A stretch of DNA of 63,970 bases, the filler included, from Circinaria calcarea (lineage: Eukaryota), in NCBI GenBank assembly GCA_051942165.1. It is 6 parts of 6 records of this genome, joined end to end, with 100 filler letters (N's around TTAATTAATTAA, not from the genome) between each part and the next. Parts side by side here need not be neighbours in the genome. Positions count along the whole stretch, not along the records: positions 53,421 to 63,970 come from JAVECS010000794.1; 5 more parts are not named here. One strand, written 5' to 3'. Of this stretch, positions 1-63,970 are shown piece after piece. The translations under genes and the position numbers were made by a program. Within the stretch, counting starts at the first letter, position 1. The number at the start of each line of letters is the position of its first letter. The notes below the pieces were generated by a model. That model was not told where the DNA came from. It saw only the letters and a list, made by a program, of their open reading frames with translations, and did not search any database.

Positions 1-2
1 TA

Positions 3-2676
3 GCACACTATACTCTCTTCGAATTTTTGGAGGTATTTTGGGAATCGAGGATATCTCAAATTCATACAGAGATTGCCTTTGCTTGTCTAAATGTGCTCTC
101 ATTTGAAACACATACGCTGACCGCGGAGCCAATAGATAAAGACTCATCTTTCAATGTGAAGAGTTTTCTAAGCTATGCTCAAAAGAACTGGGCAAATCAT
201 ACTCTCCGAAGTAACGATAAAGAAGTTGTGCGTTTTGCTGCGAAGTTGCTCTCACACCCGGGAAAACTACCGGTCTTAGCAAGAGCTATAGATTTCAGTA
301 CTATGAACGAGAATAGGTCTGGAATTTCCCTCGTAAACTTTACCGGCCTGCACATTGCATCATTCCTAGGGCTTTCGAATGTTGTTTCGGCCCTGGGTAG
401 CGTTGAAGTTGATATCAACGAAACTGTCGATGGGGGCTGGACTGCTTTACACTGCGCCACTGCGAATGGACACTATGATGTGGTTCAAGTACTCCTCGAT
501 GTTAATGCTAGCTGGACGTTGACCGATTCTAAAGATGGATGGACGCCGCTTCATCTCGCTGTACGAGGGAATGATGAGAGAATTGTTCAATTGTTACTGG
601 AGCAGGGTGCATTTTCGGACCCTAAGGATATCCAAGGACGAACGCCGCTGCACCTTGCTGCGTGGGCTGGGAATGAGCATAGTGCTAGGCGTCTGCTCAC
701 AGCCGGAGCTAATGTCAGTGCCGTAAATAGCAACGGAGGAGCAGCGTTACACTGGGCTGCTCGGCGTGGCCACCAAAAAATTGCGGAGGCACTGCTAGAG
801 TTCGGTGCTGATATCGACGCCATTGACCACACTGGCTCCACGGCGCTGCATGATGCTGTGAGGAATGACCAAAAACAGGTTGAGCAGCTCCTTATCAATC
901 ACGGTGCAAATCGGGATATTAAAGACTTTGCCAACCGGAGCGTAGCGGAACTGGCATGGTCCAGCAATGGACCTTCACGCCTAGGGAAACCATCGACTTT
1001 CGATTGGTCAGCATATGAGACTGACGAAGAGCTCTCAGGGCAAATCAGAGATGGTACGCAAGCGGCCTGTCGCATTCTTCGAAAGAAAGGAAAGGAGAAC
1101 TGCTTAGAAGATGGTGAAGGGGTGGACGATGATCTCCCAGAGGTAAACTGAGCCACGCCATCTCGCAACGCCAATATCTATGTCTTCATCTAATTTTGCA
1201 AACAGATTATTTTCCGGAAAACCTTTGATCTTCAGAATGACAAGGACGGCAAAGTCAAGAAATATCTTTTAACGGAGCATAGAATTCTACAAACCCTTGA
1301 CCATCCTTACATCGTTTCGTATTTAGGATATGAGGAGCCTATAGAAAAGGAGGCGTCGGTCCTCTACCTTCAGTTCTGCGATGGCGGAGATTTGGAGCAG
1401 GTACACGGTCTACCTCCAGGCCGTGACGTGTGGGAAAATGAAGACGGATTTTATACAGCCGATGCATTGCCTGATACTAATAGAGTACCGCTTAGTGAAG
1501 AGCAAATGTGGAGTATTATATATCAGATATGTTTGGCTCTAGCGTACCTACACCATGGCCTCTCAATTACATGCAAAGGCAAAGTATTTGTGGCGAAATT
1601 TGAGGTGAATTGGGATCCTACGATTCACCGAGATATCAAACCGGCGAATGGTATGATGTACTCTTATGAACCTTTGCGTTGTAGAGCCTTGCTCTAATCT
1701 AATAATTAGTCGTACTCCAGCGCAGTGATACGAAAAGGATCACAACAAAGCTGTGCGATCTTGGGATTGCCAAAGCAGAGAAGAATAAGGAAACAGTATT
1801 GTTTTCGCAATTTATCGGTACCCCAGGCTTCCTACCCCCGGTAAATCTGTCTCATCAATCGCTAGATGTATCTGACGTTTGCAGGAGGTTCAGTCGGGAC
1901 TATATTGGACAACAAAAGGAGATATTTACTCATTAGGAGGCAGGCAACGCCCATCTCCTTGTTCAATGCCCCTATTAACGTCCAACATAGAAACATTACG
2001 GAATCTCTATAAGGTCGTCTCCGACCCTTCCTCGAATGAGATTGCAGAGCTCATTAATCATTGCACGGAAAGGCATCTGCGGAGGAGGCCCAGCTGCCTG
2101 ACTATTCTCGAACAAGCATACAATCACCTAGAAGCACAAGGAGGGGAGGTCGTCTCAGCTGAACTGCGAGACCAGATGAACAGTGTTCACTCTATCCTCG
2201 GCAAGACTTCACACAGTTACCTCTATCGCGCATTCGCCCTTGTTGCTACTCAACTAGACGACTATCATAACTTCTTCAAAGACTCCACAAAGGATCGTAG
2301 GGATAGCCTCCTGAAACGGCTTGATACACTACTCAAAGACGGTGCAGATGACGTGTTCAATAAAGTTACAGACGTTGATTCACTACACCTCTGTGTACTG
2401 TTGGGGAAAGAGCAACAGCTCGTACACCTACTGAACCAAAATACGGTTGATGCTACAAACTCTAAGTGGCCAAGGTCTGGTTGGACACCCCTCCACCTGG
2501 CAGCGCAGGAGGGCCAGCCGGGAATGGTGCGGCAGCTCCTAGAGAGAGGAGCCAGCAGGCATATCAAAGATATCTATGACCAAATACCGGAGCAGTACGC
2601 GAGAGATGGCAAATTCAGTGCGGTAATGGATCTGCTCTCTTCGCCCTCTACAAGTACTAGCATTCGGAACGGTTAA
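3..2676 (+). CDS. 5'-truncated NLR-type protein: post-NACHT helical region, ankyrin repeats, Ser/Thr protein kinase, C-terminal ankyrin repeats (multi-exon)
   Basis: Frame from base 3 reads AHYTLFEFL...HTEIAFACLNVLSF...FLSYAQKNWANH, typical of the region after fungal NACHT domains. About 6 ankyrin repeats follow (GWTALHCA, GWTPLHLA, GRTPLHLAA). After GT-AG introns (~1143-1205, 1651-1709, 1841-1885) come kinase motifs IIFRK, LLTEHRIL, LYLQFCDGGDL, HRDIKPAN, KLCDLG, GTPGFLPPE, DIYSLG, then SGWTPLHLAAQEG. Confidence 0.85.
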
Positions 2677-3769
2677 TCAGAGGCGTTGATTGTACATAGC
2701 CTAGGATGGTCAAAGGACGGGAGCCGACCATGGAAGTATTGGTCACCATTCACGTCAACGGCCCTGGAACCGTCCCATATCAGCATCACCACGAAACGGA
2801 GCAAGACCATATCTTGTCTGATTGAATCGTCTCAACTCTCCACCTCATTTACCTAGAATGGGTTGCAGCGGCTGCTATCCAACCCTACCTCGAAGGTCCG
2901 AAATAACCCAGACAATCAAAATAAGGTTATTCCCGAGTTGGTTTTCCTATGGCTCAACGCTGATCAGGCCCCATCGGAAAAAAAAAGTCTCTAAGCTCAC
3001 ACCAAGGGCGTTTGAGAACTTTGAAAGCACCCAGCCCCAGAACCAATAGCCTTCAACAGTTTGCATCCGGTACATTTGCAATAGGTGGATTTTAAACTGT
3101 CGCGGCCTGGCACTTTGACTCTCTCCCCGCCTGCGCTGCCAGCATCCCCACCAAACCGCCACCGCCAAACTCCAATGGCAAAACCGACCACCTGGCACCA
3201 AATGAGGTAGCCGGCCAAGGACAAGGGCGGAACTGCGGGCTCCCTTTCCCTACCCCGCCCTGACCTCGTGTCACGGCAGAGTATGGATCAAGGAATAGAA
3301 TTGATTAATTCTACGACTGTCTATTCTGGGGCTATATAGCCCCGCAGGCCTGCCTGCTCCTTCCCATAACACCTCGGGACGAGTACCTTAAGCAACCGTA
3401 CCCCGGACTGTGATAGTTGGTATTTACGGAAGGAAAAAGCCAAGGAAGGTGAAGGGAGGAAATTTGGGTTTTGGGTTCGCTCTCATTCCGTTTCTTCCAT
3501 GGCTTACTTAGAATTACTAGAAGAGGCAGATTCGGACGAGAGGGGAAAGGGAGGGGGGTTTCCCTGTTCCCGGACTGATGCGAGATTTGGAAGATTGGAG
3601 ATGAGTTTGCGAAGATGTGGGGGTTAGGTTGCTTTATAAGTGAAAAGGAAGTCTTAGGGGTTGGATTATTTAATTAATACAACTCGAATTTTGATAATGG
3701 GGGTTTATAACAGGCCTGAGCTTATCTTGGTTGATGAGAATGAGCATATAACGCTTTACGGTAGCAAAG

Positions 3770-5810
3770 CAAAAAGGTACATACACCATAATGGAAAATT
3801 GTACATGGGAGAAATGATTGGGAGTAGTAGCTTGCTAATAATGTCTGGGTGATTAAATAATTTCTCGACTAATATCATATTGTCCATGCTTTAATTCAAT
3901 CCGAATGTACTCACCCACCCACATTTCGAGTCGATATCTCGCACCCTAAACGCTTTCCGGAACCGCCTCGACTCTTTCCTTAGGTACAAGAAGGGGGCAT
4001 CTTAAAAGGATAAGAGGTAGGCAGCGCACCGAAAAGGAAATCATCGAGATAGATTGGGGTATTCGGCACCCCGGCCGGGAAGATGAACGTGAACGTCACG
4101 ACACCCGATGTGGTCCCGGAATAATCTTGTCTGGTAATCTCCGAATAGCCCACGCCGTTCCCTCCCGGGATGGAGCAGACCCCACCGGGACAGGGTGATG
4201 AAATACCTCCGTAAGTGCGCGGCGGGGTACCGTCGTCGGCCTGGATCTCGAAGCTGTACTTGGAGTTGGCGTTGGTGGGATCTTCGAGGCCGATGTGGAA
4301 GGTGAAGACGTAGTCGGTAGTCGGGACGAAGCAGACTCGGGTGGTCAGGGTAACAGAGGTTCCGTCGTTGTTCGCGGATGGGCTGGCTTTGCTGTTTTGT
4401 GGACACGTTTAGCGCCAATTTACGGGAATAGGTTCAAGACGGAGCAGCGAACTGGAGTCCAAGTAGAAAGTAAACTTACAAGGCAGTACAATACCGATAA
4501 GGTATCGTACATTGCGAGCAAGTGCTGATTACCCCGTGGCTTGGGTCGAAGGATCCTTGACTGGCAGGAGCAAAGGACCTAAGAGGAAGACTTGTTATCA
4601 TTGCCATCCCCGAGGATCTAGGTTGATAAAGGATGAAACTCGGAATTCTAATCACCATATGTCATGCGATCGCTCAAAATCTGCGTCGGAGATTTGGTTG
4701 GGGTAACTCGCCCTCGAGTATACCCCAGGTGGCAATGGTCGCACCACAGCGGGCAACGATTTGGTGCAAGTGCTGGTCGGCGTTGCCAAAGTAGATGTGG
4801 TCGGAGTGGTCGCAATGCACGAGCATGCAGAGGTAACCCGGGAGGCTAAACCAGAACATGGCGACACAAAAGCAGGCGTACTCGTGGCCGGGGGAGTGGC
4901 CGCAGTGTACGTGGAACAAAAGGCGTAGGCCGCACCGTCAGAAGTATGGCCACGCAATGCGCGCAGACAGTTGTCGGCATTACATGCTGCAGAGGAGAGA
5001 CGAGGTAAGAGCAGGAGATAAGCGGACAGAACAAGCTTAACTGGCTGCATCATCATAGCTGCTTGTAAGACGTAGATACAAAGGCAGATGAATTCAGAAA
5101 ATGTACACAGTCTGAGAAATGTCTTGAAGAGAGGCACCTCAGCAAGACTTTAAGCGGTGGCCTGAAACCGTTAAAGGGTGGATCAAGTCAATGTTTGTAT
5201 GTATGCTCCGAGATCCTATACGGTATGCTTGTTTCATTCAATCCCACGGAACATTTTTCCAAGCTAAACATTCTGTCTTGCAGGCCTAGAACGCCAGCGG
5301 TTCGCGAAAAACGTGTCAGATGTACCAGAGCATGAAAGCAAGGTACTGCATATACGAGACAGATCATTGGGCACGTGGATTGGAGCTAGGGAGATCCCAT
5401 TTCAGACAGGCACACGCGAGAGAGCCGAGCTCAGAACCAACCAGAGCGTCATGTAGACGTAGATAGGCGAGTTTTGAGCCCTAATCATGCAGGCACAAAG
5501 CTTGCATTGCCAGCCTCACCGTAAAGTAGGATGTGGTAGTAGGAGTGATTAGATCATCCCGTCCACAGCCATAAAATCCCCGTATTGTCGCGAGCATCTG
5601 TGTCCACCATGCCATAGTTCCAGACCACCTCTGGCTATGGATTTAGCCTAGCGAGACAGCAAAATTGTACAGGTGGATCCAGCATTGCCAGATCTCATGC
5701 AAGCCTTTATTGGGCCAAGAGTTGATCCTTTGCCACTGTCGTTAATGGTCTGATATGAGTGGTTGAATCTTCGCATTGTCGGACGCACATTGAACCGTTC
5801 CTAGCGCACT
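3770..5810. repeat. Segmental duplication copy A (~2 kb); copy B at ~59952-62212
   Basis: Near-identical sequence from 'aaaggtacatacaccataatggaaaattgtacatggg' to 'aaccgttcctagcgcac' recurs on the last contig in the same orientation. Confidence 0.95.
3980..5056 (-). CDS. Secreted Cys-rich protein (signal peptide, CNADNC motif domain, Thr-rich linker, CBM-like beta-rich domain), 3 exons, copy A
   Basis: MMMQPVKLVLSAYLLLLPRLSSA is followed by ACNADNCLRAL...FCSTY...SRVTSACSC. Two GT-AG introns join exon 2 (SFAPASQG...CSQCTIPYRYCTA) and exon 3 (KASPSANND...IYLDDFLFG...CT*) in frame. Confidence 0.85.
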
Positions 5811-6930
5811 CGACCTCGCCTCGGTTGTACCAAATACAATACCTTATTGCCTACAAAGTACAAACAGCTCGGGCGAGAATACACCGGGCTGGTATTTTAC
5901 TACACGGTCCGTTTTAATATAAAAATAAAAATTAGGGTCGGTATTAATTATAACACGGCCCTTATATATTCTAGCCCGTGTTATTAATATTTTATATAGA
6001 GAGTGTAAAGCACGGATTATGCATTACCCGTAGATAACACATGATTCGGTAAGCCCAATTCCTTCCAATATGAGGTCCGGTATTACGAGGTGTGAGCAAG
6101 GAGAAGATAGTGGAGGCAGGCGTGCCAAAAAGGAAGAGAGAGAGATAGTGCACAATTTCATTAACGAGGGTTTGGGGTACGCGGTGGTAGATATTTGGCC
6201 TCGCTCGAGGAAGCCGAGGATTGTTAAATTCTGGCGGTGGAGAGGTGACGATAATGGGGACGATGCAGGAAAGCGAGTGAAGAGGAAAGGAAAAAATGAT
6301 ATAGGATAGGTAGGAAATTATATGATGGGCGAGGAACCCTGCATAGTTTAGCGGTTGTAATTGAAAAGGGCGAGGGAGATTTGGATATCGTTTAAATCGT
6401 GGCGATAATAACTGCTATATAATATGACGATAGCTAAATGCTCAGCATAAAGCGAAGAGAGAAACACGTATCCCGAGCTGGATTAAAAGCAAGGCCTCGA
6501 ATAGTTTAGCCGGTGTAATATGAGCTATCTGCACTGCACTTTACGGCCAGTGGAGCCCTATATATAAGCCTTGTAAGCCCACTAGCTACTTCAACCCCCC
6601 GCTTTTTGTGGGAATTCACCCTGTAGACGCGATTAGGCTTAGCGGCGTGTTGCTTTCCATAGCATAAAAGGCGAGCACGCATTATAGGAATGCAAGCAAC
6701 CTTCATACGATGTATGCCAATAAGCCTTTGTCCAGCACTTTTATCCCTGGTGGCTCAATGCCCGATAACCGAGCCTGTTCACCCTTACTTAGCGAAATGG
6801 CTGCACGGATAGTGTACACTGTCGGTCCAGTTCGGGACCTTTGCGCTGCACTGACAGTGTAGTCCGGAGGGTCAAACTGCTTAGCCGGTGCAGTGGCAGC
6901 CTTGCGTGAAATTTACAAAAGCTCAAAACT

Positions 6931-9900
6931 TTAATTGTTTGCACCAGATACACTGAGGGCTTCGTAAGCGAATTTCGTCTGCAATGCCGAGATTACCACA
7001 GAGGAAAAGGCTAGGAAGAGGCTGATCCCTCCAAATACGACAGCGGCCCACAAGGTGTACCATGACAGTGAATCGCGACGGTCACGCCATAGAGCATAGA
7101 TGCCCCTTTTGCTTTCTTTAGTAAATTCTGCGTTTTAGCTGTATGGAGGGTGGATACCAACCTTGGCTTCGTTTTCTCCATGTACCACTGGATTTCCCGC
7201 AGCCGCTCACCGAAAATAGGGTAGTTTGTGAAGTCCTCCATTTCGTTCAAGTTGGTGCTCAATACCGCTTCGTAATGCGTAAGCGTAGCCTGAAGATAAG
7301 GTGGGGAACCTTTCATTGTGTCTTTCATTGCCCGAGGCGTCTGGCTTTGCATACCCAAGTTGTAGGGAGTTGGAAGGTCACCGTAGCACTCATTGATCGT
7401 ATAACCGTCAAGGACACTACTGAAGTCCAAAGGAGTCGTCTTCCCTGACGCTTCAAGATCAGCTTTCACTGGTTGCCGGCGAATTTTTGAGATAATATTC
7501 TGCCCGAAAGTCGAGGTTGTGCGTCGCGATGCCTCAAAGAGTACAGCATATGTTCTCTTCAATTCCACTATCTCTGGCCAGCTATGTAAATCGGGAAAGT
7601 ACCCATCGAGAATCCACATTAGACCCGGGTCCCATAGAAGGTGAATAACCTGGCCACCTTGAAGCGTATTCTTCATTCGAAGGTGATTATCAAAGGTATC
7701 AGTCCACTGAATCTCAATTTTGCCAATATCCATGAGAGCTTTGACCGATAAATGGCTTGCAGCGAAAAGGGGATTTGAAGTCTTTCCTAATCTGCGCCAC
7801 AACGCTGTCCGTTTCGTTGATGCATTTTCCATTACTTGATTGACAGAAAGTTCTGCGTCGTCCGCTGTCCACTGCGTGTCGCTATGTCTAATTAGATCTG
7901 TTTCATTCCAGTTGTAATTCAGCGCACAGAACACTGCGTAAATCCACCTACGATGGGACTGGGCGAGATTAACCTCGTTATTTTTAGGCTCTGACAGAAC
8001 TGCACGACGGTAGTAGAAGTTCTGCAGCTTCCACATTGGCCAATCGATTGGAGTTACCGCATGGATTTCCGAGACCAGGTACTAAACCTCCGCAATTCTA
8101 ACCCGATATGTATCAACATCATCACCATTATAGCAAAATTGCTCAGCGGGTCTTTTATATAATCTTTCGCAGCCATAAGCCTTCCAAGGATTCGCAAAAG
8201 ATTGGCTGAAACCGAGAACTGGTAGTCTGATTGTGTCATATTGAAGATACATGGTCTTGATGGGTCACTTTGTGGTGTCGACTGCAGAGTGAAGGTTTTG
8301 TAGCGCGGTGATGTTGGATGGAACAAGGACACCATAAGGTCTTCCAGCACTAGATCCACATTGACTTTAAAAGTATCCCAGATGCGTGTAGCCGAAGCAT
8401 CAAAGATAATCTTGCATGCAAGCTCCCACCACTCATCTCGGAATCCTCCAGGCTTTTTGCTGGTATTACGCACCGGATCTTCGAGAAATAATGCTATATA
8501 CTCTAGTCAACCAGGGTAAATTTTAAGAAAGCAACGCATTGCATTAAGCATATTTTATACCTTTGTATTCATTGCGCTGTCTGTTTTGGTTCTCAATAAG
8601 AGTTTTTAGGGTATCTGGCTGGATCTCCCACCATACATGGTTATGGTCCAACAGACCGTCCCGTTCGGAAGTAGGATAAGAAGCCTCGTTAAATGCTTGA
8701 TCTGGAATATCCAGGGTAATAGGTGGCCCCGGGCCAATAACGGTTGTGCTAGGCCTGCGGGTTCTTGCGATTATTTTAGGCTTTCGATTAGTTTCCTTGC
8801 CAGTATGTGATTCTGCTGCCGCTGATCTATTCCTACGCCTCTTGATCTCTTCAAAATTATCAGGCTGGGGCGCTGCGGCCCTAGAAGTCGACGCCAGACC
8901 TGGATTGGAAGCTAAATCTGGATTTGAATTAAAAGGCTCATCTGGAATTGGAGTTTTGCCAGGAATAGGCGAGTATCTTCTTGAGGGTTCGGAAGGGAAC
9001 GGGTTTACGTTTCCACTGTTGTATGGGGGATGCTGAGAGCTTATTTGGGGGTAATAACCATAAGAGGAATATCCAGGATTGTATCCGTACCCAGTAGAGG
9101 AGTACTCAGGATAGTAGCTGGGGAAGGAATAATTTTGTGGATATCCCTGAGGATGTTGAAAATATTGTCCCGGGTAACTTGGTTGCCCTGATGCCATAGT
9201 AGGGTAATAAGGAGTAAATAAAGGGGCAGGAGCCGGAGTAGGAACAGGAGCCGGGGTAGGAACAGGAGCCGGGGTAGGACCAGGAGTCGGGGTAGTAATA
9301 GGAGGCGGGCCAGCCACAGGAGAAGGACCAGTGGTGGCAGGAGAGGAAGTATCAGTACTATTAGAACACGTACTAACGGTACGGCACTGGCCAGCCATCG
9401 GAAGCACAGGAGTGCTAGCGGGGGAGGACGTGCTAGTTTTAGATGTCCTGAACTTGACAACGGGTTCTGACAGCCAGTCATCTGGTCTGATTTCATCGGG
9501 AGTCGTATTCTTAGGTTTCTGGAAAGCGATCTCCCCGTTTTCGCGGCGATTATCTAATGTGGTGCGATCCTGCGAAACTACGCTTATAGGACGGTGGATA
9601 CCTCGTTTGCCAGCTTGCGCTATTGCTTTTGCTTTTGCTTTACCTTTCTTGGTAAAGCTATCACCCCAATCATTTTCCCCGGCTGATTCTAGCTCCGGGG
9701 TCAGGAAATTGGCTGGCTCCTCATCAGTAGCGGGTTTTCTGTTTGTCTCTTCTTTATTCCTTTCTTCATGTTTCTTGCTAGCAACCTCATCAAAGCTCCT
9801 AGGATCGTCTATGGTAGGCTCAGATGCTTTCGAATTACTTGCAGGGAGGATAGAAGAAGGAAGCCCAGCAGTTGATCCAACCGAAGGCTCCAATGTTTGT

Positions 9901-10470
9901 GGAGTACTTGCGGGGATAATAGAGGAGGGAAGTCCAGCAGTTGATCCAATTGAAGGCTCCGGCCTTTGCAGAGTACTTGCAGCAACCACAGAAGATGAAA
10001 TACCAGCTGTTGATCCAGCTGAAGGCTCCGATGTTTACGTTGATTCCGAAGTCTGTGTAGTCAGTGATATGATGATTGAAGGTAGCCCTCCAGTCGATGC
10101 TACTGAAGGAGCAATGGACACACTCAACGAAGGCTGCTCGACCGCTGTAGCGGCGGTAGACAAGGTTGGTTCAGATACGGACGAGGAACCACTGCTCGAA
10201 GACTGGCTGGTCGAAGGTTCGGCTGTCTGGGTTAAGCTCGGTACAGAGCTGGAAGCAAGCTCAATTGAGGACTGTGATGATAGCTGAATCTGTGTGTTTG
10301 TCACTGTCAAAGAAGACTGGCTGGTGGTGCCAGAGGCCGATGATTCCATCAATGTAGAAGCCGGCACACCACTGCTACCTAGTACACTTGTAGATTAGGC
10401 ATTCCCTAAAGTAGATAGAGAAACCAGGGTAGCAATTTCCGTCGTACTTAATAAACCTGCTATAGTGGCT
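6931..10470 (-). pseudogene. Disrupted gene: Ser/Thr- and Pro-rich N-terminus plus an uncharacterised fungal domain ending in a C-terminal transmembrane helix
   Basis: ORF pieces 10035-10367, 8544-9989, 8054-8473 and 7011-8036 join via in-frame TAA stops (10395-10397, 10035-10037), an intron (~8504-8560), and an apparent frameshift plus TAG near 8150-8080. A last intron leads to RGIYALWRDRRDSLSWYTLWAAVVFGGISLFLAF...*. The 5' end is uncertain. Confidence 0.7.
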
Positions 10471-10489
10471 GAAAAACTTTATACCATAT

Positions 10490-10594
10490 CTTAATAAAAC
10501 AAATATTTAGCTGATAATAAATTAAAAATTAATTAAATATATAATAAAAAAAATTTAATAATACGTTTTTTAAATTTCTGCGAGAAAAAATTTA
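10490..10594. repeat. Very AT-rich contig end, probable RIP-degraded repeat
   Basis: Almost pure A/T with TpA excess, at the point where the assembly breaks. Confidence 0.55.
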
Positions 10595-10694
10595 NNNNNN
10601 NNNNNNNNNNNNNNNNNNNNNNNNNNNNNNNNNNNNNNTTAATTAATTAANNNNNNNNNNNNNNNNNNNNNNNNNNNNNNNNNNNNNNNNNNNN
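10595..10694. other. Artificial contig spacer
   Basis: N44-TTAATTAATTAA-N44 (stops in all six frames). Confidence 0.99.
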
Positions 10695-13518
10695 TTCCCT
10701 CCAGTACCCTCAAACTCTCCATCTTCTCCAACACCAGCTCCAGCATCTCCTTCCTCCGGATCACATCCAAATGCCCTCTGACCTTGGGGTCCTCGCGCGC
10801 AAAGCGTTCGATCTCGGCATCACTAAGGTGGCGTCCCAAGCGTGCATCGAGCTCGCGCGGGAAGTTGTAGTAGAATTCGGAGAGGAGCTCGACGTTGAGG
10901 AAGAGGACGGCGGTGGAGGTGAGTTTATCGGCAACGACGTCGAGGAAGATTTCGGGGCAGTAGTACTTGTTGGCCTTAGTGGCGCATTGCTTCGAGCGGA
11001 GGGCGAGGAGGCGCATTTGGAGGATAGAAGCTCGGTCGCGGAGGAAGACGGCTTCTCTTCCTATACAATTCATGGTTTAGTAACAGGATACTATTTAGGG
11101 CTCTCTAGATAGAACGTACCTTTTTGAAGTAAAGCGGCGCTGAAACCTCCAGCGCCGCCGCTGCCATTACCTTCTAGTATTACTTCGCCCTTACGCACCC
11201 GGTCTATGAAGTTCATAACATCCTTTAGCTTCTTCCTACCGCCCACAGCCTCCTCAACTCCTTTGGCCGCAGTTTCGCACGCTTTGAGTTCGTTTTTTAG
11301 TACGCTGGCTATGTTTTGTCGTCCCTTGGCCCATTCTGCGTCCTCTACTTCGATTTCGAATTTGTAAGGCTTAATGCAGTTTTCGACTTGATCACTTGTG
11401 CTGTAGAATCTCTCATTCAAGATGCTAGATGCTGCGCTAGTGATGGCTTGTCGAGCAAAAGGGTGGACTGAAAAGGTAGAAGAAGCAATAAGCTGTTCAA
11501 CCTGAGATTGAAGAGCGTTTGCAACGACAGTGGTGGCTAGACGACCAATGCCTAATTTGGTAAGGGTCGAAGTTGAAGCATCTAGTTTTCGATGCCAGTA
11601 AAGTGATTCAGGGTCAGCGTTGGGAAGATCGCTTAGTGGGTCTCGTTCAATAGGTGAAGGCTCAAGGCTTTCGATGGGTTTGTTCCAATATCGTTGAGCT
11701 AGAAGGTCAAGTATCCGCTGATCGAGCTCCTGCTTAAGAAGAGTACGAACTTGCGATCGTCCGAAAGATTCTGTGAATTCCTTGAAAGAATGCTTGAATG
11801 CATCCAAACTCTCGGCTAGGTATGATTCAGCGCTCAGAGGACGATCATTGTATTGTACCTTGAACTCATATGCCGCTTCTTCAAGCTCTTGATGTATAGC
11901 ATCGCTTGAGCCCTGTAAACTTGCCGCCATGGTCTGCTCTAGGACTTGCATAAGCTTCTTACGCAGGGTAGTCGTACCAACGGCGAGATCAGATTCACGG
12001 CCGAACTCCAGAGGATGCGCTGAGAAGTAGGCGTTTTCATTCTTAGTGATTGCATTAGTAATGTTTCCATTACCTTTGGAGAAGAGACTGGTTGCTTGCG
12101 GTACCCGAGTCACAACGCCGACGTAACCAAGCCTTAGTGGATATTTCTTGTCACTAAGAATACTGGCTCCTCTTTGAGGGTCAACCAAGTCCATCTTAGT
12201 CACCACTCCTATGGTCCGTTCACCACGAGGATCAACCCTCCTGCTTGCACGTAATGCGGTAGAGTTTGCAAGATCGACATCAGCAGCCGAAATTGCCAGG
12301 ATCACATTTGGTGGCAGGAGATACCTATCGCACAGGTTCACAATCTTTTGCTTCAACTCGGGTGGCTGGTCAAGCCCGGATACTTGTATGTACCCGGGTA
12401 GATCAATCAAAGAGAGATCAGGCACGTTAGGTGAATATATGGAAAGTTGGATAGGATCATCCGAGACACAATCCGCTGCTGGTACAGCGAGGTTGAGATC
12501 TGTTAGGGTCCTTTGGATTTGCGAGAAGTCGGTAATCTTTCCCAGGCCAAGTGCAGGAAATTCGCCGTATTCGGCCTGCGCATCAGGTGTGTTAACCAGG
12601 GTCAATTCGATTGGCCGTCGAGTCATCATGTTTGCTCCTTTGGGTAAGAATTCATGGCCTACGATTGCCTCTAAAACCGAACTCTTTCCCGAAGACTGCG
12701 AACCAATCACCACGATAGAAGGCAATGTCAAGGTATTCGACTGTCCAACCGTCTGCAGGATGTTGCGTATCTCAATCATCTTCTTAGTCAACATCATCAT
12801 CTGATCGTCCCTAGCAACCTCCTGCCCCGATCGTTCATCGTCCTCGGGCGATTGGGTGTATCCAAAAGCTGCGCCAGTACCGATAACTGCTGCGCCTCCA
12901 ACTTTGCTTTGCTTGGGTGATTCACCTCCATCACCTGATGGGCCTCCGTCCGAAGAGGAGCCTTGGTCCTTGCCTACCAAAGTTTGCAACCATTCCGGCA
13001 ACGCCACGTTCTCCTTCGTCCTTTCCCAACCAGTCCTTGTCTGTTCAGCGATACCCTTGGCACTCTCAAACAATGTCCCAGCTGCCCCGCTTGCCGTGTC
13101 CCCTACCCGTCGAAAGATGTCCATGGCATAGTTTCCAGCCTCTGTTGATTATTGTACATTAGCAGTCGTACAAGGCCCGAACCTGCAATAACATACGTGT
13201 AGCTTGATATTGAATGTAGGCCAGACCTGCTATGGCTGCTCCACCAAACATTGCGGGTATTCTTAGAAATTTGACAGCCAGATTTGGGAGAGCCCTGGCA
13301 AATGAGATGTTTCGCACTGCAGGGACATCGTGAAGGGAGTATGCGCCGAACGGCCATGGTCGCTTTCTAAAGTTCCTTGAGCTTTGTGGGGTTCGCAACA
13401 ACCCACCAGCATGTGTATGTGTATAGTGGAGAGGACGGTGAATCGTATGCTGTGACCGATGAATCCGCCATGCAGAGGGTGGCGCGGAGAGCGGGTTAAG
13501 CAATCTTCGCCCGCTCAT
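10695..13518 (-). CDS. MGM1: Mitochondrial dynamin-like fusion GTPase Mgm1/Msp1 (3'-truncated)
   Basis: Arg-rich presequence and hydrophobic anchor (MFGGAAIAGLAYIQY), G1 GSQSSGKSS, G3 DLPG, G4 TKMD, C-terminal FAREDPKVRGHLD. Introns near 13142-13197 and 11063-11118. Confidence 0.95.
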
Positions 13519-14332
13519 TGCTATGTTTGGTGCATGATAGGAACTTTAATGTGAGTAAATCTTGTCATCAAAAATCTTTCTTCATAGAAGATTGATTCTA
13601 CGTTTACTTGGACTTGAGTTTGGTTGCGGCTAACATTTAAAATCCGCGATGTCAATTCTCGTACCCCTGCCTCGGGCAGGTAGACCGAGCTGCCGGTAGG
13701 GCTACACATCGCTAGACGTTTGATGTCCATCCCATAATATTGCTGCTCAGCCGTTTGGAGTATCCCCTGTCCAGAAAAACTGCTTTCGCGATTAAAACCG
13801 CTATTGATAGTCTTGGTTATCTCGCAAAGGTTTTTTTCCCAAACGCATGGTCACCCCTCCCTGCAGCTTTCGGTACTTACTTTTACCAATGGATAGGTGG
13901 TTTTTAAAGACGAAAAACGTGGACATCCATCATGGATGGCACTTTCCATGCCACTTCGGGGCGCCTGGAGGGGCCCCCTTGAGGTTAATTCCTTACGAGC
14001 TCAGCCCTTTGCTCCTTTTTCTTCCATTTCACATCCGTCGTAGCTGACGGGGAGACCTTAAGCCTCTGGTTGGGTGAGATGCATAGCCAGTGGCTTTAGC
14101 AGCGGTTATGGGAAGCCTTGTGTGGGCACTAGGTGAGAGGACAAGCTAGTCTCTCAAATCTCGAGTAGTATGATTCACACAAGTCCTTTTAAATTTCGAG
14201 CTTCAGAGCCGCTATCTATTCAGTACTTTACTATTACATCTACCAAAACACCACCTACCACCCCATACCTCCACTCTCCAAATAATCCCATTTCCCTTCA
14301 CGCCTTTTCCTCTTCCCCCATCCACAGTCCAC

Positions 14333-15549
14333 TCACTTACTCTGATACTTCTCCCCAATCCCCCTCTTCACCGCCGGCCTCTCCGCAATGCGATCGATCC
14401 ACTGGAGCACATGCGGAAACTGCTCCATCTCCTCCCTTGTGAACCCGGCAAACTCCCAGCCCTTGACCCAGGGCCAGGTGCCAATGTCAGCGACGCTGTA
14501 TTTGCCTTTGCCATTGCCGGCGAGGTAGTCACGCGGGGTGCCGGTGTATTTGCCCGAGAGACGGATCTCGAGTACGCCGAAGACGCGGAGGGTTTCGTTC
14601 TTGAAGCGTTCGATGGCGTCTGTGAAGTAAAAAAAGGGTGTTGGTTAGATTAGTTGAGGAAACGGGAGAGGAGGGATGTGGGGGGGGGGCGAAAGACGGG
14701 TTTGAAAGGGAGGACGGGGAGTGAGGACTCACAGGGGATCTTTTCCTTGGCAAACTTGTTAAAGTGGTTCACTTGGCCTTGATACGGGGCCCCACTCCCG
14801 TGCCAGAAAAACAGCCATTGAAGCGCTTCATTCCTTTCGAGCTCGTCTTTGAAGCCAAACTCGTCATTCTTGTCCGCGAATTTGAGCAGGTAGAGCAATT
14901 CGGCACTCGTCTCCATTACCGGAAAAGGCGGCGACTGGTTATTATCCACGAGGACGGGAATGCGACCTGTTTCAGACTGTCAGGATCGCCCCCCGTGAGG
15001 AGGTATTGGAAAAAGGAGGGAGAGGGAGGAGAGGGAGAGGGGGACCATTGGGATCGAGCTTGAGGAACCAGTCTTTCTTTTGCTCGTTGGTCATGATATT
15101 ACTAGGAAGTTCTGAAGCGTTAGTCTTGGAAAAGGGTTTGCTCTTTTCTGTGGAAAGAGAGAAAGCTTTTCGTGTTTGGTTATCGGGGGAGGGTCTGACA
15201 TGAGTGTGTAATCCCATTCGGTGCCGTAGACGTCCTTGAGCTCCTCGAGCATGATTTGGACTTTTTGGCCGTTGGGCGTGTTCATGGTGATGAGGTGGAG
15301 GCCCTGAGCGGGGATACGTTCCCATCCATCAGCGTTTCTGTTCCTTTTCTGGGGGGAATACATGATATCAATAAATAATTGGAGCCTACTGACCTTGGAA
15401 TTCTTGACCGAGTCGGGCGTCTCGTCGTCATAGAGGGAGTGCGCCATCTTGCGGATGTTTGGTCTCGAATTGATCCCCTTAGTTATGGAAGAATTAAAAG
15501 GACGTAGCTGTTGAACGATTGCAGCCGTTCGCGAGGCTGCCCGGAACAT
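14333..15549 (-). CDS. Glutathione S-transferase, Ure2/Nu (YfcG-like) type, multi-exon
   Basis: GLHLITMNTPNGQKVQIMLEEL, WFLKLDPNGRIP, METSAELLYL, ALQWLFFWHGSGAPYQGQ, C-terminal WIDRIAERPAVKRG. Exact last exon uncertain. Confidence 0.9.
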
Positions 15550-17063
15550 ATATATACAAGAAAGTCAAGGTTATGGAGAGGATGGAGCGGGGTTCGTGTT
15601 TACAAATTGATCTCGGCCCCGCCGGCAATACTGATTGATAAGCGACAGTCAGTTATCGGCTTGCAAAGCACACCACTGGTTGCTCAGCGTCAGTCCACAG
15701 TTCCTGCATCCGCATTGCAACCTCGAGATCGGCACGTGCAGTTTATTAATCAAACCAAACTATTGATCCTGATAGGTCAGTCATGTGGTAGCAACTCTAC
15801 CACCAATGCCGCATTAGGACTATTACCATTCACCCTGCTTACCAAACCCGACGTCCCCTCTGCCATCGAGATCATCCAACTCACATGTGCGGATGTTACT
15901 TGTAGCCATTGGATATACATCGATCGCTCTGCCGCACCGCTTACCTCCCTACCTACAATGTGCTTTCCTGTGAAGCCGATTCTGGGCCGACTATGATGGT
16001 TTTCTAAAACCCGGAATTGTGCATTCCTTGCGTATTCGTTGTTTATGAGGCACTTGGAACGGAATTTCCTACGTCTTCAAAGACCATGACGCAACTGATG
16101 GAGGGAAAAAGGGGAACGTCGCAGGTGTGGCGATGCAGACGCTGCCTAGAGAGGTGGGGACAAGGGAGAACCGGGGGAGAGTAGATGTAAGCCTTGTAGC
16201 GCTGGGAGAGGAGAGGCGGGTAGGAGAAAGCGGGTAGGTACCAGGTTGAGATGGATTGCAATGACATGAGCTGTGACGATATCGACTGACCGCTTGTATC
16301 GACTGTAGACAAGAGAATGGTCAACCCTCGTGTTTCGTGGTGGTGAGTAAATCCATAATCGTTATATGGTGCTTCGTTTACTGCCACCATCGGCACTGAT
16401 GTAAAAGACCTGGTTTTCCTTTGATCAAATTTCCTCTCTAGAGTATACTTTTCGGGGGAAAAGCCCTGAACAGAACACTTTGGCATAAATCACATGTGGC
16501 CGATAGCCGTGTTCACTGAAGAGGAGGCACACCTGCCAGCTATTCCTTGAACCAGTCGTGATCTGGTATAAGGCGAATAGAGTACTTTGGAAGCTAGATT
16601 CTTAAAAGGATCTATGCAACATGAATTAGGAAGGCTTGAGTGGGACAATTACGGTACATCACAGACTGAAAATTCCGTCGATGTTGAAGCAACTGGGGCA
16701 GTCCCTGGTCCTTTACTCTGCCTCCTGACGTGCAGGTCAATAGGGGGTAGCCTAAAAGCCGCCCGTGTACCGCTTGGCAGTCGGCACCACAAGACCTCGT
16801 TATCGAGTCCCCTATAAATACTTTCAAACCCTACGGGTTGAAGACCTCGGGAAGATCATCTTCACCGTGCAAGCTCATCCACTTCGGTATATCTATAATA
16901 CTTGGGTAAGATGCGCTGGTACCATACCGCCTGTCCGCACGGCTTTGCTTCTTTGTTCCTGTTGACACAAATCGGCTTCGCTATATAATAATATCCTTAC
17001 CTCTATTGTGGAGGTATTCCCGGCTATTACTGTGTCGTTGAGGGCGGGAACGGTGGCCCTGTT

Positions 17064-20000
17064 TTATCTTGCGTCCATATCTACGACCCTTGCGTACCTG
17101 GGTTCCAATTCATCCTGGCGCTTCAGGTAGTTCCTTGCTTTTAGCAGCTTTTGTATGTTATTGTCATCGTCATTGTAGATGGGGGCATAATCAAATGCTG
17201 TCGAACCAGTTTCATCGCGAGCTTCGTAGTTGGACATTTTTTGCATTAGTACTTCAGCAACCGAGTAGTTGCAATTGGCAAGAGCGTAGTGCAATGGGGT
17301 CCTGCCAAGCTTGTCTTGGTCATGAGGATCCAGACCGACTTCTAGCCTTTTGACGGCAAATGGATGATTACCAGTCCTTGCTGCATCGTGGAGTAGAGTT
17401 CTTCCGGAGGAGTCCCTTCGAAGCAGATAGGCGCTCCACACCGCCGCTTGCAGAGACGGAAATCTTTTTCTGTTTCGTGGCCAATTGTGAAAGGGTCTTT
17501 GAAAAACAGGGGTCTCAGCAGTAGCGAGCGTCCTAGTCCACTGCTGTAGCGTTCTTGGCGATTCCACTCCTTCCCTTCCACAGCCGCTGACTTCCCAACA
17601 ATGTAGCAGTCTCTTAATATCTGCGTGCCCACTTTCAGCAGCGTAACACCATGCGGTGAGGCTCAGCCCTCTGTAGTCCCGGGGTTTCGCATCAACTTGG
17701 GCTCCCAGTAACAAGCATACTATTGCCATGAATCCTTTCTCATATGCATGATGTAGCGCTGTTTTGCCTTGGATATCTGCCCAGTCTATGTCGCTCCCCC
17801 AGCGCAGTAGCTTATCCACCATCTTAATGTCTCCGCAAATAGCCGATGCTATTAGAGCTGTTCTCCCAAAGCCATCTCGATCCTCAACACCAGCCGGGGT
17901 ATTCAAGTTAAGCCTCGTACTGGTACCTCGAATTCCACTTACGTACCCGACAAATGCCGTAATGGTACTCGGGCCAAGCCATTCCACCCAACCCAACAGA
18001 GACATTTGCCACCGATCTTTTACTAGCAGGTCCGACTCGCTCCAAAACGGTAACAGTAACTTGACAGAATCTAGGTCTCCTGCGTCTCGTGCATAGCGCA
18101 GCGGGCTGACACCCCTTTTATCTACTTTGTCTAGATAACTGCTACATTTGAGAAAAGCTCCAAGGGCAGCAGCGCTGCCTATTTTCGCAGCAGTGTGTAC
18201 CGGTGTTCGTCCGTCAAGGTCTAAACGGTGGACATCAGCACCTCTTGCGATCAAAAACGGGATTATACATCCGGCTTGCAAATTCTCTGAGACGAGATGT
18301 AGAGCGGTTCGACCATTTCCATCAGACACAGATATGTCGACGCCCAAGCCGAGAATTGCTCGCACTGTTCTAAGGCCGCCAATTCGGGCTGCCACAAGCC
18401 AGCACCATTCAAGATCTAGCCCTATATCGTTTCGAGAGAGGAGCATTCGCTCGATATTGCGCGTTGTACAGTTACTTTCGAGCGTATATAGGAGTAAGGA
18501 GGTGGCCGTGATACACTCTCCTCGTTTCTCAACGATTTTGTCGAGCATTGTTGATAAGTACTCCGAGTCATCTTTGCAACAAGCCCACTCAACTGCTGAG
18601 AATGGCTTGCAGACATATCCTGCGGACCGAATTGATTCTTCTGCTACAAAATATGGCGAATCCTGGTCCACGCACTCACTCACAACGTAGCGAAAGGGCC
18701 AATTTCGGACCTCAGGGTCAGCACCATGATCAAGCAGTAATCGTAATAGCTGTAGTAACGCTATGTGAGACGCACCTGATTCGAGTGCGGCGGCTATCAC
18801 GGGAAGACGAGAGGCAGAGCCGGTACAAGCACGTGGTTTCCAGTGAAGTGCCTCCCGTACCTGGAGCTTGCCGTTGTCAAAATAAGGAATGCATATTCTG
18901 CAATCAGAGAGGTAACCCGACACAGCATTTGGATTGGCACCATTTTCCAGCAACAACTTTGCTATTTCAGAATGACCTTGTGATACCGCAAGCCATAAAG
19001 GGGTTAAATCTACCAGAATATCGTTAGCGCTGTAAAGCTCATAGTCATTACTGTTAGGAGGATAGCAACGAGGGAGATTCCCTACCGTCGTCGATACTGT
19101 CTATTTGGGATCCGTCCTCAATCAACCTAGTTAGTGTTGGTGGTAGGTTGTAATATGCGGCGACGTGTAAAGCAGACAGCTCGGGTTCGCGTAGCAGTCC
19201 ATATCTGTCTAGAACTTGATGTACTTGATGATAGACCGACATGATGCTTCTCCGAATTCCGGCAGACTGGAGGAGGTCCACTAAGAGCTCTTGCAAGGGG
19301 CTATCGTTTGCAGCCAGGTGAACATGATGAAACCAGTGGGAAGCTGCATATCTGAGAAATGGATATTTTCTGTGAACGGCATGTGAGGCGGATACGTCGG
19401 AGTCCTTTCTGGCATGAAAAGCATCGAAAGACAGATACCCAAGGCAAGTCTCTGCCAACTCGAGCTGAGCATCAGGAAAATACCGAGGGCTAGTGCGTTC
19501 CAGGTACTCCTGTGCCGTATGATGGGTCAGGACCAAGTAGGGCCCCCCTGGCTCATCATTCCTAGGAATACCATCATCCCCAATCAAGTTTTCGGCCTTC
19601 TCTCTTGCAGGCTGTACGACGATGAGTCCAGCGCAAGAAGAGATGAGCTCACTAACATCCGGCAGTCCTTCTTCGAAAACATCTTGATCGCCAGGCTCAA
19701 TTGAGAGTGCATGTTGAAGTTCTAGCACGGACAAAGGTCTCAACGTGTGCGTGACCCACTTCAAAGCTCGCATAGCCTGGTCTCTATGTCCCTCGTCTTG
19801 ACTCTCGACTCTCCGGATAGCATCTTCGTATGTAGAATCAATCGATTCTGGGAGATGCAACAATCTTTCGCGAAGAATCCGAGGACTAGTACATGTAGCG
19901 AGGGACTCCACGTGAAGCCTTGCTAGTAGAAACCTTCGTGAAAGTAGATTAGTATCTCTAAAGTTGCCTTTGCATGAATTAAAACTAACATTCCCTGGAC

Positions 20001-21286
20001 TTTATCAAGGACGGCGTGAAGCATTGCCTCCTTAAGGTCAGGGGCTCGTGCTATATGGCTTGCTAGGCGGCTATTCGTTCTTATTCGCTCCACAAGATAA
20101 CCCTTTATATCAACATCTTGTGCTTTTACTTCCAATTGATAGTCTGTTTGGAGAAGATCCTTTATTGCGGGAACTAGTCTGGACGTAACAAGTAATTGGA
20201 GACCAGGTTGAACACCTTGCAAAACAGATATAACACGTTGACGGTCATCAGCATCACCATACTCGTCTAGGGCGTCAATGACGATATAAGGCTTATGACA
20301 TTGCTGTAATTGTAACTTCAACATTTGGATGGTTTCTTGAAAATTGGGTCGAGTGCCTTTCTTCTGGTGGTGTTTGAATGAATCTGTGATCGCCTTGCAA
20401 ATTGCAGAACTCCCAGAAGCAATCTGACGGATGATACTTAGCAGTAGAGTGTCGACGGACTGGGACTGCTGCTCTGTGTAATCACAATATACCCATGCAA
20501 CCGTTGCACCAGAATTATGTGTTTTCTGTTCAAGGTCATCAATTATTATTGACCTGAAACAGTTAGAGTCAAGGCAATGCATTAGTTGACACAAAAACCT
20601 ACGACAGGACCGTCTTCCCGGCACCAGCTTTTTCTAATCAGTCCAGGACTGTAAGATCATGCAGGAGAGAACTAACGTATCCCAGGGCACCAAAGCGTGC
20701 CATACTCTCTATCGACCCAGGCTTTGTACTTTGGGTCCTCTAGGAACCATGTGCATGTTCCTTCTTGCCTCCTACCAAAAACCATATTTTGTTTAGTCCA
20801 AAACTCGAGCGGAGAAAGCCAAGCTAACATTCGCCGACGCTCATCGGCCTCTGTTGTCGCTTCATGGGCTACGACGTGTTATCAGTCTCGTACCCAGGCA
20901 GCGATTATAGTTGGAAGAATCTGGAAATTTCAATACAAACGAAGCAGCTTTAATACCGAGAACGAAACAATTGCCCGAGAAACTCCCTACCTTGGGCTAT
21001 AGTCTGAATTGTATGAAGGTTGACGTTGATGTTCTGCATGCCAATCTCCAAACCCTCTATTCGATGTCGTATTCCCCGGGACAGAGCGCTGCCACTGTCC
21101 TTAGTAATGTGATAGTTATCTACTGCCGATTTTATCTCACATATGATCATTGTGCATAGCAAGAGCGAAGAGAGATTTCTGCCTTTCGATCCTCTCAAGA
21201 ATACTCATCACTTCTTTCTTCTCGAAAGGGAACGCGATGGTCTGACCGATCTTCCTGACCCCATGAGCAGGTTCAAGCTTCCGAAG
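17064..21286 (-). CDS. Fungal NLR: HeLo-like/SesA-type N-terminal domain, NACHT, winged helix, ankyrin repeats (5'-truncated)
   Basis: N-terminal IAFPFEKKEVMSILERIERQKSLFALAM, QEGTCTWFL, Walker A LWCPGIP|GAGKT split by an intron, Walker B YIVIDALDE, LLVTSR, RPLSVLELQHAL, HHTAQEYL, and many ankyrin repeats (GRTALHL, GRTPVH, GKTALH, GRTPLHYA). Confidence 0.9.
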
Positions 21287-21386
21287 NNNNNNNNNNNNNN
21301 NNNNNNNNNNNNNNNNNNNNNNNNNNNNNNTTAATTAATTAANNNNNNNNNNNNNNNNNNNNNNNNNNNNNNNNNNNNNNNNNNNN
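21287..21386. other. Artificial contig spacer
   Basis: Same N44-TTAATTAATTAA-N44 linker. Confidence 0.99.
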
Positions 21387-21466
21387 CCTGCTCCAGCACC
21401 CAGACCGGTACCCATCATAACATACCACCCAGTTCATGACTTTGCTCGAAAAGAAAGGAAACCAAT

Positions 21467-24400
21467 TCACATAATCTGTTTTCCACGTCAGCATACCCAA
21501 TACCCCTCTATCTCGAAACACCCTTAGGGGAGATGTTGTGGAACACCCACCTCGCAATTATCATCCAACAGCAACATCCTCCCTTCCTCTTCTCTCTCTT
21601 CGCCTTCTCCAGCCGGGCCCTGCCCCTGTCTCGCTCTCAATCTGCTGGCCAGTTGGGCGAGCATACCTCTCTATAACCAATACACACGCATAAGTTAGCA
21701 CGGATAAATCAATAACTTGAAAAAATAGCAGCCTTAAATGGTTAAATCCCCCTCATCTCCGCGACCGGCGTGGAGTTCTTCCCCACTCGTCCAACGCAGC
21801 TGAGCCATGTCCACCAAGGCGCATCTGGGGGATAAACCGAGCAAGGACGGCATCATATCGCGCGTCCAGCTCTTCCTGTGTAGTGCCGGGGGTACTTGCC
21901 GTTATAAAAGCATCCTGCATGCCGCCTTGTCTTTCCACGTCATTCTGACTCACAATCCTGTACGAATCTTTCATACGTTTACGCGATGCGAGGCCTCCTT
22001 TACGGGGGCGGGTGTCATTGTCATTTCCATCCTCATTAGTAGCAGCTTCTTGGGTGGGAGGACGCCTCCTGCGTCCAAGCATGATGGATGAATGACCGGT
22101 CGAATCGTTGGAAGAAGTGCTAAGATTAATTCCATTCCGAGCGTCCTGTTGAGACCGCACGTCTGGAGAGAAAATCTTAATCGTATGATCAATGCCGGAG
22201 ACCGCCAGCATGGGTTCGTAAGGATGGCCTATCAAAATCAATAAGCAACCTTGCAGTGATCTGGGAACATTGCTCCTACCTTCTACTACATTGACAACCT
22301 CCCCGTCGCCTTTCAGAATATTTAATAACTGCGAAGTCTTCTTGTCCCAGATGAATAGATGACCACAGTCGCTACCGCTGACTACGTATTCATCTTGCAG
22401 TCCAAAGAAACTGACATCCTTGACTGTTTTGACGTTGCAATGTCCTTGATATTTCCGGCTATGAGCCGAGCAAGGTACATGCGCTTGGACTGATTCACGA
22501 AGCTTTCCCCTATCGGAGGCAGATTGGAATACGAATCGACGCTCTTCAGCTGTGATATCTTCATCATCATCGTCGTCACCTCCATCGTCACCCTCATCGT
22601 CTTCCTCCTCGCCTTCATCTCCTTCCTCATCATCGTGTACCATATGGTCGGCAAGTTCATCATGGAGGTCGCCAAGCCGAATAACATCTTCCTCGGAACT
22701 CGCTGACATGGTACCTTCGCGTGTCGAGTTAGACCAATCCGGAGGCTCAAATTGATATGTTCGTCGATTGGAGGATTGATAACCGACATTTTCCAGACTC
22801 CCCATAACCGCCTCGACGTGACCACTTTCATACACAGTAATCTGGCCAAGTTCACGACTTGAGCTACCGGATTCATTAGGATAGATATCCTCTTGCACCC
22901 TGCCTTCATTTGCGATACCGGATGTGCCTAGTCCTCCGAAAGCTCTATCCACAGAGGCAAAATTGATCCCTTCTACCGCTTTCATTAGTAATCCTCTACC
23001 GACTTTGAACGCCCAGAATTTGAGAGCAGTCTTCCGATCCTGTGCCTCTATCGACATACCCGTACCATCAGCACTTGATGATGCAGATACAACAGCTCTA
23101 GACAGGTCTTCCAGGGGCATCTTGATGGCATGACTAAACGCAACAACAGCAGCCGTTTCACTTTGGAATGTCTGCCGCAACTCATCGCGTTCAAATCTTG
23201 AAGCATCAACATTTGGAACAGGGTGGGCCCCCGCTAGTCTTAGTAGATATGGGATTATGAAGTCGTCGATGCCGGCATGCTGAGCGTCGTCTGGCACAGG
23301 AAACCTAGGATTATCGTTTCTTTGATCCGGAGGCCTTTTGAAGCCTTGCAGTAGCGCTTGTGGTCCACCATCTAACCAGAGGAGGATAGCCCTTAGGAAA
23401 TCATAGCGAAACACCTCGGATGTATTATAAATCGGTCCGTCAGAGGTTGCTGGTTGAATTTGGTCAAACAAACGTAAGGCAGAACTCTCTTGCGCACCGC
23501 CATTTTCAGTTTGACCAATCATAACTCTAGCAAGGGTGCCAGCTGCCTGGATGAATCGACGGAATGAATCTCGACCACTCCTTAGCGTTTTCTGTAGACG
23601 TATCTCGTCTGGATGGGGGTTCACCGGGTACCTCCAAATACGGATGATCTTATCAATTCTGGGTAGATAGGTCGTTGCAAGCTCAAGTATAGAACTGAAT
23701 AAAGGTGTATGAGAGGCAAGATCTAATTCACCTCCGTCCAGGTCACGTGTCGATGGTTTAAGAGAAAACATTAGGTTCCAAACCTTCACAACATTCTTTG
23801 CGATCAGTCTGCTTCGTCTTTGTGACACAGGCGGCGGATATTCTGTGACTTCTTCAGGTGAAGTGACAGTTGTTGCTGGTATGGAGGAGGTGTCCATGGG
23901 AACATCCTCGCTTTGGCCATTCTCGTAGCGGACTCTCAGTGCTAAATCTTCACCGTTTGTAGCTTCTTGCGAGGAAAGCCTTGGTTGAGAGCCTCCCCTC
24001 CTGGCCCCTTCTGCAGATGCTGTAGAAGTCTCGGTTTTCCTCTTACGCTTCCTGTCCTTTGATTCGTTGGTTTTGCCTTTGCTTTTCCCTTTTCCGGTAC
24101 CTCGAGATTCGGTACGTACTGCGTCTCGTGCGTCGGACGTCTTTACCAAATCAAAGCTGTAGATATGATCTCCAGACCAACTAGCAATCAATTCATTGGG
24201 ATTGGCATCACTGATTTTGCAGGCGGTAATATGACCATTGTCCGTCCGTCTCATCTTATCTTGCCCGAGCGGCGCAAACCGACGTACGCATCTCGTAGCT
24301 TCAGCAAGGGCATTATCGTCATGCTCGGAAAAGCCATTCGTTGACGATGCTCTAGCTAGCTTGCCACTTTCCGCAACGGTATCTCTACCAAGCATACGGC

Positions 24401-25303
24401 GATCGTGCAGGAAACAATGGAGATGGGCTCCTCCCAATGCGATATAATGGGGCTGGCTAGCCGAGCACGAGATGGTGTTGAGGTCAAGGTGGTAGCGCTT
24501 GTATGAGATCAACGGTGGAGGGACATTTGAATCTTGCTGATGGTCCCTGCGAAAGCTTCGACCACTGCGAGGTGCGGGATACGCTGAAGAAGGCAGTCTC
24601 AGATCCCACTGGCGGACCTCGCCATCTTCGCTGCATGACAAAAAGAGATAAGGCGATGACTCCGTGACGATACGCTTCACACGGTCACCATGGGACCTGT
24701 ATACCCTCGCGTTCGTGTCTCCATCACTTAGATACCTTACACCTTGGTAAAAGTTATTGAAACGTTGTCTTCCTTGAACTGCCTGTTCACGAAGATAAGC
24801 CATGTTGGGATTTGTCAAAGGAATGCTCGATCGGCCCGAGTATTCGATGTCAAAGACTCTAACTTCACCGTCACCAGCGCATGTTACCAGTGTCTGATCG
24901 TTTGAGTGAGGCATAAATTTCACCGAAAATATGTTGGCTCTGTGGCCAGTGGCGACTGTAGTTGTGAGAGCGAACGGGGGGGTTGAAGAGTCCGGCTGGT
25001 AGGAGTGGATGTTCAGATGCTGATCGTCTGAACCAGAGGCAAGGAGTCTACCTGATTTAGACCAGCTATAAGGGAAGTTCAGCATGAGAAGTCAACCAAG
25101 TCTACAGATGAACTAGAAGGCCGTCCGAAACCGTAAGAGACAAACCTAAGAGCGTTTACACATCCCGAATGGCCCCCAAGCTCATTGACGATGTCGAGAT
25201 CGTTGACCCATGCCCTATCTCCATATATTCCTTTGACTCCAGAGTAGCTAGAGCCATCTCCCAACTCTCGGCGTAGCAGCCGATCTTGCACCGTTACCCT
25301 CAT
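21467..25303 (-). CDS. WD40-repeat DDB1/CUL4-associated factor (DCAF6/DCAF8/Iqw1-like), predicted C-terminal CaaX
   Basis: LGGHSGCVNAL|SWS...LASGSDD, GHRANIFSVKF, EDGEVRQWDLR, YQGHCNVKTVKDV, VVSGSDCGHLFIWD, LAVSGIDHTIKIF. Spliced end DAFIT|RGMLAQL...DDNCE|IM* via introns 21671-21899 (GC-AG) and 21476-21550. Confidence 0.85.
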
Positions 25304-26700
25304 CTTGTTCCGGATTCAGCGGCAGCTACTGGAAAACGGGTTGGTGTGCTCCTGGGGCGACCTTCAATAGCAGTTGTATCCTTTATTTGAGAATCATGAT
25401 GCTTAAAACAAAGATTTGAAAATTACGTAAAGAACATATGTAATGCTTAAAAGTGGCGCCAACAGTTATTTACTGCGGTACAGGGATATCTAAACGCCGG
25501 TTTAACGGCGCCGGGAGCCGATCCCGGGGCTCTACTGTGGTAGGGCTGCCTCGAATTTAAGGGTCGTAGATGTTAGTATCATGCCGACGCTCCCCTGTGG
25601 TCATCTTCAGATACCGACGTACGGGATTGGGGAAAAGCCTGCAAACATGATTAAAGCGAGTGCAAAGGGCTTGAGACGAGAGGTGAATTCGCCGGGGGAA
25701 AGGGGCTCTTTTCCAAGCCAGTAACAGAATGGTAATTGGGGAGAGTCAGAGGGGTAGATTGGACCAGGTTAGCTACCTCCGGTCTCCATTTCGGGACTCA
25801 GGCATGCGCGCTTTAGTATGCACCAAATATCCCTACAAGTATCTTCTTGTTATGGCTGCTCGACCATATTACCAGCGGCGTAACCTCAGGTGCGGCGGAA
25901 ATAGTTGCGTAGATCCAGTTCTGGCATGATTCAAAAAAAAAAAAATTTCAGGGCCCGTCCAGCTCTATAGTTATAAGACAGTCAAAGCATAAATCGATAG
26001 ATAATAAGTTAAAACTGCGTTTTCTTAAAAGGGCGTGCTTATACTTGTAGGTATTCTCGTTTTTGACTTGACTGCTAGCAATGATTCCCCTTTGCGATTA
26101 TAGTATTTCGGCAATCTTACCCTTCCCTGCTTCCGTCTGCTCCGTACGGAGTAAATGACAGCAAGCAAGTTCTGCTTCTAACAATTTGTGGAGGGACAAA
26201 CCTATATCACAAAGCTGCAAAGTGCTATGTTAGGAAGATAGCCATGTCGCCAATACTGGGTGACTCGATCCTCTTAGGCCGATTCACGAGGGAGTCGAAA
26301 GACTTACCGCCGGCCTAACCCTTGAAGATACTTAGGTAGTTGGCCACGCACACGTCGCATATCACACTAACAGGACAAAAAGCATTGTTACCCCTCTATA
26401 TCCGTGTGCTGTCGCGGCAGAAGTTAACCCTACGAATACAGTTGCGCAGGTATCCTTCTGCGACATGGAGCCAATTACATCTCAATTGGAATGTTGTCAA
26501 GCTCAAATTGTTGACATGAACTGTACATAAAAGTAGGTGTTCTGGCATTTTCGCGCCGTCCAGCTGGTTGCTGTACGCTTTCCCTCTCGACTTTCGTTTT
26601 CCGGTATAGGCTGTTGTTCGAGCAACTCTACTTGTTTGCCAGATATACCCTACATCTATTTTTCCATCGACCATTAACCGTGTAGCTTTCTGTTCTCACC

Positions 26701-28691
26701 ATGTATTTTCCCTACCAGTGTACCTTCGCCGTCATTCTTTCATGGGCCATATCGTCCGGAGGATGTCCAGGTATGTTGGAAATCTCTCACAACCAGCCTT
26801 GCTCATGATGATCTAGCATCGGGCTTTCCCAGCTTATTAGATGCTACCATCGAGGAGCTTGCCGGGCTCCTGGACGCTGGCTCTTTGACCGGCGTAGAGC
26901 TTGTCGCGGTAACGGCCCAGCATTCTTCACCGGACGGCGATGGGAGTTCTGATGATATGCTTAGACATATCTTGACCGAATTACCGAAGCGAACCCATTC
27001 TTTCGTGCCATAAATGAGGTCAACCCAGATGCCTTGGAGATCGCTCGGGAGTTGGATAACGAGCGGGCAATGGGTCACACTCGAGGGTAGCCAAAGCCCC
27101 GTTTTACCATGCTAGAAATTTCTGACATTACTAGACCTCTACATGGAATCCCTATACTAGTCAAGGACAACATAGCAACCAATGATAAGATGAACAATAC
27201 TGGTAATCTGCTCATATTCTCCTGGAGCTATTTCTATAGCTAACAGCGCCATTGCTTGCTGTAGCTGGATGCCTTTGTCTGCTTGGTGCAAAGGTATCAA
27301 GGGACTCGACGGTGGTAGCTAAACTCAGAGCTGCAGGTGCTATACTGTTGGGCAAGGCAAACCTTTCCGAATGGGCTCAACGCAGGTCAAACAATACCAC
27401 GGATGGCTGGTCGGCGTATGGAGGCCAGACTACCGGTGCATACTATCCCAATCAGAACCCGAGAGGTAGCTCGAGTGGGAGTGGAGTAGCCGTTTCAATT
27501 GGTCTTGCTGCTGCTGCTCTAGGAACTGAGGTATGCTTCAGGGAGAAGTGCTGGTAACGCTTAATGCGCTCTGATTGACTCTCCATTTAGACAGAAGGAA
27601 GCATTATCGCTCCAAGCGAAATCAACAACCTAGTAGGGATAAAGCCAACCGTTGGGCTGACCTCTCGTGATCTCGTCATTACTATCAGCCTACGGCAGGA
27701 CAGTGTAGGCCCAATGGCTAGAACTGTTAAGGATGCTGCCTATATTCTATCCGCCATCGCTGGCCGTGACCTGAAGTACGATAATTTCACTTCTGCTCAG
27801 CCCTTTGCTGTTCCGCCAGACTACATGAAAGCCCTCAATTCTTCGGGCCTCCAAGGAGCGCGGATCGGGATACCTAGAAATGATAATATTTTCTATGAAC
27901 TCTTGCATGGTGGTAAGCGTAGTGCGAAGAATGGGAAGATGATCTTGGTGGCCTTCGAAAACGCTGTTAAGGTGTTGGAGTCCGCCGGTGCCACAATTGT
28001 TGATAATACCAATATGACATTCCTTGGAAACTCTTTCGAGAAATACATCTCTAAACTCTCCGAGAGCCGCGATATCCTTCTCGATATTGACCTCCTAACT
28101 AGTCTTGAGAAATACTTCTCCGGTTTACAGGTCAATCCAGTCGGAATTCACACAATGGGAGATCTCATCCAGTACACCAAATCTGAGCCCCGCGAGGAAT
28201 ATTCCAAGCGCAACATTGTCAGCTTTGAGCATGCCATCTTCCTGAATCTTACGGCATCCTCCTCCGAAGTTTGGGAGGCCTATCAAGCTGGCCTGCAATT
28301 AGCTGACGAAGGTGGGATTATCAGAGCCATGAACGTTTACCGTCTAGATGCTATCATTATGCCTTCGTCCGGATCCTTCTTTTTGCCTGCACTACTTGGT
28401 ACGCCTGTGATCACAGTACCTATGGGAGGCTTTAGCGAGGATGCGGACGTTGGTAAAAGGCAAAGGGATCTTGTTGATGAAGGCCCAAACATACCATTCG
28501 GGCTAAGCTTCTTGGGCCGCAAATGGAGCGAGGAACGGCTCATCTCTTATGCGTACTCGTTCGAGCAGAGAACGAATATACGAAAGCAGATAAAGCCCTA
28601 TTTCCTACCAAAGGCGGAGCTTCGGCGGCATGGTACGCAAGGAAGTGGGTACGGAAATCTACAGGCCCAGAAAACCCTCGCGGTTCGATAA
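26701..28691 (+). CDS. Secreted amidase-signature family enzyme, multi-exon
   Basis: Hydrophobic N-terminus at 26701, LLDATIEEL, PLHGIPILVKDNIAT, GKANLSEWA, NPRGSSSGSG, GTE|TEGSII, GIKPTVGLTSR, QDSVGPMARTV. Confidence 0.9.
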
Positions 28692-29297
28692 CCCAATCAA
28701 AGCAGAATGCGGTATACATGCAGTCATCTCGGACACTTTCAAGCTTTCATTTCCACATCGTTACTCTGCTTTTGATTTCATGGAAGACCTCGCCTTCTAG
28801 CATTTCGGACGCGGCAGCCGTTTCTCGCCCTCTGCATATCCTCTGCGCTAAAATGTCTCCAGCGTCATATTCATGGTATATGACTCCCAGCGTGTTATGA
28901 TACCGTATTCGAGTTTCATAGCGACTTTTGTCTTGATAGAGGATCCTGGAAAGGGGCTCGATCGATCCAATCTATCTATTTGATGTGACTTAGGTTCACT
29001 AATTCCCGCTTCGGGGCCAAATTGTGACGACAAAGCAACTTCACGTCCGAACCCGCAAGTTTATCCAACTCCCCTCTCATACTTCTGAGAAGCTATTTCT
29101 GGCGTGTATCAATAAAGGGAATCTCAGCCGGACATTCAATGTGAAATCGAGTCATTGACGTAATGCCCCCCTTATCTCCGAATGCGGGGAAGTCGTTCAA
29201 TATATTTCCGTTTGCAGCATTGATTCTGCGCACTACTAATTACTGTCCTACTGAGTTTGCACCTGAATTTGTAAATATCCAGTATCGAATTCGCCAG

Positions 29298-30313
29298 GTC
29301 GTCCACTCGAACCGTCCACGTTCCCCATCTGGGCGGTATCGATGCCGGCTACCGGATGCCCCACCCATACGACCCATCCAGGCCGACTCTCGTCCTCGTC
29401 AATTCCTTTACTACATCCTCGGAACTCTTCCGCGAGCAATTTGGGGATGAGAAGCTTACATCTACAATGAACCTACTGGCAATTGAGCTTCTCGGCCACG
29501 GCAAGACCCGGACAAAGTCCGAGAACTTCACGTATTGGGATACGGCGATCATGAACTGTCAGGTCATGGAGGCGCTAGGGATCAAGAAGGCATTTGTGCT
29601 GGGATCCAGCCAGGGCGGATGGATAACGGTCAGGATGGCGTTACTCCGCCCAGATCTAGTTGGTTTTATCCTGCGACTATCCCTTGGATTATGAACTGCT
29701 GTTGAAGGTATGGATTTAGGTTGGAGGCCTTATCCCCTTAGGTACCTCCATGGACTACGAGTCCGAACGCACGCGCTCCCTCGGCTGTTGGGACGGCGTT
29801 GCAGCCTGTACGCCCTTAGTCGAAGCCTGGACCTCTAATGAGCCCACTCCGAACTTTGAACCGGACGACAGCTTCTGCGACTACTTGATGGATAATGGTT
29901 TCGGCAAGGATTCTGATACCAGCATCAGGGACTTCTGGAAGAAGACAATCAAGGCCAATTATCGCGGTGATGACGGGAGGAAGAGGATCCGGATGGCGAC
30001 GATCAATCTCAGAGAAAGGGATGGATTGCACGGGCGGTTATTCGATGTTAGGTGTCCGGTCATGTGGCTGCATGTAAGCTTCAACTATGCGGTAATCTGA
30101 AGAGATTGTCCCACTAATAAATGTTACTTTTAGGGTACAAGTGATATAGTCTATTCAATGGCAAATGTGGAAGAGGAGATTAAGATGTTTGTCAACTCGC
30201 CAGACGCGAAGCTTGTCACTGTGAAGGACGGACATCATCTCCTGAGCGCCTCACATCCCAAAGAAGTAGATGAGGCGCTGATTGAATTTGTGACCCAATG
30301 GCATAAGGCATGA
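29298..30313 (+). CDS. Alpha/beta-fold hydrolase (start codon not resolved)
   Basis: VPHLGGIDAGY, PTLVLVNSF, ELLGHGKT, nucleophile elbow GSSQGG, CPVMWLH|GTSD, GHHLL. Two GT-AG introns. Confidence 0.85.
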
Positions 30314-30634
30314 ATGGTCGCTGATCAACTGTATATTATTAGGATCAATTTAAATTATAATGCTGTAAATATCATCTCCTGCTTCTTGGGAGGATCAAAA
30401 TATTAAAATGCCTATGGTATGGTCTTGACTCAAAGTGCTTTGGATATGGAACAGCGGTCGGGCCGAGCGTCCCCGACTCCTTTATTTCCGAGCGGGAGAA
30501 TTAATACTCCGCACTTCTCCAGCAGATGTACTCGGTGCGCATTTGATTTCGTGCACAGCAACCTGACTGATCAACACCACCCGCTGTGACAGATTCGAAT
30601 TGTACATATTGTTCCAGGCTCTGTGTCAACCAAG

Positions 30635-31971
30635 ATGAGCTTTACCGCCGCAGTAGGAAAAGAAGGATTCTTCTACAATGGCTCTGAACTGTTTGTTGAA
30701 GTCGGCGGCGTGAATCGTCACCCACGCGCTACGATATCCGAGCTCACGGAGCTCTTGCGCCCTGACAAGAAACAACTCAAGGGCGCTGCTGCTCCAGATA
30801 AAGTTGGGCATTGGTACGAAGCCCAGCTAATGCACTATGGGCTACCATTGTCCAAAGATAAAGCGAGGTGTAAAGTGCGCCTACTTGATGCTCTGAACAA
30901 CCATACGCTGAACGTCCCAGCGTCGTAAGTTTCCTACCTACGCGATGTAACAGAGTCTAGCAGGCTAAGGTGCCACTTTTTTGCAGCGTGAAGAGAGTAG
31001 AGGATGAGCTCAAAAAGGAATTCGCTGCAAAGGAAAGGAAGGCCAAGGCAGACTATAAAGCTGCGCAGAAAGCGGCCGAGGTTGTAAAACCCGAAACCGC
31101 AGTCAGCAAGAAGCGGAAAGCGGCGGAATCTTGCAACGTCAACATCAACATCACAGTGGGACCAAATGGGCAGTTTGCCCAAGCCACGGGACAGTTGGAT
31201 CGTCAGATACAGACCTCTGCTAAGAGGTTGAAGAACGCACCAGCAGAAACAGTCACACCAGCGGTCAAGCGGGCGAAGCCAAAGCAGCCTATACAGGAAG
31301 CAGTTGAGAAGCCACGACCGAAGCCAACGGCTCGTAAGCAGGCACCGAGCATTGCGAATGGTGCTCCGCCAGAACTGCCTATGTCGATAAGTCCAAGAAG
31401 AGAGATCAAGGAGAAGCCACGGACAAAGCAGACTGCTCGTAAGCAAGCACCGAGTGTCGCGGCAGGTTATCCGCCGGGATACCCTTTTGAAGTGGAGGAG
31501 TACGGTTGGCAGATGTCACCTACGAAGCAGGTTTCTCCCAAGAAAGAGTCTAGGAAGAGAGAGCCAGTAAAAAAAGAGCCGGTAAAGAAAGAGTCAATAA
31601 AGAAGGAGCTTGTAAAGAAAGACCCTGCAGTCAAGAAGGAGCCTGTCAAGAGAGAAACCAAAGTTAAGAAGGAACCGGCGGTCAAAAAAGAGACTCCTGT
31701 CAAAAAGAGAGCAGCTATCAAGAGAGAGGAGCTCCCTCCGCAGGGGTTTTCTCCGCCCGCCGGTCCATCAAATCCCCAATTCCCGCCTCTCGGCCTTATC
31801 AATGGTATTTACGATATTGATTGTCCCTACATTACCGAGGAATGGGGCTCGGAGAATCTCCAGCTAATACTAGCTGTGGATGGCAACTCAGCTTGGGGAG
31901 CGTACGACTTCGGCATGTTCGAAGGAATCATAAACTTCCCTCTCCGCCCCTTTTCCGCAAGCGAGGAACCA
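30635..31971 (+). CDS. Uncharacterised fungal protein with Lys/Pro-rich middle, H3-tail-like motifs and KKE repeats (3'-truncated)
   Basis: Exon 1 contains GHWYEAQLMHYGLP...KVRLLDAL, then an intron (~30925-30986) and a long open frame to the contig end with GIYDIDCP...WGAYDFGMFEGII. Confidence 0.8.
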
Positions 31972-32071
31972 NNNNNNNNNNNNNNNNNNNNNNNNNNNNN
32001 NNNNNNNNNNNNNNNTTAATTAATTAANNNNNNNNNNNNNNNNNNNNNNNNNNNNNNNNNNNNNNNNNNNN
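31972..32071. other. Artificial contig spacer
   Basis: Same linker. Confidence 0.99.
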
Positions 32072-33507
32072 TTTGCCCTCCAACTCGATACCGGCAGTAG
32101 CGACATATGGGTCCCTTCTATCACCAGTGACGTTTGTCAGATTAGAAACTGTAGCCTGTCCGGCCAGTTCGACGCGTCCGCGTCTTCCTCCTTTATTGAT
32201 ATAGCTCAAAACCTCTTTCGAATCTCTTACGTCGATGGCAGTAGCGTCACCGGCGACTACTTTGCCGACAGCCTCACGATCGGTCCGGTCACGCTACTCA
32301 ATCAGACAATGGCATTGGCCACAAATGCCACTCGAGCACTCGGGATAGCGGGCATCGGGTTCGCGGCCGGCGAATCCATTGCCTTTACTAACCCAGAGGC
32401 AATATATCCGAATATCATCAATACTTTGAAAAATCAAGGCTTTATCAACACCTTGGCGTACAGCCTTTGGCTTAATGACCTTGGTGAGTGCCTCCCGGGT
32501 GGAATATGTGTAGAAGATCCTAACCTAACCTTCCAAAGAATCCAACACCGGATCCATCTTGTTTGGCGGGGTGGATGAAGATCGCTATGAAGGAAACCTC
32601 GTTACTCTCCCAATACAGCCCGACGCTCGATCGGACGCCATCACCTCCTTCACACTGGCATTGACCTCGGTCTCTTTAGAGGACGGCTCGGGGGGCAGTC
32701 AATTCTCGCAAACCAACCTTGCTATACCAGTCATCCTTGACAGCGGCGCAACCCTGACGTACCTTCCAGACGATATCGCGAACACCATTATCGAGGGAGT
32801 TGGAGCCGTCTCATCGTCAACTTTTGGCTATGTTGTTCCGTGTACACTAGCTGACTCGCCAGCTGCGTTCACCTTCGGATTCGGCGGATCGAACGGTGCC
32901 ACCCTCAGAGTTGAATTAAATCAATTTGTACTCCCCATCTTCCTGAGAAGTGGCCTATCACCTACATTCGACGACGGAACTGCCGCATGCCAGTTTGGTA
33001 TCCTACCTGCCGGCGAAGATCCCAATCTTTTTGGAGATACCTTCCTTCGCTCTGCCTATGTCGTTTATGATCTTGAGAACGGTCAAATCGGTCTTGCACA
33101 AGTCAGTGAATAATTTTATGGTACCAAAGTATAACGCTAATGAATATGGGTAGACGACGTTCAACGCCACTTCCTCCAATATCCAAGAGATTTCTGGAGC
33201 CTCCCTCCCCGGAGCCAGTGCAGCAGGCACAGGCGTCAGCGTCACTCAAACTGCAACTGGAATACCCCTTCAAACACAAGCTGCGACCATATCTGCCACA
33301 GAAGTGGGGGCTCAGATTACCCAGAAAAGTGGACTGTTTAATCTTGGTGGAAGTCAAACTGCTACAGGATCTACCGGTTCACCTACATCTCAACCAGCCG
33401 GGGCAAATGCTTCAGGAGCTACTTCGGATCTAAAGGCCTCACCGATTGAGAGGGCAACGGTTATCTTTGGTTTCTTGATGATGACATTGTTTGTCTTTTA
33501 CATATGA
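32072..33507 (+). CDS. Yapsin/OpsB-like A1 aspartic protease, probably GPI-anchored (5'-truncated)
   Basis: Both catalytic motifs present (LQLDTGSSDIWV, VILDSGATLTYLP), plus ISYVDGS, AYSLWLNDL, FGDTFLRSAYVVYDL and a Ser/Thr-rich tail with a hydrophobic C-terminus. Confidence 0.92.
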
Positions 33508-36033
33508 TCCTGGAAGTTTGGGTCAGATACCTAGCGGTTTGCATGTTTATGGTATAGATAAGTTAGATACCCCCGAGTTTACCGGGTCTCCTTCCAAGAA
33601 TCAATTTGGAGGTTCTCCCGTTCCTCACACAGTACTGGAAACCTTTATATCTCTTGTGGATCTAGACGTAGTCAGTTCAGGTTCTGCCAGCAACAATGTG
33701 CTTGCTGGCCATTGTCCTCCGTTGCGATGCGATGGAGGCTGAGTAACTCGTTAATGGTTTGCCGTCTATAACGTTCTTTTGTATATTCTATTTACGGTGT
33801 TGAAAGCACAATGTTAGGTGTCTCAAGATGACGGTATAGAACTACCATTTCTGTTATATATATGAGGTCGTTGTTGCTACTGATAGTGATTTATCCCCAT
33901 AGCTTTCTCTTTTCTAACTACAGTTACGGTAAGCTTCGCAGTCATTGCTCGTATAATTGCGACAGTCATCAATCTTTCTTTTGGTACTTATTCATAAATC
34001 GCTTCTCTAGGGAATGGTACTAGAGGTTGAGAATGGCACGCCTCTCCAATCCATTACGTCAGGGAAGCCAATTCAAACCTGAGATTCCGATTTCTGAAGC
34101 CGGGAACTTAATAGCAGAGAATCACCCGTCACATAACGAACGAAACATCTGTCACCTACCGCGAATCAAGAGGAAGCGACTGCAGAGCCCACCCCAAGGC
34201 CGCATCATCACACAATAAGGAGTAGCAGCAAAAAGCTTCTCAGCACCTCCTATTCAAAGCCCTCGCCCATGTGAAGGTGACTGCCGGTTAGGGTGAGCTT
34301 GCACGGGAGAATCGACTCTTTCAACAAAACGGCTGTCGACGTCTGGTGAAAGCCTTTATTAACGACAAGGTCAAGTTCAACGACCCCTGCTAATCCTATG
34401 GCCGGCCGTGTTATACGGGCGGATTTTGAGTCTCCATGTGCTAAAACCCACGAAACCTGAACTACCCTTGGGTTACAGAGAACCTTTCGGGGTATCGGGA
34501 TGGGAGGATAAACCGTTGGCGGCTAAACAGGAGTCTACATCCGCTCATCCTAGGCCAGCCCAGTCGTTATTGAAATATATAGTTTAGAAAAACACCCCTT
34601 TCTCTTCGAAAGAGCGCAGTAACGAAATTAGCATGCAGATGGGTATTGGTTCCACCGCTGTATACAACTTTGGATTGTACAGCCTTTTTGGATTATAACA
34701 CGCCTTCCCCCCATCACCTTGTGGGCTGGCCAACGCAGGAATGCTGCGTTGAAATCTATTTTTCACAAGACTACAAATGGTATGACGCTACGAAAGGGTG
34801 TGGAGGGTGCTGGAGACGGGATGGCTTATGGAACAGCAAAACCTCAACATAAAGGAAGGGAATTACGGGTCCCTGATGAGCAATTATCTGAAGAGATAGG
34901 CAAGATCCCGGCCAATCTCGGGGCAGTCCTGAACAGTAATATTAGGCCGCCGCTTGAGCAAGGCCGCCAATCCGCCCTTCTCGATCACCTTTTCAAGAAA
35001 TATCGCGTTCTATATCCGGAGGAGGATATTTTTATCTATTATCCTACTGCTGGGTTAGTGCGCACAGATATTTTTGCGGATAATATAAACGCCGAAATAT
35101 TTAGGTCGACGGAAGAAGTCAGCGAAAAGAATATTAACGCGTTTTATTATTTTATAAAAATAGCTTAATTTTAAGTCGGCGTGCGCTCTATCGTATGGGC
35201 CCGTTTATGATTTTTTAGGTTTAAAACCTACGGAACCGACGGTCAGGATAACAATTCTCTTCCTTTATTAAGTCTAAAAAATCGCTTAATTAATATTAAT
35301 AGAATAAGATTACTGAACGTTAGCCTTAAAGCTACAGAAATTGTAAAGGAAGATTAACCCCGGGTAAACCCGACGAGAAATTGAGTTTTAGCCTACGCTG
35401 ATTATATTCCCTTCGGCTGCTCTAGGCGTGTGGAAGTCCGAGATTGCAGAGTACTTCGGAGTTAGGGTTAGGGTGGCTGGTTGACACGTGAAGACTGTTA
35501 ATGCGGGTTATCTAATTTTACCTGTTACCCGGCAGGCTTCTGGAGTGGGAAACGAATCGCCAGCCATTTGTTCTTTTCCCCAAACCAATTTGAGTTCGGC
35601 AATATCTCCTCCAGGAGACACAAAGCCTAGAAGGATTACACAGCCAGCTTTACGGTGTAGGAACACAGACGGATATGGTCAATGGTTTCGAGGAAGAGGA
35701 AGAGGAGAAGGAGAAGGAGAAGTCTATACAAGAGGTAGTCGATGGTTTCGGCGGTGACTGACTTCCCTGCCCGGATCGGAGACTACGGCAAGTTCTATCT
35801 TCGCCTTATCCAAGATGACCCTTCGGTTATATTATCACGGCCTTCCTAAGGCAACTTTTATGCATCTGAGGAGTGCGAAACTTCGCTTTACCCTGCGTGT
35901 TTCCGGAAATCTGGTCAGCTTATGACGTGAAATTTCAACAAACGGAAGCCGCGTGGAATAAGTTCGGACCAAAATATTCCCTGATGGTGGAAAAAGAATC
36001 AAATGTCCTCATCAATGCCTGGTGAGGGACGTG

Positions 36034-36745
36034 ATGTTCAAGATATCGACATATACTTCATTGATTTGGATTATGGCTGTCGAGCAGAAGGCAGCGAAAG
36101 TAGCGGCCGAGCAGGAATCAGCGAAAAAGGTTGCTAGGAAGGGAAAGAAACGGATTAGCGATAACACGGAGGATTCCACAGCTACTGATTCGCCTTCCAA
36201 GAAAACCCGGAAAGTAAGGAACCCACGCAAGCCAACCACGGCATATCTTAACCATAACACAAATTAATATACGAGGTACGATTCAGCTGCAAAAATCACA
36301 AGCGAACTGATTAAAAAGAAATTCAAAACATTCGCACAGTTCAACGGATATACCTTTTTTATAAACGTTTCCGTTACAGAAAAAAACTTTAATGACAAGA
36401 TGTTTAAGGGTGGAATTCGCCTGAATAATTATACTATTTTATTTACCCTACTCACTTAAACTACTAAGATATTAAATTAGAGTTAGACCGCCGAATTTAA
36501 TAATACCGGGATGATTAAGGCAACTCGCGTCCCGTTAGGGCACGTATATAAGAAGTTTTTTAAAATTGAGTCTATAAACATGAACGGGTTGAAGATAACC
36601 GAGACGAAGTGACATTATACATAATGGCGCGGGTTGTATTATTTAATAGGTAAAGAGGGTTTGGGCACAAAATTATATCTTATTAGGCTGTCCTTCGAGA
36701 GCTTTAAATATATAGGTTTTAAGTTTAAAGCTGAGATGAAGGTAA
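36034..36745 (+). pseudogene. RIP-decayed ORF of unknown family
   Basis: One frame stays coding-like for ~230 codons but is broken by several TAA/TAG/TGA stops in AT-enriched DNA, and ends at a GTAAGT donor. Confidence 0.4.
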
Positions 36746-37432
36746 GTACTCGGCTAAAAGTACAGTACTATTGGTAAGCTAAAAGATATCTTTGAACAAA
36801 TCTTTCGGAATAACATAAGGGTTGTCGGTGCAGCAAGGAATGCAAAAGGAGCGTTAAAGTGGTAACTATACGTTTCGGAGCAAACAGAACTTCCTGCGCG
36901 ACAAGCTTATTATCCGTTTTTCGCTCGTATATCGATGACGGTAATGAGAATCCGAAGAGAAGAAAGCTATTAAGATTGATGAAGAACCAAGACTCCTATC
37001 AAGAGTAGTCCAGGGCTAGCTCGATACTTCCGTCAAGAAAGCCACGTCGCCCAAATTTATATTGCCGACGACAGAGGCAGACGGATACAGTGCAGAAAAT
37101 ATAGATGCTGCTGGGCGTTTTCGAGGAAGCATTGCCAACTATAAAGCTGTGCAGATTGAGGAACCTGATGGTTGAACTCGGTATAAGCGTGTTTCAGTTG
37201 CGCTTCGTTCTCTACTGACTACTTCATCAATAATGAATACTTTAGCTAGTGATACCGCGCGCGAGCATTGCGTTGTTGAGGAGCGGAGGGATGCATAAGC
37301 AAGTCTGGGAATCAGTACAAGCGGTCCTGCAACCTCATCCTCTGGACAGAAGAAAAAGAGTGAAAAGGACTTGTCAATAGCAATGATGGGAAGAGATCAA
37401 AATCGCGTGAGAGTTGTTCTGATCTGGCAGAC

Positions 37433-37810
37433 GTGGAAATCACGATGGGTGCTGAAAAGCGCGAGCCAGACATAACCGACCTTTATGCCATTCAAGCAGC
37501 CGAGCCGGACGGTCTGGAAGGCTGTGAAAGTGATGCTTATGGCAACCGGGTCCACTATTATTTGGTGGATTCCCCAGCGCGCCGGCCACTCCACGCACAC
37601 AGGTCAGTTAGAGAGCTTTTAGAGGCATTTTATGATGCCGTCCGAGGCCACGAATCATTCCTCGAGGATGAGAATATTGCTTATCGGGATATCCCAGATA
37701 ACAATATTATTATCACAGAAGCTGCCACTGAAGGAGACCTCAAAAGGAACATAGTATCTCAACTATGTAGTGGCCGAAGGTGTCGATACCAGTGTTACCA
37801 GATCGAGTAA
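37433..37810 (+). pseudogene. Fragment of a fungal FunK1 (Pkinase_fungal) kinase
   Basis: NRVHYYLVDSPARRPL...SVRELLEAFYDAVRGHESF...IAYRDIPDNNIIIT resembles the FunK1 core ELLEALRDAI.GH...ILHRDIS.NNI. HRD is altered and the downstream LIDLD is missing. Confidence 0.75.
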
Positions 37811-39770
37811 AAAGACGGCATGGTGATTAGAGCAGTTCGTACCCGCTTTTCCTAACGAAAGAAAGACTTGGACGAATTGAAAGCTCTAGGCATGATCCGA
37901 ATCCTTACGACAATGGCTATTCGAATAATCGAGTAGCCTATCAAGACCCCCCACCCCCCGAATTGTGGCGGTTCGCAGAGAAGATGAAGAAGGTTAACGA
38001 GGGCATGCAAAGTGAGTTCGGGGGAAGATGTGGAAATTGGAGCCGCCAACAGTGAAACATCAGAGAAGCTTGTGTTTTGTTACGCCCGGAAACCACACCG
38101 TCCGTCTTAAGTCATCGCAGGCATTTGTCTCCGCCACGAACCACGTTAAGAGTGCAGAGGTTTCCAGAGGTAGTATTACACTTGTTCGTCGGATTGGCCT
38201 TGCGCTGGATTACTCTGTGATTAACGCGTTTTCGGCTTTCCCTTACCGATATTGGCGCATAACCTCCGAGTCACGGGTTGGAGCAAAAGAGAAAGAACAA
38301 GACAAGCCGCGGTCCTTCCACGATTCCTCACCAATAATAATTACGCCAACGTGCAATCTATGTCTTTATATCCCTATGAGTTGACAGCTGTCAGCTTAGA
38401 TGTGAATCTGGAAGGGTCGGAAACACTGGATGGAATCTTAGACGAAGAGGATCAGGCGAAAGTGTCGGCAGCACAGGATCGATATATTTACTTCTACTGC
38501 TGCCGCTGACACGTCTACCACTGCTACCAGACCCAAGGATAATAATACATCAAAAGGAGTTCCAAGAAATGGAGGACCACCGGCTGTTTCTGCGATTACA
38601 CAATATATACCCAGAAATTTCGCGAAAGAATGACGACGCTATCGAATGAGAGAGACGCTCTATCTCTAACCCTAAATACCTTGCGGAAATAGGCAACGAG
38701 AAATGGTTGCCGATTCTTGATCCAAAAAGGTTCAAATCTCGTATTTTGAAAATCGTGTATCCACGGTAAGATCGAGCAATGACTGTTGGCATTCCCAAAT
38801 TGGGTTTCTTGAAAACTAACCGATAAAAGCGACTACGGGTACCACGGGGACACTTATATGAGTGATCCCAATAACCAAGGTGACAAAAAAAAAAAAAACT
38901 ACTACCAAATTGAAAGGAGGAAAAGGAGAAGTATGCTACGGAATTGAAGAAGTGGAAATGGAGACATGCCGCCGAGTCTTAAAAGGCCGAAAGGAGAAGC
39001 ATGCTTTCGATTCGGAAGAGGAAGAAGGCTCGAATCGTTGCAGAAGCGTAAATATCTCGCATCGTGGAGACCGAACGTCTTGTGGAGCAGAATCTAGGCA
39101 AAAATACGAACGCCGAGAGAAAGAACGTAGGGGTGAGGGTTCTTCGGTCCGTGGAGGGAATTATAAAAGCAGAAGAATACGATCAAGCCACGTACTAATC
39201 GAAAGACCGCATTTGGGAGGGAAATTGAATGGTTTTAAATCGAGAGCCAAGCATACTGTATGCCGAACTCCATGCCGAATCTCTGTATGCAGAAGTTCTG
39301 TACTACCCGTATTAGTAGTAGCGCGGGTTGCAGAGTTTTCCCCTTTACTTCGCACTTTGCGAACTATTCACGTTACACAATATATCGACTATTGCGTACA
39401 CATTGAATACCGTCTTGATGCATTACTTAAGTCACTCCCTGCTAAACCTTTAACAAATGGGTTGAAGCTATCGAATTATTATGGATGTGCAGTATAGTAT
39501 TTAGTATGCTCTATTTCTCCAGATGCTCAGCAGAACTAGTCTACTTGACCGGTACGCGAAGGGGATAAGCTTTGAGTGCGGAGAGAAAGGATCTTTGTGA
39601 AGGAGATGAGCTCGAGTTAATGCATTGATATAAGGATTATGCTTCATTGGCGTAGCACTGTTGAGAGTCTTTGCCACGGGGCAGAGGATAAACCCGATAT
39701 GAAATCTAGACCGTTATTCCAGCGGAATGGAATCTGCCTTTAACTCGAGTATCTGTATATTTCGGACTAT

Positions 39771-39847
39771 TGCCCTGAAACCAAAGGGAACGACGTTGAA
39801 GGGTTTAAATCTGGGCACGACCCGGTCCGATCCGAGCAGAATTCTGC
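39771..39847. repeat. Short dispersed repeat shared with 58967-59043
   Basis: tgccctgaaaccaaagggaacgacgttgaagggtttaaatctgggc versus tgccctaaaacgaagtgaaacgaagtggaagggtttaatttgggc. Confidence 0.6.
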
Positions 39848-40004
39848 TGGGAGTCGCAGCGAAACATTTAAAGTGGCCGTAAAGGGTTTATTTTTTACGC
39901 TTTTCGGCCTAGCTTCTTTACCTCTTTGGGCCTTAGCTCTTACCTTTTTAAGAAGGTCGTAGAATGCTCGATTATACACTCTCTATGCATATATAGAGGA
40001 CTGA

Positions 40005-40097
40005 TATACTGCGTGCTCTTTCCATACTATGATGTGTGCTCTTTCCATACTATACTGCGTGCTATGCTATGCTGCGTGCTATGCCATACTCCATACG
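40005..40097. repeat. Imperfect tandem repeat (~23-bp unit, tgcgtgctctttccatactat-like)
   Basis: Three to four degenerate units visible directly. Confidence 0.6.
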
Positions 40098-40469
40098 CTA
40101 GACTTCAATAGCAGCTCTATATAAAGGTGCTAGGAGCAGCGAGATCTGTATAAGGGAATCGTTAAAGGGGTTGCTTTGTATCGGGCCTAATTTATTTATA
40201 TCTGTGCCATGGACTTGGTTTACTCCCGCTTTACCATCTATAACATGTTACCGGACACTCCCATCCGCCTGAAGTGGCGTATTCGTTTTCGCCCTAGGTA
40301 TTCTCCGATTCTCTCCATATTCTGGACCGCCTTTGGGCTGCAAGGTCATGTTTTCCGGGACATAGGCTTTGCCTCCAAATGGTTTGGAAGACCAAGTGCA
40401 GTAATAAGAAGAAAATCCTTTGATGGAAGGCAAGATGTCGGTGATGGCACATCAGCACCCTATGAGTTA

Positions 40470-41327
40470 CTAACTTGCATTCTTCCTTCCTAACGCAATC
40501 CAAGCCACCATCTTGAGTCCTACCTTCCCGTTCGACTCGACAATGAAGCGCTCCCTCTGTTCTCTCATCACCCTCCCAGTCACGTCCCCAATCCTTCCCC
40601 TCTCCTCTTCACTCCATTCCTTCCCGACCATATCTTTTAAATGAATCGTCAGGTTTTCCACCATCTCATCCAAGTCATCCTGCACCAACATAACCTCCTG
40701 AACCTCAACCTTTACATCCGTAAACCCACCCGCCGTCATCGTCTCCTCAAGAGTTTCCTTCTTCATCCACCTCTCGAGCAGCTGCATGGCCATGGGCTTC
40801 GCCGGCTCCACCAACTTTTGCACCTCGTAGAAGATGGGCACAAAGGCAATCTCCTTCCAGCACGTCACCGCCGCCGTCCCCGTAGGCTTCAGGGTCCGGT
40901 AAACCTCCCGCGCGCCTTTAGCCGGGTCCGGGAAGAAGAAGATCCCAAAGCTCGTGACGCTGACGTCGAACGTCTCATCCGGAAACTTGAGATTCAATCC
41001 GTCCATGACTTCGGCTTCGACACGGCCTTGCCACCGCTCCTCCTGGACGATAGACTGCATGATCTCAATCATGCCGGGCGATCCATCCACGGCACGAACA
41101 CGAACATCATCAGCGGAGCTCTTCAGCAGCGCGCGGGTGAAAGCTCCGGTGCCGCATGCGTTATCTAGAACGAGGCCTTTCGGAGGCAGAGAAGGCGTGA
41201 GGAGAGAAACGAGATGGGCGGCGACAGCATGAGTCGAGCCGCCGAGCCGACGTTCGTAGTTGTGGGCATGAGAGTTCCAGGAGATAATGAGGTTGGAAGC
41301 GTCTTGCATCAGAGAGCTCGAAGACAT
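40470..41327 (-). CDS. Class I SAM-dependent methyltransferase
   Basis: Single ORF with VLDNACGTG, AVDGSPGMI, FPDETFD, EVYRTLKPTG. Confidence 0.92.
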   Translation of the reverse strand: MSSSSLMQDASNLIISWNSHAHNYERRLGGSTHAVAAHLVSLLTPSLPPKGLVLDNACGTGAFTRALLKSSADDVRVRAVDGSPGMIEIMQSIVQEERWQGRVEAEVMDGLNLKFPDETFDVSVTSFGIFFFPDPAKGAREVYRTLKPTGTAAVTCWKEIAFVPIFYEVQKLVEPAKPMAMQLLERWMKKETLEETMTAGGFTDVKVEVQEVMLVQDDLDEMVENLTIHLKDMVGKEWSEEERGRIGDVTGRVMREQRERFIVESNGKVGLKMVAWIALGRKNAS

Positions 41328-41896
41328 GATTAATATTTTCCCCTAGATAGGCGTCACGATCGATAGAAAGCAAGTTTGCTTTGGTTTCTTTCCTACTTTC
41401 TTGACCGGTCGTTCTCTCTCTTTTAGATCGAGTAAAGTGTGGGTTCGGTATCTCATATAGGACCTGTACACGTATTGTCCTCCTTGTTTTCTTGGCACTG
41501 TTTGAACCAGATCCGCGTAAGTTGCTGATAGGGAGGCTGGCTTCGTGTTAGAAAGGAGACGACAATACAGCGGTGGACGGGTTTGAACCCTTCCCTTACA
41601 TCGCATCTTGTCGGGTAGTATAGGACAGGACGGATGGTCCGCAATGCATCAAATCCGCTAGCTTGATTTGATACCGTGCCGGCTCCCTGCATTTCGGTTA
41701 CGCTTATGGCTTGCCACCCTCCCCTCTGCTGGTGGGTGCAGACGGTAGGCAGGTAACATGACCATAACATAGGCTATCAAGCGGAGAATGGCTACGGCGA
41801 TGAACACTCGTCCACCCACCGTGCATGTACTCCCTACGAGACGAATGCTCCAGACATGATATCTGTAAAATAAACTCTAATATAGCTCTACATAAG

Positions 41897-42106
41897 CTAG
41901 GCCTTCGACTTTAATCTCGACCCAACTTTGGTAATTCTCGCTGCGAGCATACAAATCCCTGAGATTGTAACTGACAACCCACAACACACCTGTACTCCCA
42001 CCCAGCTCCGTTCACCTCTGAGTATAACGCCAGCAACAGGAGTGCCAATCAACAGGCCGAACCCTGTGAAGGCGAAAGTCATGCCCATTCTTGTTCCCAA
42101 CGTGCT
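41897..42106 (-). pseudogene. Orphan last exon of an MFS monocarboxylate (Mch-like) transporter
   Basis: LGTRMGMTFAFTGFGLLIGTPVAGVIL...W.GVQV resembles the final helices of fungal MCT-type MFS proteins. No upstream MFS exons before the contig end. Confidence 0.7.
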
Positions 42107-42152
42107 TGTTCAGTGGCCCTATTACGTCAGCAGCTATGTGAGGGATAATGCG

Positions 42153-42342
42153 TTGTCTCAGAAATCTCAAACTACTTTTACTTCGCTGCCGCGTATTTTT
42201 CGGAATAATTGTATTTAATTAATAGATACTAAAAATAATATGCGCGCGAAATATAATTTAAGAATAATATTTTTTTTTATTATATAGTTATTCCGAAAAA
42301 TACGCGGCAGCGAAGCAAAAGCAGTCTAGGATTCTGAGATAA
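42153..42342. mobile_element. MITE-like element with ~55-bp terminal inverted repeats
   Basis: Left ctcagaaatctcaaactacttttacttcgctgccgcgtatttttcggaataa; reverse complement of the right end ctcagaatcctagactgcttttgcttcgctgccgcgtatttttcggaataa. AT-rich non-coding core. Confidence 0.85.
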
Positions 42343-42653
42343 TTATGCCCCGATTTATTCCGACCCGGCGCGCTAGTCGTGGGCAAGGCCGACACGCCCT
42401 TGAGGACTAGCAAGCTGATTAGCTGAAGCATCGAAATATCCATAGCTTGGGTCTTTATAGCCTCATGTACGCACCTGATACCTTATGTCTCTATGCATTG
42501 GCTCCCGAGATGAGACAACTTCGCCAACGTTGCAAACAGTACTCGGAGACTTTTGCTGAAAAAGCATGTGACCGACTGAAATAGAAGAGGAGTGCGGTTG
42601 CAGCCGGTCTCAGCCTATCCCCTTCGACTGTGGCTGTGGCAGCCTGAACCGTG

Positions 42654-42753
42654 NNNNNNNNNNNNNNNNNNNNNNNNNNNNNNNNNNNNNNNNNNNNTTA
42701 ATTAATTAANNNNNNNNNNNNNNNNNNNNNNNNNNNNNNNNNNNNNNNNNNNN
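42654..42753. other. Artificial contig spacer
   Basis: Same linker. Confidence 0.99.
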
Positions 42754-43099
42754 AGTAGAGGCAGAAGGGGGGCATACGGGGTGGCAGATAGGGGACGGGA
42801 ACGGAAGTGGGGATGAGGCAGGATGAGCTTGAATGTAAAATGGTCCACTGATGACTGCATACACTGACCCATCAGACCAGCGAGAGAAACGACAGTGGAA
42901 GAGGTGCTCGAGCATAAAAATAACGACTCGATGGAGGAGAACGGGCAGGTTAGGTAACGTAAAGTAGCAGGAACCTTTTCACTACGCAAGCTGCCGACGA
43001 CCTGTATCAGGGCGATGCAGTCTTGAGTAGATACATCGTAGTTTTTGGATTCTTATTCTATGCTCTATACCTGAATTATCTTCGCAGCCTGTAGAGACA

Positions 43100-45165
43100 A
43101 AAGTCCCATCACCCAGTTGCTCCGGTAGATGAGAAAATTGGGCTGTTGGGAAAAGGGTTCGTACGGACGGGTATTCTACATCATGGCATTCTGGACGACG
43201 AACAAATCCCAACATGTTTCTTGCATTTCACAGTCTTCTACCACGGTCTATATACGCTCGTCTCCTCCCTTCTCTAATCCGCTATCTCCTCATCCTTATC
43301 TCCTTCAATCATTTTGCTTTGTCCCTGCTGAGATTTCCAAACTTTATATACATGAAACCCTCCCCCCTTCCCATGTCGTGCAATACTCATCGTGACCAAA
43401 GGTGGCTTGAGCGCCCTTATCGATGATAATCACCGTTGCTTCAAACGGCTTCGCAGCCTTGTTCCAGCCCGGAATTGGTGCATGTGGTTATCAGTATATT
43501 CGCAGCCATAATAGTCCGCTTTTCAAGTACCTTTCAAATATTTACAAAATATTACTGGTTCTCTTCCCTGAGCGGCTCGACATTATCTTTGAGCTGTCGA
43601 ATTAATTCCTTTGTATCCTCTCATAATTTTGAATGGTTTCTCGAGAGTGCGCCCTCGAGCTCTATGGGTCCACCGCTATCACAGTGTCTATACGAGGGTG
43701 GTCGATGTCAGCTCTCAACGTGATCATTTTAATCTGGCCTCTATAATAAGTGAAGACAAAGATCTGGTGTTCTTTGATGCCGTGGTCAATCATACACCTG
43801 ACGAGCTTGGGTATCACGTCGGCGTTGGGGTGGTTCTGGAGAGAAGTTCCCTGTGACTCCACTCTTGATCGCCCGTTGACGACATCAATAAGAAAATACT
43901 CGGATCCAGGACTCGCTGTTCGGCCTCGTCCCTTGCAAGTAGAAATCCGCAAAAGTCTTTGCCATTGTTCCGGGATCAGAGGTGACAACCCTACCAAACC
44001 AAGGGCTACTGTTCAGATTTGCGAAGGTTACCCGCCAAAGTCCAGATATGACTTTCCCCTCTGAGCGCAGCATTTCCTTGAAGCCTTTATTATTGGGCGT
44101 CAAGTAGATATAGGCCCTGAATGTTTTATTGAATTCATTCTTGACCTTTCGAGGCACACGATTCGATGCCATATCCTTAACCGTGACGCCCTCGGTCAGG
44201 CGGGCCACTTCCTCTGACAGACGCTTACCAGCTGAACACGATGGGGTCATATGCCCAAGTGCATGACCTGGCCTTGCTGGAACAGGGCCTCTCTGACTGC
44301 TCCTACGTCTATTAACAGACTAAGTGTGGACTCAATTAGCTCATGTCTTGATACTCATCTAAAGTAAACTAATAAGCGTCCCAGATCTTTTAAAAGAGGG
44401 GTGGTGTTCGATACATATATCTTTGAACTATATAACCAGTGCTCATGTTTTGGTGGGAGCGTCAACATGCGGGTCTTGTAAGCACCTTAGGGGTCCTCAT
44501 CCACAAACGTTTGGAGTCGAGCACGTCGTTCGTCACTAGTAGCCATCCTGTTATACTGGTTGGTCTATGTGCTTCAAGCTTGTTCTATAGCGTGAAGAGT
44601 TATCGATTGGGTTGAGGTCTGCTTCTGGAAATGGCAAGATGCCTGCGACTCCACTCTTGAATGTCTATTAGCTTCATCGACGAGGGAGTATTCGGACCCG
44701 CTTCGTTTTTTCCTACGGAAAGATAGATAGTACCAACCAATGCTCATCTACCAAAAGGATAATTAGCCTTAGGGACATTTACAAAGGCGAGTGGTCCTGC
44801 GTACATATATGTCGTGATTGATTCTTTATGTTGCCTTTGAAGTGTGCGATGGTGAACTGCCTCCAGCTCTGAGATCTCATCCAATTCTTCTTGGATGCGC
44901 CAAGTTGATAACCGGGCTATTCGGTACGTCTTACTAACTGCTTCTTCCAACTAGAGCTCATCTGGAAAGAAAAGGTATCAGCGTCCTAGGACTTTTATAA
45001 AGGTGGGCGGTATTACTTACATATAGTATGTTTTGACTTTGGAAACGCTCTAATTCGTCTAAATGTTTCCTTATGCTGAAGGCCTCAATCTGCTGATACT
45101 AAACCCGCCAATAGTAAATCAGAGGCTTTTGCTACCCTGCGTTGTCGCAGCACATACGAGTCATG
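43100..45165 (-). pseudogene. Decayed Upf1/DNA2/NAM7-like SF1 helicase
   Basis: Ordered remnants: LVCAAT (motif Ia-like, ~45150), SLVDEA (motif II, ~44680), YFLIDVVNG...N..NA..IPKLV...GI...IFVFTYYRGQ (AAA_12-like) and GFVRR near 43200. Many stops and frameshifts. Confidence 0.65.
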
Positions 45166-45175
45166 TTGCAGAGGC

Positions 45176-45958
45176 CTATAAATATTGGCGTCCTATTCGC
45201 CTTGCTTTCCTCAAAGTGAGAAGTCCCTGCGTCTCTTCATCATCTTTTCCTGGTCTGTGGGTGTCCACCGCTTCCGTCGCAAGGTCGACCTGTTTCATCA
45301 GGCTGGCAGTTTTCCTATAATTCTCATTGACCTTTTCGTTCAGAATAAGGTCAGTCTTCGCCTTAAAAGCCTTCGTACCAGGCTGTTTGATAAAGCGCAC
45401 TTGTCAAGCGCTTATTGATGCTGTTGCTAATTTGGGATAGTTTAAAACAAGTAAACGGATCATTCGAATAGCTCCTTTAGAGCCTTCGACATAAGATTTG
45501 ACCTTGATCTCTGCCTCTTTTACAATTTGGGAATATGCTACTTCCACTATCACACCTGGAAATCGAGCTTTAATGTGTCGGAATGACCCATCAGGCGATT
45601 TTTCAAAGCTGTTCCCGTGGAGTTGAAGATTGATACTACTATGGCTGATACAGCGGATTGCCTGAGCGTACTCGGCGGCTGCATCAGTACCTCTGCAAAG
45701 CACTTCCACACCTTCTACAATGAGTATGAGCCGGCTGTAATCCCTGTGTAGTTCCAATCGCCTTGCGATCGCGTCGATATTGACTATATCGAGATCCGGT
45801 CTTCCGGTCTGATTTTGTTCGCGTATCTCCATATCAAAGCGCCATGGCGTGATCATGGGAGAGTTGGTCCTTTCCTGGCTGTGGCATAGTGGCCTGCCAA
45901 GCCATGAGGTTGGGAACATCGTTAGACGACATTGCAGAATACCAAACGGATGAAGCAT
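45176..45958 (-). pseudogene. Fungal PD-(D/E)xK nuclease-like gene with in-frame stop
   Basis: SPDGSF...FPGVIVEVAYSQ...YVEGSKGAI motif. The frame continues through a TGA at 45404-45406 (probably from TGG). Confidence 0.6.
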
Positions 45959-46284
45959 TTAGGTAAAGAGATGCGGGACACAGAAGGACGAGGGCCCAGG
46001 AGGGGAGCGAACAGAGAAAAAGAAAAAAGAGGAGGAGGCTGTCTCATATATATGCAACAAAGGGTGTGTGGCGCCGGCCTTGGAAAATGAAGGCCAGCGG
46101 TGCAGAGGGTGTCGGAACACCTGGAGGACCAAATCATCTTGATGTATTACAATGCGAAAGATTATCAGAGGAGGAGGAAGCGGTCGAAGAGGAAAGAGAA
46201 AGGAGGACAGAATTTATTCGCTTTGTTTCGAAATCTTCTACAGCGCTGACTGGTTGTACTTGTACCGAGTAGTAAGGTTTTTCC

Positions 46285-46557
46285 CTAGGCTGCATGCGAA
46301 CATAAAGAAACAAGCCGTTCACCCACGGGGAGTCCTGTACAATCCCATGCAGAATGTGTGTCCACCTTGCAAACCAAACATTTAGCCCCACCTATCGGTC
46401 CACCATCCCCCTCCGTATCCTCCGAGTCCGAGACGTCATGTTCCCTAGCCTGTATGGGGAGATTTTTTTCCTTGCGTTTCCTCTCTTTTACGCTTCGCGC
46501 GGGTGCTTTTCGGAGCGGATACAGATTTGTGTCTTTGGTCGACACACCGCCACGCAA
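46285..46557 (-). pseudogene. ORF remnant with CCHC zinc knuckle
   Basis: CLVCKVDTHSAWDC is an exact CX2CX4HX4C at 46339-46380, preceded by basic and acidic low-complexity sequence. Confidence 0.5.
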
Positions 46558-46984
46558 CCCGTTGTTGGGTTGCTGGTAGATGAAATGGCTGTCGAACTCT
46601 TGACCGACTTCTTGGACTTCTTCTTAGGCGAGGCATCCGGAGGCGACGAACCATTCTAGAGCTCACCCCCCATCCTGCTACGTTTCCTCTTTATGACCTC
46701 TTCCTCGGAAACCCCCTCTTGCGTCACAAGCCTTCCGGTGCCCGTCAACCACCAGGTGCTTGCCGTATTATTTTTATCGGCGGGGGAAACCGATATACCA
46801 CCTGCCAGTCCGCGTGGTGCCGTTATTAAAGGTATACACCTTTAACTCTACCCCGCGGATAAGCTCATCCTCCCCGGGAATCTCACCCGATTCCTCGGCG
46901 GTGTCCATTTCATCCCGGCCGTCGGTTTCTGACCTCGATTCGCTGGTTATGGCGATATCTGTACATCTCGAGGAAAGGGTTGTC

Positions 46985-47102
46985 TCATATATATGTGTGG
47001 GTCGAAGAGAGAGAGAATGTGTGTGTATGTAAGCGTTTGTATATGTGTATGTGTCAGTATATGTATGAGAGTGTGCAAGAGGATATATGTACGTGTATAT
47101 AT
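46985..47102. repeat. Compound TA/TG/GA microsatellite-like tract
   Basis: atatatatgtgtg...gagagaga...tgtgtgtgtatgt...atatatgtacgtgtatata. Confidence 0.6.
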
Positions 47103-48121
47103 TTCTGATTAAGTAAGTGAGGGAAAAAGCAAGCGAACAAGGAAGCAAAGCTTCAACACCCACCTCCAACTCGGGAAGCCTGCTGACTGTTGGATGCAGA
47201 CGGAAAACTTCCCTAGGGGCGGGGGAAAACAGCGCCGTATGAAGCCCAGGATGACGGGCAGTGAAGCAAGAACGGCTAATGAATCCTGGCGTGAAGGGAT
47301 GGGTGAATGCGATTTCCATGAGTGTTGTGGAACTTCGTGTTGGGAAGATGAGTGGGTGAATTGGGGGGGTGAATGGAAGGGAAAGGGGAAAAGGGAAAAA
47401 GAGAAAAGAGGGGTTTGAATTCCTAGATTTGTAGCTCTATTGTACTCGTATATGCTCGTTAAACCCTTCCAATACCGAGTTCAATTCGACTCCAGTGCAA
47501 CAACGACAGTAGGGCAATTTAAGGAACCGAGGCGAGGCAATTAAATCAGTCGCAGGGCGAAGGTGACGATAAATATATACTGGCTATTCGCCTCAATTAA
47601 ATGGAGAATTAGAGTAGATTTTTGTAGCCCGTTTAAGCTTAGTATATTTGCGTTACGTTTAAAAATGGGAAGAGATTGAGAAGTTTATATATGATTGCAA
47701 TGCTTGATCGACATACCTATTTTCTTAAACCCAACAAATTTTCCCCTTTACAGACGCATTTCATGACAAGTTTAGAAAGGAAGTTCAGAGCACTATTGGA
47801 AGTTATAGGGCTTACCGGATCACGTGTTACCTTCGGGTAACGCGTGGTCCATGCTCTACACTCTCCACACCCCATAAAAGCATTTTTCGTAGCGTAGGTA
47901 GCTTAACTAGTTACACACTCAGGTAGTAATGTCACCATACATATTGCTGCTCAACAAGCACGACCATAAAGTTTCTTTCCAAATCTTTTTCGTAACCAGC
48001 AACTCAAAGCAGTATTGTCTGTGTTTATCCTGACAACTGTGCGCGCACACGCAGGGCCTTTGTCATCACTACTCAGCGGAAGGATCCCGGGACTGGCGCA
48101 ATTGACGCTGAAGTCGAGGAT

Positions 48122-50049
48122 ATGGATTTTATTACAGCTCCTTCTCAATTATCTCAGATGAGTATGTTTACGAGAACCTTGTAATCCGAATGAGCTAAGA
48201 TATTTCCTCTGCAGGCACCGTCGATGAGTACAACGCGAGATTGGATCCTAGAAGGGTTGGATTTCCCCATCATCCGCTGTCCTTTCCAATAGCGACCAGC
48301 TCAGTGACAGATCGGCGAGTCCGCGATGAGTATAACTCACAGCACCCTTGTCTCACTCAAATACTCAAAGAGCATCATATCAAGCCTTCCTACATCGACC
48401 TTTTGACTTGTTGGAAGTTTGACGGGCCTAAAAACCCCACGATCCAGATCTATACCCGCGCCCAGAATCATAAGCAATGGTGGAACATCGCCAGAGAGAT
48501 TCATGGGCTTTTCCCACAGGATCTGGGTCAGGACCTTCAAATCGAACTGCTGCATGATGATTATATTCATCATCATACCTTTGCCGATCCAGTCGAGCTA
48601 CAGGATCTTACCGTATTTGAATTCAAGGTACCGGATCTACGCAGATTCTTCCATCGTTATCTTGGAGACGATCACGAAGCCTTTGGAATCTATGTGTGTG
48701 GAGATAAACCCTCCAAGCCCACGCCATTGAGGACGACTCTGATAATATACATCAAGCCGAATGTACGACGTGACTGGGCTACCTTGATCACTTGCACCAA
48801 GGATATATTGTCGACCGATCGAATCGCAATTCGATTGCAGACGGCCCAAATACTTCCGGTAAATCAGCACTCGGAAAAAACCAGCAAAGAACTTTCCCAA
48901 CTCCGTGAAAGTCTTGGGAGGAAATTAAGAAGTGGCGATGGTGTATCTATTCAAGGGGTGGATGGGAAAAGCAGTGATGGTACCGCGGGATTACTCGTGT
49001 TACTCGAGAAAACTTCTCCGCCAGAGAAATACCTTTGCGTATTGACCAATAATCATGTCATCAGCCCCCCCAATCAAACATTACGAGAAAAGGCCGCCAT
49101 TGAAGGCATTTCGCTATCAAAGGACGAAGAAAATGGCCTTGGACAAAAAGTTTGGTACCCTCCTAGAGAGAAACTAAAGGCGTGGTCAGACTTCAACCAA
49201 GCAATCATCGATGAAAACAAAGAGCTCCTTGGTTCTAATATTCTTATGCGTATCGCGAACCCAGTTTTGTTTCGGACAAACCAAACAAAGCGGATACAAA
49301 AGGCCCAAGCAGAAATGAAGCTTATTAATCGATTATTACTTCAGCCAAATTTCGGTCAGGTTCTTGCATCATCAGGACTCAGAAAATGTCTTATCGCGAG
49401 TCATCGCATGATCCCTCATTGTGGATGTGATGATCATTTCTACCGCGATTGGGCTTTAATACACGTTACAAGACCTCATCAAATTGAAAGCTCATTCAAT
49501 ATAGCTCCTTCTGAATTGGAGATCGATAGTCGTGTTAAAAAAGGCGGAACCTTCGCATTCGGTGAGAATTATGAAGTCACACGAATTGATCCCCTAGGAG
49601 ATACCGTACAATATTTGTGCAAGAGAGGAAGCGCCACTGGGGTGACCACGGGCAGATATACGCCTCCCGGCGTCTGGGTGTACATACCGAGTCAATATTT
49701 TCCAACCAGTAATCATGAAGATGATAGCTCGAAGCCCGAGGTGTATTTCCTCGCATATGAGGTCGTGTCACTCGATGAAAATCGAATTGTGGCCCCAGGC
49801 GATTCCGGTTCAATTTTCGTGAATGAGTTTGGAAATGCTGTGGGCCTAACGCACGGCGAGATTATTCAAGGGGGTAACGATAAAGGCCGCCGTGCTTTGA
49901 TGCTGCCTCTGACAGATATCAAAACTGATATCGAAAGACATACTGGATACAAGATGTCTATCGCAATAGAGTCAGCGGTATCCAGCTGGGACCGCTTTTT
50001 GTCCAGACTCTATCCCTCAAATGACCATTCTAACTTTGATAAGCCGTGA
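48122..50049 (+). CDS. Intracellular trypsin-like (clan PA) serine protease with long N-terminal region, NAL1/Ssy5-like
   Basis: Short exon 1 plus intron 48162-48214 joins the 602-aa ORF. Motifs GTAG, LTNNHV (His), DWALI (Asp), KRGSATGVTTG, PGDSGS (Ser), AVGL. No signal peptide. Confidence 0.85.
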
Positions 50050-51193
50050 ACTGTCCGAGTTTGTGGTAAGAGCAGTGGCTACAAAGGGCCCTTAACGAAG
50101 GAAGGAGAATAACATTGGAGAGGTGGCTTTGGCTGGGAACGTCTATGCATGTTGATGGAATTTTTCATAACCGGAACCATCTACTCTCTATCCGCTCCCG
50201 AGTGCCAAAAAAAGTCAAGGAGAAGGAGGGAAAAGGAACGAACGGGTCCCACTGTATGTACACTCCTATCACCTACGCACATCCCCCAATAATCATAGCT
50301 GTAACACCCTCCCCCGATTAGACAATAAAAACATCTTTTTTCCCGTATATTGAGAGTCCGGGTCAGTGCCACGTGACCTGGACCGTCAAATTTTCCGTGC
50401 CAAGAATAGGCAATAAGGAATATATTTCAAAGTCCAGGTCAGCGACATGTGAAGGTTTTCGGAAGCCCAAATCCAGCGAAAATTCCACGTCGCGGCGCAT
50501 ATTAATTTTACTTAACAATGAAGCTCTACGTATACATGCCAAAATCATGAATTTCGGGCGTAAAGTAATATGGATTTTTCGTTTAAAAATCTTGATTCTT
50601 GGGATTGCGCCCTGTCATGCTCTACCTTTATGGTAGGGGGTGGCGATCACATCGCTTAGTTGGCGTCGTGGCGTATACTGAAAACCTTTCACTCGCACAT
50701 TTCTTCTGCTGTTATGCTTACTTCTCGCACATACTGCGTATAGCCATCGTATTGCTCGTGCCTCACATTACCATATATTTTAAGTTTAAATACTTTTTAA
50801 CTAAAGTACTCTACGGCCTCACAGCAGCTGGACTTGGACCAAACTGCCAGTTCTAGATTAACAGTCCAAGCGCCAAAATTAATAAGAATTAGACATGTGA
50901 GAGTACGCATCATCGGAATGGACCAGGACTAGCGGTTCCAGTCTGAACTGCGGTCTGGACCGCTAAGGCTTGAAATACATGGTAGAACAATTCTTTTAAA
51001 AAGGTATTAAAATTTAATTTCCGGTACTTAGGAGCTCGGGAATAATTACAGTGTTGATTATAAAAGCTTAATATCACGGAGCTTTTTGGTGTGGTGTTTT
51101 AGTCAATTAATCACACGATATAATATAAATGGAGCCTAGGCTAGAGCCTAAATTTCACGGAAAATTAAAATTCGGGAAAAAAAAACCCCCTTA

Positions 51194-51937
51194 TTACCTA
51201 AACCGCCCCAACGCCTCCCGAATGCTCCGTTCGTACCCTTCATCTTCGTCGTCGGTTCCCCCATATATATCGCTCGGATACGCCGTCCCCCGCCGCTGCC
51301 TCGAACTCGTATATCGCTCCCTTTCGTCGCGCCGAGAGGAAGAAGAATAGCGGGTCGAGGACGTGCGTCTGGGGTTCTGGTACCGCGAATCCGGATCGTA
51401 AGGGTTCGACGTGTTTTCGTACCCGCCGCTGCCCTCGGGTGCGGCGTACCGTCCGCGGGAATAACGCCGTCCGTGACGGCGGTACTCCGGCTGACGGCGG
51501 TAGTCGCTCTCGCCCGTGTGGAACTGCGAGTCGTTGATGCGGGTTTCCCTCGGGTCCACGAAAAGGGTCCTCTCTTCCTCTGTCCAGCCCAGATTGCGGT
51601 TCCGGAACCGGTCGTACGGTGAGTCCCCGCTCACGCTCCCCCGTGCCCGCCTTTCGCGCCAATGCCGGTCGCTACGGGAGCTTTCTTCGTTGGCTCGCGT
51701 CATCCTCGACTCGTCATATCTCAACCGGGCCGAAGTCCGGTCTGGATCGGAGCGCGGGTAGGAGGCGTAGAGGTCGTATTCGGATTGGCGGGTTGTGTGT
51801 GAGATATTGCTATCCTCGGCTCGCACGCAGGAGGGGCAGTAGCGGACGTCGAAGTCCATGGTGCTGCCGGACCAGGGGAGGGAGGAGGAGGTGCGGATGT
51901 GGTGGCCGCAGACGGAGGCGCGGATGGAGTAGGTCAT
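51194..51937 (-). CDS. Hypothetical protein with N-terminal CGH...CxxC motif and Arg/Ser/Tyr-rich tail
   Basis: GC-rich intact ORF starting MTYSIRASVCGHH...YCPSC, preceded by a typical CA-rich 5' leader. Confidence 0.65.
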   Translation of the reverse strand: MTYSIRASVCGHHIRTSSSLPWSGSTMDFDVRYCPSCVRAEDSNISHTTRQSEYDLYASYPRSDPDRTSARLRYDESRMTRANEESSRSDRHWRERRARGSVSGDSPYDRFRNRNLGWTEEERTLFVDPRETRINDSQFHTGESDYRRQPEYRRHGRRYSRGRYAAPEGSGGYENTSNPYDPDSRYQNPRRTSSTRYSSSSRRDERERYTSSRQRRGTAYPSDIYGGTDDEDEGYERSIREALGRFR

Positions 51938-52596
51938 ATTTTCTTGCTCTGTTGTGTTTGAGAGTTTGTGTGGGTTGGTGGGTTTGTACGGATAGTTCTT
52001 AATAGGGATTAAGCTTCTGGTTGTTTGAACTGAATTCTGAGTGATTTTGGTATTAAGCTGAGAGTTGGTTAGCAAAGTGGGTGGTGGTTCAAGAGGTAGG
52101 AAAACGCTTTTATACTTCTCCCTCCGGCGTTAACTGTTGATATTGTCGAGGACGTGGAAGGGTTACAAAGATAGACAATGGCATTGTCCAATTCTCTATG
52201 TTTGACAAGACAATTCCTTTATGAAGGTAATTGTTCTTCAACCACGCACAAAGAGGGAAGCCCCCATCATGGACAAAGAACTTACTGTTCATCCCAGATT
52301 CTATAGTTCAGCAAGATCAAACAGGAGACTCGTATCAAGGACTGGGGTAGATGGGGTGCATAGTAGTAAAAGTTGTCCGTAAAATAATAATTGATTTCGC
52401 ACAAGATCTGATCAACTACATCTGACCCTCGCTACGTAGTAATACAAGGGAGACACCAATCCATACCCTTAGAACGCTGTTTCTCTGCTATTTCTGTGGC
52501 TTCAAAACGCAGGTATGCCATGCTTAGTCCATGAGCCGCTTCCACATACAAATAGCAGTAAGAAAACCAACCATGAGTATATCGAAATTCCCAACC

Positions 52597-53320
52597 TCAC
52601 CGTCTAGTACTCATCCTCTCCAATCTAATCTGCGCGTCTTCCTCTTCTGCAACGCCCAACTCCTCTCCAGGCAAGAGTACAGCTCTGTCAATCGCGACCG
52701 GCAATCCCCTATGCCTTCCCCGGATCATGACCGCGCAAAGGATCAACTTGCTTAGGGTGTGCCATCCGCCGCAAAAGCTATACGCCACACCCGGTAATCC
52801 AACGCTGATACCGACACAGCCGTAAGCGGAAATGACTTCGAAGATGATATTGAAGGCGGAGTAGTTGATAGGATCGCGCTCGAAATGAGAAGTCTCGGTA
52901 ATGACGATGAAGAGCACGGCGAGTACGATCCACCACAGATCATGGGCTAGTTGCCCTCTTAATTGCTGGCGAACAAAATACCCCCTCGGTTCTCTGGAAC
53001 CCCTTTGATTGGTGACACGTCGGAGCAAATTCCGTAAAAATGGCCCCCGCGCATTTGCCTCTTCAGACATGTGATCAGGGGCTCTGTCGTCAGAATAAAT
53101 ACCGAGACTTCTTTCTTCGTATACGTTGGAATTGCGCATGGTGATGACAACGGGGTAAACGGATATATACATCATAATCACATAGAGAACGAGAAGACCG
53201 ATACGGAGTTGAGCAATGGAGACAACGTAGAAACCACCAGAGCGTACAGCCACCGCTTGAAACAGACCATCAAGAGCACGAGCACCGCCGGGTAAATTGG
53301 TGATTGTAGAGTTGCCAATC
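52597..53320 (-). CDS. TRK1: Trk/HKT-family potassium transporter (3' part)
   Basis: AVRSGGF, MMYISVYPV, SNVYEERSLGIY, QLAHDLWW, FEVISAYGCVGISVG, MIRGRHRGLPVAID. Paralogue identity uncertain. Confidence 0.9.
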
Positions 53321-53420
53321 NNNNNNNNNNNNNNNNNNNNNNNNNNNNNNNNNNNNNNNNNNNNTTAATTAATTAANNNNNNNNNNNNNNNNNNNNNNNN
53401 NNNNNNNNNNNNNNNNNNNN
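53321..53420. other. Artificial contig spacer
   Basis: Same linker. Confidence 0.99.
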
Positions 53421-53765
53421 GCGGTCGAACCATCCACCGAACGCACACATAGCAGAGGTTTTCTGCTATGCAGTTCCATAGTGAAGTCCACACACATAGA
53501 CTGGTAGTTACCATAGCCAATACAGCCTATTCCACCCTGTATTACCTCCATTATTTCACAATTTATTAATAAATAATTATGGTACGGCTATTTTAGCTAG
53601 CGGCTTTTATTTCTTTTTACGGAGATCGCTTTAAAGAAAATCGGACCCCGAAACTGCGCCTATACTTTTATTACATGCCCCACGACGTTTTAGCGCTTAA
53701 CACAGAAGTTTATCTTCATTCACCCGCAACCTGCATCTTTGGTAAAGCACGCAGCACTGTTCAGC

Positions 53766-54797
53766 ATGGCGTTTATTCGGGCCTTGTGGTTAAATTTCAA
53801 GGATGACTTCGGCGACCTGCTGGAGGCAACCGATTTCTCGGTCGTAACATGGTTGGCGTTAGGAGCCGGTCTACAACTACTGAGCCAATCGTGGCTACCA
53901 TCAGGCCTGAGCTACTGGCTCCCGCTTCTTTATCTCATCTATCGCGCTACTAAGGCGACCATTGATTGCCGTCGTATCTTCACCGGCACCTTCGACACTA
54001 TTATATTTGGACGGTGGTCGGCCACATTTCCCGAGCTAGAAGATCCGTCAGCCGCCACTGCGACTTCGGACGGCGTTGTCTGTTTCTTACTTGGGGCGCG
54101 CATCAATCAGTTTGTACCTCTGTTTACGCCGAGAAGGCGCGTTCGAGTCGACAGTATTTTGCTGACATACCGCAGTCCTCTAGGCAAGCTTGCGCCCGGC
54201 AATGCCGAAATCGATAAAGTGTTCAAGGACATGTGGGTCGAGGCGGAGAAGAATCGAACCCAATGGTCCTGTAAGTTGCAACACCGACCGCTTCTTTTGC
54301 TTGCGTCCCTCAGCTCAATCTCATCTATTGGGTCTCTACTCAGATCTCGGGAGAACCGCCACCTTGTTCGATATTTCGGATCATGAAGGGATTACCAGCT
54401 TCTGGGTTTCGTATTGGAAGGATCTCAAGGGCCTTCAGGCATTCGCAACTACATCTGCCCACCGTCTAGGCCAGAATGCCTACTTGAAGGGCAGGTATCC
54501 GTATATGGGGATCATGCACGAGACCTATCATTCGCCAAAGGGCTGCTGGGAGACTATCTATGACAACGTGCCACCTCTCGGATTAGGTAAGTGAACATTT
54601 CAAACGCTGCAGCATTGGAAAGTGTGTTTGGTTAACCGCTGTGAAATTCTACAGGAAATGCTAAGTATGTGATCGGAGAGGGACCGAATGGCTTTAAACT
54701 GGGAGATCTACTTAAGCCAAACCCTAGAACGTCGACGATGTATAGTCGAATGGGTAGGGAGAAGGAGAAGCGAGAGGAAGCTTCAAAGGCGGATTAA
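53766..54797 (+). CDS. DUF4188/af470-like monooxygenase, multi-exon
   Basis: N-terminal membrane helices, VVCFLLGARIN, PLG.LAPG, SYWKDL.GL..FA...AHR, GIMHETY..P.G.WETIY.N..P.GLG. Confidence 0.8.
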
Positions 54798-54915
54798 ATT
54801 GATCCTAATACTAAGCCTTTTTTATTAATCTTTTCGACTCGTCCAGCTGTAGTGGCTGCGGTTTATAGCTTATTATGGAAGATCTTCCGTCATAGTGGTG
54901 GTGTCTTCCCAAGGG

Positions 54916-55315
54916 TGTTATGGCGCCACGCCATAAGATGCCACACCAAGGTCCGGGACGGAGGAACAAGGAGCCGGATGCTCCCAGTGCTCCCAGTGCT
55001 CCCAGAACTTGGCAGCAGGAGCACCAGGAGCAGGGTACGTGATATGCTCCGGGTGCTCCCAGTGATTCCACTAGGGATCAGTAGGAGCCGCGGGAGCTAT
55101 ATAAGCAGGATATTCCCGCTTATTAAAATAGCATATTGATAGACTGTAATAAAATAATAATCGGACCACTACGCTTGACTAATCGTGCACTACGGAGTGA
55201 TTCTATCCTTTATACCAATTTGGCTTATCCCAGCACCCTTACATCGGAGTCCGAAACGATGTATCTGCTGAAGTCGCCTCGGGCCAGAATACTATCCGCT
55301 ATAGTTGCACTAACA
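54916..55315 (+). mobile_element. Solo-LTR-like relic
   Basis: Begins TGTTA and ends TAACA, with internal gctcccagt tandem repeats and a tatataagcagg TATA-like box. No target-site duplication seen. Confidence 0.5.
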
Positions 55316-55483
55316 TATATTAATAGCTGGGATGCTGGTTTAGTAATATGCGCACCAGACTCTACTACGCCATATAGTACTCGCTGCACGCAGTGTTATA
55401 GAATCTGGAATTCGCAGCTATTAACCCTCAGTCCTCCGGCAGTTAACTTTGTTTTGCCAAAAACCTGAATTCTATCGGATAAC

Positions 55484-56716
55484 ATGAAGAATAAGCAGCA
55501 GTTTCGCGGTAAGGTGGGAGCCCAGGTCACGAAACTTAATAGGATAGCACAGTTTTGACGCATTTACAGACCGTGTTTGTCGCGGGTGGCTCTAGTGGAC
55601 TAGGTAAAGAAATATCAAAGGCATTAGCAGCTCAAGGTCAGCGACTGTACCCAGACAGTGATGTCCCGCTTAATAAAGGGATGAGATAGGCGCTCATATT
55701 ACAATCTTCGCTCGCCGGCAGGGACCGCTGAATGAAGCCAGAAATGAGATCCTCACTGCAAGGCAGGATATAGAACAGGAGGTGCACGCAGTACCGCTTG
55801 ACCTGGGAAATCCATCCCAGGTTCGATCGACTCTCCGAATCAAGTAAATCAGGTTTCGTCGCAGACTGGCTGATTGAGAGTGCAGCTTGATACGATCTTC
55901 CGGTCCCAAGCTCGACTTCCAGATATTTTATACTGCGTAGCAGGCGGCACCTCGACGGAGATTGGATTTATAAAAGACATTGATGCAGCAGATTTGGAAA
56001 GCTGCATGCGAAAAAATTACTTCACCGCCGCATACTCTGCACAGTCTATACTCAAAATATGGACAGAAGATGACCAAAAAACCACGACGCCAAGCTCTAG
56101 GCTTCGTCAAATCGTGTTTATCAACAGCGCCGCAGCGTTCGTGGGTATACCGGGCTATGTTGCCTACACCTGTAAGTTGAGCGCAAGGAGGAAGTACCAA
56201 GCGGGCTACCCGTTGACTTCACATCAAGCTTCAAAGTGCGCCGTGCGCGGTCTGGCAGATACGCTGAGGATGGAAACTCTCCGCCTCTCGAGCCCCGCAT
56301 CCACTTACACGATCCACTGCGCGTTTCCTTCCAACTTCATCACTACGGCGTTCCTCGAGGAGCAGATATCGAAACCGGAGTTGACGAAGCGGATAGAAGG
56401 CACGACGGGGACGAGGGCAGAATTGGAGCAACGATACCCCTCGGCGGAGCAGGTGGCCCAGGGAATCATTGCTGGTGTGGCGCGAGGCGATTTTGCGATT
56501 TGTGACGACTCGATGGAATCCGGCTTGCTCTTCGCTAACATGATCGGTCCGTCGCCCAAACGAGGTCGTGGTGTTGTTGACTCGCTGCTGGCAATAGTCA
56601 TGGGCCTATTTATCTGGCCTTTTCTCAGGAGCCGCTGGGATAAGATGTGCAAACGAGATCGTCTCTATTCAGCCGCACGTGATAATATAGATGGAGAGGC
56701 GCAGGCAGTAATCTAA
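55484..56716 (+). CDS. 3-ketodihydrosphingosine reductase (TSC10)-like short-chain dehydrogenase, multi-exon
   Basis: TVFVAGGSSGLG, IFARRQGPL, LYCVAGG, NYFTAAY, IVFINS, GYVAYT|SSK.AVRGLADTLRME, IHCAFP, EQISKPELTK.IEG, C-terminal PKRG plus hydrophobic helix. Confidence 0.88.
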
Positions 56717-57376
56717 GGTGATCTTTACTCATAGACCCTTTAAATCGCAATTATAACGGCAATAATAATAGCTATCACCTCGCATGCGTACGCCTAAGCA
56801 GCGTGGTAGTTCAAAATAAAATATCGGTAATTATATACTTGAATTTCCTCACGCGATCTCCGTTAGGCTTAGCGGACCCTTTTTTTCTTATGATTTTGTA
56901 GTTTCTAATAACGTTAATAGGAGTTGAACCTAATTTCAGTAATATCCCCTTCTGTCGAACTTAGCACTATGCACGTGAGCTCGCGAGTTTGGACACGAGA
57001 GTTCAATAAGCGAGGTATTAGCGCCTTCGCGTCACACACATAAAAGCGTTGTTTCTCTCTCCCTAATACTATAAACTCTTCATAGATTCCGAAGTGAACA
57101 CAAATTGCACTCGAATCACTACGTATGAACTGCCTCACATACTGCATTGTGCTCACGTAATAGAGACGTGATTCAGTGCCTACTTATTATACTTTACCGC
57201 GAGTATTCAGAGGACCAGTAAAGTTCGACACCTTATTTCGATTGCGCTCCCACGCGCTTTCCTAATGCACCTCCAGTCCTTCCGCCTCCGTCCAGCATCT
57301 TTGGGTTCGATAAGTCGTTGGTAAGTTGACCGTGCTGCTCTGACGATCAGCTCTCTCTCGCCCACGGGGTCCCCGA

Positions 57377-58749
57377 CTACCCCGACGCAAGCCTTCTCGT
57401 TAGAACACCAAACTGTTGCATTAAGGACCTGACGAGCTGTCGGAGATTCCCATATTCCGCTCCATCATGGCCCCATGATGGCTTCCCGTGTCGGCTCAAA
57501 ACTCCGCGCTCAACCCTCGAGATTATGACTTTTAACAGGGCACTGATTCTGTCTAGCTTCCTGGATATCAATGCTGTTTGGACAAAGCTACATTCCTCCT
57601 CCGTCAGCTCGTGTCGGCCCATGGCCATTCGGAAATTTGGACCACGCTTGCTGTGGGGATGACACTGGCCCTGGGACCAGGTAAGGATCGTTTGGAATAC
57701 CATAACGAGCTGCATCGCTACGTAGGAGTCGTGCAGACACTGGGTACATCTTAATTGGTTCTCGGTGACATTCAAGACCAGGTTCACGCAGGTAACAAGG
57801 GTATCTGCCTGGACGGGGTATTGGCGCTTCTCGATCGTCTGAAGCTTGCACAGAACATCGGCGTACTTCCGCAGGCACCGGCACAGTGTCGGCTGTTGTT
57901 GTTCAAACTGTGTGATTGTGGATCCAGCCGTCTCTTCCAGTCGCGCCGCGACAGTATCCAGAGAGATGGGCTTGTTAGTCCCAAACATAGAGGAGTGTGA
58001 GTATGAGAGCGGCAAATCTAGACAGTCTCAATTTTCTTCCTTTGAAGCCAGTACCTTGTAGAACATACCGGTGTCTGTGGAACCTGAAAAGAACTGCTGG
58101 TTCATGCTTGGTGATGATGACTGGTTCGGCATTTAGTCAATGGAGGCGCACAACGAGGACGAGCACTCACATTAAACCAATCATCTGGAGCATCTGCCCA
58201 CGGCCTTCGCGACTCTAGTTCTTTAAGCTCCTCGAAGTCAGGAAGCTCTAGGTCTGCAGCATAAAGGGCTAATCTGTCGCCACCCTCAAAACATGCATCA
58301 TCATCACCATCAGGGAAGTCCTGTTCGGGGGTGAATATGGACTGCGATAGATCGGGAAGACTGATCGGGGGGGATTGAGGCCGAAAATTCGATGTGCTGG
58401 ACATCTGAAGTGGATCGAGAGAGTCGTCGCCGCCTTCCCGGTGCTCGCTCTCAGTATCCAAGGCTCCGTGACCATCGTTTCTGCTGCCATTGCTTTGGGG
58501 GATGGAGGTATCGCCGCCCCCGCCGCCTCCGCCGCTGATATCCTCCAGACTCCCTTCTTTTGCCTGGCGCAATCTCTCAAGTGTCTTTCTGTTCTTGCAT
58601 CCCGGTGGTTTTCCAGTCCGCCTAGCGAGGCTGTAGTGACAGTGTTGGGGGCTGTCGGTGCACCGCTCGCACGGAGGACCTCCGCCAGAACACTTCACCT
58701 TGCTGGTATGGCACTGGTCGCAGGCAGCTTTGTGCTTGAAAGCGCGCAT
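57377..58749 (-). CDS. Zn(II)2Cys6 pathway-type transcription factor
   Basis: CDQCHTSKVKCSGGGPPCERCTDSPQHCHYS followed by GKPPG.KNRKT. One intron (~58084-58170), and an AflR-like C-terminal region with a CxxC. Confidence 0.9.
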
Positions 58750-58966
58750 CTTCCCTTGTCCCGCCTCTGGTCTCGAGTGTCCAGCAGCTGCTTCAGCATG
58801 TTGAGAGAAGTGAAGGCGATTGCGCAATAATATCCTGCGCCCATCGCCTCGCCACCGGGGAGCGACATGCGAGTTAAGCAAGCTGAATCTAGTCCCCGCT
58901 CCAGGCCTGCGCCGAGCTGAGCCAGCTCAGGCAGCTGAGGCACAGCTGTGTACCAAGACACGCAAA

Positions 58967-59043
58967 TGCCCTAAAACGAAGTGAAACGAAGTGGAAGGGT
59001 TTAATTTGGGCGGGAGATTTTCCGAACCGAACCAAAATTTTGC
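58967..59043. repeat. Short dispersed repeat shared with 39771-39847
   Basis: See partner feature. Followed by local direct repeats (attaaccttccatattcagcatac-like at ~59307 and ~59410). Confidence 0.55.
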
Positions 59044-59473
59044 GGTATTCTCATTCTGTGTGAAGACGGATGCATAATACAGGGGCATGGCAGGCCTAGT
59101 ATGGCGCATTTCGCACGAATGACACTGAATGCCCTCCGCTATTGCCACGAAAACTGAACCATAGCCCTCTATCATAGTGCGCGCTCCGTGTATTATAGCC
59201 AAAATCCATGCCTTTCGTGCCTTTCATGCCTTCCGGGCCTTCCGCCCTCAGTGTAACGTTGCAATCAGGCCCTCGGAATACGTCGTATTGTGCGCCGAAC
59301 CAGCTAATTAACCTTCCATATTCAGCATACCCCTCTATCAATATACCCTGCAATCATGCCTTCGAATACGCCGCCGAACTATATCTTCCAGAATATACCG
59401 AACCGGCGAATTAACTTTCCATATTCAGTATACTTTTCCGAATTTATATTATTTATATAATAATTCGAGCTAG

Positions 59474-59809
59474 TATTATAGCGCCAGCACCATGACATGT
59501 ACTACACCAGGAGAGGAGTTAGTGCCGGGACGGACTAACCTTAACCCAGTGCTCGTAAGTGCTCAGGGCATGAGCATGGATGAGCAGGGTCGGCGCTCAT
59601 GGGTGCTCAGGGCATGAGCATAGATGAGCAGGACTTTATATAAGCAGGCTGTTCGGCGCTCTTTAGAATAGCATGCTTATAGAACCATAACGAGTTCAAT
59701 ATACTCCTTTGATATTGAGCCTAGGGCAACAGTTCAACTACACCGTGCTAGTACCAATCGGGACTTATCATATTCCTCAATAGGCCCCAAGGATTGCAGC
59801 GCCCTTACA
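59474..59809 (+). mobile_element. Second solo-LTR-like relic related to 54916-55315
   Basis: Start tattatagcgcca versus tgttatggcgcca; shared tatataagcagg...aatagcat block; internal direct repeat gtgctcagggcatgagcat.gatgagcagg x2; ends ttaca. Confidence 0.45.
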
Positions 59810-59951
59810 ATAAGCGTATGATTTATTGCTAAAACCTTTCTCGCTAAGCCAACACCTCGTGACCTCGGTGTATAATTCCCCCGTAGGGTTCGTAGGGGTT
59901 CTCGGGTAGAGACCTTTATAATATTATAAATATTTTATTAATAAATTAAGC

Positions 59952-62212
59952 AAAAAGGTATATACACTATAATGGAAAATTGTACATGGGAGAAATGATT
60001 GGGAGTAGTAGCTTATTAATAATGTTTGGGTGATTAAATAATTTCTCGACTAATGTCACATCGACTCTGCTTTGTTCAATCCGAGTAGTGCCGGTACGCC
60101 CGCCCTTCGAGTCGATGTCTCATACCCTGGAGGCTTCCGGACCGCCTCGAATCTTTCCTTAGGTACAATAAGGGGGCATCTTAAAAGGATAAGAGGTAGG
60201 CAGCGCACCGAAAAGGAAATCATCGAGATAGATCGGGGTATTCGCCACCCCGGCCGGGAAAATGAACGTAAACGTCACGACACCCGATGTGGTCCCGGAA
60301 TAATCTTGTCTGGTAATCTCCGAATATCCCACGCCGTTTCCTCCCGGGATGGAGCAGACCCCACCGGGACAGGGTGAAGAAATACCTCCGTAAGTGCGCG
60401 GCGGGGTCCCGTCGTCGGCCTGGATTTCGAAGCTGTACTTGGAGTTGGTGTTGGTGGGATCTTGGAGGCCGATGTGGAAGGTGAAGACGTAGTCGGTCGT
60501 CGGGACGAAGCAGACTCGGGTGGTCAGAGTAACAGAGGTTCCGTCGTTGTTCGCGGATGGACTGGCTTTGCTGTTTATGGACACGTTTAGCGCTGTTTAC
60601 GGGAATAGGTTCAAGACGGAGCAGCGAACTGAAGTCCAAGTAGAAAATAAACTTACAAGGCAGTACAATACCGATAAGGTATCGTACATTGCGAGCAAGT
60701 GCTGATTACACCGTGGCTTGGGTCGAAGGATCCTTGGCTGGCAGGAGCAAAGGACCTAATAAGAAAATATGTTATCATTGCCATCGCTAGGGTATTGGTT
60801 GACAAAGGATGAACTCGGAGTTCTAATTACCAGATGTCATGCGATCGCTCAAAATCTGCGTCAGAGATTTGGTTGGGGTAAGAGGCCCTCGAGTATACCC
60901 CAGGTGGCAATGGTTGCACCACACCGGGCAACGACTTGGTGCAAGTACTGGTCGGCGGTGCCAAAGCAGATGTGGTCGGAGTGGTCGCAATGCACGAGCA
61001 TGCAGAGGTAATCCGGGAGGCTAAACCAGAACATGGCGATACAAAAGCAGGCGTACTCGTGGCCGGGGGAGTGGCCGCAGTGTACGTAGAACAAAAGGCG
61101 TAGGCCGCACCGTCAGAAGTATGGCCACGCAATGCGCGCAGACAGTTGTCGGCATTACATACTGCAGAGGCGAGACGAGGTAAGAGCAGGAGATAAGCGG
61201 ACAGAACAAGCTTAACTGTCTGCATGATCATCATAGCTGCTTGTAAGACGTAGATATAAAGGCAGATGAATTGAGAAAATGTACACAGTCGGAGAAATGT
61301 CTTGAAGAGAGGCACCTCAGCAAGACTTTAAGCGGTGGCCTAAAACCGTTAAAAGGGTGAATCGAGTCAATGTTCGTATGTATGCTCCGAGATCCTATAC
61401 GGTATGCTTGTTTCATTCAATCCCACGGAACATTTTTCCAAGCTAAACATTCTGTCCTGCAGGCCTAGAACGCCAGCGATTCGCGAAAAACGTGTTAGAT
61501 GTACCAGAGCATGAAAGTAAGGTACTGCATATACGAGACAGATCATCGGGCATGTGGATTGGAAGGCTAGGGAGATCCCATCTCAGACAGGCACACGCGA
61601 GAGAGTCGAGCTCAGAACCAATCAGAGCGTCCCGTAGACGTAGATAGGCGAGTTTCCAGCCCTAATCATGCAGGCACAAAGCTTGCGTTGCCAGTATACG
61701 AGGCGGGTGAGCAAAATCGCTGCCGAAAATAGCAATATAGTGCTGGAGGACCTCTCACACAGAAATTATAGCTCTTCAAATAAAATAAGACCCCAAACGT
61801 AAATCGTCGCTCCAAAGACTCGATCAATAGGTAGTGGGAATGGAGCACCACTAATACACTGATTATCTCTTCATCGACAACGATTTCTGCACAGCGACCT
61901 CGATTGTAGGATGCGGTAGTAGGAGTGATTGGATCATCCCGTCCACACCCATAAACTACCCGTCTCATCGTGAGCATCTGTCTGTGTCCACCAAGCCAAG
62001 GGCCATAGTTCCAGACCAACCCTAGCGGTAAACTAAGCCTAATGAGACAGCACAATTGTACAGATGGATCCAGCGATGCCAGATCTCATGCAAGCCTTCA
62101 TTGGGCCAAGAGTTGATCCTTTACTATTGTCGTTAACGGCATGATGTGAGTGGTTGAATCCTCAACATTCTGAGCTCATCGTCGGACGCTCATTAAACCG
62201 TTCCAGGCGCAC
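59952..62212. repeat. Segmental duplication copy B
   Basis: Matches 3770-5810, with ~200 bp extra at ~61695-61905. Confidence 0.95.
60159..61234 (-). CDS. Secreted Cys-rich protein, copy B (3 exons, intact)
   Basis: Same exon structure and nearly the same protein as 3980-5056. Confidence 0.85.
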
Positions 62213-62503
62213 CAAGCGAGCCCGGTAAGCGCGTTCCGTAACCAACCTCGTCTCCATTGTGCCGGGTATCTTATTGCCTCCCTATGTACTGTGGTAGTCC
62301 TCCGCACGTAGTAGAGATTAGAACTTTTATCCTCAACTGTAGTACGCTCAAATAGTTGTAACATTCAACGTGATCAAGTTCCTGCCGGTAAGAGTCGGCG
62401 AGCTTATACTGGCAATTAGGCTATGGAGTAATACCCCTTGAATAGTCCGGCGCCTTATGCAGGATTAGTGTGAATATATTTAGAAATTAGACCTCATTCT
62501 CTC

Positions 62504-62622
62504 ACATACGACCATAGACTCAAGAGAATTGGGCATCCCGTCCGCTCTGCCATACACAAGCTTGAGATCGGCTGATTAGTAGTTGGGTGGGTGACCACCA
62601 GCGAATACCAGCTGTTGTATGT
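62504..62622 (+). rRNA. 5S rRNA (dispersed copy)
   Basis: 119 nt: ACATACGACCATAG...CCCGTCCGCTC...TTAGTAGTTGGGTGGGTGACCACCAGCGAA...CTGTTGTATGT with complementary ends. TATA-like element ~29 bp upstream. Confidence 0.97.
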
Positions 62623-62633
62623 TTTTGTTTTTG
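62622..62633 (+). terminator. RNA polymerase III oligo-T terminator
   Basis: tttttgtttttg directly after the 5S sequence. Confidence 0.85.
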
Positions 62634-63035
62634 TTGCCCCCAGGTCTCGAAGTGTATATTACACGAGTCTCTAACTTGCTGGTGTCTGTCGATGAACGGG
62701 GTGGACAAGGGCGATTGGTTGCTATGGCGAAGCCTGAAACTATACTACACCCTGGCATCCGTCTCACCCCGGATTTCCCAGGTATACAAGTTACCTGGCG
62801 GGGGGATGGGCACCCTAAATACTTGCAATTAAAGGCGGGTGAGTTCCAACAATACATGTGCTAGATGCACTTCCGATAGTACCACAAGGATCAATATCCG
62901 TGAAAATACTGCTATTCTTCTTCCATTACTCTGTACAGATGGCCGCAATATGCACATTCGTAAAGTTCTTGGACCCCAGAAATTCGTATTCATGCCCGGA
63001 ACACCCAATATCCGTGTGACCAGACTCAGCGCAGA

Positions 63036-63970
63036 CTACGTCTCCTCTTCCTCTTCCTCGTCGTCGAGTAACTCATCCAGGATAGAGTCCTTTACCTGAG
63101 TGGGTCCCTCATCTGCCACCATCTCCATCTTCGTTTCCTCTTCCGAACCCAGTGCTGGGGATTCTATATTCTTCTTTTCATCCTCCTCTTCATCCTCCGC
63201 TTCGTCTTCCATTGCCATGACCGTCTCATTTTCCCGGACTGTCACGCCTTCACTCGACTCCTTCTGCTTGTTGACTTGATTTTCGCCGATGACCTTCGCC
63301 ATGCTGGAATGAATCTTTGTCAAGGCGTTTCGAGATAGAGCATCACTGGCGATCTTGAGGTCAATGGCCTCAGCCGCGAGGTCGAATGCTGTTTGGATTT
63401 TTTCGGGATTGGAATTTGGGGTGATATACAGCTTGGCCAGCATAGGGATCAGGACCTTCTTCTCTTCTTCTGTTCAACATGTTAGCAGTGGTCAATCAAG
63501 TTCCTGTCTTATTTCTTACTTGGACAGCCGTGACCCATCGCCTTCTCAAGTAAGTTGCTTGCTAACTCGAGGTGGATGTCTCCATTGACAGCTTTCATTT
63601 CCTTCTTTCCTGCCTCATCCCAGCTCACGTTTGCATCGTCATGAACCACTAATTTCCTGGCGTCGGTCCAGTCGACTAGCATGTTCACTACCACGCCCAT
63701 TCCTACCATCTCTTCCTCTTCGTCCATATCCTCTCCCAAGTTGATAAGGTTATGAAGCACACTCAATGCTACATTACCCATCCTTTCCATGTTTTCTCGT
63801 CGACTGTGACAGTATACGGGGAGAAAGTAGCTGAGGGCTTGCCTTACCCCGACGTTCTCCTTGGTACCCGGCTCAAAATAGCACACGACAAGCTGTTTGA
63901 GAAGATCCTCATCTTCGATGATAGTGGTAAGCATGAGCTTGCAAACGGCAATTGTGGCAGCGGACTGGAC
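63036..63970 (-). CDS. YCG1: Condensin subunit CAP-G (Ycg1/Cnd3), 3' part
   Basis: CKLML...LLKQLVVCYFEP.T.EN.GVRQALSYFLPVYCHS, MLVDWTDARKL, DALSRNAL.K, acidic tail. One intron (~63470-63519). Confidence 0.88.

Follow-up and report, generated by a model that had tools for sequence, protein, structure and literature searches.

Myriocin, the lead compound behind fingolimod, is a sphinganine analogue. The sphingofungin (sph) cluster of Aspergillus fumigatus brings together an HR-PKS, the oxoamine synthase (AOS) SphA, the KDSR-like SDR SphF, an MFS transporter and the Zn2Cys6 regulator SphG with the P450 SphH, the acyltransferase SphE and SphC, which, like MyrC of the myriocin pathway, is a Fum3-like phytanoyl-CoA (PhyH) dioxygenase. 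Related enzymes occur in the myr cluster family (PMC13612406), in which Clade I is also without myrC, and the main text of that paper leaves lichens, Lecanoromycetes, DUF4188 and af470 unmentioned.

For Cladonia uncialis, Kim et al. place the r-pks-4 cluster in the SAM1-like class, and the listing in Additional file 7 of PMC7376913 gives the SDR ANM86481, the aminotransferase (AT) ANM86484 and the PKS r-pks-4 ANM86485. The table concerned has these core genes only, with no DUF4188 gene, regulator, motif or product, while the original C. uncialis cluster paper may already mention the DUF4188 monooxygenase. A literature search pairing lichen-forming with sphingofungin returned no paper, and only the three-gene Cladonia listing was found. 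Here, three genes of a lichen fungus, Circinaria calcarea, are considered which are likely one half, with the tailoring and regulatory functions, of a sphinganine-analogue (SAM) type cluster that has its core on a second contig and is related to the sphingofungin and myriocin pathways without being identical to them.

The gene trio at the left end of the contig

The window, i.e., the whole stretch of DNA that was analysed, has 63,970 nucleotides and consists of contigs strung together by N44-spacer-N44 joints; its last part (53421-63970) is a contig of 10,550 bp (C794), the left end of which carries the trio. The initial annotation had described three adjacent intact genes, which is borne out, its bounds of 53766 and 58749 falling exactly on two ATGs, and the spliced models of all three have GT-AG introns, correct ends and no internal stops.

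The first gene (53766..54797, plus strand; exons 53766-54109, 54176-54270, 54344-54586 and 54655-54797) encodes a putative oxygenase of the af470/DUF4188 type, with 274 aa, which scores 53.5 bits against PF13826 (cut-off 25) and is 78% identical to ANM86482 of C. uncialis. In a fold model built on the Lasallia homologue P0218, which is 84% identical to this protein, the predicted architecture is an N-terminal helical hairpin followed by one ferredoxin-like barrel domain. With the DUF4188 homologue alone, phmmer gave no real PDB match. The modelled barrel resembles that of the aldoxime dehydratases OxdB/OxdRE (7f2y, Z 10.9, rmsd 3.5, 146 aligned), from which the enzyme differs in its single domain with the hairpin and in an identity of only 14%, and cofactor-free ABM proteins tie with these dehydratases in Z (10.8-10.0). 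In an HMM alignment to OxdB (E 4.6e-5), His186 and His205, found in 86/88 and 88/88 aligned sequences, coincide with the proximal and distal haem histidines, and the enzyme is probably membrane-associated, with haem binding predicted.

Between the first two genes lies a dispersed repeat (54915..55243, plus strand) of about 330 bp, which is solo-LTR-like, in line with the LTR-like relic of the annotation, given its TG...CA ends and a further 32 partial copies elsewhere in the genome (68-86% identity); no target-site duplication was seen around it. The left end of the contig is itself a dispersed repeat at an assembly break (53421..53560), with 39 other matches at 81-100% and exact end overlaps of 91-92 bp with three different contigs.

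The second gene (55484..56716, plus strand; exons 55484-55513, 55570-55636, 55690-55820, 55886-56171 and 56229-56716) encodes a SAM-type 3-ketoreductase of 333 aa, a KDSR-like SDR with the glycine-rich motif, YxxxK and a hydrophobic C-terminal helix, which is 73% identical to ANM86481 and 55% identical to the SphF orthologue NFIA_062510 of A. fischeri. Among PDB entries, TSC10 (8jat) matches it best, with an E of 2.5e-13. A genome search found, apart from this single SAM-type reductase, one TSC10-like gene, on contig C3017, a fragment of which is 32% identical to the reductase and scores 77 bits over 156 aa against 8jat, versus 53 bits for the whole reductase. Judged by sequence, the reductase is a KDSR-like SDR distinct from TSC10 and not the sole housekeeping TSC10, so that the search for a separate TSC10, proposed by the annotation as a check, came out in favour of its reading. 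In the SDR trees (a quick tree and FastTree), the reductase joins the Cladonia and Alectoria sequences at SH-aLRT 96-97 and falls outside the SphF/MyrF clade, which has a support of 100, and the placement as sister to SphF, with which it had been equated, is rejected with an AU p of 1.9e-6, for a group that was named after the first tree was inspected.

The third gene (58749..57377, minus strand; exons 58749-58171, 58120-58069 and 58017-57377) encodes a Zn2Cys6 regulator of 423 aa, with PF00172 at 33 bits and an AflR/CcsR-like C-terminus (score 0.96). The proposed counterpart, SphG, is of another kind when compared by size and class, the SphG/MyrG type having 728-786 aa. The DUF4188 family is likewise unrelated to the dioxygenases SphC and MyrC, which disposes of the equation of the first gene with SphC. 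The gene-for-gene mapping onto the sphingofungin cluster thus fails on all three genes: SphC belongs to the PhyH dioxygenases, the regulator resembles AflR, and the SDR lies outside the SphF/MyrF clade.

The core genes and their link to the trio

A second contig, C266, carries an MFS transporter gene, a fungal-rhodopsin-domain gene, an HR-PKS and a SphA-like AOS, which agrees with the sphinganine-analogue type of cluster claimed initially. The intact PKS (2568 aa; KS-AT-DH-MT-ER-KR-ACP) has no release domain and has a degenerate methyltransferase, as in the myr cluster family, where split subclusters occur too. Beside it lies the intact AOS, a class II aminotransferase and PLP enzyme of 465 aa, which scores 389 bits to SphA (9pep), versus 266 for the AOS of a third contig, C80, and shares with the myr family, at identical residue numbers, six of the seven pocket residues listed for MyrA (N63, H152, M209, D237, K271 and R413), the seventh position, 231, being N rather than A.

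The annotation had expected the PKS and aminotransferase beyond the left end of C794; both do exist in the genome, but that left end is a repeat with no overlap to C266. No end overlap joining the two contigs was found, the attempt having failed because both ends are repeats, and the synthase-side end of C266 overlaps the end of contig C1292, which bears an ATP13 gene, exactly over 141 bp. The reported lack of transporter, acetyltransferase and P450 holds for C794, where the 14 + 5 selected ORFs scanned included no gene for a transporter, acyltransferase or P450, but not for C266, with its MFS gene. With this transporter and a tailoring enzyme absent from the sphingofungin pathway, the gene set is not simply a reduced one, as had been supposed.

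The assignment of the trio to the C266 core rests on the C. uncialis accessions, the records of equal size, the shared palindromes, the similarity of the AOS to SphA and the single SAM-type reductase. In C. uncialis, the SDR, DUF4188, AT and PKS genes (ANM86481, ANM86482, ANM86484 and ANM86485) fall within five consecutive accession numbers; the AT and PKS are probably orthologous to the C266 genes, by size, class and co-occurrence, and the r-pks-4 cluster, whose listed PKS has 2559 aa, is probably the orthologous cluster. Orthologues on records of equal size served as a proxy for co-location, using distinct longest records of at least 4 kb (47 AOS, 34 SDR and 97 DUF4188). Equal-size records were common to AOS and DUF4188 in 14 cases, to AOS and SDR in nine, to DUF4188 and SDR in 12 and to all three in four, some matches being the same species twice, and a jitter null of 20,000 runs never gave more than 3 such matches. 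For AOS matches on records of at least 5 kb, a DUF4188 match of equal size was found for 6/20 at 79% identity or more and for 0/78 below. The core trio of PKS, AOS and SDR, split over two contigs here, is clustered in C. uncialis and, by this proxy, in relatives. The 13 best of the 39 metagenome loci scanned were without a DUF4188 gene (tblastn), the scans of genome-contig and viral-contig collections found no relative, and GLAREA_0578x/0579x of Glarea are absent from the supplements of PMC3672099 examined.

The palindrome TCGG-N3-CCGA, a putative site of the cluster regulator, lies at 53641..53651, 125 bp upstream of the DUF4188 ATG, and at 55244..55254, 240 bp upstream of the reductase ATG, the latter copy being missing from two other repeat copies inspected. 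Both fit the AflR motif, TCGG-N3-SCGA (PMC12501005). In the window alone, two sites are found versus 0.94 expected, which is not significant. Over the 28 kb of C794 and C266, six of the 97 genome sites of TCGGRNYCCGA are found versus 0.09 expected (P 5e-10, with the centre of the motif refined after the six sites were known; a looser motif gives P about 1e-6), and all six sit 125-350 bp upstream of the ATGs of six cluster genes. Two sites per locus also occur at three other genome loci, and the narrow motif revealed no evident further cluster gene on 36 other contigs. About half of the narrow-motif sites on these contigs fall within long ORFs.

Alternative readings

It is improbable that the locus is a true orthologue of the sphingofungin/myriocin clusters, with the DUF4188 enzyme performing the C-4 hydroxylation of SphC and a sphingofungin of known type as the product. 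The closeness of the AOS to SphA, the dead PKS methyltransferase, as in MyrB, and the SAM1-like class given to the Cladonia listing all point this way, and the sph cluster shares the HR-PKS, SphA-like AOS, KDSR-like SDR, MFS transporter and Zn2Cys6 regulator. Against this, the SDR lies in a separate clade and the C266 AOS groups outside the SAM1 AOS clade, the regulator is of the AflR type, and the DUF4188 and rhodopsin-domain genes are extra. PF05721 (PhyH, the SphC/MyrC family) matched five other contigs and neither of these two, no P450 (SphH/MyrH) or acyltransferase (SphE) was seen in their 28 kb, and SphC is cytosolic, whereas the DUF4188 enzyme has its hairpin and another fold.

The repeats at both ends and between the genes, together with the 141 bp over which C266 overlaps an unrelated contig, may suggest that repeats have split the halves and that the pathway has fallen silent or is in decay here. 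This is quite improbable, given that 5/5 splice-modelled genes (three on C794 and two, the PKS and AOS, on C266) are intact and that none of the six putative regulator sites has been lost.

The products of fungal AOS enzymes also include indolizidines (PMC13113314, PMC8597713), and aldoxime dehydratases are among the closest solved folds to DUF4188, so that the core might yield another amino-ketone-derived compound (short-chain or cyclised, as curvulamine), or the DUF4188 enzyme might be a lyase or dehydratase rather than an oxygenase. This is very unlikely, since the cluster is accompanied by a KDSR-family reductase, described as a SAM hallmark in passages of PMC7376913, and since Fma-ABM, the one PF13826 protein of characterised function found in the literature search, is an oxidative C=C cleavage enzyme in the descriptions available. 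The curvulamine/bipolamine cluster, weighed by description rather than sequence, was dropped as a model in view of the KDSR type of the SDR; for curvulamine, secondary passages give the roles of CuaA-D, and FAD and PLP enzymes appear in the key to a figure.

Finally, that the trio partners the C80 pair, a methylating HR-PKS and an AOS without their own KDSR-type reductase, is hardly credible, as the 26 kb of C80 lack the palindrome and the C80 AOS sits on a long branch apart from the others, whereas the AOS sequences linked to DUF4188 fall together with that of C266.

Proposed pathway and significance

With the trio joined to the C266 core, the PKS, its methyltransferase dead, would build an unbranched long acyl chain, which the PLP enzyme would free in a decarboxylative condensation. 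The amino acid used would most likely be aminomalonate, as for SphA/MyrA. The reductase, anchored in the ER, would convert the 3-ketone to the amino-alcohol head, and the DUF4188 enzyme would oxidise the chain afterwards, most likely at a residual C=C. Cleavage as by Fma-ABM is the leading guess for this step, a tentative one drawn by analogy: Fma-ABM/af470 (fumagillin), likened here by family and description, is a PF13826 protein that tailors a polyketide chain late, but its described substrate is a conjugated polyene ester, and the C266 PKS, with its ER domain, should leave few double bonds. The MFS protein would export the product, and the AflR-like factor would turn on both halves through TCGG-N3-CCGA. 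The product is probably a sphingosine-like compound and would be a sphinganine analogue other than sphingofungin and myriocin.

The Cladonia cluster was already known as SAM1-like from its core genes, as listed; the additions made here are the DUF4188 enzyme, whose histidines match those at the haem site in aldoxime dehydratase, the motif of the regulon and the distribution among lichens. A broader proposal, which is rather doubtful, is that a conserved SAM pathway of separate evolutionary origin is common to many lichen fungi that are not related to one another, its DUF4188 enzyme being a His-ligated haem protein that oxidises or cleaves the lipid tail. In that case the product would be sphingoid acids of a class not yet described, which would be the first lichen sphingolipid mimics and might be directed against sphingolipid synthesis in the algal partner or competing fungi. 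Given its small size, of five to seven genes, and its predicted regulator site, the cluster could easily be rebuilt in a laboratory host, which would test both the production of sphinganine analogues by lichens and whether the DUF4188 proteins are haem enzymes.

The genes of contig C794

The window is built of ~10.6-kb contigs separated by N spacers, and the last of these, C794 (window 53421-63970), carries three neighbouring genes which splice into intact frames with Pfam matches, encoding a DUF4188 enzyme (274 aa), a KDSR-like reductase of the SDR type (333 aa), and a Zn2Cys6 regulator (423 aa), as the initial annotation described; annotated products of two of them are present in the protein collection, where the source assigns them to the lichen fungus Circinaria calcarea. 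The LTR-like relic noted between the first two genes was likewise recovered, as a TG...CA dispersed repeat with 32 further partial copies in the genome. The contig also holds a second solo-LTR-like element (window ~59473-59809; 86% identical to a copy on contig C266), a probable secreted Cys/Thr-rich protein on the minus strand (window ~60159-61228), for which Pfam and NCBIfam gave no match and the Atlas only hits below 0.9, a dispersed 5S rRNA gene on the plus strand (window 62504-62623; RF00001, 76 bits), and the 3' part of a minus-strand condensin subunit gene (window ~63036-63970; PF12719 Cnd3), which is the right-hand boundary of the cluster.

A separate housekeeping TSC10 was sought, and a second KDSR-like gene, interrupted by the contig end and 32% identical to the C794 SDR, was found on contig C3017; its 156-aa match to the solved TSC10 structure reaches 77 bits, higher than the 53 bits of the C794 SDR. 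With the Cladonia SDR as query, these were the only two loci found in the genome. Judged by sequence, the C794 SDR is not the housekeeping reductase.

The Lasallia homologue of the DUF4188 enzyme (84% identical) was modelled (pLDDT 89) as an N-terminal helical hairpin followed by a single ferredoxin-like barrel domain, with aldoxime dehydratases, tied with ABM proteins, as best structural matches (Z 10.9, rmsd 3.5, 146 aligned). Of 88 sequences, 86 keep His186 and all keep His205; the family profile pairs these residues with the two OxdB histidines equivalent to the haem-proximal His299 and the distal His320 of OxdA, and we infer that the enzyme binds haem. The one characterised DUF4188 member found, Fma-ABM, performs the oxidative cleavage of a polyene chain (PMC7020470, PMC11727611). 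Elsewhere in the genome, three distant paralogue matches were obtained.

The PKS-AOS core and its probable link to the trio

Two pairs of an HR-PKS and an oxoamine synthase (AOS) exist in the genome, on contigs C266 and C80. The order on C266 is AOS (465 aa), an intact PKS (2568 aa) with a degenerate methyltransferase motif, a fungal-rhodopsin-domain gene (PF20684; C266 11696-13100), and an MFS gene. The C266 AOS is closer to SphA than that of C80 (389 vs 266 bits), retains six of the seven MyrA pocket residues listed in PMC13612406, and falls outside the FastTree clade containing the listed SAM1 aminotransferases. PF20684 genes adjoin KDSR-like genes in 4 of 13 metagenome loci tested (L066, L069, L070, L072; L069 and L070 look like one locus), and this gene may be a recurring member of sphinganine analogue (SAM) clusters. 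On C80 (loci L043-L044), the AOS (3516-4568, minus strand) is divergent and without N63, and the PKS (~6200-13900, plus strand) retains its methyltransferase motif intact; the contig further carries genes for a free-standing methyltransferase, an SDR, an AMP-binding protein, and an ABC transporter, and the product is possibly a methyl-branched SAM.

The C794 trio is linked to the C266 core by three lines of evidence. The first comes from C. uncialis, in which ANM86481 (SDR), ANM86484 (AT), and ANM86485 (r-pks-4) are catalogued together as SAM1-like (Kim et al. 2020, PMC7376913); the C. uncialis orthologue of the C794 DUF4188 enzyme, with 78% identity, is ANM86482. The second is the sharing of exact longest-contig sizes among close orthologues, with 14 for AOS/DUF4188, 9 for AOS/SDR, 12 for DUF4188/SDR, and 4 for all three, against a null of at most 3. 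This comparison covered 47 AOS, 34 SDR, and 97 DUF4188 distinct sizes of at least 4 kb, taken from those at ≥79% identity among the best 120 of 1235 AOS hits, from SDR hits at ≥65% identity minus four named non-lichen or own rows, and from all 97 DUF4188 hits, with looked-up cluster members added. The AOS/DUF4188 link occurs only in the close AOS clade (6 of 20 hits at ≥79% identity vs 0 of 78 below).

The third line is a shared AflR-type site, TCGG-N3-CCGA, found upstream of the DUF4188 (-125) and SDR (-240) genes on C794 and, on C266, upstream of the AOS (-211, -275) and MFS (-190) genes and of the divergent pair formed by the PKS and rhodopsin-domain genes. The unrefined motif gives P ~1e-6; in two refinements made post hoc, after the sites were seen, TCGGRNYCCGA has 97 sites genome-wide, so that 0.09 would be expected on the 28 kb of both contigs, and under a still narrower pattern C794 and C266 are the only contigs of 38 with more than one site. 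TCGG-N3-SCGA is common to AflR promoters (PMC12501005), and the C-terminus of the C794 regulator is AflR/CcsR-like.

Direct adjacency of C794 and C266 is somewhat less probable than their separation. Both contig ends fall in repeats, and on its AOS side C266 finishes in 141 bp that overlap exactly with one end of C1292, a contig with an ATP13 gene, possibly because the two truly join there and possibly as an artefact of repeats. For these reasons the cluster may be split in this genome.

Relation to the sphingofungin and myriocin systems

The initial annotation set the monooxygenase beside SphC, which, going by gene order, is the Fum3-like AFUA_3G14710; the trio gene belongs to DUF4188, and no PhyH match was found on C794 or C266, so this identity fails. 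SphC is cytosolic and performs C-4 hydroxylation (PMC10936153), and MyrC is a phytanoyl-CoA dioxygenase homologue. The proposed SphF counterpart did not hold either, given that SphF and MyrF form their own clade in quick trees, outside which the C794 SDR (73% identical to ANM86481; 55% identity with the SphF orthologue of A. fischeri) clusters with Cladonia, Alectoria, and further sequences, and a constraint joining it to SphF was rejected (AU p 1.9e-6). Like SphF, this reductase may double as a TSC10 backup for self-protection. In these comparisons, the cluster does not correspond gene by gene to that of sphingofungin.

Proposed pathway and spread among lichens

We consider the following pathway, taken as a whole, likely. 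An unbranched long chain would first be made by the PKS and condensed by the AOS with aminomalonate or serine, after which the 3-keto group would be reduced by the SDR, the tail oxidised by the DUF4188 enzyme, and the product exported by the MFS protein, all under the control of an AflR-like switch.

The kind of cluster is already known, the Cladonia orthologue having been catalogued in 2020 by three core genes (PMC7376913); literature searches found no report of a DUF4188 tailoring step, of this AflR-like regulator type with its palindrome, or of the spread of such clusters across lichens. Named DUF4188 orthologues occur in Lasallia, Peltigera, Hypocenomyce, Cladonia, and Pseudocyphellaria (72-84%) and in Glarea (67%). 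Those of Peltigera, Lasallia, Hypocenomyce, and Cladonia among proteins P0136 and P0218-P0221 form a single 90% cluster, at 86-91% to the Lasallia protein, in hosts distant from one another, a similarity which would reflect either strong constraint or horizontal transfer.

SphA-like AOS genes of 57-71% identity (proteins P0254-P0320) are found in many other lichens, including Psora, Icmadophila, Endocarpon, Bathelium, and several Teloschistales. As no DUF4188 link was detected with these genes, they suggest that additional types of SAM cluster exist in lichens.
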